Of a stretch of DNA of 64,000 bases, positions 1 through 64,000 are shown piece after piece. The translations under genes and the position numbers were made by a program. The DNA is taken from positions 85,314,001 through 85,378,000 of the forward strand of contig NC_086097.1 of assembly GCF_963921235.1 (NCBI RefSeq), read 5' to 3'. This stretch comes from Mobula hypostoma. Taxonomy: Eukaryota. The notes under the pieces are model-generated. The model ran no database searches and was not told the DNA's origin. It saw only the letters and a program-made list of their open reading frames with translations. The stretch's first letter is position 1; each line of letters begins with the position of its first letter.

Positions 1-386
1 CATCTGAAGAGATGTGGTGACCTGTGGCTGGAGGAACCCTGACCGGGGGCTTGGGACCTGACAGAGTTCGGAGGAGATCGGCTAGTGGAAAGAGTTACGT
101 GATCTCCAACATTTATTGTGCACAAAAGGGGTTGAATTGATAAAGTTACTGATTTGGCACCTTTTTATTTTCATATTTGGTTTTCTACTAACCCTATAGT
201 TCAAGTAAAAATTATAAAATCTTAATTGTTTAACTGCATGTGGTGTATGACTTGTCATTTCGGGACACTGATTTGAAATGGGGGAGCACATCACACAGCA
301 TCCACCCAAACGAGAGCTCTAAGGTTTGGCTGGGCAAGAGAAGGTTATCTCCCCGAGATCATACCCTAGGCAAAGCGAGTGTTACA
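1..386 (+). mobile_element. 3' part of probable solo LTR/TIR element, related to 39322-40111
   Basis: Ends TGTTACA, directly abutting a CR1 fragment; shares CACAGCATCCAC(A/C)CAAAC and TTGTGCACA motifs with 39322-40111. Confidence 0.5.
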
Positions 387-1318
387 CCAGTAAGGCCTAT
401 CACTAAGAATTTTCAATAATTTGCACACCACTGCAATAAGACTCACTGGTCTATAATTTCCAATGTTATCCCTTCTCTCTGTCTTGAACAAAAGAATAAC
501 ATTTGCCACCCTCCAATATTATGGTACTACTTCTATGGCCAGTGAAAATGAAAAGATCATCGTTAACCATGCAGCAATCTCTTCCCTGACTTCTCATAGT
601 AATCACGAGTATATCACATCCAATCCCAGGGACTGATCTTACCTAATGTTTTTCAAAGTTTCTAGCACATCCTCTTTCTTAATGCAACACGCTTCAGCAT
701 ATCTGTCTGCTTTATGCTGTTGTCATGAACATCAAGGCGCCTCTCACTGGTGAGTACTGACACAAGGTATTCATCTAAGACCTCTCCTACCTCCTCCGAC
801 TCGGGGAGTATGTTTCCTCTTCTACCCTTGATCAGGCCTACTCTCATTCTAGTTATCTTCCTATTCTTCACATACATGTGGAATATCTTGGGGTTTTCTT
901 TAATCCTACCGGCTAAGGTCCATTATCTCTCCTATGTCCACCCTTAGGCTTCTTCGTAGCTACTTTGTAACTATCTGAAGTCCTGTCTGATCCTTGCTTC
1001 TTAAACTTTAAGGAAGCTTCTTTTTCCCTCTTGACTAGATGTTCCACATCTTTTGTCAGCCATGGTTCCTTCCTACCCTCCTTTCCCTGCCTCAGAGGGA
1101 CAAACCTATCCAGACCCCATGCAAGTGCACTGTAAATAACCTCTATGTTTCCATTTTGTATTTCCCTGAGGACTTTTTTTCCCAATTTATGTTCCCAAGT
1201 TCCTGCCTAATAGCATTAAAATTTCCTTTCCCCAATTAAATAGTTCCCCATACCGTCCGCCCCTTTCCCTCTCGAAAGCTATGGTAAAAGTCAAGGAGTT
1301 GTGGTCACTGTCTCTGAA
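387..1318 (-). mobile_element. CR1 LINE ORF2 fragment (degenerate)
   Basis: Minus ORFs KEPWLTKDVEHLVK and VGEVLDEYLVSV are typical CR1 EN-RT linker motifs. Confidence 0.85.
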
Positions 1319-1420
1319 GCCCTATAGTTTTCTCTGTACCCATATTTCCATACATTTACATTTCATCAGACATAGAAGCTGATTAGTGTATCAGTCTGTT
1401 GCACACAACGTTTTTCCCTA

Positions 1421-2190
1421 GTTCAAGTTTAATTGTCATTCAACCAAGCTTTAATACCCATGATCACAGACAAATGAAACAGTGTTACATCAGGGCCAAG
1501 GTGCAAAACAGTACCCACAGTCACACAAAGCACAAGGCACATACAGCATATCAGTAATATACAATCAGACATATAATATATAGTCCAAGGCTCTGAGTCC
1601 ATGAATGTTGCAGCAATTTGCAGTCAAACACAATACAACTTGTCTTCAGCTGAGCAAACTCTGGAGAGCAGCACCGACCACAGCTTGAAGGCTGCGTCAC
1701 ACAGCCTCCGGTGGAGCGCCCCGAATCCAACACTTCTCTCATGTGTGTCTGTAAACAGGGAAACCCGTGGCTTGAGGCCCAGTCCTCACCATGACCAGGG
1801 CCACACAGCTCCCGTGCTGGCTGCTCCCGCCAACCGCCACTCAACCAGTGAATCGGACTTGCAGCATTCCACATTAATGATGTCTAACAAGATGTTGTGA
1901 TCACAAGAAAAGCGGCTAAGATGAGCACTCGCTGTTAGACCGCACACTGCCTTCACTCAGCAACTCCTCCAAAGCCTCTCTGACATGGGCAGCAGCATGA
2001 TCAAAACCAAGTCCAGCTCCTTCAGTTTCTCTGCCAATGAGCAACTCACTGGTGGGGTGGACCCGCAGAATTTTAAATTCTTCATGTCCAGCAGGGTCTT
2101 GTGATTGTAAACAAGTTTTAAAATAAGACAATAACACCTTTGTTGATCTCATAGGAGCTTCTGCGATTGAACAAGTCTCTCCAATGTCAT
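1421..2190 (-). mobile_element. Non-coding retroelement with Rex1-type 3' tail
   Basis: Begins GTTCAAGTTTAATTGTCATTCAACC, like the Rex1-type tail at 45437; body not identified. Confidence 0.4.
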
Positions 2191-2209
2191 CAAAATGTAT
2201 CTTTCCCAA

Positions 2210-2590
2210 TTATAGAGCAATATAGCATTGAAAACAGGCACTTTGGCCCACCTAGTCCATGTCAACCAGGTCTTCTGCCTAGTCATATCTACTGCTCCAA
2301 GCCCACAGCCATTCATACCTCTCCCATTCCTGGACTTCTCTTAAATGTTACAATTGAATCCGTATCCACCACTTCTGCTGGGAGGACCAACCAAGGTACA
2401 TACACAGTGAGCAGTAGGGCACTGAGGAATCTGGCAGGATCCTCTGAGGTTGCACCATCCTCTGAGTGAAGAAGTTCCCCCTCATATTCCCCTTAAATAT
2501 TTCAACTTTCCCCCAAAGCCTATGACCTCCAGTCCCATCCAACATAAGGGGGGAGAAAACTGCATGCATTCACCCTATCTATACCCCTTA
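2210..2590 (-). mobile_element. CR1 3' end containing a short opposite-strand CR1 piece
   Basis: FKGNMRGNFFTQR motif on minus; plus-strand CR1 segment at about 2382-2436. Confidence 0.8.
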
Positions 2591-2623
2591 CAAGCCATCT
2601 TCCAATCAAATACCACACTGACT

Positions 2624-2971
2624 TGTCCAGAAATGATTTAACTCCTCCCAGTCTGCATACGCAGGCACATCCCAGAATCCACCCATTTGCCATTCATTCC
2701 AGACTCATCACGGGCAGCCTATTTAACCCCAGCTCTTACCCATTGCCCTTGTTCCCTCACTGAACCAGCCAGGCCTCAACCAGTTGCTCTGAGCTCTCAC
2801 TCTCCTTGGCTAAAGTTGATCTTGTTGCCTGTCGTGTCTAGTTTCCGTTCTCTCTTGTTGTGTGGCCCCCGTGCCTTATTATTTTGCTTTCTGTTATTAA
2901 AGTTATCCTTCACTGCTGAATTGTCTCTACTGCTCTGTTTTTGGGTCAAGCCTTCTCTACACTTCCTGACT
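2624..2971 (+). mobile_element. Probable Gypsy-type solo LTR
   Basis: TGTC(C)AGAA...TTCCTGAC termini, TATTTAA box, ATTAAA signal, TTTGGGTC near 3' end. Confidence 0.5.
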
Positions 2972-3144
2972 CAGGGAAATAACCCCCGTCATTGCAGCAG
3001 CTGAAAAAGACCAACCAAATCTTTTGTGGTCAACTACCAACCATATCTATGCTGTCCATACTGTTTAAGTACAAGGTAAGATTAATATATCTTGTTGAGC
3101 AGCAATGCATGCTGTATAAAAGCAACTCTATAACACTGTATCAG

Positions 3145-4225
3145 TTCCAAATAAAAACAGAGGAGGCTGGGAATATTCAGATGGTCAGGCGGCATCTGAA
3201 AAGCAAGAGAGTTAATGATTCAGGCCATTTCTGAACCAGCTGGGAAAATGGGCTGAAAAAAATTGGCAGATGGAATTTAATGCAGACAAGTGTGAGGTGT
3301 TGCACTTTGGGAGGGACAACCAGGGTACGTAGGTCTTACACAGTGAACAGTAGGGCACTGAAGAGTGTGGTAGAACAGAGGGATCTGGGAATACAGATCC
3401 ATAATTCCTTGAAGGTGGCATTGTGGGTAGATAGGGTTGCAAAGAAAGCATTTGGCACATTAGCGTTCATAAATCACTGTACTGAGTGCAGGAGTTGGGA
3501 TGTTATGTTGAACTTGTATAAGATGTTGGTGAGCTCTAATTTGGAGTATTGTGTCCAGGTTTGGTCATGTGCCTACAGGAAAGATGTAAATAAGATTGAA
3601 AGAGTGCAGAGAAAATTTACAAGGATGTTGTCAGGAGTTGAGGACCTGAGTTATAGGGAAAGGTTGAATAGGTTAGGACATTACTTTCCTAGAACACAGA
3701 AGATTGAGGGAGGAGTTCATATGAAGTATACAGAATTATGAAGCATTTAGATAGGGTAAATGCAAGCAAGTTTTTTCCACTGAGGTTGAGTGGGAATATC
3801 ACTAGAGGTCATGGGTTAAGTGTGAAAGGTGAAATGTTTAAGGGGAACATGAGGGGGAACTTCTTCACTCAGAGGGTGGTGAGTGTGTGGAATGAGCTGC
3901 CAACGCAAGTAGTGGATATGGGGAAAATTTCAACATTTGAGAGAAACTTGGATAGGTACATGGATGGGTGGGGTATGGAGGTCTGTGATCTGGGTGCACT
4001 TGATGGGACTAGGCAGTTTAACCATTCAGCACAAGCTAGGTGAGCCGAAGAGCCTAGTTCTGTGCTGTAGTGTTCTATGACTCTCATTAATTATCTTTTA
4101 CCGGAACTGTCTTGAAACATTAACTGTTTCTCCACAGATATTCTCTGATCTGACCTGACCCTGCTGACTATTTACTGCAGTTCCTGTTCTTATTCCAAAC
4201 CTACTCCATCTGTGGTCTTTTGCTT
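3145..4225. mobile_element. Degenerate Penelope-derived palindromic element split by a CR1 insertion (arms about 3145-3225 and 4100-4225)
   Basis: GGTCAGGCGGCATCT on left, CTGACCTGACCCTGCTGA on right; both resemble the pLTRs at 48829-50157. Confidence 0.55.
3230..4085 (+). mobile_element. CR1 LINE 3' fragment
   Basis: LEYCVQVWS, IERVQRKFTRM, RGNFFTQRVV; ends GTGCTGTAGTGTTCTATGACTCT. Confidence 0.92.
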
Positions 4226-4584
4226 TATTTATCGATGATAACATTGGTTTTATCCACTCCTTTCCCACTGAGCTATTATAATCGTTCAATCTGATGGCAA
4301 GTTCCAGCAACACATTCTAAAGTGTAGGTTGGCTGTTTATTATTTAGTACAGTACATACAGTCACCTCAGAGACAATGACAGTTATGTCAGGTTTCTATA
4401 TAAAGAAGGTCCAATCTGAGAAAAGCTGAGTCATGTGTACCGAAGGTTAGTGTTGAAATTCAAACACTAGATGGCGTGATTCACAAACTCTAACAATATG
4501 GCACCACTGAGCAATTCAGGCAATTTACTTCTCCATCTTTAGAGGGCGCTGTCATTCCAGGAATGACAATTGAGCAGAACCAAA

Positions 4585-5042
4585 GATTAAAGGTTAGCTT
4601 CAATTGTCACATGTACATCAAAATACAAAGTGAAATGTGTCATTTGAGTCAATGTCCAACACAGTCTGAAGATGTGCTGGGAACAACCTACAAATATTGC
4701 ATCTATCTCTGAGCAATTAGTGTAATTTATCATTTCTTAATTGTATCTTTTCTTAATGCATGCATTACTAAATGACAGTAAAAGAGGACTGCGTGTCCTC
4801 ATTATCTAAAAATTGACTTCTTCATCTTTAGAGGGTATTGTCATTCCAGGAATAACATTGCATGCTCATAACTTACTAGCCCATGCACCTTTGGTGTGTG
4901 GGAGGAAACTGGAGCATGTGGAGGAAACCTACACGGTCACAGGGAGAACGTACAAAATCCTTACAGATGGCGACAGGAATTGAACCCGATCATCGATCAC
5001 TGGCGCTATAAAATGCTGTGTTAGTATCCACGCTACTGTGCC
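4585..5042 (-). mobile_element. tRNA-derived V-SINE (HE1-like head) with Rex1-type tail, internally interrupted
   Basis: Minus strand: GGCACAGTAGCGTGG head, GGTTCAATTCC B box, V domain GTACGTTCTCCCTGTGACCGTG...TTTCCTCCCACA. Confidence 0.75.
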
Positions 5043-5475
5043 AACCAAAGATACAAAGACTATATTGTGTTAAAGATAAAGAATCCTTAAAAATGATTTA
5101 CCCAACTTTACTTTTGTCTGAAAGGAAGTTAGACAGAAAATCTGCTTGATACTATATTGTGCTGATGGTGGTGGAATCATAGACTAATTCCAGCATCAGG
5201 AGACCCATTTAATCCATGCAATCACCTGGTAAAGTAGTCCCATTCCTCAAACCTTTCTCCATTGTGCTAAAAATTATTTTCTTCTCGTGTCTATCTCATT
5301 CTATTTTCAAAGCCCACATTCCATCATTGTAGACAGATGATTAAGTGCATAAGTTATGCAGTCAGACACTATTACGTGATTGGTGCTTTTGCACGTATTC
5401 GAGGAAACCTCTCAGGGAAGGTAGTGTCAGAGCACAGACACAATTGTTGTATACGACACAGAAGGCGGCCCATCA

Positions 5476-5553
5476 TATCGGGACATGTTTGGCACAACTT
5501 TGTGGGCCGAAGGGCCTGTAATATGCTGTAGGTTTTCTATGTTTCTATGTTTC
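5476..5553 (+). mobile_element. CR1 3' tail only
   Basis: GGGCCGAAGGGCC stem-loop and TTCTATGT repeats. Confidence 0.8.
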
Positions 5554-5627
5554 TTTGATAGAATTGTGAAATTAGTTTCACACCCCTCAAGTTCATTTCC
5601 AATTAATCCTCAAAATTAATTTTATCT

Positions 5628-5865
5628 ATACGAAGAGATTCAGCACGGTAACATGCCCTTCTGCCCCAATGAGCCTGCACCACCCAATTACACCCATGGG
5701 ACCAATTACGCTACTAGCCCGTATCTCGTTGGAATGTGGGAGAAGACAGGAGCACCAGGGGAAACCCCCACGGTCACAGGGAGAATGTACAAACTCCTTA
5801 CCGACAGCAGTACAATTGAATCCAGATCGCTGGTGCAGTAATAATATTATATTCATCACCACACC
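5628..5865 (-). mobile_element. HE1-like V-SINE with CR1-type tail
   Basis: Same V domain as 4585-5042; 3' end GGGGCAGAAGGGCATGTTACCGTGCTG on minus. Confidence 0.8.
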
Positions 5866-5903
5866 TCTATTAGTTTATCTAATTACAATAAGATAAAAGT
5901 TCA

Positions 5904-6090
5904 GAAATCTGCAATGAAATAAGAAAATATTGAAAATACTCAGTAGGTCAGGCAGGCTATGGAATGAAAAACATCAACAAAGTTTCAGAAGTTTGGCAAA
6001 GAGTCTCAGACTTGGAATGTCACCTCTCTTTCTCTTTCTGCAGATACTGCCTGACTGGCTGAGTATTTCCAACATTTTCTGTTTTTATTA
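5904..6090. mobile_element. Degenerate Penelope pLTR-derived palindrome
   Basis: AATACTCAGTAGGTCAGGCAG ... CTGCCTGACTGGCTGAGTATT inverted arms. Confidence 0.65.
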
Positions 6091-6564
6091 ACACTATAAA
6101 TTCTCCCGATTCCATTTTGAAAGTTACCAGTGAATCTTCTCTCCCAGCCTATTATGTGGCACATTGCAGATCACAACAGCTTGCTCTGTAACAAAATGTT
6201 TCCTCATGTCAACCTTTTGTTTTTCACTCTCTTTTATCATTAGAATCATTTTTGCTTATTTCAATTTCAAAGCCACTTATGATTTTAGATACCTTCATCA
6301 TCTCTGATAACTTTCTCTACTGTATGCTAAATTATTCAAGATCTCCAGTTTCGTACTACACCCTCTCCAGAATATAAACATTTCGCAGATTCTCTGGAAT
6401 AAACACACGAGGGTTAATCATATCTTTATAATACTCCTTGCTTTTGTGCTTTTGTTAATAAAGCTCAGAATTCATTAACATTTAAATGTCCTTTTAAATT
6501 CCTTCAAAAAAAATTTTTGCAGCCCAAGTCTTTCTGTTCCATCCTGTCATTTAAATAGTAGATT

Positions 6565-6948
6565 GTGGTTCCTGTTGACACAAAGATTAATGGTGCTGAG
6601 GTTAGTGTAGGATGTCGTTGTAGGTTACAATGGGAAATTGAAAGGAAGCAGAACTGGGCTGAAAAATGGCAGATGGAGTTCTAGCTGGTAACGTGTCAAA
6701 TTGGACACTTTGGAAGGTCAAATTTGAAGGCAGAGTACACGGTTAATGGCAGGATATTTATCAGTGTGAAGGAACAGAGGGATCTTGGGGTTCACATCCA
6801 TAGATCCCTCAAGTTGCCACTCAAGTTGCTACGGTGATCAAGACAGCATATTTTGTGTTGACCTTCATTAGTCAGATAATTGTGTTCAAGAGCCATGAGG
6901 AAATGTTGCAGCTCTGTAAAACACTGGTTAGACCACGCTTGGAGTAGC
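6565..6948 (+). mobile_element. Old CR1 RT fragment
   Basis: WAEKWQMEF, HFGRSN, EQRDLGVHIH motifs readable. Confidence 0.8.
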
Positions 6949-7265
6949 AGTCCACACAGCCTTTCACACATTTTTGTTTCTTTTCTCCATTGTTAACAAA
7001 GCATTTTAGTTTTGCTGAATGATCTATTATGTGGTAATTAACTGAACTTGTTTTGAAATTGAACTATTTCCTATCATCAGTCATTGCTGTTGCTTCATTG
7101 AAGAACTCCATTTTAATTTATCATTCTCTTGTTGAAGACATAGACATTTATAAAATGGACGTGCGTGTCCCCATAAAATCATTTAGTCTTCCCCAATCAG
7201 GAGCCCTGGATGAACCAAGACATCCACAATCTGCCGAGGGTCAGATTAGTGGCCTTCAGTACAAG

Positions 7266-9095
7266 TAAGACTGGTAAAGACAAATGTAGGTCCCCTACAG
7301 ACAGAAACAGGTGAATTGATTATGGGGAGCAAGGACATGGCAGACCAATTGAATAATTACTTTGGTTCTGTCTTCACTAACGAGGACATAAATAATCTTC
7401 CAGAAATAGTAGGGGACAGAGGGTCCAGTGAGATGGAGGAACTGAGCGAAATACATGTTAGTAGGGAAGTGGTGTTAGATAAATTGAAGGGATTGAAGGC
7501 AGATAAATCCCCAGGGTCAGATGGTCTGCATCCTAGAGTGCTTAAGGAAGTAGCCCAAGAAATAGTGGATGCATTAGTGATAATTTTTCAAAACTCGTTA
7601 GACTCTGGACTAGTTCCTGAGGATTGGAGGGTCGCTAATGTAACTCCACTTTTTAAAAAAGGAGGGAGAGAAAAACCGGGGAATTATAGACCGGTTAGCC
7701 TAACGTCGGTGGTGGGGAAACTGCTGGAGTCAGTTATCAAGGATGTGATAACAGCACATTTGGAAAGCGGTGAAATCATCGGACAAAGTCAGCATGGATT
7801 TGTGAAAGGAAAATCGTGTCTGACGAATCTCATAGAATTTTTTGAGGATGTAACTAGTAGAGTGGATAGGGGAGAACCGGTGGATGTGGTATATTTGGAT
7901 TTTCAAAAGGCTTTTGACAAGGTCCCACACAGGAGATTAGTGTGCAAACTTAAAGCACACGGTATTGGGGGTAAGGTATTGATGTGGGTGGAGAATTGGT
8001 TAGCAGACAGGAAGCAAAGAGTGGGAATAAACGGGACCTTTTCAGAATGGCAGGCGGTAACTAGTGGGGTACCGCAAGGCTCAGTGCTGGGACCCCAGTT
8101 GTTTACAATATATATTAATGACTTGGATGAGGGAATTAAATGCAGCATCTCCAAGTTTGCGGATGACACGAAGCTGGGTGGCAGTGTTAGCAGTGAGGAG
8201 GATGCTAAGAGGATGCAGGGTGACTTGGATAGGTTGGGTGAGTGGGCAAATTCATGGCAGATGCAATTTAATGTGGATAAATGCGGTTATCCACTTTGGT
8301 GGCAAAAACAGGAAAACAGATTATTATCTGAATGGTGGCCGATTAGGAAAAGGGGAGGTGCAACAAGACCTGGGTGTCATTATACACCAGTCATTAAAAT
8401 TGGGCATGCAGGTACAGCAGGCGGTGAAAAAGGCGAATGGTATGCTGGCATTTATAGTGAGAGGATTCGAGTACAGGAGCAGGGAGGTACTACTGCAGTT
8501 GTACAAGGCCTTGGTGAGACCACACCTGGAGTATTGTGTACAGTTTTGGTCCCCTAATCTGAGGAAAGACATCCTTGCCATAGAGGGAGTACAAAGAAGG
8601 TTCACCAGATTGATTCCTGGGATGGCAGGTCTTTCATATGAAGAAAGACTGGATGAACTGGGCTTGTACTCGTTGGAATTTAGGAGATTGGGGGGGGATC
8701 TGATTGAAACGTATAAAATCCTAAAGGGATTGGACAGGCTAGATGCAGGAAGATTGTTCCCGATGTTGGGGAAGTCCAGAACGAGGGGCCACAGTTTGAG
8801 GATAGAGGGGAAGCCTCTTAGGACCGAGATTAGGAAAAACTTCTTCACACTGAGAGTGGTGAATCTGTGGAATTCTCTGCCACAGGAAACAGTTGAGGCC
8901 AGTTCATTGGCTATATTTAAGAGGGAGTTAGATATGGCCCTTGTGGCTACGGGGGTCAGGGGGTATGGAGGGAAGGCTGGGGCGGGGTTCTGAGTTGGAT
9001 GATCAGCCATGATCATAATAAATGGCGGTGCAGGCTCGAAGGGCCGAATGGCCTACTCCTGCACCTATTTTCTATGTTTCTACGTTTCTATGTAA
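7266..9095 (+). mobile_element. Young 5'-truncated CR1 LINE with 8-bp TSD AGTACAAG
   Basis: TSD at 7258-7265 and 9096-9103; (TTCTATGT)n tail; near-identical to four other copies in the window. Confidence 0.95.
7316..8993 (+). pseudogene. CR1 ORF2 reverse transcriptase, single frameshift near 8284
   Basis: NYRPVSLTS, QHGF, YLDFQKAFDKVPH, GVPQGSVLGP, FADD; ORFs 7316-8557 and 8064-8993 join if 2 nt are restored (KCEVIHFG intact in copy 33928-34704). Confidence 0.95.
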
Positions 9096-11169
9096 AGTAC
9101 AAGAGATCCAGATACATTATGAAGTGGCAATTCTGTACAAATCTGGAATCATGGAAGAAAACTCAGCAGCAGTGGCTTGGCTTGAAAGTTATCACCTCCT
9201 ATGAATCACAAAGTAAAACCAAGCGACACGTGGGACAACAAGGTTTCACTCCCACATGAGCTCAATTATCAAAACATGGAGACAAAACTCCCACCGCCCC
9301 CAACGACCCTGTGATTGAGGCCAATGTTAGAGCATCCCTTCAAGAGGGTGAACCCATAGAAAGCTTCCGGCCCAGACAGGGTTCCTGGCCACCTACTGAA
9401 TACCTGTGCTGATCAACTGGCTGGAGCATTCACTGAGATCACTAACCTCTCATCTTGGCAGTCTGAGGTACCCACTTGCTTCTAGCTGGCTTCAGTTATA
9501 CTGGTGCCAAGAAGAATGTGGTAACCTTCCTCTATTGTTATCATCCAGTAGCATTTATGTACACTATGAAGTGCTATGAGAGATTGGCAATGAAACATAT
9601 TAACTCCTGCCAGAGGGGTGACTTGGATCTGCTCCAGTTAGCTTACCATGACAACTGGTCAACAGCAGATGCTATGTCATCGGCTCTTCACTGAACATCT
9701 GAACAGTGAAGATGCATACATTAGGATGTCATTCATTGACTACAGCTCTGTATTCAATACTATCATCCCCTTGAAACTAGTCAATAAGCTCCAGAACCTA
9801 GGCCACCATGCCTCCTTCTGTAAATGGGTCATTGATTTCCTCACTTGCAGACCCCAGTCAGTTCCAATCGGCAACAACATAACCACCACAATCACCATCA
9901 GCACAGATGCAGTGCAAGGCTATGTGCTTAGCCCCCTGCTCTACTTGCTTAGCCTCATGGTCATAAGTGTAAAGCACAACTCCCATGCCATATTTAACTT
10001 TGTTAATGACAAACCTATCATTGGACGAATCAAATGTGTTGACAAATGAGTATATAGGAGAAAAGGAGCTGATTGTTGACTTCAGGAGGAGGAAACCAGA
10101 GGTCCATGAGCCAGTCTTATCATGAGACCAGAGGTGGGGAGGGTCAGCAACTTGAAATTCCTTGATGTTATACTTTCAGAAGACCTGTCCCGTCCAGCAC
10201 ATGAATCTCAAGGTTGTATATGGTATACATATTTTAATAATAAATATACTTTGAACTTAAGTGCCATTACAAAGAAAGCATGGCAGCACCTCTGCTTCCT
10301 TAGAAGTTTGCAAAGATTTGGCATGTCATTCAACAAACTTCTACAGAAGCCCAAACTTCTGTGGTGGAGAGCATACTGACTTGTTGCATCACAGCCTGGT
10401 ATGGAAACATCAATGCCCTTGAATGGAAAAGCCTACAAAAAGTAATGGATACAGCATAGTCTATCACAGGTAAAGCCCTCCCCACCATTGAGCACATTTG
10501 CAAGAAGTACTGTCATAGGAGAGCAGCATCCACCATGAGGACCCCAACATCCAGGACATGCTCTCTTCTCACTACTACCATCAGGAAGGAGGTACAGGAG
10601 CCTCAGGACCAACACCACAATGATCAGGAATAGTTATCACCCCTCAACCATCAGGCTCTTGAACCAGACGGGATAACTTCACTTGCCCCATCACTGAACT
10701 GTTCCATAATCTATCGACTCATTTTCAAGGACTCTTCATCCTATATTCCCTATATTTATTACTTATTTATTATTATTGTTTTGGTTTTTTTTTCTCTTTT
10801 TGTATTTGCACAGTTTTTGTTGTTTTTTGCAGATTGGGTGTTTGTCCTGTTGAGTGCTGTTTTTCATTGATTATATAGTGTTTCTTTGTATTTACTACGA
10901 ATACCCACAGGGAAATGTATCTCACAGTAGTACGGAGTGACATACATGTACTTTGATAATAAATTTATTTTGAACCTTGAACACATGTTCAATGTCCATC
11001 CCTATCTGTTTTGAATTCAATGGCTCTTTAGGCTATTTCAAAGACCAGTTAAGACTTCTCCACAGTGGTAGACTTGCAGCTATATCTAAGGTCAGTCCAG
11101 TTCCTTTCCTGCAGGACGTTAGTCTGTAAAAGAAGGAGGATTGCTAGAAGATCAATCTATGTCTTCCTC

Positions 11170-11615
11170 TTGTTCCAGGATGATGCCACCATCAGGGTGG
11201 AGGAGCAAAACCGTATATTCCTTCTGGGTACCCTCTAACCTGAGGGCATGAATATTGATTTCTCCTTCCAGTTTTAAAAAAATCCCTCCCCCTCTCTTCT
11301 TCTATTCCCCACTCTGGCCTCCTACTCACCTGCCTATCACCTCCCCTTTGGCCCTGCCGTCCTTCCATTTCTCAGATGGTCTACCCACCTCTCCTCTCAG
11401 ATTCCATCCTCTCCAGCCCTATGTCTTTCCTACCCACCTGGCTTCACCCACCTCCTTCTAGCTATCTTCCTTCCTCTCCCTAATCTTTTTATTCTGGCAT
11501 CTTCTCCCTTCCTTCCCAGTCCTGAAGAAAGGCCACAGATGCTGCCTGACCTGCAGAGTTTCTCCAGCATTTTGTTGTGCTGTTTTGTGTTTCCAGCAGC
11601 TGCAGAATTTGTGTT
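11170..11615 (+). mobile_element. Penelope-like 3' fragment (GIY-YIG C-terminus, pyrimidine tract, pLTR)
   Basis: DATIRVEEQ...GMNIDFS; GATGCTGCCTGACCTGC...TTCCAGCAGCTGCAG. Confidence 0.8.
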
Positions 11616-12200
11616 GGTGAAATAATTATTTAATATCTCCGCGATATCACCTGCCTCTGTAAGATAATGTTCACCATTGCCCCTACAAAGACGTGCCTTT
11701 CCTTGCATGATGGTTTTTACTGCACGATTTTTGATTTCTCTCCGGGGTAAGTTAATAATCAGATTGCAAGTTCTCAATTTCCCCTTGTTTGCAGAGCCCC
11801 TTCCCAATCAGATGGATTGTTCTTTCTCTGTTCTTGGATTTCTGCTGAAAATTAGTATTCTCATTTGCCTCTTTCTCCATGGCAACGTGTGCACAATGAT
11901 CTATCCTACTGAAATTTGGCACCATTCTGTCATTCAGAGAGCTGTAGCCTTAAATGTCCTTACTCACCCCTTTAGCAGAATTTGTCTACTTTTCTGCCAA
12001 ACCAAGTCCTCCTTGACAATCTGCATTATTCAGTGGCTGTTCTTCCTACTGATCTTTGATTCCAATTTATCAGGCAGATCCTTCTCAACTCTTTGTAATG
12101 AGACCTCCTCCAATGCAAATGTTCTGTATTTTATTTGGATTCCATTGTGAATGAAATTCTCCATTTCATGTGACATAGAACACTTCTTAGACTTGTTGAA
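11616..12200 (-). mobile_element. Ancient CR1-like fragment
   Basis: DIAEILNNYFT motif in ORF 11430-11807. Confidence 0.45.
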
Positions 12201-14257
12201 ACATCCATAAATTGCAAAACGTAATTTTACTGCCAGAGGTGGGAGTCTGGAATCAGCTGAGACCAGGGGTCATAGTCCAGAACTCAAGGATTCAGGCACG
12301 TGGGCATGTTTGCAGCCATAGCCAGGCTCTGGAGAAGTTATACCCTGCTCCCCTGAAACACTGTGCTGACTGAGCAACATATTAAAAGAATGGAAATGGA
12401 TGCAAATTTGGGTAATAATAGGAGTAATAACCAATCATCTGTAAAGTGCTCTGAAATCCCAAAAGGGAGCTGGATTATTGGAATTTTACTGAATGTCAGG
12501 TCTTTGCAAGTTAATACTATCTGATGTAGACCAAGATTGAAGGTCAGGGAAGACATGATGGAATTGTCCTTCAGCTGGCTTTTGAAGGTAAGGAGTTTCT
12601 CCAAGAGAATGAAGCATGACCTCATGTAAAGTGTTAAGTGAGCTGTTGCTGACTTTTGTTACAATAGTTGTGTTATCTGAAGAGGATTCAAACAATAAAA
12701 ATCTGCTTTTAAATACATTAACTTCTGCCACAAAACAGCTTCAAACTGTTTATTCTATGAGTATTGAACAATAGCGTGGTGTTTGGTGAATAAAAAAGCT
12801 TTTCACTAGCATAGCGCCTACTACGTCCTCCTAAGGGTCAGCAAAGAACACCTGTGGTTACAATGGTAGCAGGTAATTTGCAGCCAGTCTGTATGTAGGG
12901 AAGCTCCAAGAAATTGCATGCAGCACTGTTCATTCAATATGTTCTTCCTAGTAAGGACCTGGACCCATTGCAATTTGCCTATCGTCACAATAGGTCAACG
13001 GCAGATGCAATCTCCATGGCTCTCCACATGGCTTTAGACCACCTAGACAACACATACACCTACGTCAGGATGCTGTTCATCAACTATAGCTCAGCATTTA
13101 ATAACATCATTCCCTCAATACTGATTGAGAAGTTGCAGAACCTGGGCCTCTGTACCTCCCTCTGTAATTGGATCCTCGACTTCCTAACCAGAAGACCACA
13201 GTCTGTGCAGATTGGTGATAACCTACCCTCTTCGCTGACGATCAACACTGGCGCACCTCAGGGGTGTGTGCTTAGCCCACTGCTCTACTCCCTGTATACA
13301 CATGACTGTGTGGCTAGGCATAGCTCAAATACCATTTACAAACTTGCTGACAATACAACCATTGTTGGTAGAATCTCAGGTGGTGACGAGAGGGCGTACA
13401 GGAGTGAGATATGTTGACTAGTGGAATGGTGCTGCAGCAACTACCTGGCACTCAATGTCAGTAAAATGAAAAGCTGATTGTGGACTTCAGGAAGGGCAAG
13501 ACGAAGGAACACATACCAATCCTCATAGAGGGATTGGAAGTGGCGAGAGTGAGCAGCTTCAAGTTTCTCAGTGTCAAGATCTCTGAGGATATAACCTGGT
13601 CCCAACATATTGATGTAGTCATAAAGAAATTAGGAGTTTGAAGCGATTTGGCACGTCAACAAATACACTCAAAAACTTCTATGGTTGTACCGTGGCGAGC
13701 ATTCTGACAGGCTGCATCACTGTCTGGTATGGAGGGGCTACTGCACAGGACCGAAAGAAGCTGCAGAGGGTTGTAAATCTAGTCAGCTCCATCTTGAGCA
13801 CTAGCCTACAAAGTACCCAGGACATCTTTAGGGAGTGATGTCTCAGAAAGGCAGTGCCCATTATTAGTGACCTCCAGCACCCAGGGCATGCCCTTTTCTC
13901 ACTGTTACCATCAGGTAGGAGACACAGAAGCCCAAAGACACACACTCAGCGATTCAGGAACAGCTTCTTCCCCTCTGCCATCCGATTCCTAAATGGACAT
14001 TGAAGCTTTGGACACTACCTCACTTTTTTTAATGTACAGTATTTCTGTTTTTGCATATTTTTAAATAATCTATTCAATATACCCAATTGATTTACATGTT
14101 TATTTATTATTATATTTTATTTATTTATTTTCCTCTTTCTGCTAGATCAGGGGTCCCCAACCTTTTTTGCACTGCGGACCGGTTTCATATTGACAATATT
14201 CTTGCGGACCGGCTGACCAGTGGGGGGCGGGTAGGGTTGCCAACGGACAAGAGTAGC

Positions 14258-14293
14258 GGTCCTGACGAAGGGTCTCGGCCTGAAACGTCGACT
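14258..14293 (+). ncRNA. Minimal type I hammerhead ribozyme motif
   Basis: GGUC-CUGACGA-AGG(GUCUCGG)CCU-GAAA-C-GUC-GACU. Confidence 0.75.
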
Positions 14294-14389
14294 GCGCCTC
14301 TTCCTATAGATGCTGCTTGGCCTGCTGCGTTCACCAGCAACTTTGATGTGTGTTGCTTGAATTTCCAGCATCTGCAGAATTCCTGTTGT
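14262..14389 (+). mobile_element. Solo Penelope pLTR inserted in hAT, TSD TAGCGGTC
   Basis: TSD at 14254-14261 and 14390-14397; near-identical to the pLTRs in 48829-50157. Confidence 0.9.
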
Positions 14390-15608
14390 TAGCGGTCAAA
14401 TATGTTGGGTTTACCCAAAGACTACAATGACCATGAAGCCTTGCGTGGGCACAAGTGCGCATGCGTGACTCGCGCATTCGTGTACGTGCCAATTTTTTTC
14501 TATAAATCGCTTTTGCCGATTCTGTTCGGTGGGGGGGGGGGTGATAATCACGACTGGAATATAGGTGATAAGTGGCTAATACACTCAATTTCGTTTCTAA
14601 AAGTGTTTATCTAACGTATTTAATATTAAACACACAGCGCACATTTTCCTCGCATGAATATAGCGATAAGTCAATTATCAGGGGAGGACAGGGGAGCTTA
14701 AAGTAAGTGTTGAAAAAACTTCCAGTAGAAGTGGTAGAGGCAGGTTCGATATTATCATCTAAAGAAAACTTGGATAGGTGTATGGGCAGGAAAGGTATGG
14801 AGCGTTATGGGCGGAGTGCAGATTGGTGGGATTAGGTGAGAGTAGCGTTCGGCACGGACTAGAAGGGCAGAGATCGCCTGTTTCCGTGCTGTAATTGTTA
14901 TATAGTTATATAATTCAATAGCATCATAACATTTTAAGTAACATTTGGATATTAAACACACAGCACATATTTTCCTCGTATGAACATATAAAATCATTGC
15001 AACACACCAATATCGCTGAATCAGTGGGAGCCCTGGGCTTGTTTCCCTGCAACAAGACGGTCCTATCGGGGGTGATGGGAGACAGCGATACTCGAACGGG
15101 GTTCCTTATGTCCTGTCTATTCCGCAATTTAGTTTTCGTTGCATTCATTGCAGAGATATGTTGGAAATAGGAGCAACGTTTTTAGTGCTTTTGTGGCTAT
15201 CTCAGGATATTTAGCCTTGACTTTGATCCAGAATGCCGGCAGAGATGTTATGTCAAACATACTTTTCAGCCCGTCGTCATTTGCAAGCTCGAGGAGTTGA
15301 TCTCCTTCCCGCGCTGACAAGGATGACGCACGTGTAATGACCTCGCGTGTGTTCAAGCTCAACAGTGGCGGGACAGGGAATGAGGAAAGGTGCAGCTGAC
15401 TCATATCACCAAATCATATCGTTTCCTCGCGGCCCGGTAGCGCGTGCTTTGCGGCCCGGTACCGGTCTGCAGCCCGGTGGTTGGGGACCGCTGTGCTAGA
15501 TTATGTATTGCATTGAGCTGCTGCTGCTAAGTTAACAAATTTCACGTCTCAGGCCGGTGATAATAAACCTGATTCTGATTCTGAATGTTGACCAGAAGAC
15601 ACAGTAAT

Positions 15609-16053
15609 CATAGAAACATAGAAAATAGGTGCAGGAGAAGGCAATTCGGCCCTTTGAGCCTGCACCGCCATTTATTATGATCTTGGCTGATCATCCAACT
15701 CAGAACCCCGCCCCAGCCTTCCCTCCATACCCCCTGACCCCCGTAGCCACAAGGGCCATATCTAACTCCCTCTTAAACATAGCCAATGACCTGGCCTCAA
15801 CTGTTTCCTGTGGCAGAGAATTCCACAGATTCACCACTCTCTGTGTGAAGATGTTTTTCCTAATCTCGGTCCTAAAAGGCTTCCCCTTTATCCTCAAACT
15901 GTGACCCCTTGTTCTGGACTTCCCCAACATCGGAAACAATCTTTCTGTATCTAGCCTGTCCAATCCCTTTAGGATTTTATACGTTTCAATCAGATCCCCC
16001 CTCAATCTTCTAAATTCCAACGAGTACAAGCCCAGTTCATCCAGTCTTTCTTC
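15609..16053 (-). mobile_element. Young CR1 3' end
   Basis: ORF 15700-16128 C-terminal part nearly identical to 8064-8993; CATAGAAA repeats. Confidence 0.95.
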
Positions 16054-16182
16054 AGGAAAATGGTGGAGATCTGCAAGTCTGGATGGAATAAGTAGTTCCA
16101 AGAAATTTGAATTAATAATAATTAGCACAGGAGAAATTAATGGAATGAAAGTTGATAAATCCCCAGGACCTGTTAACCTATA

Positions 16183-17718
16183 CAGTGCTTATAAAAAGTA
16201 TACACTCCCTTGGAAAAATTCATGTTTCATTGTTTTAAAACATTAATCAGAAGGACGTACTTTGACTTTTTTTTTTACGCTGGTTAACAGAAAAAAACTC
16301 TTTTGTGTCCAAGTGAAAACAAATTTCTATAAATTGATTTAAATTTATTACAATTATTGAACAAAATAATTGATTGTATAATTACTCAGCCCCTTCAAGT
16401 CAATATTTAGTAGATGCATCTTTGCCAGCAATTACAGCCTTCAGTCTGTGTGGATAGGTCTCTACTAGCTTTGCACATCTGGACAATGCAATTTTATCCC
16501 ATTCTTCTTTACAAAACTACCCAAACTTTGTCAAATTGCATGGGGATCATGAGTGAACAGTCCATTTCAAGTCCAGCCACAAATTCTCAATTGGATTGAG
16601 GTCTGGACTCTGACTTGGCCACTCCAGAACATAAACTTTGGTGTTTTTAAGCCATTCCTGTGTAGCTTTGGCTTTATGCTTGAAGGCATTGTCTTGCTGG
16701 AAAACAAATCATCTCTTAAGTCGCAGTTCTTTTGCAGACTGCATCAGGTTTTCCTCCAGGATTTCCCTGTATTTTACTGCATTCATTTCACTCTGTACCT
16801 TCACAAGCCTTCCAGGACCTGCTACAGTGAAGCATCCACAGAGTATGATGCAGTCACCACCATGATGAACAGTGTTTAGTCTGATGGCCAAAAAGCTCAA
16901 TCTTGGTTTCATCAGATCATAGGACCTTCTTTCAGCTGACTTCAGTGTCTCCGACATGCCTTCCAGCAAACTCTACATGAGATTTCATGTGAGATTTTTA
17001 CCAATGGTGGCTTTCTCTTTGCCACTCTCCCATAAAGCTACAACTGGTGAGGCATCCAGGCACCAGTTGTTGTATGTGCAGCCTCTCCCATCTCAGCCAC
17101 TGAAGCTTGTAACTCCTCCAGAGCTGTTATAGGTCTCTTGGTGGCCTCCCTCACTAGTCCCCTTCTGCATTGGTCACTCAGTTTTTGAGGGTGTCCTGCT
17201 CCAGGCATATTTACAGCTGTGCCATATTCTTTCCATTTCTTGATGATTGACTTAACTGTACTCCAAGGGATATTCAGTGACTTGGAAATTATCATATATC
17301 CATCTCCTGACTTGTGCTTTTCAAATAACCTTTTTGTGATGTTGCTTGGAGTGTTCTTTTGTCTTCATGGTGTAGTTTTTGCCAGGATACTGACTCACCA
17401 GCAGTTGGACCTTCCAGATACAGGTGTATTTTTACTACAATCAATTGAAACACCTTGACTGCACACAGGTGATCTCTATTTAACTGATTATATGACTTCT
17501 AAAACCAATTGGCTGCACCAGTCATGATTTGGTGTGTCATATTTGTAATTAATTTAGATCACTTTGCGAGATCTGTTTTCACTTTGACACAAAAGACTCT
17601 TTTCCTGTTGATCAGTGTCAAAAAAGCCAAATCAAATCCATTGTGATTCAAAGTTGTAAAACAATAAAACATTAAAACTTCCAAGGGGGGGCATGGGTGA
17701 ATACTTTTTATAGGCACT
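16183..17718 (-). mobile_element. Tc1-like DNA transposon, near full length, decayed transposase (about 17368 to 16400)
   Basis: TA-CAGTGC(T)TATAAAAAGTAT / ATACTTTTTATAGGCACT-TA long TIRs; paired-like HTH SLNIPWSTVKSIIKKWKEYG; C-terminus ASTKY*. Confidence 0.92.
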
Positions 17719-17816
17719 TATCATGGACAAAATATGAAGGCACCATCACCAACTCCCACAGCCTGCAATGACCCTGTGATTTCTGTCTCAGAGGCCGACA
17801 CAAGAGAGCTTCCATT

Positions 17817-18309
17817 ACATAGAAACATAGAAACATAGAAAATAGGTGCAGGAGTAGGCCATTCGGCCCTTCGAGCCTGCACCGCCATTTATTATGATCA
17901 TGGCTGATCATCCAACTCAGAACCCCGCCCCAGCCTTCCCTCCATACCCCCTGACCCCTGTAGCCACAAGGGCCATATCTAACTCCCTCTTAAACATAGC
18001 CAATGAACTGGCCTCAACAGTTTGCTGTGGCAGAGAATTCCACAGATTCACCACTCTCTGTGTGAAGAAGTTTTTCCTAATCTCGGTCCTAAAAGGCTTC
18101 CCCTCTATCCTCAAACTGTGACCCCTCGTTCTGGACCTCCCCAACATCGGGAACAATCTTCCCGCATCTAGCCTGTCCAATCCCTTTAGGATCTTATACG
18201 TTTCAATCAGATCCCCCCTCAATCTTCTAAATTCCAACGAGTACAAGCCCAGTTCATCCAGTCTTTCTTCATATGAAAGACCTGCCATCCCAGGAATCAA
18301 TCTGGTGAA
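17817..18309 (-). mobile_element. Young CR1 3' end
   Basis: Uninterrupted ORF 17917-18300, near-identical to other young copies. Confidence 0.95.
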
Positions 18310-18339
18310 ACCTCGGAAAACGTCTAGCCCAGATGGTGT

Positions 18340-18501
18340 TAGATATGGCCCTTGTGGCTAAAGGTATTAGGGGGTATGGAGGGAAGGCTGGTGCAGGGTT
18401 CTGAGTTGGATGATCAGCCATGATCATACTGAATGGCGGTGCAGGCTCGAAGGGCCGAATGGCCTACTCCTGCACCTATTTTCTATGCTTTCTATGCTTC
18501 T
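18340..18501 (+). mobile_element. Short CR1 3' end, TSD ATGGTGT
   Basis: TSD at 18333-18339 and 18502-18508; same 3' UTR family. Confidence 0.9.
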
Positions 18502-19564
18502 ATGGTGTACCTGGCCAAGTACTAAATACCTGTACTGATCAAATGGCTGGAGTGTTCACTGTTATCTTTAAACTCTTGATTCAGCAGTCTGAGGTACCCA
18601 CCTGCTTCAAGCAGGCTTCAATTATATAGGTGCCCAAGAAGAACATGGAAACCTGCCTCAATGATGATCTTCTAGTGGGACTTACCTTCACTGTGATGAA
18701 GTGCTTCGAGAAGTTGGTGATGAAACTTATCAATCCCTGCCTGAGGAGCAACTTGGATCTGCTCCAGTTTGCCTATTGTCACAACAGGACAACAGTAGAT
18801 ACAATTTTATTGGCTCTTCGTTGTACCCTGGAACATCTGGATAGTGAAGATGCACACATCAGGATGCTCTTCATTGACTACAGCTCAGCATTCAACACTA
18901 TCATCCCCTCAAAACTAATCAATGAGCTCCAAGTCCTTGGCCTCAATACCTCCTTGTGCAGTGGATCCTTGATTTCCTCTCTTATAGACCCAAGTCAGTT
19001 TGGATTAGCAACAACATAACTCCACAATCACTATCAGCACAGGTGCACCACAAGGCTACGTGCACAGCTTCCTACTTTACTTACTTTATACTCATGACTC
19101 TGAGGTTAAACACAGCTCCAAAGCCATATTTAATTTTGCTGATGACACCACTGTCATTAGCTGAATTAACTATGTATTAAATCAGTATATAGTGGTGCTA
19201 CAACAACATCTCAATTAACAGCAGTAAGACCAAGAAACTGATGATTGAATACAAGAGGATGAAACCATAGGCTCATGAGCCAGTCATCAGGCTCTTGAAC
19301 CAGAGGTGATAACTTCACTCACCACAACACGGAACTGTTTCCACAAACTATGGACTAATGTTCAAGGACTTTTCTGCTCAAGTTCTCTATTTATTGCTTA
19401 GTTATTATTATTTTGTTTACTTTTTGTATTTGCACAGTTTGTTCTCTTTTGCACATTGGTTGATTGTCCATCTTGTATATCTTCATTGATTCTGTTGTGT
19501 GCCTTTATACTTACTGTGAATGCCTGCAAGAAAATGAATCTCAGAGTTGTATATGGTGACATAT

Positions 19565-20149
19565 TTAATTTAGCTTTTGACACTGATCAACAGTAGAATA
19601 CTCCTTTCTGTCAAAGTGAAAACAGATGTCTACAAAATGAACTAAATTAATTACAAATATAAAATAATAAATAATTGATTGTGCAAGTATTTACTCCCTT
19701 TAATATGACACACCAACTCATCACTGGTCAGCCGATTGGTTTTAGAAGTCATGTAATCAGTTAAACGGAGATCACCTGTGTGCAGTCAAGCTGTTTCAAT
19801 TGATTGTAGTAAAAATACACATGTATCTGGAAGGTCCAACTGCTGGTGAATCAGTATCCTGGCAAAAAACTACACCATGAAGACAAAAGAACACTCCAAG
19901 CAACACCACAAAAATGTTATTGAAAAGCACAAGTCAGGAGATGGATACATGATAATTACAAATTCAATGAACATCCCTTGGAGTACAGTTAAGTCAATCA
20001 TCAAGAAATGGAAAGAATATGGCACAGCTGTAAACCTGCCTCGAGCAGGATGTCCTCAAAAACCGAGTGGCCATTCAAGAAGAGAACTAGTGTGGGAGGC
20101 CACCAAGAGACCTATGACAACTCTAGAGGAGTTACAAGCTTGAGTGGCT
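19565..20149 (+). mobile_element. Tc1-like fragment (partial TIR and transposase N-terminus)
   Basis: ORF 19877-20143 MKTKEHSKQ...IPWSTVKSIIKKWKEYG, same family as 16183-17718. Confidence 0.9.
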
Positions 20150-20205
20150 GATAATAAATTTACTTTCAACTTTGAATTTTGACCTACTGCACACTATATC
20201 TTTGG

Positions 20206-20286
20206 GTAGGGGTTATGAACCTTGAGTCTATGGACCCCTCAGTTAAAGGTAGGAGTCCATAGCATAAAAAATATTTAGAAGCCCTA
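20206..20286. mobile_element. Degenerate short hAT-type MITE
   Basis: TAGGGGTTATGAACCT ... TTAGAAGCCCTA ends; internal TATGGACCCCT / AGGAGTCCATA inverted pair. Confidence 0.45.
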
Positions 20287-20464
20287 GCCTAGGGTTTTGA
20301 AGGAGGTGGTTATGGAAGACAATGGGTAAGTGGGTGTCATCCTCCAAAACTGCATAGACTATAGAATGGCTGTCACAGACTGTAAAGAGTTACTCTAACA
20401 CCAGTACTAGACAGTCAGTGAGACTTTAAAAAACAATTAAAAATAATAACAGAATTGGACAAAG

Positions 20465-23235
20465 TTATAGAGCATTACAGCACAGAAACAGGCCTTTCAG
20501 CCCATCTAGTCAATGTTGAACTATTATTCTGCCTCGTCCCATTGACCAGCACCTGGACCATTCCTCTCCCATCAATGTACTTACCCAAGTTTCTCTTAAA
20601 TGTTTAAAATCAAGCCCACATCCACCACTTCCACATGCAGATTGTTCAATGCCCTCACAACCCTCTAAGTGGAGATCTCCCTCAAGTTACCTTTAAATAT
20701 TTTACCTTTTACCCTTAACCTATGACCTCTAGTTCTAGTCTCACCTAACCTCAGTGGAATAAGCTTCTTTGCATTTATCCTTTCGATACCTCATAATTTT
20801 GCATATATCTATCAAACCTCCCCTCATTTTTCTATGCTCCAGATAATAAAGCCCTAACCTATTCAACCTTTACCTATAACTCAGATCCTCAAGTCCTACC
20901 AACGTTGTTGTAAATTTTCTCTCTACTCTTTCAATCTTATTGATATCTTTCCTGCAGGTAGGTGACCAGAACTAGACACGTATCTCCAAATTAGGCTTCA
21001 ACAACATCTGATACAACTTTACCATACCAATCCAACTCATATACTCAGTACTTTGATTTATGGTCAATGTGCCAAAAGCTCTCTGTACTTCCCTGTCTAC
21101 CTGTGACATCAATTTCAAGGAACTATGGATCTGTATTCCCAGATCCCTTTGTTCTACCACACTCCTTGGTGTCCTAACGTTCACTGTGTAAGTCCTACCC
21201 AGATCGGTCCTACCAGAGTGAAACACCTCACACTTGTCTGCATTAAATTCCATCTGCCATTTTCAGCCCATTTTTCTAGCTGGAAAAATTCCACCGCAAG
21301 CTTTGATGGTCTTCCTCGCTGTCAACTATGCCCCCTAGTCTTGGTGTCATCCACAAATTTGCTGATCCAGTTTACCACATTATCATCCAGATTTTGATAA
21401 TTACAAACAACAATGGATTCAGCACTGATCCCTGCGGCATTCCACTCGTCACAGACCTCTAGTAAGAGAAACTGGCGTCTATTGCAACTCTCTGACTTCT
21501 CCCACAAAGCCAATGCCAAATCCGTTTTACTACCTCATCCTGAATGCCAAAAAACTGAATCTTTTTGACCAGTCTCCCACGTGGGATGTGGTAATACATC
21601 TTGCTAAGAACCATGTGGACAACATTTCCTTCATTAATTTCCATGATAGCCTCCTCAAAAAACTCTTAAGTTTGGTCTAACACAACCTACCATGGACAAA
21701 GCCATTGTTGACTATTCCTAATAAGGCCCTGTCTATCCAAATACTTACATACTGATCCCTTAGAACACTTTCCAATAACTTACCCACGATTGATACTAGG
21801 CTCACCAGCCTGTAATTTCCTGGCTTATTCATAGAGCATTTCTTAAACACTAGAACAATATTAGCTGTCTACATTTCAGGCCAAGATCCTTAATCAGGAC
21901 TGGAAAGGAAAGGGAGAACTCAGAATAAGAAACTGGAGGAAGGGGAGGAAGAAGTACAAGGTGGCAGGTGATAGGTGAAACTGGGAGGGGGGAGGGGTGA
22001 AGTAAAGAGCTGGAAAGTTGATTGGTGAAAAAGATGGTGGGCTGGAGAAGGGAGAATTGGATAGGAGAGGACAGAAGGCCATGGAAGAAAGGGAAGGGGA
22101 GAAGCACCTGTGGCAGGTGATGGGCAGGTAAGGAGAGAGTGGGAAACAGGAATAGGGAATGGTGAAGGTGGGGAGGGGGAGGCAATTACTGGAAATTCAG
22201 GAAATCAATCTTCATGCCTTCAGGTTGGAGGTTACTCTGACAGAATATAAGGTGTTGCTCCTCCAACCTGAGCGTGGCCTCAACATGGCAGTAGAGGAGG
22301 CCATGGACTGACATGTCAGAATGGGAATGGGAAGTAGGGTCTGTTGGGATCATCTACTGTATCCACTGCTCCAGGTGTGCCCTCCTGTAGATTGGTGAGA
22401 CCTGACGTAGATTGGTAGACTGCTTTGCTGAGCACCTATGTTCTGTCTGCCAGAAAAAGCGGGATCTCCTGGAGGCCAGTCATTTGAATTCTACTTCCCG
22501 TTCCCATTCTGACATGGCCAACTCAGGTTCTGTGTAATATATTCTGCATTCTCTCTTATATTCTAGGTGGCTGCCAGCCTTATGGCATGAACTGATTTCT
22601 CTAATTGCCAGTAATTGTCCCCCCCCCCCACCATTCCCCATGCCTGTTTCCCTCTCTCACCTTATCTCCTTACCTCCTTCTGGTTCCTCTGCCATCTCCT
22701 ATCAGAATCCCCCTTCTCCAGGCCTTTATCTCTTTCACCAATCAACTTCCCAGCTCTTTACTTCGGCCCGAAACATCGACTGTTTCCTCTTTTCGATAGA
22801 TGCTGTCTGGCCTGCTGAGTTTGTCCAGCATTTTGAGTGTGTTGCTTTGGATTTCCAGCATCGGCAGATTTTCTCATGTTTGTGGAACAATATTAGCTAC
22901 TCTTCAATCTCCAGCACTTCATCCCTGGATAAGGATGTTTTACTACCTCTGCTAGGGCCCCTGCAATTTCTGGACTAGAATCCCATAAGGTCCAAGCGGA
23001 CACCCTGTCAGGCCCTCTGGATTTGTCTGTCCTAATTTGCCTCAAGACAGCAAGCACCTCCTCCTAAGTAATCTATACATGATCCTTGACCTTACTGCTG
23101 TTTTTTCTCAGTTCTATAGACTCTATGTCCATCTCCCAAGTAAATGCAGATCCAAAAAATCCATTCATGATCTTCCTCATTCTATTTTGTCCCCATGTAT
23201 ACTGTAGATGTACAGTTTTGTCCCTTGCTATCCTT
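20465..23235 (-). mobile_element. Old CR1 LINE interrupted by Penelope pair
   Basis: MEFNADKCEVFH, ISKFVDDTK, MNGFFGSAFT motifs on minus. Confidence 0.88.
21867..22884. mobile_element. Penelope-like element with inverted (tail-outward) arms, 14-bp TSD GAACAATATTAGCT
   Basis: TSD at 21853-21866 and 22885-22898; GIY-YIG remnant (IGET...AEHL) and pLTRs in both orientations. Confidence 0.88.
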
Positions 23236-23874
23236 TTGTTCTGTATGTCTGTAGAAGCCACTGTGCCACAGGCAGAACATTTTCAATTGGTGACTGATTA
23301 ACTTGTGTACAGATGGACCAGGCTGACTTCATACAAGAATCTCTGAACATTAAATTCAATTTCTGCAAGACAAAGCTACACTGGCCCTTATTGCAAGATG
23401 ATTTTGGTACTAGAGTAGACATTTCTGGTTTGGGTTTACTGTCTGCCAAGTTCTGATCTCAAATAAAGACCTTAACTCCCATCTGATATAAATAGATACA
23501 GGAGCCCTGACTATAGGGAGAATATACTGTAGCTACCAAGTCTTTAAAGGCTATATCGCTTCCCTGATTACTGTATCCTCCATGGCAAATTTAGATGCCA
23601 ATTTGAACAGTGGGTATCCTTCCCTACAAAGAGGAGATACTTCCAGCTAACAAAGTAGTTTAAACACAGAGGATTTCTATCTTATAAAAGAAGTACAAAT
23701 TGCAATTTTTTAAACACAAAGGATTTCCAAAACACAGGTATAATTCCTATAAGCTAAAAAGACATATCAACAAATTGCAGATGAATGAGTTGTCTGTCAC
23801 AGAAGTCAAAGGTAGAGGAATGGATTCTAATCACCCCAACATTCTGCCATTCTTCTTAATCACAATATGATTGA

Positions 23875-26800
23875 GTTCAACCTGAAATTTGACAGGGAGA
23901 AGGTAAAGTCTGATATAGCAGTATTTCAGTAGAGTAAAGGAAATTACAATGGTTTGAGCAAGGAGCTGGCCAAAGTAAATTGAAAGGAGATGCTGGCAAG
24001 GATGTCAGCAGAGTAGAAATGGCTTGAGTTTCTGGAAAAAAATGAGGAAGGTGCAGGATAGATGTATTCCAAAAATAAAGAAACACTCAAATGGCAAAAT
24101 AGTACAACCGTGACTGACAAGGGAAGTCAAAGCTAATGTAAAAGAAAAAGGGAGGGTATGCGACAAAACAAAAATTAGTAGGAAGATTTAGAGGATTAGG
24201 AAGCTTTTGAAAACCTACTGAAAGTCACTAATAGAATCATTAGGAGGGAAAAAAATGAAATATAATAGCAAGCTAGTAAACAATATCAAGGTGGATAGAA
24301 AAAGCTTTTCCAAGTAAAAGAGAGATGAGAGGCAGGAGTTATGAATATTTTGAGAGGCATAATATGATTAGGGATAGTCAGCATGGCTTTGTGAAAGGCA
24401 GATTGTGCCTTACGAGCCTGATTGAATTTTTTGAGGATGTGCCTAAACACATTGATGAAGGAAGAGCAGTAGATGTAGTGTATATGGATTTCAGCAAGGC
24501 ATTTGATAAGGTGCCCCGTGCAAGGCTTATTGAGAAAGTAAGGAGGCATGGGATCCAAGGGGACCTTGCTTTGTGGATCCAGAATTGGCCTGCCCACAGA
24601 AGGCAAAGAGTGGTTGTAGACGGGTCATATTCTGCATGGAGGTTGGTCACCAGTGGTGTGCTTCAGGGATCTGTTCTGGGACCTTTTCTCTTTGTGATTT
24701 TTATAAGTGACCTGAATGAGGATCTGGAGGGATGTGTTAGTAAATTTGCTGATAACACAAACATTGGAGGTGTTGTAGATAGTGTGGAGGGCTATCAGAG
24801 GTTACAGCGGGACATCGATTGGGTGCAAAACTGGGCTGAGAAGTGGCAGATGGAGTTCAACCCTGATAAGTGTGAGGTGGTTCATTTTGGTAGGTCAAAT
24901 ATGATGACAGAATATAGTATTAATGGTAAGACTCTTGGCAGTGAGGAGGATCACAGGGATCTTGGGGTCCCAGTCCAAAGGTTGACTGTGTGATTAAGAA
25001 GGCATACGGTTCATTGGCCTTCGTCAACCGTGGGATTGAGTTCACGAGCCGAGAACCCTGGTCAGACCTCACTTGGAGTTCTCTGCTCAGTTCTGGTCAC
25101 CTCACTACAGGAAGGATGTGGAAACTATAGAAAGGGTGCAGAGGAGATTTACAAGGATGTTGACTGGATTGGGGAGCATGCCTTATGACAATAGGTTGAG
25201 TGAACTTGGCCTTTTCTCCTTGGAGCGATGGAGGATGAGAGGTGACCTGATAGAGGAGTATAAGATGATGAGAGGCATTGATCATGTGGATAGTCAGAGG
25301 CTTTTTCCCAGGGCTGAAATGGCTAACATGAGAGGGCATAGTTTTAAGGCACTTGTAAGTAGGTACAGAGGAGATGTCAGGAGAAAGTATTTTTACACAG
25401 AATGGTGAGTGCGTGGAATGGGCTGCTGGCGATGGTGGTGGAGGCAGATACCATAGGGCTTTTTAAGAGACTCCTGGATAGATACTTGGAGCTTAGAAAA
25501 ACAGAGGGCTATGGATAACCCTATGTAATTTCTAAGGTAATTACATGTTTGGCACAGCATTGTAGGCCGAAGGGCCTGTATTGTGCAGTAGGTTTTCTAT
25601 GCTTCTTTGAGAGTGGATATAGGACCACCAGAAAATGAGGCCAGAGAAATAATAACAGGGGACACGGAGATGGCAGATGAACTAAATGAGTAGTTTGCAT
25701 CAGTCTTCACTATGGAAGACACTAGCAGTGTGCCGGAGGTTGAAAGAGAAGAGAAGTGAGGGAAGAGAAGTGAGTGCAGTTACGATTACAAGGGAGAAGG
25801 TGCTAAAAAGCTGAAAGACCTAAGGGTACATAAGTCAGCCGGACCAGATGAACTGCATCCTAGGGTTTTGGAAGAGGTAGTGGTAGAGATAGTGGAGGCA
25901 TTAGTAATGATCTTTCAAGAATCATTGAACTCTAGCACGGTGCCAGAGGACTGGAAAATTGCAAATGTCACTCCACTCTTTAAGAAAGGAGGAAGGCAGC
26001 AGAAATTATAGACCAGTTAGCCTGACCTCAGTGGTTGTGAAGATGTTGGAGTCAATTGTTAAGGATGATGTTGTAGATTACTTGATGACACAGGACAAGA
26101 TACGACAAAGTCAGCATGGTTTCCTTAGAAAATCTTGCCTGACGAACCTCTTGGAATTTTTTGAGAAGATTACAAGTAGGACAGATAAAGAGGATGCAGC
26201 AGATATTATGTATTTGGACTTTCAGAAGGCCTGTGACAAGTGCTACAAATGAGGCTGCTTACCAAATTAAGAACCCATAGTATTACAGGAAAGTTACTGA
26301 CATGGATAGAGCAGTGACTGATTGGTAGGAGGCAGCGAGTAGGAATAAAAGGATCCTTTTCTGTTTAGCTGTCAGTACTAGTGGTTTTCTGTAGGGGTTG
26401 GAGTTGGGACCACTTCTTTTTATGCTGTATATCAGTGATTTAGATGATGGAATAGATTTGCAGATTCTATTAAGATTGGTGGAGGAGCAGGTAGTGTTGA
26501 GGAAACAGGAAGGCTGCAGAAGGACTTAGACAGATTAGGAGAATGGGAAAGAAAGAGGCAAATGAAATACAATGTTAGAAAATGGATGGTCATGTAGTTT
26601 GGTAGTAGAAATAAATGTGCAGACTATTTTCTAAATGGGGAGAAAATCCGAAAATCTGAGATGAAAAGGGATTTGGGAGTCCTTGTGCAGAACACCCTAA
26701 AGGTTAACCTGTGGGTAGGGTTGGTGGTGAGAAAGACACATGCAATGTTAGCATTCATTTCAAGAACTCTAGAATACAAGAGCAGGGATGTGATGCTGAC

Positions 26801-27392
26801 ACTTTATAAGGAACTGGTGAGGCCTCACCTTGAGTATTGTGAACAGTTTTGTGCTCGTCATCTAAGAAAAGATGTGCTAGCATTGGAGAGAGTTCAGAGG
26901 AGGTTCACAAGGATGATTCCAGGAATTGAAAGAGTTGTCATACGAGGAACATTTGATAGCTCTCGATTTGTACTTACTGGAATTTAGAAGGATGAGAGAG
27001 GATCTCATTGAAACCTTTCAAATGTTGAAAGGCCTAGACAGAAAAGATGTGAAAAGGATATTTCCCATGGTGGGGGAGTCTAGGACAAACGGGCACAGCC
27101 TCAGGATAGAGGGGCATCCATTTAAAACAGAGATGCGGAGAAGTTTCTTTAGCCAGAGGGTGGTGAATTTGTGGAATTTATTATCACATGCAGCTGTGGA
27201 GGCCAGGTTGTTGGGTATATTTAAGGTGGAGATTGATAGGTTCTTGATTGGCCATGGCATCAAAGGTTACAGGGAGAAGTCCAAGGAGTGGGGCTGAGGA
27301 AGGGAAACAAGGATCAGCCATGATTGAATGGCAGGTCAGACTTGATGGGCCAAATGGCCTAATTGTGCTCCTATGTCTTATGGTCTTGTGGT
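23875..27392 (+). mobile_element. CR1 LINE (degenerate) hosting a nested CR1
   Basis: NYRPVSLTS, QHGF, VRPHLEYC, FFSQRVVNLWN; (TCTTATGG)-type tail. Confidence 0.9.
24332..25607 (+). mobile_element. Nested CR1 (different subfamily), TSD TGAGAG
   Basis: ORF 24325-24993 RT core; TSD at 24326-24331 and 25608-25613 rejoins host GATGAGAGTGGATATAGG. Confidence 0.9.
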
Positions 27393-27664
27393 TTTATTCC
27401 TTGACCATTCCCAGCAAGCCCAAATGCTCTCAAACATTCATACTGTTTTTGCTACTGGTGACTTCACATGCATGTAACAGTTTTCCATTACATTCATCAG
27501 GCCAGGGGAATGCATTGTTTAATTGAGCCAAAGTGGACCCCGTTGTTTTCTCTTGATTAAATAAAGAACCAATGAACACCCTTCTGTTCACTTGTTTATG
27601 ACAAGAGGCTGAGTAAGGAATATAGGAAGTTTAACTTACTCAAAAACAACAGCAGCTGCAAGTT

Positions 27665-30600
27665 ATTCTCAAAGGGGAAGGGGAACAGCCAGAGGTTCTT
27701 GTCAACATTGGCACCAATGACAGGCAGAAAAAGGGAAGAGGTGCTACACAGTGAGTTTATAAAGTTAGGAAAGAAGCTGAAGAGAGGGACTTCTATGGTT
27801 GTAATCTATGGATTATTCCCTGTGCCACAGGCTTGTGCAGGTAGGAATGGAGTGATAGCACGGCTGAATAAATGGCTGAGAAGATGGTGTAGGGGGCAGT
27901 GTTTCAAGTTCTTGGATCATTGAAACATTTTCTGGGGAAGGGGTGACCTGTACAAGATGGACAGGTTGCACCTGAACTGGAGGGGAACCAATATCCTATC
28001 TGGGAGGTTTGCTAATGCTACTCAGGAGAGTTTAAACTCATTTTTCAGGGGGTGAGAATCAGAGGCCCAAGTCAGTAATGATCGGACCAGAAGTCAGGGA
28101 AAGTATTGAAAGGAAAACCAAAATAGCAGGTATGATGGGTCAGATAGTTTGAAGTATATATTTTAATGCTAGGAGTATTATGGGTAACAGTGATGAACTT
28201 CGAGCATGGATCAGTACATGGTACAACGATGTTGCAGCCATTACTGAAACATGGTTGAGCTAGGGACAGGAATGGGTGATTAATGCACCAGCTTTTCAAA
28301 GGTTTAGAAAAGATAGAGGAGGAGGTAAAAGAGGAGGAGGGAGCTACACTACTAATCGGGGACAATATCACAGCTGCACTCAGAGACAAAATAGTGGGAC
28401 AGACACTTAGTCGACTTGGGAGGAACTCAAAATAGGAAGGGTGCAATCACACTGATGGGATTGTACTACATAACCCCTAATAGCCACTGGAACATTGAGA
28501 AACAGATACGTATTCGGATTAAGGAATTATGTAAGAATAATAGGTTTGTTGTCATGGGGGATTTCAACTTCCCTAATATAAACTGCAGCCTTCTTAGTGT
28601 AAGGGGTTTTACAAGGGGCAGAATTTGTTAAATGTATCTAGGAATGTTTCTTAAATCATTTTGTGGATGGTCCAATGAGAGAAGAGGCCGTACTGGACCT
28701 GGTGTTGGTAATGAGCCTGGCCAGGCGACGGACTTTTCAGTGGGCGAACAGTGACCACAACTTCTCAAATTTCAGGATAGCTATAGATAATGTTAAGTAT
28801 GGTCTTTGTAAGAGAGTTTTAGTTTGGAGTAGGGAAAGTTACGAGGGCATTAGGCAGGAACTGAGAAGAGTTAATTGGGAATGTCTTTTTTCTGGCTAAT
28901 CCACATCGGACATGTGGAGGGTACTTAAAGATCAATAGCATAGTGTGCAGGAAAGGTATTTTCCTGTTAAAAGGAAGGACAGGGATGGAAAGATAAGAGA
29001 ACCTTGCATGTCCAGAGATGTGATGAATCTAGTCAAGAAGAAGAAAAGTATGTAACGCTTAAGAAGTTAGGGTTAAATGAATCATGAGGAGTATAAAGAA
29101 GTCAACAAAGAACTAGAGAAGGGAATTAGGAAAACCAGGAGGGGCCATGGAAAGTCCTTACCAAGCAGAATTAAGATGAATCCCATGTCACTCTATGCCT
29201 TCATCACGAGCAAGAGGATAACTAGGAAGAAGGTGGGACCAGTTAGAGATAAAGAGGGGAACACTTGTTTGAATGCAGAGAATGTGAGTGAGGTACTTAA
29301 TGAGAACTTTGCTTCAGTATTTTCCAAGGAAAAGGATATGGAGGACCAGGAGGTCAGTGTTAGGTGTATAAATACGTTAGGTCATTTGGAGGTCAAGGAA
29401 GAGGAAGTGTTGGGCCTCCAAATGAGTATTAAAGTGGATGGCCCCAGGACCTGATGGGATTTACCCCAGGTTATTGAAGGAGAAAGACAAGATTGCTGGG
29501 GCCTTGACCAGCATCTTCGTGTCCTCTCTATCTAAAGGCAAGGACCCGATGGACTGGTGAGTGGTTAATGTTGTATCGCTACTTATGAAAGGAAGAAGGG
29601 AAAATCCTGGGGACTATAGTCTGGTGAGTTTCATGTGAGCTGTAGGGAATTGGCTGAAGAAAGCTCTTAGAGATAGGGTATATGAGGGCCGGCTGGTGGC
29701 CCAATGGCATCGGTGCTGGACCCGGGAGCAGAGGTTCCCGGGTTCGAAACCTGTCAAGTCCGCTCCCGAGTATGGTTTCCATCTGTGCCAGGTTGAGTGT
29801 CGAGATCGCAACTCGACCTTGTAAAATAAAGGGAAAAGTACTGTGAAAATGTCTGTGTGAGGAATGGTGCGCCACACAGTCTCTCTCTCACTCCACGCCT
29901 TGTAAAAACCATGAAAAAGACGTCATCACAGACGCACGCACGCACGCCCAGATGTGCACACACGCAGACACACACGCACAGACTTGCATGCACGCAGGCA
30001 CACGCAAATAAAAAAAGAGATAGGGTATATGAGCATTTGGAAATGCATGGACTAATTAGGGAGAGCCAGCATGGCTTTGTGCATGGCAGGTTTGCCTTAT
30101 CAACTTTATTGAGTTTTTTGGCAAGGTGACAAGAGAGATTGGTGAGAGTAGGGTAGTGGAAGCTGTCTACATAGATTTTAGTAAGGCATTTGGCGAAGTT
30201 CCTCATGGGAGGCTAATCCAGAAGTTTAAGGTCCACAGTGAATTGGCTGTTTGGATTCGGAAGGTCTTGAGAATAGAAGATATTTGGTAGTGGTTGAAGG
30301 GACATATTTGAACTGAGGTCTGCAATTAGTGGAGTTCTACAGGGAAGTGTGCTGGGACCGCTGCTGTTTGTGATGCATGTAAATGAGATGGATGAAAATG
30401 TAGATGGGTGGGTTAGTAAATTTGTGGACAATACCAAGACTGGCGGAGCTGTGGACAATGTAAAAGACTAGCAAAGAACATAGCATGATATAGATTAGTC
30501 ACAGACATGGGGTGGAAAATGACAGATGATGTTTAACCCAAATAAATGTGAAGTGTTGCACCTCAGTAGGCAAATGCAAGGAGACAGTGTTGCTGGGCAG

Positions 30601-30785
30601 AGAGATCTTGGGATCCAAGTTCATAGCTCCTTGAAAGTGGCTACACAAGACGATAAGGCAGTTAAGAAGGTTAGTCCCAAACTGGGATTCGTGTTTTGGT
30701 GTTTTTGATTTGCTTTTAGCTAGTTCGTCACAACATTGTGGGCTGAATGGCCTGTCCTGTGCAGTATTGTTCTCTGTTTTATGTT
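27665..30785 (+). mobile_element. Long decayed CR1: ORF1 SGNH-esterase part, APE endonuclease and RT remnants
   Basis: EQPEVLVNIGTND and DRLHLNWRGTN (ORF1); AITETWL, VMGDFNFPNIN, VLDLVL, SDHN (APE); QHGF. Confidence 0.88.
29687..30015 (+). mobile_element. tRNA-derived SINE with 18-bp TSD and A-tail
   Basis: A box TGGCCCAATGG 29697-29707; B box GGTTCGAAACC 29741-29751; TSD AGAGATAGGGTATATGAG at 29669-29686 and 30016-30033. Confidence 0.92.
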
Positions 30786-31239
30786 GAATGCTCTAACTCT
30801 TTGAACCCCTGGAAGAGTCCACACCTGTGTTAGAAAGCTGATCAAGGCAAAAAGGCTTCCTGGGCCCTGATCAGTGAACATTTTCCAAGAACTTTGACTC
30901 AGTGAGGTGTTATTGAAAGAGCTTTCTTCCAGAGGAGTTGTTAAAATTTAGCTATTTCTTCTTACTTAGCTGAGCACGATAATTGAGATAAAACAAATCA
31001 ATTCTTCAGCCAACATTCAACCTCGACCACCATTCATCCCAAGGCCAAGAGGCTACTTCTGATCAACAACGTACTCTTGACTAAAATTTATCACTACATC
31101 AAATTGAGCCACATGTATCCGTCTTCATTTCTTGATCACTAACACTACCAACAACAAATTAATTGATTAATTATCAGTTGGGGATCATGGTATTTTGTCA
31201 TGTGACAGTCGATTGTGATTGACCTACAGTTGCTAGACT

Positions 31240-31425
31240 TGAATGAAATCTGAAATAAAAAGCAGAAGTACAGTACATGGGTAGAAAGAGAAATGGGGTT
31301 TGCATTTTAGATCAAAATTTTAACTCTGTTTTTCTTTCCAAAAATACTACCTGACTTGCTGAATGTTTCCAGCAATGTTTTAATTTCTGATTTCCAGCTT
31401 CTTCAGTTTGTTTTTATTTTAGATT
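31240..31425. mobile_element. Highly degenerate Penelope-derived palindrome
   Basis: TACCTGACTTGCTGAATGTTTCCAGCA...GATTTCCAGC; left GAAATCTGAAATAAAAAGCAGAA. Confidence 0.5.
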
Positions 31426-32609
31426 AATCTTTGGAAATGTTAAGCATTTGTGTTAAGCATAACGTGTTCTTTAAATCTCCAGGCAAAATCAGCAGCTTTC
31501 TGTTTAATTAACCGTGAGTTTTTTCTTTGCTGTCATGAGTTACAATAAGCTCTCACTTGCCACGTGTATGCATAGATAAAGCAGAGGATAAAGGCTTTCT
31601 GAATAGTTTGATAAAAGGAAGGAGTTCAAAAATAACACAGAATTTAGTTATTGTTTCCTGTTCTTTTCAGACCCTTTGCACAAATGCTATTTTTGGCTGA
31701 AAGAATGTGCATTTTTAATTGTAGCTGTCAGTGGAAGCTTACTGGAGTGATAACCTTTGCAAGGGTGCCTCAGAAGTTGTTGTTATCATCATAAATAAGT
31801 TCAAGATTTCAGGCCCTCTAATGGTCTAATTTGCATTGAAATATATCCCTGAATCACAAAGTTATGACTGCTAAACAATAGCAACATAGCAGTAGCTTCC
31901 AGTGCCAGCTCTCTAACTGACAGGCATCTGAAGCAGACTCTGGGCAGCTAGAGTGGACATTTTAGATGTTTCCTTTCGTAGGCAGAATATAATGAGTCAT
32001 TGGCACCAAATGCTTACAAATTAGAGATGATTTGGTCTGATGTCTGCTGTAGTTTAAGGTCACGTTGCTCTCAAACTATAGCATTTTGTCATCACTTTGA
32101 CAGCCTCAAGCGGTAGCTTAAAGGGGGTGGGGAAGCTGCTAGTTAATTTTCTGAGCCATTAGACTATAACTACAGAGATTCACAGCAAAGAGGATTAAAG
32201 ATCTTCTGATGGATAGCTCTCAATATCAGGCTTCACATTTTAATGGGAATCTTTGATGCTTTGATGCTTTCATTCTTCAGAATCCTCATCAATTTCCCGC
32301 ATTATGGATGTGTCAGGAAGTTTAATTTTATTTTTTAATATGTTTCTACAGCCAGGCGCAATCCCACCTGAAAGGATTATGCTTTAAATTAAATACTTTT
32401 CTGATACTCTGTCAGTTTGACTTATTAGTTAGCAGTGCAGTTGAAACTTATGAATTCTAACTCATAGAGTCATAGAACTGTTACAAATGAAAAGGAGACC
32501 ATTTGGCCCATCAAATCTATGCTCGGTCCTAGTATTGTAATCCGGTCAGTCCCATTCTTCAACTTTTCTTCATGGTCCTGCAGACTACTGGGTGAGTGGG
32601 AAGGAGAAA

Positions 32610-32758
32610 AGAGTCGTGTTTTGCCGTTGTGTTTTGTTGCTGTCGTTGTGCTGTTCTGCTGAAAATTGTGGGCATGTCAGGCGTGGCTTCACTTGTAGAC
32701 CGCCCCCAGCACATCCTCAGGTTGTGCTGGCTGTTAACGCAAACAACGCATTTCACTC
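32610..32758 (+). mobile_element. 3' part of Rex1-tailed SINE/LINE, same as 4585-4700 reversed
   Basis: CCCAGCACATCCTCAGGTTGTGCTGG...GCATTTCACT. Confidence 0.6.
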
Positions 32759-32760
32759 TA

Positions 32761-33077
32761 CAAGGGGAGATTGATAAATTTGTGGCCTAAAGTAGAAGGA
32801 GTCAATTTTAGAAAACTTAGCACATTCATTTTTCAACATAGTCCCCTCCTACACTTAATCCAGCGGTTGTGGAGCATACGGATCTTGGACCTCCAGAAAG
32901 TGTCCACAGCAGGGGTGATTGATAAGTTCGTGGCCTAAGGTAGAAGGAGATGAGTTATACAGCTCTTGTTACATGCACATGCAGTTCAACTCTTTGAGTG
33001 ATTATGCAGAAAGTTTGAAGTTAATAACTCATCGGGGTGATTGATAAGTTTGTGGCCTAAGGTAGAAGGAGATGAGT
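32761..33077 (+). mobile_element. Mariner-type MITE remnant with three direct copies of a TIR-like motif
   Basis: TA then GGGGTGATTGATAAGTTYGTGGCCTAAGGTAGAAGGA-like motif at 32764, 32912 and 33034. Confidence 0.7.
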
Positions 33078-33828
33078 TTCCACCTCCCCTACAATTCCAG
33101 ATCATTACCCCATGTTGAGATTAGGCCCATAATCCAGATTTATACTTACATTGTTGGACAAAATAAGAGTTGCATTGAAAGAATTGGTTTGAATACTATC
33201 AATCAACTAACAATTTAGCAAATTACTAACAAAATATGTGTACCTTATGAACAAAACTGAGGTTTCAAATTAAACCAGGTTTCCCTAGTGATTATATACT
33301 GCATACGGCAGAAACTGTTTGGAAGTCCAAAATATCATACCCAGTGCCTGCACAGATCAGTGGCGCGTGCATTCTGTTGAGAGTATAGACACCATCCTGC
33401 GTACAATGAGGCTAGGTAGCCAAACTGGTTATGATGTTGTTCCCTGCTCAGCTGATCCCTGCGATGCTATTTGTAAATGTACGGTCATGTCAATGACCTT
33501 TCTTAAACGCACACAGCCGAACATGCATTTTGACACAGAAAGGATTCATTCCTTAATAAGATAAAAGATCATCGTTCTATTTCTTTCTCCAGAGATCTGC
33601 CTGAACTGCTGATTATTTGTAACTATTTTGATTCTGAAGCAGGCGTGCTTGGTTTGTCCCATTTCTGATCATAAGAGTATCTACAACTATTGAACATGTA
33701 TAATGGAGCAAACTCTCCATTGTATTGTGAAGAAGAGACTTAAGAAAAGGAGTAGAGCACTATTCAACATCCTGAACCATTATACAACATAGCACCTTCC
33801 TCTTGCACACACCCACATGAATATCTAG

Positions 33829-34737
33829 TATAGAAACATAGAAACATAGAAAATAGGTGCAGGAGTAGGCCATTCGGCCCTTCGAGCCTGCACCGCCATT
33901 TATTATGATCATGGCTGATCATCCAACTCAGAACCCAGCCTTCCCTCCATACCCCCTGACCCCTGTAGCCACAGGGGCCATATCTAACTTCCTTTTAAAC
34001 ATAGCTAATGAACTGGCCTCAACAGTTTGCTGTGGCAGAGAATTCCACAGATTCACCACTCTCTGTGTGAAGAAGTTTTTCCTAACCTCGGTCCTAAAAG
34101 GCTTCCCCTCTATCCTCAAACTGTGACCCCTCGTTCTAGACCTCCCCAACATCGGGAACAATCTTCCCGCATCTAGCCTGTCCAATCCCTTTAGGATCTT
34201 ATACGTTTCAATCAGATCCCCCCTCAATCTTCTAAATTCCAACGAGTACAAGCCCAGTTCATCCAGTCTTTCTTCATATGAAAGACCTGCCATCCCAGGA
34301 ATCAATCTGGTGAACCTTCTTTGTACTCCCTCTATGGCAAAGATGTCTTTCCTCAGATTAGGGGACCAAAACTGCACACAATATTCCAGGTGTGGTCTCA
34401 CCAAGGCCTTGTACAACTGCAGTAGTACCTCCCTGCTCCTGTACTCGAATCCTCTCGCTATAAATGCCAGCATACCGTTCGCCTTTTTCACCGCCTGCTG
34501 TACCTGCATGCCCACTTTCAATGACTGGTGTATAATGACACCCAGGTCTCGTTGCACCTCCCCTTTTCCTAATCGGCCACCATTCAGATAATAATCTGTT
34601 TTCCTATTTTTGCCACCAAAGTGGATAACTTCACATTTATCCACATTAAATTGCATCTGCCATGAGTTTGCCCACTCAGCCAACCTATCCAAGTCACCCT
34701 GCATCCTCTTAGCATCCTCCTCACTGCTAACACTGCC
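33829..34737 (-). mobile_element. Young CR1 3' fragment, uninterrupted ORF2 C-terminus
   Basis: ORF 33928-34704 (258 aa) without stops, near-identical to 8064-8993. Confidence 0.96.
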
Positions 34738-34784
34738 GTTTAACCAGCAGATTTCTAATACATGATTTTATTTATGTTTCTGGT

Positions 34785-35562
34785 TTTAAGATGAAAGTGG
34801 GGGGATGAAGGTTAAAAGGGATGTGCAAGACGAGTCTTCTTACGGAGGGAGTGGTAGGCAGCTGGAATACACTGCCAGTGAAAATGGTACAAGCCAATCC
34901 AATAGAAATGATTAGGAGGCAAACACATGAACAGACAAGGTATAGAGGGATATCGGCCATCTACAGGTAGATGGAATTAGTACTGCGCAAAGGTCTTCAG
35001 CACATGTATATACTTAGGGTGCTTAATACCTTTGCACAGTATTGTAGTAATTTTATGTATTGTACTGCACTGCTGCAAAAAAAAAACAAATTTCATGACA
35101 TATGTGAGTGATGATAAACCTGATTCTGACATAGGTCTCTATTGTGGTCTGAGAGTGGGAAGGGGAAGGGGAGAGGGGAATCATGGTTGGGAAAAGGGGA
35201 AGGAGCAGGAAGCACCAGAGAGACACTTTGTAATGACCAATAAACCTATTGTTTGGAATCCAGTGGCCTTGCCTGGTGTCTCAGAGCCGGGTGTGTCTGC
35301 ACCCACACCACCTCCACCCTGGTACTCCTTTTTTCTCACCTGCTCCACACTCCTCCTGTGGTGCTCCACCCTCGCCATTCCCAACATCCTTTGTTCCTGC
35401 CAGATTTACAAACTCACTCTCTGTTTCACACTTCAAAATACAGTACTGTGCAAAAGTCTTAGGCACCCTAGCTATATATAAGTAATTAAGACTCTTGCAC
35501 AGTACTGTAGGGTCAGCATGAGCATGATGGGCCAAAGGGCCAGTGCTGTACTCTCCTATGCT
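34785..35562 (+). mobile_element. Old CR1 3' end interrupted by composite MITE
   Basis: GTGGTAGGCAGCTGGAAT before; GATGGGCCAAAGGGCC...TGCTGTACTCTCCTATG after. Confidence 0.7.
34978..35507. mobile_element. Composite element bounded by two palindromic 67-bp Tc1-type MITEs
   Basis: CAGTACTGTGCAAAAGTCTTAGGCAC...CTTGCACAGTACTG-type units at 34978-35044 and 35441-35507; TA flanks clear at three of four ends. Confidence 0.8.
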
Positions 35563-36983
35563 CTTGGGAGCTTACATTTGTCAATGAAAAACCATGTTTC
35601 TAAGAGAAAATATACGTAGAAATTTAATGGAGGATCTTGCTTATTATTAATGGTTCCTCAGTTAGCTCTATACCCTCTGATTAAGCTTTTGTACTCGATG
35701 ATTGTATTAGATGTACTTGCAGTTATTTTATTGTAAGTCACACTGCCTGTATATTGGGAGGCACGTTAACACTCACCAGTGGTAAGCAAAGTAGGAGTTG
35801 GCAAAACATATAGAGCTTTGACAACAGAGAGGCAAAGATTAATATTACATCATAATTCCTGAGCTGGCATACAGAGACTAAAAATTTCGACCTCATTTTC
35901 TCTCTTATGTTATGATCCGTCTCTGAATGTTTGATGTGCTGTTCTGTCCATTCCCATTCTCTTGTTTCCTTATTGATATCACAGTGTAGCAAAACAACAT
36001 CCATTAAAATCCCGGTCCATGTTCGACCGTTCTGTAAGAATGGAAGAGCTTGACACACTAACGGTTGTAACCATGCTGGAAAACATCTTTTAAAAAGTCC
36101 CGAGAGCAGCTATGTGATATTTTGCCTAGAGGGCAAGTTAACATTTGAAACACAGGATCCCAATTAGACTGTAAGGTGCCTTAATCAAATCTAGTTGCCC
36201 AGAGCTTCATATTGTCACCATCAGCCCATAAAGTGGCTTAATGGAACATGGTTCCTTTTTTAAAATAATATTTGTAACCTGTACTATATTCACAATGTAA
36301 TCAACTGGTCGAAAAGAGGACAAATTCCAAATCAGAGTCACTGTTAATGTGACTGATTCTGCAGATCAATAAAATAGATTTTTCTTACAAAATCAAATGA
36401 CCATATTTAATATATATTTTTTTGAAAAAATATCTAGCAGTGTCAGGATATCAAACTGCAGGAACATTATCGATTTTAATTAAGGCACACATCCTTTTTA
36501 AACTCTTTATTTCTATTCAGGGAGTCCTTGACCTCAAGAGTGAGGCGGTGTGGTTTCCTTGAATGCATTGAAAGCCTCTGAACTCAATTCTAACATGATG
36601 ATGGAATAAAACCATTTTAGATTAAGGAATGTGTCTCTTCCTGTTTTGGGAATAATTTCACGGCAATGTTCAGTCTGAAGCATACTCAGTAAATTTGCCT
36701 CCAGTGGATGGCTTTGTCCTCTTGGGCACAGGCAAAATTTTGTAACATCGGTGATAATGAAGCTAGCTTGAATTACCAATACCATGAAAGAAATATACCT
36801 GTAAATTCTAGAGCATCTGTGTGTATCATCCTGCAGGAGGATGAATCTCAGAGTTATATTCTGTATACATACTTTGATAATAAATATACGTTTTGAATAC
36901 TGATCACTGGTACAATGATAAAAAATATAAAAAATATATTTCTAGAGAATGTATGTGTATCATTAAATGCATGCATGAAAAGC

Positions 36984-37500
36984 CTTCTTTTCCTTCTTTT
37001 TCAATCTTTTTATTAATTTCATCATCATAAACATTACAAAAATAGATACAGAGAAATTGGGATTACATTATTGATAAATAGTTTATACAAATATGAGCTC
37101 AATTGATACATAATTGATGAGCCTCCCAAAATCTCAAAAAGTACAAATATAATATAGGAAAATATAAGGTGAAAATATAAAAATATCATGAAAAAAGAAA
37201 AAAAATTATACCCCAAAAGAAAAAAAAATCTAACCCAATTAAAAGAAAACTAAACCAAAGGGAAAAAAAGAAAAAGAATGGGCTATTATGATACCTCAGA
37301 TAAGTCCATTATTATCGTTAACTCCGCTCCTCTCCCCGAATATGGAGTAACAAAATAGAATTGTAAAGGGTCAAATTACATCATATGAAGTTATTGAATA
37401 AATGGTCTCCAAATCTTTTCAAATTTAACAGAAGGGTCGTAAATGACGCTTCTAATTTTTTCTAAATTTAAGCAAGACATAGTTTGAGAAAACCATTGAA
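36984..37500 (-). mobile_element. L1/Tx1-type LINE 3' end, TSD ATGAAAAGC
   Basis: Minus reads QWFSQTMSCLNLEKIR...KFEKIWRPFIQ, homologous to 62938-63135; TSD at 36975-36983 and 37501-37509. Confidence 0.88.
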
Positions 37501-37529
37501 ATGAAAAGCTATGGTACAAGAGACTCCAC

Positions 37530-38345
37530 TCCTATACAGCGAAAATCAGTTTGCAACTCTTGTACTCAATGCTATAAAATAACATATAAATAAATAAATA
37601 AACAATAAATAAAATCAAGTACCCAGCCGGTACAAGCAATGTCCAGCAGTACAAAAGCACAACTCAGATGCATGACAACCATAAAACCAGTATTAAAGTA
37701 GCAATATAACAAATTTATGGATGATGCTTGATCGATTGGTTCAGAGTAATTATAGCTCTGGGGAAAAAGCTATTTTTCAGTCTGGAAGTGCGGGCATGGA
37801 AAATCTTATAACATCTGCCAGATGGAACAAGTTCAAACAGATGATTGCATGGGTGTGTATTGTCCTTACAGATGCTTGTAACTTTCCTTAGGCAGTGTGA
37901 GCTGTAGGTGTCCTCCAGGACTGGGAGCTGTGTCCCGATGATCTTCTGTGCACTAGAGATGACCTGCTGTACAACTGAAATACCACACAGAGATGCAGTA
38001 TGTTAAGATGCTCTCTATGGTGCAGCGGTAAAAAGTCACCAGCATCTGTTCAGGTAGACAAGTTTTCTTCAGTGTCCTGAGGAAAAACAAGCGTTGCTGT
38101 GCTTTCTGAACTATTGTTGTGGTGTTAGTGGACCATGTAAGGTCTTCTGAGATATGTATTCCCAGAAACCTGAAACTGGGCATTCCCTCCACTATGTCTC
38201 CATTAATGTAGACCGGAGCACACTCTCATTCCACGACTTTCCAAACTTGATAATTAGCTCCTTAGTCTTTGCTATACTAAGAGACAGGTTGTTCTCTGAG
38301 CACCAGCTCATTAAGTTCTGTACCTCCGCTCTGTACACTGATTTG
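37530..38345 (-). mobile_element. Rex1/Babar-like LINE 3' fragment
   Basis: FRFLGIHISEDLTW, KAQQRLFFLR, ESILTYCISVW. Confidence 0.88.
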
Positions 38346-38844
38346 TCTCTGTATAATAGAGAAATGGCAGCGTGTCCACACGCAGCGGGTCTGCACTCCC
38401 TAAATCAATGCTACCTATGTTACTTTTACATCGTTATTATTTTAACTTTAAGTTTAGTCACCTGTACGAGTCGTTCCTACAGCCCTACGGAACTAATTAA
38501 CATCGGACAAAGCTGAACAACAATATTTAGTTCTATTTAAGTCAATCTCTATCAATGTTCTACCCTAGATGATCTAGTTGAGGATTAGCAGCCAAGTGCC
38601 TCACTTGTACACACCACAGTTCCCCTCTAGAGATACTACACCGGAAAAGGGCACAGTACTTTCCAAACTCCATGTAGGCAGCAGTCACCAGGAGGGCGAA
38701 GTAGGACTAGCATTCTTTTGCTGCAATTTCAAAGCTATTATATTAATTTCTCAAACTATCTCTGCTTGGCTGTGGCTCAGAAAAACTGGTGGGGAAGAGG
38801 ACAAAATTTACTTGCCTTAGAATATTCCATATTTTATTGAGCAC

Positions 38845-39321
38845 ACCTACACCAAATATTGTCGCAGGAGAGCAGCGTTCATCATCAGAGACCCCCCACC
38901 ACCCAGGACGCGCTCTCTTCTCGCTGCTGCCATCGGGAAGAAGGTACAGCGGCCTCAAGACTCACACTTCTGGGTTCAGGAACAGTTATTATCCCTCAAA
39001 CATTAGGCTCTTGAGCCAAAGGGAAAAGACATCACAACTTCACTTGCCCCATCTTTGAAATGTTCCTGCAACTCACCTTCAAGGACTTTCCATCTCATCA
39101 TCTCAATCTTTCTTAATTATATATTAATTATTATTATTTATTTATTCTTGTATTAGCACAGTTAGTTGTCTTTTGCACACTGATGAATGCCCAGTCTGGT
39201 GCAGTCTTTCATTGATTCTGTAACAGTTATTATTCTATTATGGATTTATTGAGTATACATACAAGAAAACGAATCTCAGGGTTGTATATAGTGACATATA
39301 TGTACTTTGATAATAAATTTT
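38845..39321 (+). mobile_element. Rex1-like 3' end; tail continues at 40112-40135
   Basis: HPGRALFSLLPSGRRYSGLK; GTACTTTGATAATAAATTT tail. Confidence 0.85.
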
Positions 39322-40111
39322 TGTAATGCCCTGGTTTACATCTTTACTGTTATGCTGTAGGTATTTCATTTAGCAGCTCTGTAAGAGCTGTTTGTTCTGG
39401 TTTCAGCCTGTTTGGGCTACTGTTGAAGATCAGGGATGATGTGGAATGTGTGCCATCCACTTAGCAGGAGGTTTTCTTGGTGAGGGACAATAAGGTTGAG
39501 CTCGAACTTTTCTTTTGTTCGAGAGGAGATGAAGGGAGAAGATGCTGAGGAGAACCGGTCATAGCATACGATCCGGTGGGAGAACTGTTTGTTTGAGGTG
39601 GATTGTGAGTGACGTTCGGAAGGTGGTGTGAGCTTTGATGTTGACCGAGGGCCCAGCGTGTGAGTGACAGAGAAGTTCCAGATGAGCTCCATCTTGTGCA
39701 CATTTGACTGTTTATTTAGAACAGGCCCTTTTCTTTTTGTTATTCTTTACTAACACTTCAGTTAAGATTCATAAATATAATTCCTTTAATTGTATGCAGT
39801 TTACACTCTGTTATTTCACGGCATTAATTTGTAACAGGGTAGCAAATGACACAGCATCCACACAAACTGAGATGTGAGCTAGGATCAAGTACGCCTGAAT
39901 CTCAGGAGTTTGGTGGGGCCAGAGGTTGTCTTCCTTAGACTTTACTTTATTGTCGCCAAACAATTGATACTACAGCGTACAATCATCACAGCGATATTTG
40001 ATTCTGCGTTTCGTGCTCCCTGGATTACAAATTGATAGTAAATATTAAAAATTTAAATTATAAATCATATATAGAAAAGACTTACACAGCCAAGGAAACC
40101 AGGGTGTTTCA
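39322..40111 (+). mobile_element. TG...CA element with 16-bp imperfect terminal inverted repeats (probable solo LTR)
   Basis: TGTAATGCCCTGGTTT / AAACCAGGGTGTTTCA; splits a Rex1 tail; TTT(T/G) flanks. Confidence 0.7.
39943..40077 (-). mobile_element. Short LINE 3' tail inserted in the LTR, TSD AGACTT
   Basis: Minus strand ends GACAATAAAGTAAAGT; AGACTT at 39937-39942 and 40078-40083. Confidence 0.7.
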
Positions 40112-40289
40112 TTTGCTTTGCACTTTGAATTTGAATTAGGATGGTAATGTTCAGAGTGGGAGGGAGATTACTGGCTACTGTAAATTACAGCTTTTGTGTA
40201 GGTGAGTGATAAAACCTAGAATGTCGGGATGGGAGTAAAGATGAAAAAGAGACCTGGATAAATCTGGGAAAGAAGTTTGTGTTTATGTA

Positions 40290-41008
40290 CAGAATTATGA
40301 ATAAAGTCTGGCAGTGCCTCTCCTTCATTAGGATTTTGTGAAGATTCGGCATGACATCTAAAACTTTGACCAACTTCTATAAATGTGTGGTTGAAAGTAT
40401 ACTGATTGCTTCACAGCCTGGTATGGAAACACCAATGCCCTTTAATAGAAAATACTATAAAAAGTAGTGGATACAGCCCAGTCCATCATGGTTAAAACCC
40501 ACCATTGAACACATCTATATGGAGCACTGCCACAGGAAAGCAGCTTCCATCATCAAGGACCCCTACCACCCAGGACACGCTGTCTTTTCACTGCTGCCAT
40601 CAGGAAGGAGGTATCAAAGCCTCAGGACTCACACCACCAGGTTCAGGAACAGTTATTACCCCTCAACCATCAGGCTCTTGAATTAAAGGACATAGCTTCA
40701 CTCAACTTCACGTGCCCTGTCACTAAAATGGATTCATTTTCAACAACTCCTCAGCTCATGTTATCTATTATTTATTTATTTATTTATTTATTTATTATTA
40801 TTATTATTTCTTCCTTTTTATATTTGCACAGTTTGTTGTCTTTTGCATGTTGGTTGAGTGTCCGAGTTGGTATAGTCTTTCACTGATTCTGTTATGGTCA
40901 TTATTCTGTGGATTTATTGAGTATGCCTGCAAGACAATGAATCTCAGGGTTGTATATGGCAACATATACTGTAGGTACTTTGATGATAAATTTACTTTGA
41001 GCTTCGAA
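40290..41008 (+). mobile_element. Rex1-like 3' fragment
   Basis: FSLLPSGRRY segment and TGATGATAAATTTACTTTGAGC tail. Confidence 0.85.
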
Positions 41009-41044
41009 CAGAGTATAATAAATGTGAACAAAAGAAGTACTTCA

Positions 41045-41828
41045 ACACGCGGCGAGCACTCTGCTCTGCACATATACGGGAAAGAGGTGGAGAGAGTAGA
41101 GAGTTTCAAGTTCCTCAGCGTCCACATCTCGGCTGACCTCACCTGGACTGCCCATATCTCTTATCAGGTGGGGAAGGCCCAACAGAGGCTCTACTTCCTA
41201 AGGAAGCTAAAGTACGCTCTCCTCCCTCACCACCTGCTGATCAACTTCTATCGGACAACTATAGAGAGCCTCCTGACGTATTGCTGTGCAGTGTGGTTTG
41301 CCAGCTGCACAGAACAGAACAGGAAGGACTTGCAGCGGGTGGTGAGGGTAGCAGAGCGGGTTATTGACACAACATTACTCTTCCTCAGAGACATTTATAC
41401 CGGCAGACTTCAAAAGAAGGCTACTTGTATTTCAAAGGATCCCACTCATCCTGGACATCACCTGTTTTCCCCTCTACCTTCTGGGAAGAGATACAGAGCA
41501 TTAAGGATGAAAACAAAGGGACTCCTTAACAGCTTCTACCCACAAGCAGTGAAATGTATAACACCCCCTTCCTTTCTCCTGCCCCCCTCCTAAGACGGCA
41601 ACAGCTAAATGCATCACACTTCCAGGAAGGGTAGGTGTGCAATAGTCCTACCCCCGCCCCCCCCCCCCATCCATATATGATTAATTTTGGACTGCACTCC
41701 TGAGGTTTTAGAGTTTATTTTAAGTATATATTCTTTGTCATGTTGCAAAACGTTGAGCTGCTAAACTGTGTTTCATTGCTCCACAACAATGACAATAAAG
41801 ATATTCTTATTCTTATTCTTATTCTTAC
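41045..41828 (+). mobile_element. Younger Rex1-like LINE 3' fragment (distinct subfamily)
   Basis: Open frame VERVESFKFLSVHIS...KAQQRLYFLRKLK...LPSGKRYR to 41593; (TTATTC)n tail. Confidence 0.9.
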
Positions 41829-41919
41829 TTTAGTGCTTGATGAAATGCATGAAAAGTTCCAATCTTAGGCATAATTGGCACTGCGGTGAATAAGAAAGTT
41901 TTATAGGAAAGTTTCAGCT

Positions 41920-42490
41920 TGCCCAGGTTATGTGCACTCAGTTCTAAGTGTAAGGATTCTGCTTTTGAGTCTCATTCATCATCTAAAATGCACTCTAGTG
42001 CAGGGCTGAGGGGATTATACGTTACTAGTGGTTATATCTTTCAGATGAGATAGAAACCAAAACCCTGTCTGTTCAGGATCCATGGTGCTAAAGAAGAGCC
42101 AGTATTTCTATCAGTGTCATTTATGCCACAGCCAATAGCAACAAAACAAATTACTTAGTATTCAATTCCTTCCTGTCAGTGGTACAGTAAAATTTGTAAA
42201 ATTGCCTTCTGCAATTGCCTGCATGAGTGCATTTCAAACATACATATGCCTAGAAATTTGTCCCTGGCCAATAATAGTAAACATTGTGGATTGACTCTCA
42301 GTACATTGAACTCAGCCTCTGGAATTCATTCTGTTGACTTCCATAAAATGAACTTTAGAGGCAGGATATTAAAAAAATGCTGATGCTACTATATATATAT
42401 AGAAAGCTTAATATTACCAATAGGATTTGACTTTGTTGGCTGTGAAGCAACTGAGATAGGTTAATGACATGAAAGATACCAATTTCTTTT
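41920..42490 (+). mobile_element. Ancient Deu-domain SINE (SacSINE1/AmnSINE1-like)
   Basis: CACTCTAGTGCAGGGCTGAGGG...TCTTTCAGATGAGA...GATCCATGG...GAAGAGC; tail TTGGCTGTGAAGC...TGAAAG. Confidence 0.55.
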
Positions 42491-42661
42491 CCCTCAAGTA
42501 CGTACTGATAGACCTGTGCATATTTAATCTGTTATAATTCCAATGTTAGTTCATTCTTGTCTTTATTTCATAACTTAACCAGCTGTTCATTGCTGCTTCA
42601 ATTTGTTCTTCCTCCAGGATTACATTCCAGACTGGAGCAAACCTTGGAAAAGGTATACTGT

Positions 42662-43020
42662 ACCGGGACAGTTATTACCCTTCAACTATCAGGCTCTTGA
42701 ACCAGTGTGGATAACTTCACTCTCCTCAGCATTATACTGATCACTGAAGACAACCGTATGGAGTCACTTTTCAAGGATTGTACAACTCCTGTTCTCTGTG
42801 TTATGTATTTCCTTATTTATTATCATTATTTTTGGGGTTTTTTTGTATTTGCAGTTTGTCTTCTTTTTCACATTGGTTGCTTGTCAGTCTTGTTTGTGTG
42901 TAGTTTACCATTGATTTCTTCATGCCACTGTGAGTGCCTACAGGAAAATTAATCTCAGAGTAGTGTATGGTGGCATGTACGTACTTTAGTAAAAAATTCA
43001 TTTTGAACTTTGGACTTTGA
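42662..43020 (+). mobile_element. Rex1-like 3' UTR/tail
   Basis: ACAGTTATTACCCTTCAACTATCAGGCTCTTGAACC ... TTTGAACTTTGGACTTTGA. Confidence 0.8.
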
Positions 43021-43329
43021 GAGTGTTGCACTAAGTAATATCCAAATGTTGAACCAAGTAGACAGATTATATAATTTAGGTTTGCATTATCTGGATTTAA
43101 GTAGTAATTTTAAAGAAGTTTCCAAAATATTAAGGGGAGCAGAAAGGGAAATGATTTGGCTGACTACAGGGTCCAGGGTGTGAGAGCCTTGGACAGAGCA
43201 AGTCATTGTGTGTATTGTTAGAAAACCTGCGCACACAAAACTTGGTGAAAACTTGAAAGTCTTTTCTGCAAACTGTACATTTTATATCTGTGATTGATAT
43301 ACTATATTATCGCCATGAAATTTATCACC

Positions 43330-43635
43330 GGGCAGCATGGTGGTGTGGAGGTTGTTGTTTTTGCTTCAAACCCCGAGGGATCCAGGTTCAATCATACCCT
43401 CAGGTGTGTATGTATGGATCCTGGACATTCTCCCTGTGATTGTGCGGGTTTCCTGTATCCCAAAGTCAAGTCTATTTATAGGTTAACTGGCCATTGCAAA
43501 TTGTTCCTAGGTATGTGCGCCAGTAGTAGAATCTGGGAGGAGGTGGTGAGAATATGGGGAGAATAAAATTACACTAAAGTGGGATTAGTGTAAGAATGTA
43601 GCTGATGGTTGGTACTGTATAAGCCCTATAGTCTG
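43330..43635 (+). mobile_element. Degenerate HE1-like V-SINE
   Basis: GGCAGCATGGTGG head, GGTTCAATC B box, ACATTCTCCCTGTGATTGTGCGGGTTTCC V domain. Confidence 0.7.
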
Positions 43636-43731
43636 TGCAATCCAGCTCTATGTCACCAGGTCAAGAAGGACCAGAAGCATCATTATCCTTGCAAACTATG
43701 AAATTAATCATCAGCGCATGATTGGATATAA

Positions 43732-44083
43732 CCATCGTCGTCGTGGCTATCCCTTGAGGTCGAGGATAATGGTCTTCGTTCCGTTGATCTACTTATGGGC
43801 TCTCAAGTGGTTTATGAGTCCAATGTTGGCTTTGAAAGTTCTTCCGCATTCAGGACAGGTAGTTCCAGATGGCAGATTGGGCTTTGGTTGTTGCTGCCTC
43901 TCTTTCCATTTTCTTCTCTTTTCTTCTAATTCTGCACATCTGTTGGCTTCAAAAGTTGCTGTTCCTTCTCGGATGATGGCTTGCCAGAGTTTCCTGTCCT
44001 TGGCATTGGTTTCCCAATTGTTTATGTCGATTTACATTTCTTCATGTTGGCTTTTAAGACGTCTTTGAACCTCTTCTGTTGTC
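43732..44083 (-). mobile_element. RTE-clade LINE 3' end, TSD GATATAA
   Basis: QKRFKDVLKANMK (frameshift) WETNAKDRKLW...CPECGRTFKANIGLINHLRAH*; (GAC/GAT)n tail; TSD at 43725-43731 and 44084-44090. Confidence 0.85.
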
Positions 44084-46805
44084 GATATAATCAACTGAAC
44101 TAGAATAACAATGGCATACAAAGGCAAGTAATTTATCCTGCTTATAATTTATAAATCACTGAAAGTCACCATTGTGTCCAATTCCATCCACCACGTGTTA
44201 AGGCATTAAGGAATCAGAGAAGGAGATGTTTTACAGTGGAACCAGTGCCAGTAGAGTCATATTACAAGTAATAAGAACTGAATGAGTAACTGAAGCACTG
44301 AGAATTAAGTTAATTACAAATGAGGCATTTTTTTAAATCCAATGATCCAGGATACACTGCCAGAATGATTCATGGAAACGGATTCCTTCAAGAGGGGAAA
44401 AAAGGAGAAAAATGCATAAACCATAGGAAATGCACAGGAGGATGGAACTAAAAAGTTGCACTTTCAAAATTTTTGTGCAGGTCAAAATGTCACAATTCAA
44501 TGATTCTATAATTCCTTTAAAATGCTAAATATATGCTTTTGATTTTGAAAAACTCTGATGGCTGAATTCACCTTCGAGCTTAGAACAGGCTGTTCTATTA
44601 TCAGGCTAACATGTTCTCTACAAGACATGAGGCAGCACTAACTGCCTATTCTCATAACAGAACATTATATCCTAATCTCATTAGACCGGTACATAATCAC
44701 ATGCCACAGCTGGGAATTGCCAAAAACATAAAGTACTTGAAAGCACACACCATTACTCTTTCATTCAGGGCCTTCATCAGTTTCTTTTCTACAGCGTTGA
44801 CAACGTTGGCATTATTTTAGGCATCTGACCACATATATCATGAAGAAATATTTCTGTAAATGTGAAAATAAATTCTTCTCCTTGTTCTGTTGGTCAGGAT
44901 AAAGTAGGTCAAGCTACTCCAGATAAACTCTACCATTACGCAAAGCCTTTAACTTTTCATTTCCTTTCCTTCCTCAAGGTATTTGCATTGACTGATCTCA
45001 CTAAAGTGACATTTTGTACACATTGCATTTGTTTTCATGCCCGAAGGAATTAGTTAGTTTTTTAAACCAGCACTATTCAATGCATCTTATTTGAAAGTTT
45101 CTCTTTGAAAGAACACCTCTTCAAGCAATATATTCAAATTAACTTGACTAACAAGAAACTGCTCCTCTTGAAATGATCTGAAAGCTCTGTGTCCTTCTCC
45201 CCTTCCTTATGTTCCATTGAGGTCTTATGACCTGCGGGCCATCGATCCTGTTCTGAAATAACTTCTGGGCATTTGACTGGGAAACTGATGCAGAAAAAAA
45301 GCAGCTCAAAGCCAAAAAAAAGAGCGATGTTCCATGTAAAAAGGATAACATGTTGTCTAATCTCTTGGACAATTTCTACTGGAGCATTCATTGAGTTAAT
45401 CAGAGAACCATGCCTTCTTGCCTTCTGGCTCAAAACCAGTTCAAGTTCGAGCTTATTGTCATCTGATTGTGTACATATATTCAACCAACCAAAACAATAT
45501 TTCTCTGAACCACAGTGCACCCACAAATCATATAACACACACAGCACAGACAACAAAATATTACCACACATACAGTAAGTTAATATTCAAAGTGCATGCA
45601 TATAGTGCACAGCACTATACAAATCACTACACAGTAAACAGCTTACTGTCCTGGTGACGAAACCTCAGTGGTGGCAGAGTACTCATTAGTCACAAAGCCT
45701 GAGGAAAGAAACTGTTACTCAGTCTGGCAGTTCTAATCCTGATGCTTCCGTACCACCTTCCTGATGGTAGCGGGTCAAGGAGACTGTTGGATGAATGGGA
45801 TGGGTGGTCGGGATCCTCAGCAATGCTTTGGGCCCTTTGTATACAACACTCCTGGTAAATGTCACAAACTGGGGGGTGCGGGATACCCTGGCGATCCTCT
45901 CGGTGGTTTTTACTGTCGTCTGTAGGGTCTTGTGGTCTGATGCCTTGCAGCATTTTAGCACACAATGATATAGCCAGGCAGGACAATTTCGATGGTGGTC
46001 CTGCAGAAAATTGTTAGAATGGGAGCAAGGAACGTTGCAAGCCTCGGTCTCCCCAGGAAGTGCAAACACTGCTGTGCCTTATTGACGAATGTGGGGGTGT
46101 TGTGGTTCCAGGTTACATAGATTGTTCTTTATGTGCGTACCAAGGAACTCTGTGCTCTTCAGTCTGTCCACAGCAGAGCCATTGATGTGCAATGGAGAGT
46201 GGTTGACCTGTGCCTTTCTGAAGTCCATAATCATCTCTTTTGTCTTGTCCATATTGAGTCTCAGGTTGTTGTTCTCACACCATTTGACAAGGCTCTCTAT
46301 CTCCTTTCTGTATGCCGACTCATCATTGTTGCTGATGAGGCCAACCACTGTTGTGCAGTCGTGAGCCAGCAGTGTGAACCACAGGGAGCTGAGCTCACAG
46401 CCCCGGGGGAGGGCACCAGTGCTCAGCATGATGGAGCTTCAGATATTGCCGCCAACTTGGACTGACTGGGGTCCTTCTATCCTTCCATCAAGAAGTCCAA
46501 GATCCAGTTACAGAGATGGGCATTGAGTTCCAACAAAGACAGTTTACCCACCAGCCTCTAATTGTGTTAAATCCTGAGCTGAAATCGATGAACAACAACT
46601 TGGTGTAAGAGGCATGGTTTCCTACAAGGGACAGGACGGAAAAGAGATCTGAGGCTATGGCATCATCAGTACACTAGTTTAAGCAGTAGGCAAAGTGGAA
46701 AGGGTGCAATGCAGCTGGAAGGTGGGATTTTATACAATCCATCACCAGCTGCCGAAAGCACCATGATTGCTGAGGTCAATGTCACTAGACGGTAGTCGTT
46801 TAGAC

Positions 46806-47581
46806 CAGGGGTCCCCAACCTTTATTGTACCATGGACCAGTTTAATATTGACAATATTCTTGCGGACTGGCCGACCGGGGGGGTGTTCAAGTGGGGTTAA
46901 ACTCACCTCAACATGTCTTTTACAGTTAGGGTTGCCAACTTTCTCACTCCCAAATAAGGGACAAAAGTAGCAGTCAAATACAGGACACTTTACCCCAGGA
47001 AAGACTACCATGACCATGAAGCCTTGCGCGGTCACCTGTGGGCGCATGCGTGACTGCGCATGTGATTTGCGCATGCGCTTACATGCCGAATTTTTCCCCC
47101 CACAAGTTGGTTTTGCCTTCATCTTCCCGACTATACTGTACATACATTATTTCTATTTTATATAGGCTTGTGTATTTATCACATCTTTCCTGCTTTTACT
47201 ATATGTTAGTGTTATTTATTTTAGGTTTTATGTGTTATTTGGTATGATTTGTTAGGTTATTTTTTGGGTCTGGGAACTCTCAAAAATTTTTCCCACATAA
47301 ATTCATGGTAATTGCTTCTTCGCTTTACGCCACTTCTGCATGAACGGTTTCATAGGAATGCTCTACCTTAGCGGGGGAAATACGGGAGAAGGGCGGTCCT
47401 GTATGGGACAAACCAATTTCGCCCAATATACGGGATGTCCAGGCAAATACGGGACAGTTGGCAACCCTATGTTCAAGTTCAACAGTGCGTGACAGGGAAT
47501 GAGGAAAGGTGCAGCTGACTCATATCGTTTCCTTGCAGCCCGGTAGCACATGCTTTGCGGCCTGGTGGTTGGGTACCGCTG
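46806..47581. mobile_element. Non-autonomous hAT (Charlie/Buster), same ends as 14148-15493
   Basis: CAGGGGTCCCCAACC / GGTTGGGTACCGCTG; TSD GTTTAGAC / ATTTAGAC. Confidence 0.9.
46892..47469. mobile_element. Nested hAT-Blackjack-like MITE containing a Tigger-like end
   Basis: TAGGGTTGCCAACT 46927-46940 / AGTTGGCAACCCTA 47456-47469; TACGGGA subterminal repeats; TGTTCAAG at 46884-46891 and 47470-47477. Confidence 0.65.
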
Positions 47582-48926
47582 ATTTAGACCAGTTACCATG
47601 GCTCTCTTTGATACTGGAATGATGGTGACTGCCTTGAAGCCTGCAGGGACAGTGGACTGTTGCAAGTGGATATTAAAGATGCCCACAGCTGGGCCACACA
47701 ATCCCTCAGCACCTGACCAGATATGTTGTCCAGCCCTGCAGCTTTGCGTGGGTTTACCCTGCCTAAGATCCTCCTTACCTCAGCTGCGGCCAGAGAGGGC
47801 GAGCGCTCTGCTAGGGAAAGTCACACCATTCATCTCGTCAAATCGTGCATAGAAGGCATTCAACCTATCAGCAAGGGAGGCATTGCTTTTACTGATGTGC
47901 AGGATGGTGTTATGTTTCTATATCTTGCCACATAGAAGATATGTCCCTGGTGTCACAAAGGTGTCTGTGAATTTTCTGTGAGTGCTCTTGCTTTGCCTTC
48001 CTGATGGCACATGGAGTGTGTCTCTTGCTGACCTTAGAGTCATCCTGTCTCCTGATCTGAGGCAGCATTCCAATCCCTGAGCAGTGCATAAACCTCTGCT
48101 GTCAACCATGTTAGTCTGCATTGGAGTCCTCCCCTCCTTCCTCTATTCCGGCCATTCCAATGTACCTTTGTCCTCTTAAAGTTGCCGTGCCTGACTTGAG
48201 ATCACAATGTATGTTACTTAAAGGAAAATTACAGGTTGCGGTGATAGTAGTTCAGAAGAGGTATATCGAGAAGTTTTTTTTGATCAAGCTATGTATTACA
48301 TGAACGCTGGCTTCAGAAATGCACTGGTTCATTTAGTGGAGAACCATGACCAGAAGGGTAACACTTCAACCACTTTCAATGGTTGTCAGGTGGAGGACGT
48401 TGTCCAATCCAGCTAGCATCCTGCTGGTTGAGGTGATCCCACCTTCACCTTGGGGTCAGACCAGAGAAAATCGAAAGCCTGCAGTCCTGAGCAGGATTCC
48501 AACTCTCCATATCCTGATCAATCCCCAAAGCACTCAACCTCTGGATACGACCTCCATTGGAACAATCCCTGTACATTGAATATGGATGTCCTTCAGGATT
48601 TGCTCTCTTAACATCTCTGGAACCACTACTGTTTGGTCCCACTTCAGGCAATGTGCTCATCAACAGATGACATTCTCCTCATCACGTCTCTCACTCCAGT
48701 CTCTCATTCACTCCATCCTGAGAGGGTACAGGCGCATTCTGCAGCACAAAAATATCTATAGGACTGAGCCCAACAATCTCCTCAGCTATGACTGGAAGCA
48801 AGCTGAAACTGAACTGAATATACAAGTTAAACAACAGGAATTCTGCAGATGCTGGAAATTCAAGCAACACACATAAAAGTTGCTGGTGAACACAGCAGGC
48901 CAGGCAGCATCTCTAGGAAGAGGTGC

Positions 48927-48962
48927 AGTCGACGTTTCAGGCCAAGACCCTTCATCAGGACT
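48927..48962 (-). ncRNA. Minimal type I hammerhead ribozyme motif
   Basis: Minus: AGUC-CUGAUGA-AGG(GUCUUGG)CCU-GAAA-C-GUC-GACU. Confidence 0.8.
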
Positions 48963-50066
48963 AACTGAAGAAAGAGTGAGTAAGGGATTTGAAAGTTGGA
49001 GGGGGAGGGGGAGATCCAAAATGATAGAAGACAGGAGGGGGAGGGATGGAGCCAAGAGCTGGACAGGTGATTGGCAAAAGGGGATACGAGAGGATCATGG
49101 GATAGGAGGCCCGGGAAGAAAGACAAGGGGTGGGGGGGGGGAAACACAGAGGATGGGCAAGGGGTATATTCAGAGGGACAGAGGGAGAAAAAGGAAAATG
49201 AGAGAAAGAATGTGTGTATAAAAATAAGTAACAGATGGGGTACGAGGGGGAGGTGGGGCATCAGCGGAAGTTAGAGAAGTCGATGTTCATGCCATCAGGT
49301 TGGAGGCTACCCAGACGGAATGTAAGGTGTTGTTCCTCCAACCTGGGTGTGGCTTCATCTTTACAGTAGAGGAGGCCATGGATAGACATGTCAGAATGGG
49401 AATGGGATGTGGAATTAAAATGTGTGGCCACTGGGAGATCCTGGTTTCTCTGGAGGACAGAGCGTAGATGTTCAGCAAAGCGGTCTCCCAGTCTGTGTCG
49501 GGTCTCGCCAATATATAAAAGTCCCAGTCTGCATCCGCTTTGACCGCTTTGCTGAACATCTACGCTCTGTCTGCCAGAGAAAGCAGGATCTCCCAGTGGC
49601 CACACATTTTAATTCCACATCCCATTCCCATTCTGACATGTCTATCCACGGCCTCCTCTACTGTAAAGATGAACCCGCACTCAGGTTGGAGGAACAACAC
49701 CTTATATTCCGTCTGGGTAGCCTCCAACCTGATGGCATGAACATCGACTTCTCTAACTTCCGCTAATGCCCCACCTCCCCCTCGTACCCCATCTGTTACT
49801 TATTTTTATACACACATTCTTTCTCTCACTCTCCTTTTTCTCCCTCTGTCCCTCTGAATATACCCCTTGCCCATCCTCTGGGTCCCCCCCCCCCACCTCC
49901 TTGTCTTTCTTCCCGGACCTCCTGTTCCATGATCCTCTCGTATCCCTTTTGCCTATCACCTGTCCAGCTCTTGGCTCCATCCCTCCCCCTCCTGTCTTCT
50001 CCTATCATTTTGGATCTCCCCCTCCCCCTCCAACTTTCAAATCCCTTACTCACTCTTCCTTCAGTT

Positions 50067-50102
50067 AGTCCTGACGAAGGGTCTCGGCCTGAAACGTCGA
50101 CT
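50067..50102 (+). ncRNA. Minimal type I hammerhead ribozyme motif
   Basis: AGUC-CUGACGA-AGG(GUCUCGG)CCU-GAAA-C-GUC-GACU; predicted cleavage after C50098. Confidence 0.8.
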
Positions 50103-50243
50103 GCGCCTCTTCCTATAGATGCTGCCTGGCCTGCTGCGTTCACCAGCAACTTTTATGTGAATATACAAGTTCTCTGTTTTAAATTCATTGTCGCTTCCTT
50201 GTTGTGTGGTTGGATCATTGTATATGAGATATAGTATTCCAGA

Positions 50244-50580
50244 ATCTTCTTCTTAGGCAGTCTCTCCAAAAAGAGGATGACAAGCTTTCACTCCAACTTT
50301 GTTGGTTCTGAAGTGAATGATGGAAGGAATCATCAACTCTTCCACAGATGGAACAGAAGATGTTTAAAGGGGTGGTTCAGGTAGGTAGTTTGTGAGATGG
50401 CACATTCCTTCCACTATTATTTCAGATACTCTGCTCCTGGTGTATGGGCTCCAGGTTCTCAGTGCCAACAGTAATGGTCCATCCCCATGTTGAATGGTCA
50501 TGGGCCAGTGATTGGCAGGAGTCAGTGGGGTTGTTACAACTCTTCAAGGAAAGTTTGAGCAAATCTTTGATCTGTCTGCA
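50244..50580 (-). mobile_element. Old RTE-like LINE 3' end
   Basis: (TCT)n then TAGGCAGTC...GAGGATGAC hairpin-type terminus resembling 43745-43770. Confidence 0.45.
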
Positions 50581-51351
50581 CACAGCAAAAGCAGTTGATT
50601 ATAACCATGCATTGCGAAACATACTTTTGATTTGTTGCTACTGTGTTACATACCTCACTATGGTGTCACACTGGTAGTTCTTCACACAGCATCCTCTTGA
50701 AAAGATCAGCCTTTTTATCTACTCAACATCTCTGTGACTCTGCTCTTTGATAAAGACTGCCTCATTTCACAAGGAGGAGGTAAATTGTTTATATTGAATG
50801 AGAAAATAATTTGTGATCAATTTCAATCAGCAGTTCATTTTATGGCATTGCACGTAGCTTACCAATCAGAATATACTGGCACTGAGGAAAGATAAGAGTT
50901 GAGTGCAATTTTAATTGTCAGTGCTTAGCTGGGGATAGGTAACTTTTGTCAGACAAAGCTCCATCTCGTTAGAGCTTTTGGCCTGTGGTGTTACCTTCCA
51001 GCTCTTGCATTCATTCATTTTCAGTAGGTTTTGATTAACTTAAGCTTGCTGAAGAACTTCGATAAACTCATCAGACTTGTGTTATCATCAGTGACCATTT
51101 TCTTTTAATGAGAGTCTGCTTCCTCATGTTAATTTTAATTTCTGGCCCTGTTACTTCACTTTGAGTCTGATACTAAATTGTCTTCCAGAATTTCCAACTG
51201 TACTCCTGAATGATAAGCCTCCTCACCTCCATTATGTTTTGGTTGCTATGGTGAATTCCTATCCTATCAACTGCCCCGGACAGGCCAGCTATTGCCCACA
51301 TTCCCGCCCCATCTCAGGTCCTGCCCGCATGGCATTTACCACAATGTCAGA

Positions 51352-52660
51352 TTTATAGTGTCATAGAACCTTTCAACCCATTGAGGCTGCACCAAGCTAT
51401 GATTCTGTCTAGACCCATTGACCCACACCTGGGCCATTTCCCACCATAACTCTCCCATCCATGTACTTACTGAACTTTCTCTTAAACCTTGCCATCGAGC
51501 CATAACCACCATTTTCGCTGGCAGCTCGTTCCACACTCTCACTACCCTCTGAGTGAAGAAGTTCCCCCTCAGGTTTCCCTTAAATATTTCACCTTTCACC
51601 CTTACCCCATGACGTCTAGTTCTAGTCTCACCCAACCTCAGTGGAAAAAGCTTGCTTGTAATTAGCCTATCTATATCCCTCATAATTTTGCATACCTCTT
51701 CAAACCTCCCCTCATTCTCCTACACTTCAGGGACTAAAGACCATAAGACCATCAGATATAGGAGCATAATTAGGCTACTGGGCCCATCAAGTCTGCTCTG
51801 CCATTTCATTTTGGCTGATCCATTTTCCCTCTCAGTCCCGATCTCCTGTCTTCTCCCTGTATCCTTTCATTCCCTGGCAAATCAAGAATCTAACAACCTC
51901 TGCCTTATATATACCCAATGGTTTGGCCTCCACAGCCACCGGTGGCAACAAATTCCATACATTCGCTGCTCTCTGGCCAAAGAAATTTCTCCTCATCTCG
52001 TTCTGAAAGGACACCACTGTATTCTGAGGCTGTGTCCTCTGGGTCTTAGACTCCCCCAACCTAGGAAAACATCCTCTCCTCATCTTAAAGTCCTAACCTA
52101 TTCAATCATTGCCTGAAACTCAATCCTCAAGTACCACCAACATCCTTATCAATTTTCCCTGCACTCTTTCAATCTTATTGATATACTTCCTGTAGGTAGG
52201 TGACCAGAAATGCACACAATACCCCAATTCTGGCCTCAGCAGCATCCTAAATACAACCTCAACATAATATCCCAACTCATCTAAGCAGTACCCTGATTTA
52301 TGAAGGCCAATGAGCCAAAGGCTCTCTTTACAAACCTATCTACCTGTGAAGCCACTTTCAAGAAATTACGATTTGTATTCTCAGATCCCTCTGCTCTACT
52401 GGACTCCTCAGTATCCTACCGTTCACTGTGGAAGCCCTACCCTGGTTTATCTTCCCAAAGTGGAACAACATCACACTTATCTGCATTAATTTCCATCTGC
52501 CATTTTTCCAGCTAGTCCAGATCCCGCTGCAAGGTTTGATAATTTTTCTTGCTGTGTACTACACCCCCAATCTTGGTGTCATCCACGAATGTGCTGAACC
52601 AAATTACTACATTATCACCCAAAGCATTAACTTAGATGACAAACAACCACAGACCCAGTA
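51352..52660 (-). mobile_element. CR1 3' fragment with a second CR1 3' end nested at about 51740-52085
   Basis: FKGNLRGNFFTQRVVRVWN; nested EMRRNFFGQR with CCATAAGA tail repeats; TAAAG at both junctions. Confidence 0.85.
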
Positions 52661-54328
52661 CCGAATGGACCAGACTGCTGATTCAAAGAGGGCAAAAGGT
52701 AGTTCATGATAAACTCTTCATCATTCTCGGACACAGCAGTCTTATCGCACTCTTGTTCTCCCAACCTGGAACATCTAATGATTAAGTGCCATCTGTTTCA
52801 CTTACCGAGAGAGTTTGCCTTCCATGATCCTGGTCATAGTTTACACATCAACAAAGGCAGAAGTAAAGCAAGCACTTGATGTACTGAGTGTCATGATTAG
52901 CAAACAAGAAACAGCCTACACCGGCACCTCTCAAATCATTGCCGAGGATTTCAGTTAAGCTTGCTTGAAGAAATCTCTGTCAAATTGTTATCAACATATC
53001 ACCTGCATTACCAAGGGTCTCAAAACACTCAGCACTGCTACACTACCAGAAGGAGTACGTACAGTTCCATTCCCAGACTGCATTTCAGGAGATCTGAACA
53101 TCTGGCTGTCCTACCCTACCTGCATACTGTCAGGGGCTAATGAGCAAGGTCAACAAAGGGGTTGTCCCGAGGTACATAGAAGCGACTATGGGATTGCACC
53201 AAGTCATTGGACTGGGCGATGTTCAGGAACTCATCAGAGTATCAGAACGAATAAACCATAGTTATTACGAACGTTATAAATTCAGTTGTGGATGAGTGTA
53301 TCCCCACAAAATCACTTGGATTGTTACTCAACCGGAAGACCTGGATGAACCAAGAGGTTCGCAGTCTGCTGAGGGCCAGCTCAGTGGTGTTGAGGTATGA
53401 CACAAGGGCAAGGCATGACCTCTGGGAAGCCTTCTCACACGTGAAGTGGTGATTCTGAGCCAAAGAGGAATCACAGAAGGATGCTTGGCAGTTGTGGCAA
53501 GGCTTGAATTCTATCATCTCCTACAAAGTAAAATGAAACGACATATGTGACACCAAGGTTTCACCCCCGATGAGCTCCATGCTTCCTATGCTATCTTTGA
53601 CTGACAAACCATGGAGGCACCTTCACAAACTCCCACAGCCCCCAGAGACGGTGATTTCTGTCTCTGAGGCCGACATGAGAGTACCTTCCAGAGGGTGAGC
53701 CCGTAGAAAGCATCTGGCCCGGATGGGTTACCAGGGTGAGTGCTGAAGAACTGAGTTGATCAACTGGTTGTTCACCTGAGATCATTTACATCTTGCTTCA
53801 TCAGTCTTCAAGCAGTCTTCAACTATGCCCAGGAAGAACGTGGTAACCTGTCTCAATGACTACTGTCCAGTAGCACATTCATTAACTATGATGAAGTGCT
53901 TTGAGAGGTTGGTAATTAAACTTTATCAACTCCTTTCTGAGGAGTGACTTGGATCTGCTCCAGTTTGCCTAATGTCACAACAAGTCCACAGTAGATGCCA
54001 TTTCATTGGCTCTTCACTCAAACCTGGAACATCTGGACAGTGAAGATGCATACATCAGGATGTTTTTCATTGACTACAGCTCTGCATTCAATATTACTAT
54101 CCCCTCAAAACTAACCAATAAGCTCCAAGATCTAGCTCAATATCTCCTTGTGCAACTGAATCCTCGATTTCCTTACTTGCAGACCCCAATCACTTCAGAT
54201 CAGCAACAATATTTCCTCCACAATCTCCATCTGCACAGGTGCACCATAAGGCTGTGTGTTTAGCCCCCTGCTCTACTTGCTTTACACTTATAACTGTGAG
54301 GCTATGCATAGCTCCACTGCCATATTTA

Positions 54329-54568
54329 AGCAACACACATAAAAGTTGCTGGTGAACGCAGCAGGCCAGGCAGCATCTCTAGGAAGAGGTGCAGTCAATG
54401 TTTCAGGCCGAGACCCTTCATCAGGACTAACTGAAGGAAGAGAGAGAAGGGTCTCGGCCTGAAACATCGACTGCACCTCTTCCTAGAGATGCTGCCTGGC
54501 CTACTGCATTCATCAGCAACTTTTATGTGTGTTGCTTGAATTTCCAGCATCTGCAGAATTCCTGTTGT
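54329..54568. mobile_element. 240-bp palindromic Penelope mini-element, 12-bp TSD CTGCCATATTTA
   Basis: Two inverted pLTR pieces; TSD at 54317-54328 and 54569-54580. Confidence 0.92.
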
Positions 54569-55097
54569 CTGCCATATTTATGTTTGCTGACATCTCCACT
54601 CACGTTGGCCAAATCAAAGGTGGTGAGGAATCAGCATATAGGAGGGAGATTAAAAATCTAGCTGAACAGTGCCACAGGAACAATCTCTCACTTATGTCAG
54701 CAAAACCATCGAGCTGATGACTGAGTGCAGGAGGTCTATGAGCCAGTCCTCACCAGAGGATCAGAGGTGGAGAGGGTCAGCAACTTCAAATTCCTCAACG
54801 TTATCATTTCAGAGGATCTGTCCTGGGTTCAGCATGTAAATGCTATTCAAAGAAGTCACAGCAGAACCTCTACTTTCTTAGAGGTTTCCAAATGTTCAGT
54901 ACATTATTTGAAACTTTGGCAAACTTCTACTGATGGGCAGTGGAGAGTACACTGAGTGGTTGCATCATGGCCTGGTATGGAAACATCAGTGCCCCTGAAC
55001 AGAGCAGCCCACAAAAAGATGGATACAGCCCATTCCATCATGAGTAAATCCCTCCCCACCATCAAGCATAGCTACAAGGAGCGCTCTTGCAGGACCT

Positions 55098-55126
55098 ATC
55101 CATCATCATCATCATCATCATCATCA
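55098..55126 (+). repeat. (CAT/TCA)n microsatellite
   Basis: Expansion of the Rex1 TCCATCATCAAGGAC motif. Confidence 0.9.
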
Positions 55127-56411
55127 AGGACCCTCACCATCCCGGCCATGCTTGCTTCTTTCTGCTGCCATTGGGAAGGTAGTACAGAAGCCTTGGGTCG
55201 CACACCACCAGGTTCAGGAACAGTTATTACTCTACAACCATCAAGCACTTAAACCGGAGGGATCAACTTCACTCACCACAACACTGAACTGTCCTCACAA
55301 TCCATGCCTCACTTTCAAGGACTCTTCATCTCATGTTCTCGATATTTAAAACTTATTTATTTATTATTATTATTTTGTTTGTTTTTTTAACTTTTTGTAT
55401 TTACACACTTTGTTGTCTTTTGCACATTTGTTGTTTGCCTGTCTTGTTGTGTGCAGTTCTTCATTGATTCTATTGTATTTCTTGGTATTTACTGTGAATG
55501 CCTGCAAGAAAATGATCTTGGGATACTATATGGTGACATATATGTACGTTGGTAATAATCTTACTTTGAACCTTTGAGCGAGAGCCAAAGGACTGCAAGA
55601 GATAAAGCTGAAGTATTTGTACCCATCTCCATGCAGTGCTGTGAATGATACTTGCCATCAAAGGTGACGGTCTCCAGCTGACTTGCTGCACACATTGCAA
55701 GTAAACAACTAAGTTAACTGAGCAAAAAAAGGTTATTTTATAAGGCTATTTTCCAAAAACAAAACTTCCAACACTGACAAACCAGAAGCAATGTTGCGAT
55801 CTTCAGCAGGTGAAACATGAATTGTAAGAGTCTGGCTGTTCGGGCACTGTTTGAATGAGTGATTTAATTCACCCCACTCCCCCGGTTTTCTTCTCTGAGT
55901 CCTACACGTGTTTGTTTGCTAATCCCCTGTAGAAGTTGTTAGACAACGTGCTGTCATCACTACTGTATCTGATATCACAGTGATTTGCAGTGTTAAAAAA
56001 TCCTCCTCTCCAGTTCTTTTGCAAATTATCTTCAACACTTCGTCATGAATGCGATGTTCTTTTATGGAGGGAACCTAACCCTCAGGATTAGCACGATGTG
56101 ATTGCATCTAATGGATAAATTACTATCCAGTTTTACCATTCAATTTTTATGTGATTCTGTAAAATCAATTTTATTGCTAATTTAAAGACCCACTTTTTAC
56201 AGATTGTGTTCCTCATATAAACCTCTTTAGGGATCCAGAATATGAACCACAAAAATGTATGTTGTTAATATGAAAAACCAACTAATAAAATCAGTTTTGA
56301 TTTGGAACATTGCTAGACCTCAGAAAGACAACTGAAGGACAAAATGACTTGGCCACATTGGTTTTGTACAGATAAAGGATGGATTTCATCATCAATCATG
56401 TATTTATTCTA

Positions 56412-56770
56412 AGTGCAAGAAAGTCTGCAGATACTGGAAATCCAAAGCAACACACACAAAATGCTGGAAGAACCCAGCCGGTCAGGCATTGTCTATGGAA
56501 ATGAATAAACTGTTGACATTTTGGGCTGAGACTCTTCTTCAGGACAGGGAAGGAGGACACCACAATAAAAAGGTGGGGGGAGGGGAAGGAGGATAACTAG
56601 AAGGTGATAGGTGAAGCGACGGTGGGTAGGAAAGATACGGGGCTGGAGAGGAAGTCATTTGATAGCAGAGGAGAGTGGACCATGAGAGAAAGGGAAGGAA
56701 GAGGTGGAGGGTAGGTGAGAAGAGGTAAGAGGCCAGAGTGGGGAAGAGGGGAGGGGAGGGGGAAGGATAT
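56412..56770 (-). mobile_element. Penelope pLTR and purine tract (older subfamily)
   Basis: TCTGCAGATACTGGAAATCCAAAGCAACACACACAAAATGCTGG; degenerate hammerhead region. Confidence 0.8.
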
Positions 56771-57244
56771 TTTTTCATTCATTCTTCCCTTACTTTTAAT
56801 TCAAATCTTTTGCTCATGTTTTATTCAACATAAAATTTGAGGATCATAAATGTATTGTAAATTCAGCAGTGACATTTCAAAAATTTTAAAGTTATTTGCT
56901 ATTTATATGCTGACAGCTGCTTATGATTTTGCTCTTAGCAGCTGAAATGCCCTGGCATCTGAGATGGATTAGCCTCTAATCAATTACTTCAGTAACTGTA
57001 TCACTGTAGCCCTGGAAGTAGCTGTATACCCCACTAGGAAACGAAAGGCTGACGTTAGCTGGAAATAATCATCGCCACAGCAGCAGAATTAAGCTGACTA
57101 TAAACCACAGAAAGTCACAGATGTACAATGTAGCTGCCTCTCCAAGCCTCAGTTTTGTTAGGGAAAGAATTTTGCAAATTAAACTACTTTGGTTTCGGTT
57201 TTGGCATGCAAGTAATTAATTGTTTGAGTCAACGCTCAAATAGT

Positions 57245-57445
57245 TAGCTGGCTGGTGATGTAGAGGCATCCACACCAGACTTCGAGGCGTGTGGTCCTGA
57301 TTTCAAATCCGGCTGGCTCCTTGCATGCTTTCCATCTGTGCTGCATTGACCATTGCAATAGCAACTCGGCCTCATAAAACACAAGTGCTAAAGAAATGAC
57401 AGGGTTACCGCCCGATGCGCCACAAGGTTGGGAGAGAAACAAATC
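57245..57445 (+). mobile_element. tRNA-derived SINE related to 29687-30015
   Basis: GCTGGTG...GGCATC head; shared TTTCCATCTGTGC, GCAACTCG(G/A)CCT and TGCGCCACA. Confidence 0.7.
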
Positions 57446-57509
57446 TTAAAAAATAAACCAGAAGTTTATCATTAGAAATGTAGAGATTGATTTGAATGGT
57501 TCCTTTCAT

Positions 57510-60500
57510 GTTATAGAACAGTACAGCTCAGGAACAGGCCCTGTACTAAACCAATTAAATTAGTAATCAAATGGCCAGTTCAACTAAATGCTTCTGCCTA
57601 CACTATGTCCACATCCCTCCATTTTCCTCAAATTCATGTGCTTATCTAAACGTCACTTAGAAGTAATGTATCTGCCACTACCACCATATCAGGTAGTGAA
57701 TTCCAGGCATCTATCACTCTCTGAGTAAAAACTTACCCCTCACATCCCCTTTGAACCTACCCACCTCACCTTTAATCATACCCTCGGTAGACATTTCTAC
57801 CCTGTGAAGCAGCTACGTATATTAGAATTCCCCTCAGCCTCTATCACTCCAAAGTGAACAACCCAAGTTTGTTCAGCCTCTCCTGATAGCACGTGCCCTC
57901 TAAACCAGGCAGTATCCTGGTAAACCTCTTCTGCTCCCTCTCCAAAGTCTCAACGTCCTTCCTATAGTGGTGTGACTGGAACTGTATGCAATATTCCATA
58001 TGTGGACTAACCAGAGTTTTATAAAGTTGCAACAATACCTCCTGACTTTTGAACTCAATGCCTCAACTAATAAAAGCAGGCATTCTATAAGCTTTCCTAA
58101 CCACCTTATCGACCTGTGTAATCACTTTCAAGGAGCTATGAACTTGGATCCCAAGATCTCTCTGCTCAACAACACTGTTAAGGACCTTATCCTTAACAGT
58201 GTACTGTATCCTTGCATTTGACCTATTGAGCTGCAACATCTCTCATTTATCTGCATTAAACTCTATCTGCCATTTCTCTGCCCACATCTGCAACTGATCT
58301 ATATCACGCTGTATCCTTTGCCAGTGTTCTCCACTATCTACAACCCACCAATCTTTGTATCATCCGCAAACATACTATCCCACTGATCTATATTTTCATC
58401 CAGGTCATTTATATACATCGCAATCGGCAGAGGTCCTAGCACAGATCCCTGTGGAACACTACTAATTGCAGACCTCCAGTTCGAATAAATCCCTTGAACC
58501 ACCAGCGTCTATCTTCCATGCACAAGCCAGTTCTGAATCCAAATAGCCAATTTGCTGCAGACCTTATGCACCATAATCTTCTGGATTTGCCTCCCATGAG
58601 GGCCTTTGTCAAACTAAAATCCACAAAGACAAAAGCAACTGCCCTACTGTTATCAATCTCTCTCATCACCTTGTCAATCACCACACAGCCATGCTGGCTC
58701 TCCCTAATTAGGCCATGGGTTTCCAAATGCTCATATATCCTATCCCTAAGAATTAATTTTCTCCAGCAATTCCCCTACAACTGACATGAGACTCACCAGT
58801 CTATAGTTCCCAGGATTTTCCCTTGTTCCCTTTATAAATTGATGTACAACATTGACCTCTCAACAGTCCTCCGGGACCTCGCCTGTACCTAGAAAGGACA
58901 TGAAGATAACGGTCAAGCCCCATCAAACTCATCTCTTGACCTCTTCAATAACCTAGGGTGAATCCCATCAAGTCCTGGGGACTTATCCACCTTAATACAC
59001 ACTAGGAAGATGAACATTTCCCTGTCCTTGACCTCCAAATGCCCTAACATATTTATACACTCAGCACTGATCTCCTGATTCTCCACGTCCTTTTCCTTGG
59101 TAAATACTGAAACAAAGTACTCATTAAGAACCTCACACATTCTCTGCATCCAAGCAAACGTTCCCCTCTTTATCCTTGAGTGGTCCTACCCTCTCTCTAG
59201 TTATCCTCTTGCTCTTGATGTTTGCATAAAATGCCTTGGGATTCATCGTAATCCTACTTGCTGAGGACTTTCCATAGCCCCTCCTAGCTTTCCTAAATCC
59301 CTTCTTTAATTCTTTTCTGGTTTCTTTGTACTCTCCATGTGCTTCACTTGATCTGAACTTCCAAAACTTAACATACTTTTCCTTTTTCTTCTTGACTAAA
59401 TTCATCACCTCTCTGGACATCCAAGGTTCTCTTATCTTTCTATCCCTGGTCTTCCTTCTAACAGGAACATACCTTTCCTGTACTCTGCGCAATTGATCTT
59501 TAAACACCCTCCATATGTCTGATGTGGATTTGCCAGAAAAAGAAGTGTTCCCAATGAACTCTTCTTAGTTCTTGCTAAATGCCCTTGTAATTTGCCCTAC
59601 GCCAACTTAAGTCTCTCCCACAAGGACCATACCTATCCTTATCTATAGCTATTCTAAAAGTTAAGGAGTTGTGGTCACTATTCCCTAACTGTTCACCCAC
59701 TGAAAGGTCAGTTAGCTGGCCAGGCTCATTACCTTACACCTGGTCCAGTACAGCCCCTCCTCTAGTTGGACCGTCCATATAATGATTTTATAAACCTTTC
59801 TTGGATACACTTAACAAATTCTGTCCCACTTAAAACCCATGCACTAAGACAGTCGCAGTTTATATTAGGGAATCATTTCCTCACTGTCCTGGTGGCTATG
59901 GGGGGTGGGGTGTGGGTGACGCATCTGTAGTACAATTCCACTGGCGTGATTGCACCCTTCCTATTCCTGGGTTCTACCCAAATGGACTCAGTGTCTGTCC
60001 CTCCATTGTGTCCCCCCTGAATGCAGCTGTGATATTGCCCGAGTAGTAGTACAACTCCCAGAGACTCTCTTCAAGCACTAGATGGAGTAAGTCGCACTTG
60101 ACTTTGCTCCGTTCTTTTTTTCATTTATTTACCACCTGTTTAGTATTCACTTTGAAGTGTTTACATTATTGTTGTATGCTTGAATTTTGATTGTTAATTC
60201 TTGGAAATGACAAGGGAAAAAGGCACTAACCGAGAGCGAGGAAGCCGGCAATGGAAATGGAGGAGGAGGAGGAGGCGACCCTAAACAGTCTAAACAGCCT
60301 AAACAGGCACAACTGACTTTGGAAGTTACATCCAAGCTTTTGGATGACAAACTTGATAAATTTGATAAAAGATTTTCTAATCTCGAGATAAAGTTAAATA
60401 ATATTGAAGATCACATTGGAGCAATTAAACACGAGAATGAAAAGCAACAACAATTAATTTCGGATCTTGATGAAAATGGCACACAAAGAGACTGCAGATT

Positions 60501-63500
60501 GAGCTCGTTGGAGAAGAAAGTAATCTCGACCACTCAAACACTGGAACAATATAAAGCCAAGATCATTGACCTGGAAAATCGCAGTCGCAGACAGAATCTA
60601 CGGATTATAGGACTTCGCGAGGACGTTGAAAGTGGAAATCTCACTAAGTTTTTTGCTTAATTTTTAATGGAGGTATTCAGTACTGAAGTGTTTTCTAATC
60701 CCCCTATACTAGACTGCGCTCATCACTCATTAAGGGTTAAACCTCTGAAAGATTTAAAACTCAGAGCCGTTGTTCTACATTTCCACTATGTGCATACTGA
60801 GGAGCATTTAATTTGAGTTGCATGTCGGAAAGGAGTGATTGAGCATGGAGATCTCAAATTTCGTTTGGTGGAAGATTTTAGTCCAGAGTTGTTACAAGAG
60901 AGGTCTTTTTTTAAGTTGGTGATGTCGGAATGACACCAAAGGAAATTATACCCTGCGTTGTTATATCCTGTGCATTTAAGGGTTGTTTTGCCAGATAAAT
61001 CACGTAAATGGTTTAAATCAGAGATGGAGGCACGTCAATTTCTTGAAGATCTTAAGGTAAAAGGAGTCTCTATTTTATAGACTCCTCAATTTCATTTGTT
61101 CATTTTGAAACAATTTCAGACCCGAATGGTAGATTTTTGTTAATTATTGGCTTACTTTATAACCAGAAAGTTGTTTTGGTTAATATTTATGCACCAAATA
61201 CTGACTATCCTGAAATTTTAAGCATTTATTTGCATCTTTTCCTGATTTAAATGAATATAAGTTGATAATGGGTGGAGACTAATTGTTGCTTGAATCCTTT
61301 GATGGATAGGTCTGCCTAATCAAATATCTCCAAACAAATCTGCTATTTTTATTAACACTGTTAAATCCTTTATTATTTGATATAACTTTGGCAATTGCTT
61401 TTCGTATATATTTGGATATATTTGGAATTACTTGTGGGAAGGAGATGCATAAGGTATCATGGTATGCAGGAGACTTGTTACTATGTACCTCTAACCCAGA
61501 GAAATCCATCCCGGCAGTTTTAACACTACTAGCTCAGTTTAGTAGTTTTTCTGGTTATAAACTAAATCTTAATAAGAGTGAACTTTTTTCCATTAAATAT
61601 GCAAGTTCCTATTTATAGATAGTTATCATTTGAATTAATTACTGATTATTTCACTTATTTGGGTGTCAAAATTACTAAAAAATATAAAGATCTATTTAAA
61701 GTTAACTTTCTACCTTTAATTGACCACGTTAAACAATTGTTTACTAAATGGTCTCCACTGTCCTTATCATTGATTGGTCAAATTAATGTTATTAAAGTGA
61801 CTGTTTTACCTAAGTTTCTGTATTTATTTCAAATGGTACCAATTTTTATCTCTAAATCCTTTTTTGATATTATTGATTCTAAAATTTCTTCATATATATG
61901 GCAGAATAAAAATCCTACATTGAGTAAGAAATATCTACAGAAATCAAAAAAGGATGGTGGTTTAGCATTGCCGAATTTTAAGTTTTATTATTGGGCAATT
62001 AATATCTGATATTTAATGTTTTGGACGCAAGATTGGGATGAAATTCATTGTCCACGATGGGTGAACCTTAAGGGTGAGTCTGTGCAGGGGTTCTCATTGG
62101 CTTCTATTTTAGGAGCTTCACTCCCCTTTGCATTAACCAAACTGAATAAACAAATAATTAATCCAATAATTAAACATACAATACGAATATGGTTTCAATT
62201 TCATAAATTTTTTGGATTGAACGAATCTAGTCCTATTATATCTAATTTTTTCTTTCAACCTTCTAGAATTGATCAAGATTTTTCCTTATGGAAAACGAGG
62301 GGAATAGCATGCTTTCATGATTTATCCATGGATAATTGTTCATGTCGTTTGAACAATTATCTAACAAATATAAGTTGCCTAGTTCACATTTTTTCCGATA
62401 TCTGCAGATTAGAAGTTTTTTGAATGGTATTTTACCTAATTTTCCAACATTTCATCCAACCAATATTACAGGAAAAAATTTAGGTTTAAATCCCTATCAG
62501 AAGTGCTTAATAGCAGTTTTGTATGATTTAATTAAGAAAATACATCTCAGTACATCTGATAAAATAAAAAATGAATGGGAAAGAGAACTTCAGGTATCTT
62601 TACTTATAGAGAAATGGGAGAAACTTTTTCAACTAGTTAATACTTCCTCAATGTGTGCTAGTTTTACACTGATACAATTTAAAATAGTCTATAGGGCTCA
62701 TATGTCTAAGGATAAATTAGCTCATTTTTACCGACATATAAATCCTGTGTGAGACAGATGTAACTCTGAGGTGGCCTCTCTGACACATATGTTTTGGTCT
62801 TGCCCTCTTTTAGATAAATATTGGAAAGATATTTTTGATATTATTTCAACAGTTTTGCATATTAATTTAAAACCTCACCCTATTACTGCAATTTTTGGAT
62901 TATCAGTGACAGATGTTGGTCATTTATCCGTTTCAGCTTGCCGTTTGTTACACTAACAGCTAAAAGATCCATCTTACTTAAATGGAAAGATTCTGATCCT
63001 CCTACTACTTTTCAATGGTTTTCTCAAACTATATTATGTTTAAACCTGGAAAAAATTAGGTGTGGTATGGTTGATTCTTCAGTTAAATTTGAAGAAACCT
63101 GGAGACCATTTATTCAACATTTTCATATGATGTAAGCTGTCCCTTTCAGAACCCTGTTTTTTAATAATCTTTTGTTTTTCTATGGAGGAGTGGAGTTAAT
63201 GAAAAAAAATGTTCTTATCTGAGGGAATAGGACATCCCAGTCTTTGTTTTTTTAAAGTTTAGGGGGTTCTTTAAAAAACTCTTTTTTCATGTTCAATTAC
63301 TTAGAGATTGGGAGGCTTGAATTATATATTTTACTCGAATTATGTTTGTTCATGTTAACCATTATCAACGTTACACTGATCTCTTTGTATCATTAGTATT
63401 GTTAGGTATATTAATCTGAAATTTAATAAAAAGATTGAAAAAGGAAAAGTAGTGCAACTCTCTGCCCCTCTTTCACGTCCTTTTCTATCTTTTCTAAAAC

Positions 63501-64000
63501 TGTGAAAACCTGGTACATTAATCACTCATTCCTGCCCGTCTCTCAACCAAGTTTCAGTCATGGCCACAATATCGTAGTTCCATTTTCTGATCCATGCTCT
63601 AAGCTCATCACCTTTACCTATAATGCTTCTAGCATTAAAATATACACACTTCAAACTATCCAACCCATCATACCTGCTATTTCAATTTTGCCTTTCAATA
63701 CTTTCCCTGATATCTATCTTCCAGTCTGATCCTTAACTTACTGACCTGGGGATCCGGTTCCCAGCCCTGTGCAAAACTAGTTTAAATGCTCCTGAGTAAC
63801 ATTAGCAAACCTCCTGTCCAGGATATTGGTTCCTCTCCAGTTCACGTGCAACCTGTGCCTCTTGTACAGGTCACTTCCTCAGAAAAGTTTCCAATGATCC
63901 AAGAACTTGAAACCCCGTCCCTACATCATCTCCTCAGCCACTTGTTCATCTGTGGTATCACCCCATTCCAACCTGCACTAGCCCATGGCACGGGGAATAA
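57510..64000 (-). mobile_element. Long decayed CR1 (RT, APE, ORF1 esterase) split by an L1 insertion
   Basis: LYKTLVSPHMEYC, ESQHG, EVLNEYFVSVFT, REPWMSRE; resumes at 63448 with ETWL and RLHVNWRGTN; homologous to 27665-30785. Confidence 0.9.
60058..63447 (+). mobile_element. L1/Tx1-clade LINE with 5' UTR, ORF1, internally deleted ORF2 and A-rich tail
   Basis: ORF1 coiled coil then DLENRSRRQNLRIIGLRE; VNIYAPN; KVSWYAGDLLL; GGLALPN; THMFWSC; TSD AGTAGT(A/G)CAACTC at 60045-60057 and 63448-63460. Confidence 0.92.

What the first reader, a model, noticed from the sequence alone, without database searches (positions are those of the whole stretch)
48927..50102. Intact minimal hammerhead ribozymes in Penelope pseudo-LTRs
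Seen: AGUC-CUGAYGA-AGG-loop-CCU-GAAA-C-GUC-GACU at 50067-50102 (+), 48927-48962 (-) and 14258-14293 (+). Decayed versions lie at 54393-54428, about 21867-21901 and about 56512-56545 (-). Known: Penelope-like elements carry minimal type I hammerheads whose palindromic stem III (here ACGU) forms only in dimers. Inference: this genome holds a large population of potentially self-cleaving RNA motifs that could cut any transcript crossing them. This is a known class, probably unannotated here.
Basis: partly seen in the sequence, partly recalled or inferred. Interest (0 to 1): 0.7.

Follow-up and report, generated by a model that had tools for sequence, protein, structure and literature searches.

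The report
Hammerhead relics in inverted Penelope insertion
The flagged motifs are real copies of the small hammerhead ribozyme that Penelope-like jumping genes are already known to carry; here two of them sit back to back in one cut-down insertion, an arrangement in which they are unlikely to cut passing RNA, so the catch is correct but ordinary.

Summary
A structural descriptor finds exactly the three named motifs (chance mean 0.005), and the three decayed copies exist. The flagged interval is one 1,329-bp insertion (48829-50157) with a 14-bp target-site duplication. It is made of two 5'-truncated, head-to-head 3' ends of a Neptune-type Penelope-like element, one carrying a ~41-nt tail. Each arm holds the end of a GIY-YIG endonuclease gene, a ~300-nt pyrimidine-rich spacer and the hammerhead. 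The closest named proteins are from rays (Mobula 90%, Hypanus 64-84%).

The inference that these motifs 'could cut any transcript crossing them' is not supported. The two motifs face opposite ways, so they cannot dimerise in cis. A read-through RNA folds into a ~620-bp hairpin that buries 34-36 of 36 motif bases. None of nine element ends in the window starts at the cut site. Cleavage itself was not testable.

The class was described in 2014, and the scan has noted this family before in this genome (44 notes fit) and in two other shark windows. One lead remains: the two arms may have been copied from two different RNA templates (weak, post hoc).

The parts
48815..48828 (.). Left copy of the 14-bp target-site duplication (11 of 14 bases A/T)
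   Evidence: Identical to 50158-50171
48829..49527 (-). Left arm: 5'-truncated 3' end of a Neptune-type Penelope-like element, with the full tail
   Evidence: 95.3% identical over 620 columns to the right arm; 603 contigs of run X1 break off at 48829, marking the family's 3' end
48829..48869 (-). About 41-nt tail present on the left arm only
   Evidence: The match between the arms stops at 48870/50159; an optional 30-40 bp tail is described for these elements
48927..48962 (-). Intact minimal type I hammerhead motif (two CpG transitions, at N7 and in loop II); predicted cut after 48931
   Evidence: Descriptor hit; alignment
49264..49527 (-). Last 88 codons of the GIY-YIG endonuclease, from the YIG motif to the stop
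   Evidence: 90% identical to a Mobula hypostoma RT-endonuclease protein and 64-84% to seven Hypanus sabinus proteins; Pfam GIY-YIG only at E 0.27 for the fragment
49486..49541 (.). 56-nt head-to-head junction between the paired arms; holds the left arm's 5' end and short rearranged pieces of the element
   Evidence: Inverted repeat I1 leaves 56 nt between the arms; sequence
49542..50157 (+). Right arm: 5'-truncated 3' end of the same element, without the tail; endonuclease end at about 49542-49763
50067..50102 (+). Intact minimal type I hammerhead motif; predicted cut after C50098
   Evidence: Descriptor hit
50158..50171 (.). Right copy of the 14-bp target-site duplication
14258..14389 (+). 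Separate 128-bp insertion (14262-14389, 8-bp duplication) truncated at stem I; the motif at 14258-14293 is intact, its first bases supplied by the target
54329..54568 (.). Second small head-to-head pair (12-bp duplication); the minus motif 54393-54428 has lost the ACGU palindrome, the plus motif starts inside the core; tail on the plus arm only
21867..22884 (.). Older-subfamily head-to-head pair (14-bp duplication); the minus motif 21867-21901 has G8 changed, the plus motif has lost its 5' core
56418..56774 (-). Older-subfamily single arm; the motif 56512-56545 has G12 changed
11152..11620 (+). Older-subfamily single arm; only the 5' half of the motif is left (from 11518)

Best explanation
The interval is one dead retrotransposition product of a very abundant Neptune-type Penelope-like element, probably in a ray genome. 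Shown by sequence: one target duplication, two truncated inverted 3' ends, a tail on one end only, and no reverse-transcriptase DNA. Inferred mechanism: the element's RT-endonuclease protein cut both strands of an A/T-rich target 14 bp apart. It primed cDNA from each nick on element RNA, once at the distal start (with tail) and once about 41 nt further in (no tail). Both cDNAs stopped after 600-700 nt and were joined head to head. The hammerhead is the standard one of the element's terminal repeat. It is maintained in the source elements, where tandem copies or the element's protein can activate it, and it was copied along from uncut RNA. In these dispersed copies it is a passenger that decays mainly through CpG changes. 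A transcript across this locus would form a long double-stranded hairpin rather than be cut.
For: Duplications of 14, 12, 14 and 8 bp flank four insertions, three of them inverted pairs. [quoted passage not shown] The fold model's top matches are telomerase RT (weak, E 4e-3) and I-TevI (rmsd 2.2). Inverted 5'-truncated copies with a one-sided tail and a short duplication are described for these elements. The anole element cleaves and extends both strands, starts RT at two sites that define the tail, and uses uncut RNA. No end in the window starts at the cut site (0 of 9). Contigs stop matching at both edges of the motif (860 at 48962, 1,153 at 48926 in run X1), and older copies match 27-29 of 36 motif bases against 12-14 of 36 upstream, so the motif is kept across subfamilies. 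Read-through RNA pairs 34 and 36 of 36 motif bases with the other arm.
Against: No cleavage or RNA-end data could be obtained; all runs were contigs. Folding energies omit the hammerhead's non-canonical core pairs and any protein help. Base-level conservation of the core over the rest of the motif is 2/67 against 23/159 (p=0.01), but falls to 1/66 against 10/146 (p=0.18) once CpG transitions are removed. The ~90 nt downstream are about as conserved as the motif (21-27 of 36 in three old copies). The clade was assigned by motifs, not by a tree with named references. Self-priming on an antisense template is a published alternative for head-to-head pairs.
Confidence: 0.85

Rival explanations
1. 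One reading: dispersed intact motifs are active in host transcripts, pairing in trans (or helped by the element's protein or a chaperone) and cutting any RNA that crosses them.
For: Three motifs are intact with a palindromic ACGU. The family is abundant in contigs of runs guessed to be RNA (14,558 and 10,205 laid). One RefSeq isoform model of Mobula hypostoma includes the motif's translation. The anole ribozyme cleaves when protein is added.
Against: Opposite orientation and a hairpin at this locus; the nearest same-strand intact pair is 36 kb apart. The double-hammerhead dimer scores -9.5 kcal/mol against -28.3 for the best dimer fold. With native upstream bases, stems I and II have pairing probability <=0.01. 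Published: no monomer cleavage and low dimer cleavage, no RNA-seq ends at the anole site, 1 of 9 Xenopus dimer elements cleaved.
Confidence: 0.1
2. The two arms were copied from two different element RNAs held in one dimeric particle, with the hammerhead's palindrome as the RNA-RNA contact.
For: At 50116/48913 (not a CpG) the right arm matches the independent insertion at 14.3 kb and older copies, while the left arm matches both 54-kb arms. At 49072 the right arm carries a letter with 48% family depth. Rough post hoc chances are 1.7% and 10%. The anole protein is predicted to be a dimer and extends both strands.
Against: The arms agree at 22 of the 39 listed family-variant sites, including a rare letter at 49131. 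Of the 17 differences, 10 are letters rare in the family on the left arm, 4 are CpG sites and 2 lie beside a G run. 65 variant rows were hidden. Gene conversion among very many copies, or two units of one tandem transcript, explains the same pattern. Nothing here links the hammerhead to pairing.
Confidence: 0.12
3. The inverted pair arose by snap-back self-priming on one template, or by two independent insertions or later recombination.
For: Self-priming on an antisense template was proposed for head-to-head Penelope repeats. The junction holds short rearranged pieces. The arms differ at 29 of 620 columns.
Against: One duplication encloses both arms, and three of the four duplication-flanked insertions in the window show the same plan, which argues against independent events. 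Self-priming is not excluded, but does not by itself explain the one-sided tail as neatly as two RT start sites.
Confidence: 0.15

Closest known systems
Minimal hammerheads (min-HHR) of metazoan Penelope-like elements, including fish Xena, Poseidon and Neptune (Cervera and De la Pena 2014, PMC4209133; parts 1-2 of 4 read)
   Same: Type I, 4-bp helix I, no real helix III, palindromic 15.2/16.2, extra base after A9, located in the terminal repeat. Mostly single truncated copies; pairs on opposite strands 100-700 bp apart are described there too.
   Different: Helix II is short here (4 bp, against 7-8 bp in the Schistosoma motifs). The young subfamily has U at 11.1 (G-U or A-U in place of the usual G10.1-C11.1); two older copies have C. 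The host group is not named in the parts read.
Neptune-clade endonuclease-bearing Penelope-like elements (Craig et al. 2021, PMC8557442; passages read)
   Same: RT, then CX2-5CxxC linker, then C-terminal GIY-YIG with CCHH; 5' truncation, an inverted copy at the 5' end, and a 30-40 bp tail at one end.
   Different: No RT-coding DNA is in this window. Nematis shares the linker and was not excluded by a tree.
PAc, Poseidon element of Anolis carolinensis (Frangieh et al. 2024, PMC11167929; parts 1-2 of 4 and passages read)
   Same: Hammerhead near the 3' end of genomic copies, A/T-rich targets, two ends that define a tail, uncut RNA used as template.
   Different: A different clade (no linker zinc finger). 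In PAc the reading frame starts in stem II; no such start could be shown here, and none of 41 full-length-like relatives begins with the motif's peptide.
Non-LTR retrozymes (Li, Clavereau, Pollet, bioRxiv 10.64898/2026.07.22.740005; parts 1-3 of 5 read)
   Same: Type I hammerheads derived from Penelope terminal repeats; reported in one chondrichthyan genome.
   Different: Retrozymes are head-to-tail tandem units. No such array is in this window; these are endonuclease-bearing truncated ends in inverted or single arrangement.

Membership tests
Minimal type I hammerhead | Core CUGANGA, GAAA and UH in order with stems I and II | tested here: met
   3 descriptor hits against 0.005 expected
Minimal type I hammerhead | Palindromic positions 15.1-16.1 in place of helix III | tested here: met
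   ACGU in the three intact copies
Minimal type I hammerhead | Unpaired base after A9 and a G10.1-C11.1 pair | tested here: inconclusive
   The bulged-A register is favoured, but 11.1 is U in the five young copies and in one old copy, and C in two old copies
Minimal type I hammerhead | Core better conserved than its surroundings across copies | tested here: inconclusive
   Met against the upstream flank; not significant at base level without CpG changes (p=0.18); the downstream flank is similarly conserved
Minimal type I hammerhead | Self-cleavage as a dimer or with protein help | not testable with these tools
   No raw RNA reads were offered
Rfam hammerhead families | Match to a covariance model | tested here: not met
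   No hammerhead hit at E<=1; the missing helix III is the likely reason (inference)
Endonuclease-bearing Penelope-like element | C-terminal GIY-YIG endonuclease with CCHH | tested here: met
   Fragment from YIG to the stop with both His; Cys pair in 80-90% identical relatives; I-TevI match by profile and by fold
Endonuclease-bearing Penelope-like element | Telomerase-like RT in the same frame | tested here: inconclusive
   Absent from the window; present in relatives; telomerase is the top fold match but weak (E 4e-3)
Endonuclease-bearing Penelope-like element | Truncated inverted copy, one-sided 30-40 bp tail, target duplication | tested here: met
   About 41-nt tail and 14-bp duplication
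Neptune clade | CX2-5CxxC linker between RT and endonuclease | tested here: met
   In the ray proteins and 40 of 41 full-length-like relatives; the region itself is cut off in the window
Neptune clade | RT phylogeny with named Neptune, Nematis and Poseidon references | not tested
   No named reference sequences were at hand
Non-LTR retrozyme | Head-to-tail tandem units each with a hammerhead | tested here: not met
   11 tandem rows, none on the family; the pairs are inverted

The most novel reading that the evidence does not exclude
The minimal hammerhead's main job is to pair two element RNAs through its palindrome inside a dimeric RT-endonuclease particle, and each arm of an inverted insertion is copied from a different RNA. 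The very many young inverted pairs in ray genomes would then be a readable record of two-template retrotransposition. The hint here is one or two sites where the arms of a single insertion carry different family alleles.
Probability: 0.1. Interest if true: 0.65.

Novelty: new member of a known kind. Interest (0 to 1): 0.2.

Why it matters
As it stands, little: it adds a ray family to a class described in 2014, and this scan has already noted it many times. Its use is as material. The family is young and abundant, and its inverted insertions carry target duplications, so the open questions on Penelope elements (what the hammerhead is for, how inverted ends and tails arise, whether one or two RNAs are copied) could be tested by statistics on genomic copies. 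Such loci also place ~600-bp perfect hairpins in the way of host transcription, which is a more likely effect on host RNA than self-cleavage.

Tried and rejected
Whole-genome counts: no genome is held.

More DNA copies from public collections: exact pattern scans found 0 in viral and 0 in metagenome contigs; protein-based scans confirmed none of 402 and 67 candidate stretches.

RNA ends at the cut site: no RNA holder listed on record, and all runs are contigs; table 6 is empty and says nothing either way. Higher relative depth downstream of the motif in the runs guessed to be RNA was not used: the tool says depth cannot rank parts, and the endonuclease end is raised just as much.

A conserved RNA structure in the 90 nt after the motif: not supported (0 of 18 pairs with two-sided changes; z from -1.39 to 0.26 in four copies).

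The mir-3926 and mir-8186 Rfam hits are inverted repeats scoring far below threshold (48 against 82 bits, 27 against 80). The core-pattern hit at 44759-44780 and four others fail the descriptor.

A splice acceptor ending in stem I, as in Drosophila virilis: a pyrimidine run plus YAG precedes the core in 5 of 6 copies with upstream context, and three joints across the ~305-nt spacer appear only in the runs guessed to be RNA. But their middle letters are unknown, they miss the predicted junction by 1-3 bases on the motif side and 1-9 on the endonuclease side, similar joints occur in DNA runs, and the young copies lack GT at the endonuclease stop. It is left as a lead.

The motif's open frame as the start of the element's protein: one hit among 5 candidates, a host isoform model, and no full-length relative starts with it; an earlier search found nothing.

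A single-sequence PDB search found nothing. Lunse et al. 2016/2017 is not held; it is known here only through a review's sentence and reference list.

Full report
Observation. A descriptor that demands stem I, the CUGANGA box, stem II, GAAA, a paired 15.2/16.2 and UH finds three hits in the 64 kb, at 14258-14293 (+), 48927-48962 (-) and 50067-50102 (+). Two hundred dinucleotide shuffles give a mean of 0.005 and never three. Small corrections: the 14258 copy begins with G, supplied by the target site; stem II is better read as a bulged A followed by GGGU/GCCU (-6.0 against -4.6 kcal/mol); three further partial copies lie at 54446, about 22763 and 11518. Rfam does not recognise the motif at E<=1.

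What the interval is. The two motifs are the outer parts of a single insertion, 48829-50157, enclosed by a 14-bp duplication at 48815-48828 and 50158-50171. It consists of two head-to-head arms, 95.3% identical over 620 columns, with 56 nt between the paired parts. The left arm runs about 41 nt further at its 3' end than the right. Each arm encodes the end of a GIY-YIG endonuclease, then about 300 nt of pyrimidine-rich spacer, the hammerhead, and 55-98 nt more. The same plan recurs at 54329-54568 (12-bp duplication) and 21867-22884 (14-bp); 14262-14389 is a single short end (8-bp). Six family loci cover 3,541 bp, 5.5% of the window, and none holds RT-coding DNA.

Which element. The 88-residue fragment hit 8 proteins among 192 candidates: one from Mobula hypostoma (90%) and seven from Hypanus sabinus (64-84%). 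[quoted passage not shown] A search with one of them found 20,530 relatives at E<=0.001. Of the 148 new proteins listed, 41 are 750-1,000 residues long; 40 of these have the CX2-5CxxC linker, 40 a YxDD and 33 the cysteine pair. Four of five scanned have both RVT_1 and GIY-YIG, the fifth GIY-YIG only. A model (mean pLDDT 93.5) matches telomerase RT first, weakly (E 4e-3), and I-TevI at rmsd 2.2. By the motif criteria in Craig et al. (passages) this is Neptune-type; no tree was built. That the host is a ray is inferred from the named hits.

Abundance and conservation. Laid on the left arm, one DNA run gave 190,029 contigs and summed depths of mostly 2-12 million against 8.4 on the unique flank. 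The tool warns that this is not a copy number, so I take it only as 'very many'. Loose ends pile up at 48829 (603 contigs, A-rich flanks), the family's 3' end, and at both edges of the motif (860 at 48962, 1,153 at 48926), where other subfamilies or truncated copies stop matching. Two older copies match 27 and 29 of 36 motif bases but only 12 and 14 of 36 upstream. The motif is therefore kept across subfamilies. The finer test is weaker: core against the rest of the motif in seven other window copies is 2/67 against 23/159 (p=0.01), but 13 of the 23 are CpG transitions, and without these it is 1/66 against 10/146 (p=0.18). The downstream stretch is about as conserved as the motif. Of the 105 variant rows, 65 were hidden; the two shown inside the motif are at N7 and in loop II.

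Would these copies cut RNA? Probably not, on structure and on published behaviour; it could not be measured. Only 3 of 9 motif-bearing ends are intact. The two in the flagged interval lie on opposite strands, so one transcript carries only one sense copy. A read-through RNA folds at about -1,250 kcal/mol, with 34 or 36 of the 36 motif bases paired to the other arm. Alone, the motif prefers a rod in which GAYG of the core pairs with CGUC around the cut site (-10.0). With its native upstream bases it prefers a fold in which stems I and II have probability <=0.01. The double-hammerhead dimer scores -9.5 against -28.3 for the best dimer. These energies omit core contacts and protein help. Cervera and De la Pena saw no monomer and low dimer cleavage (parts 1-2 of 4 read). 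The anole element's hammerhead cleaves only with protein, is not needed for insertion, and shows no RNA-seq ends at the site (parts 1-2 of 4). One of nine Xenopus dimer elements cleaved (preprint, part 3 of 5). In this window, both flagged arms span the cut site and none of nine ends starts at it, so the copied RNA was uncut.

Mechanism. The most likely origin is target-primed reverse transcription from both nicks of a 14-bp staggered cut, one cDNA starting at the distal site (tail) and one about 41 nt further in, both truncated and joined head to head. The structure is shown; the steps are inferred from the anole protein, which cleaves and extends both strands and starts at two sites. Self-priming on an antisense template is the published rival (passages). 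The arms have since diverged by 23 substitutions in 614 columns (K2P 0.039); no date is given, as no rate was measured.

The two-template lead. At 50116/48913 the right arm shares a non-CpG letter with the independent 14.3-kb insertion and older copies, and the left arm shares the other letter with both 54-kb arms. At 49072 the right arm has a letter with 48% family depth. Rough post hoc chances are 1.7% and 10%. Against this, the arms agree at 22 of 39 listed family-variant sites, including a rare one, and 14 of the 17 differences look like later mutation. Gene conversion would give the same pattern. I rate it about 0.1.

Novelty. The class, its location, the opposite-strand pairs and thousands of copies in vertebrate genomes were described in 2014. 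A 2026 preprint reports hammerhead-bearing tandem repeats in one chondrichthyan (its supplements were not seen and may name the species and families). Four searches for cartilaginous-fish cases listed 2, 20 of 22, 0 and 8 papers, none on this family by title or abstract start; one whale-shark passage merely lists Penelope. One supplementary file of the 2014 paper could not be searched, and subscription papers and Repbase are outside the library. The scan's own index has 44 notes fitting 'Penelope hammerhead' in this genome (8 shown) and similar notes in other genomes, two of them sharks. These are unchecked notes, not independent support. Two reviews were read as passages only. Verdict: a correct catch of a known kind, with an overstated functional inference; interest 0.2.

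Noticed in passing
window 21867-21901 (-): This arm's 3' end falls 3 bases after the hammerhead cut position, directly at the target duplication, some 55-95 nt short of the usual family ends.
   Followed up: partly
window 14259-14262, 54446, 54451: Three of nine 5' ends lie within about 25 nt of the hammerhead core (at stem I, inside the core, and 24 nt upstream of stem I), in line with an earlier scan note on truncation near the motif.
   Followed up: partly
window 50035-50068 (+) and equivalents at 48961 (-), 54427 (-), 21900 (-), 11519 (+): A pyrimidine run plus YAG ends in the 5' strand of stem I in young and old copies, like the Drosophila virilis intron end; the same upstream bases pair with the core in the predicted fold. 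Splicing there is not shown.
   Followed up: partly
P0010 (XP_062913069.1), P0008 (XP_059814227.1), P0004, P0007: RefSeq isoform models of Mobula hypostoma and Hypanus sabinus include pieces of this element: the motif's frame in a STARD3NL isoform, and the endonuclease end in an ATP synthase c-like isoform. Exon capture or annotation noise.
   Followed up: no
window 34979-35046 and 35439-35506: Two 68-bp, 79% matching inverted ends, each itself a hairpin, around 400 bp of other sequence; looks like an old miniature DNA transposon (label from recall). Source of the mir-8186 hits.
   Followed up: partly
window 54388-54477: The small inverted Penelope pair scores 48 bits against the mir-3926 model (threshold 82); such hairpins could be mis-annotated as microRNA precursors.
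   Followed up: partly
window 7250-9095 (+), 15606-16054, 17815-18504, 33830-34737: A young LINE family with RVT_1 (E 3e-33) in 90-98% identical copies; CR1-type by recall. 17815-18504 is itself an inverted pair of 3' ends.
   Followed up: no
window 14143-14477: The 128-bp Penelope end sits inside another repeat whose flanks match 46801-46883 and 46989-47061.
   Followed up: no
window 60211-62752 (+): A coiled-coil frame followed by broken frames that look like an L1/Tx1-type element (label from recall).
   Followed up: no
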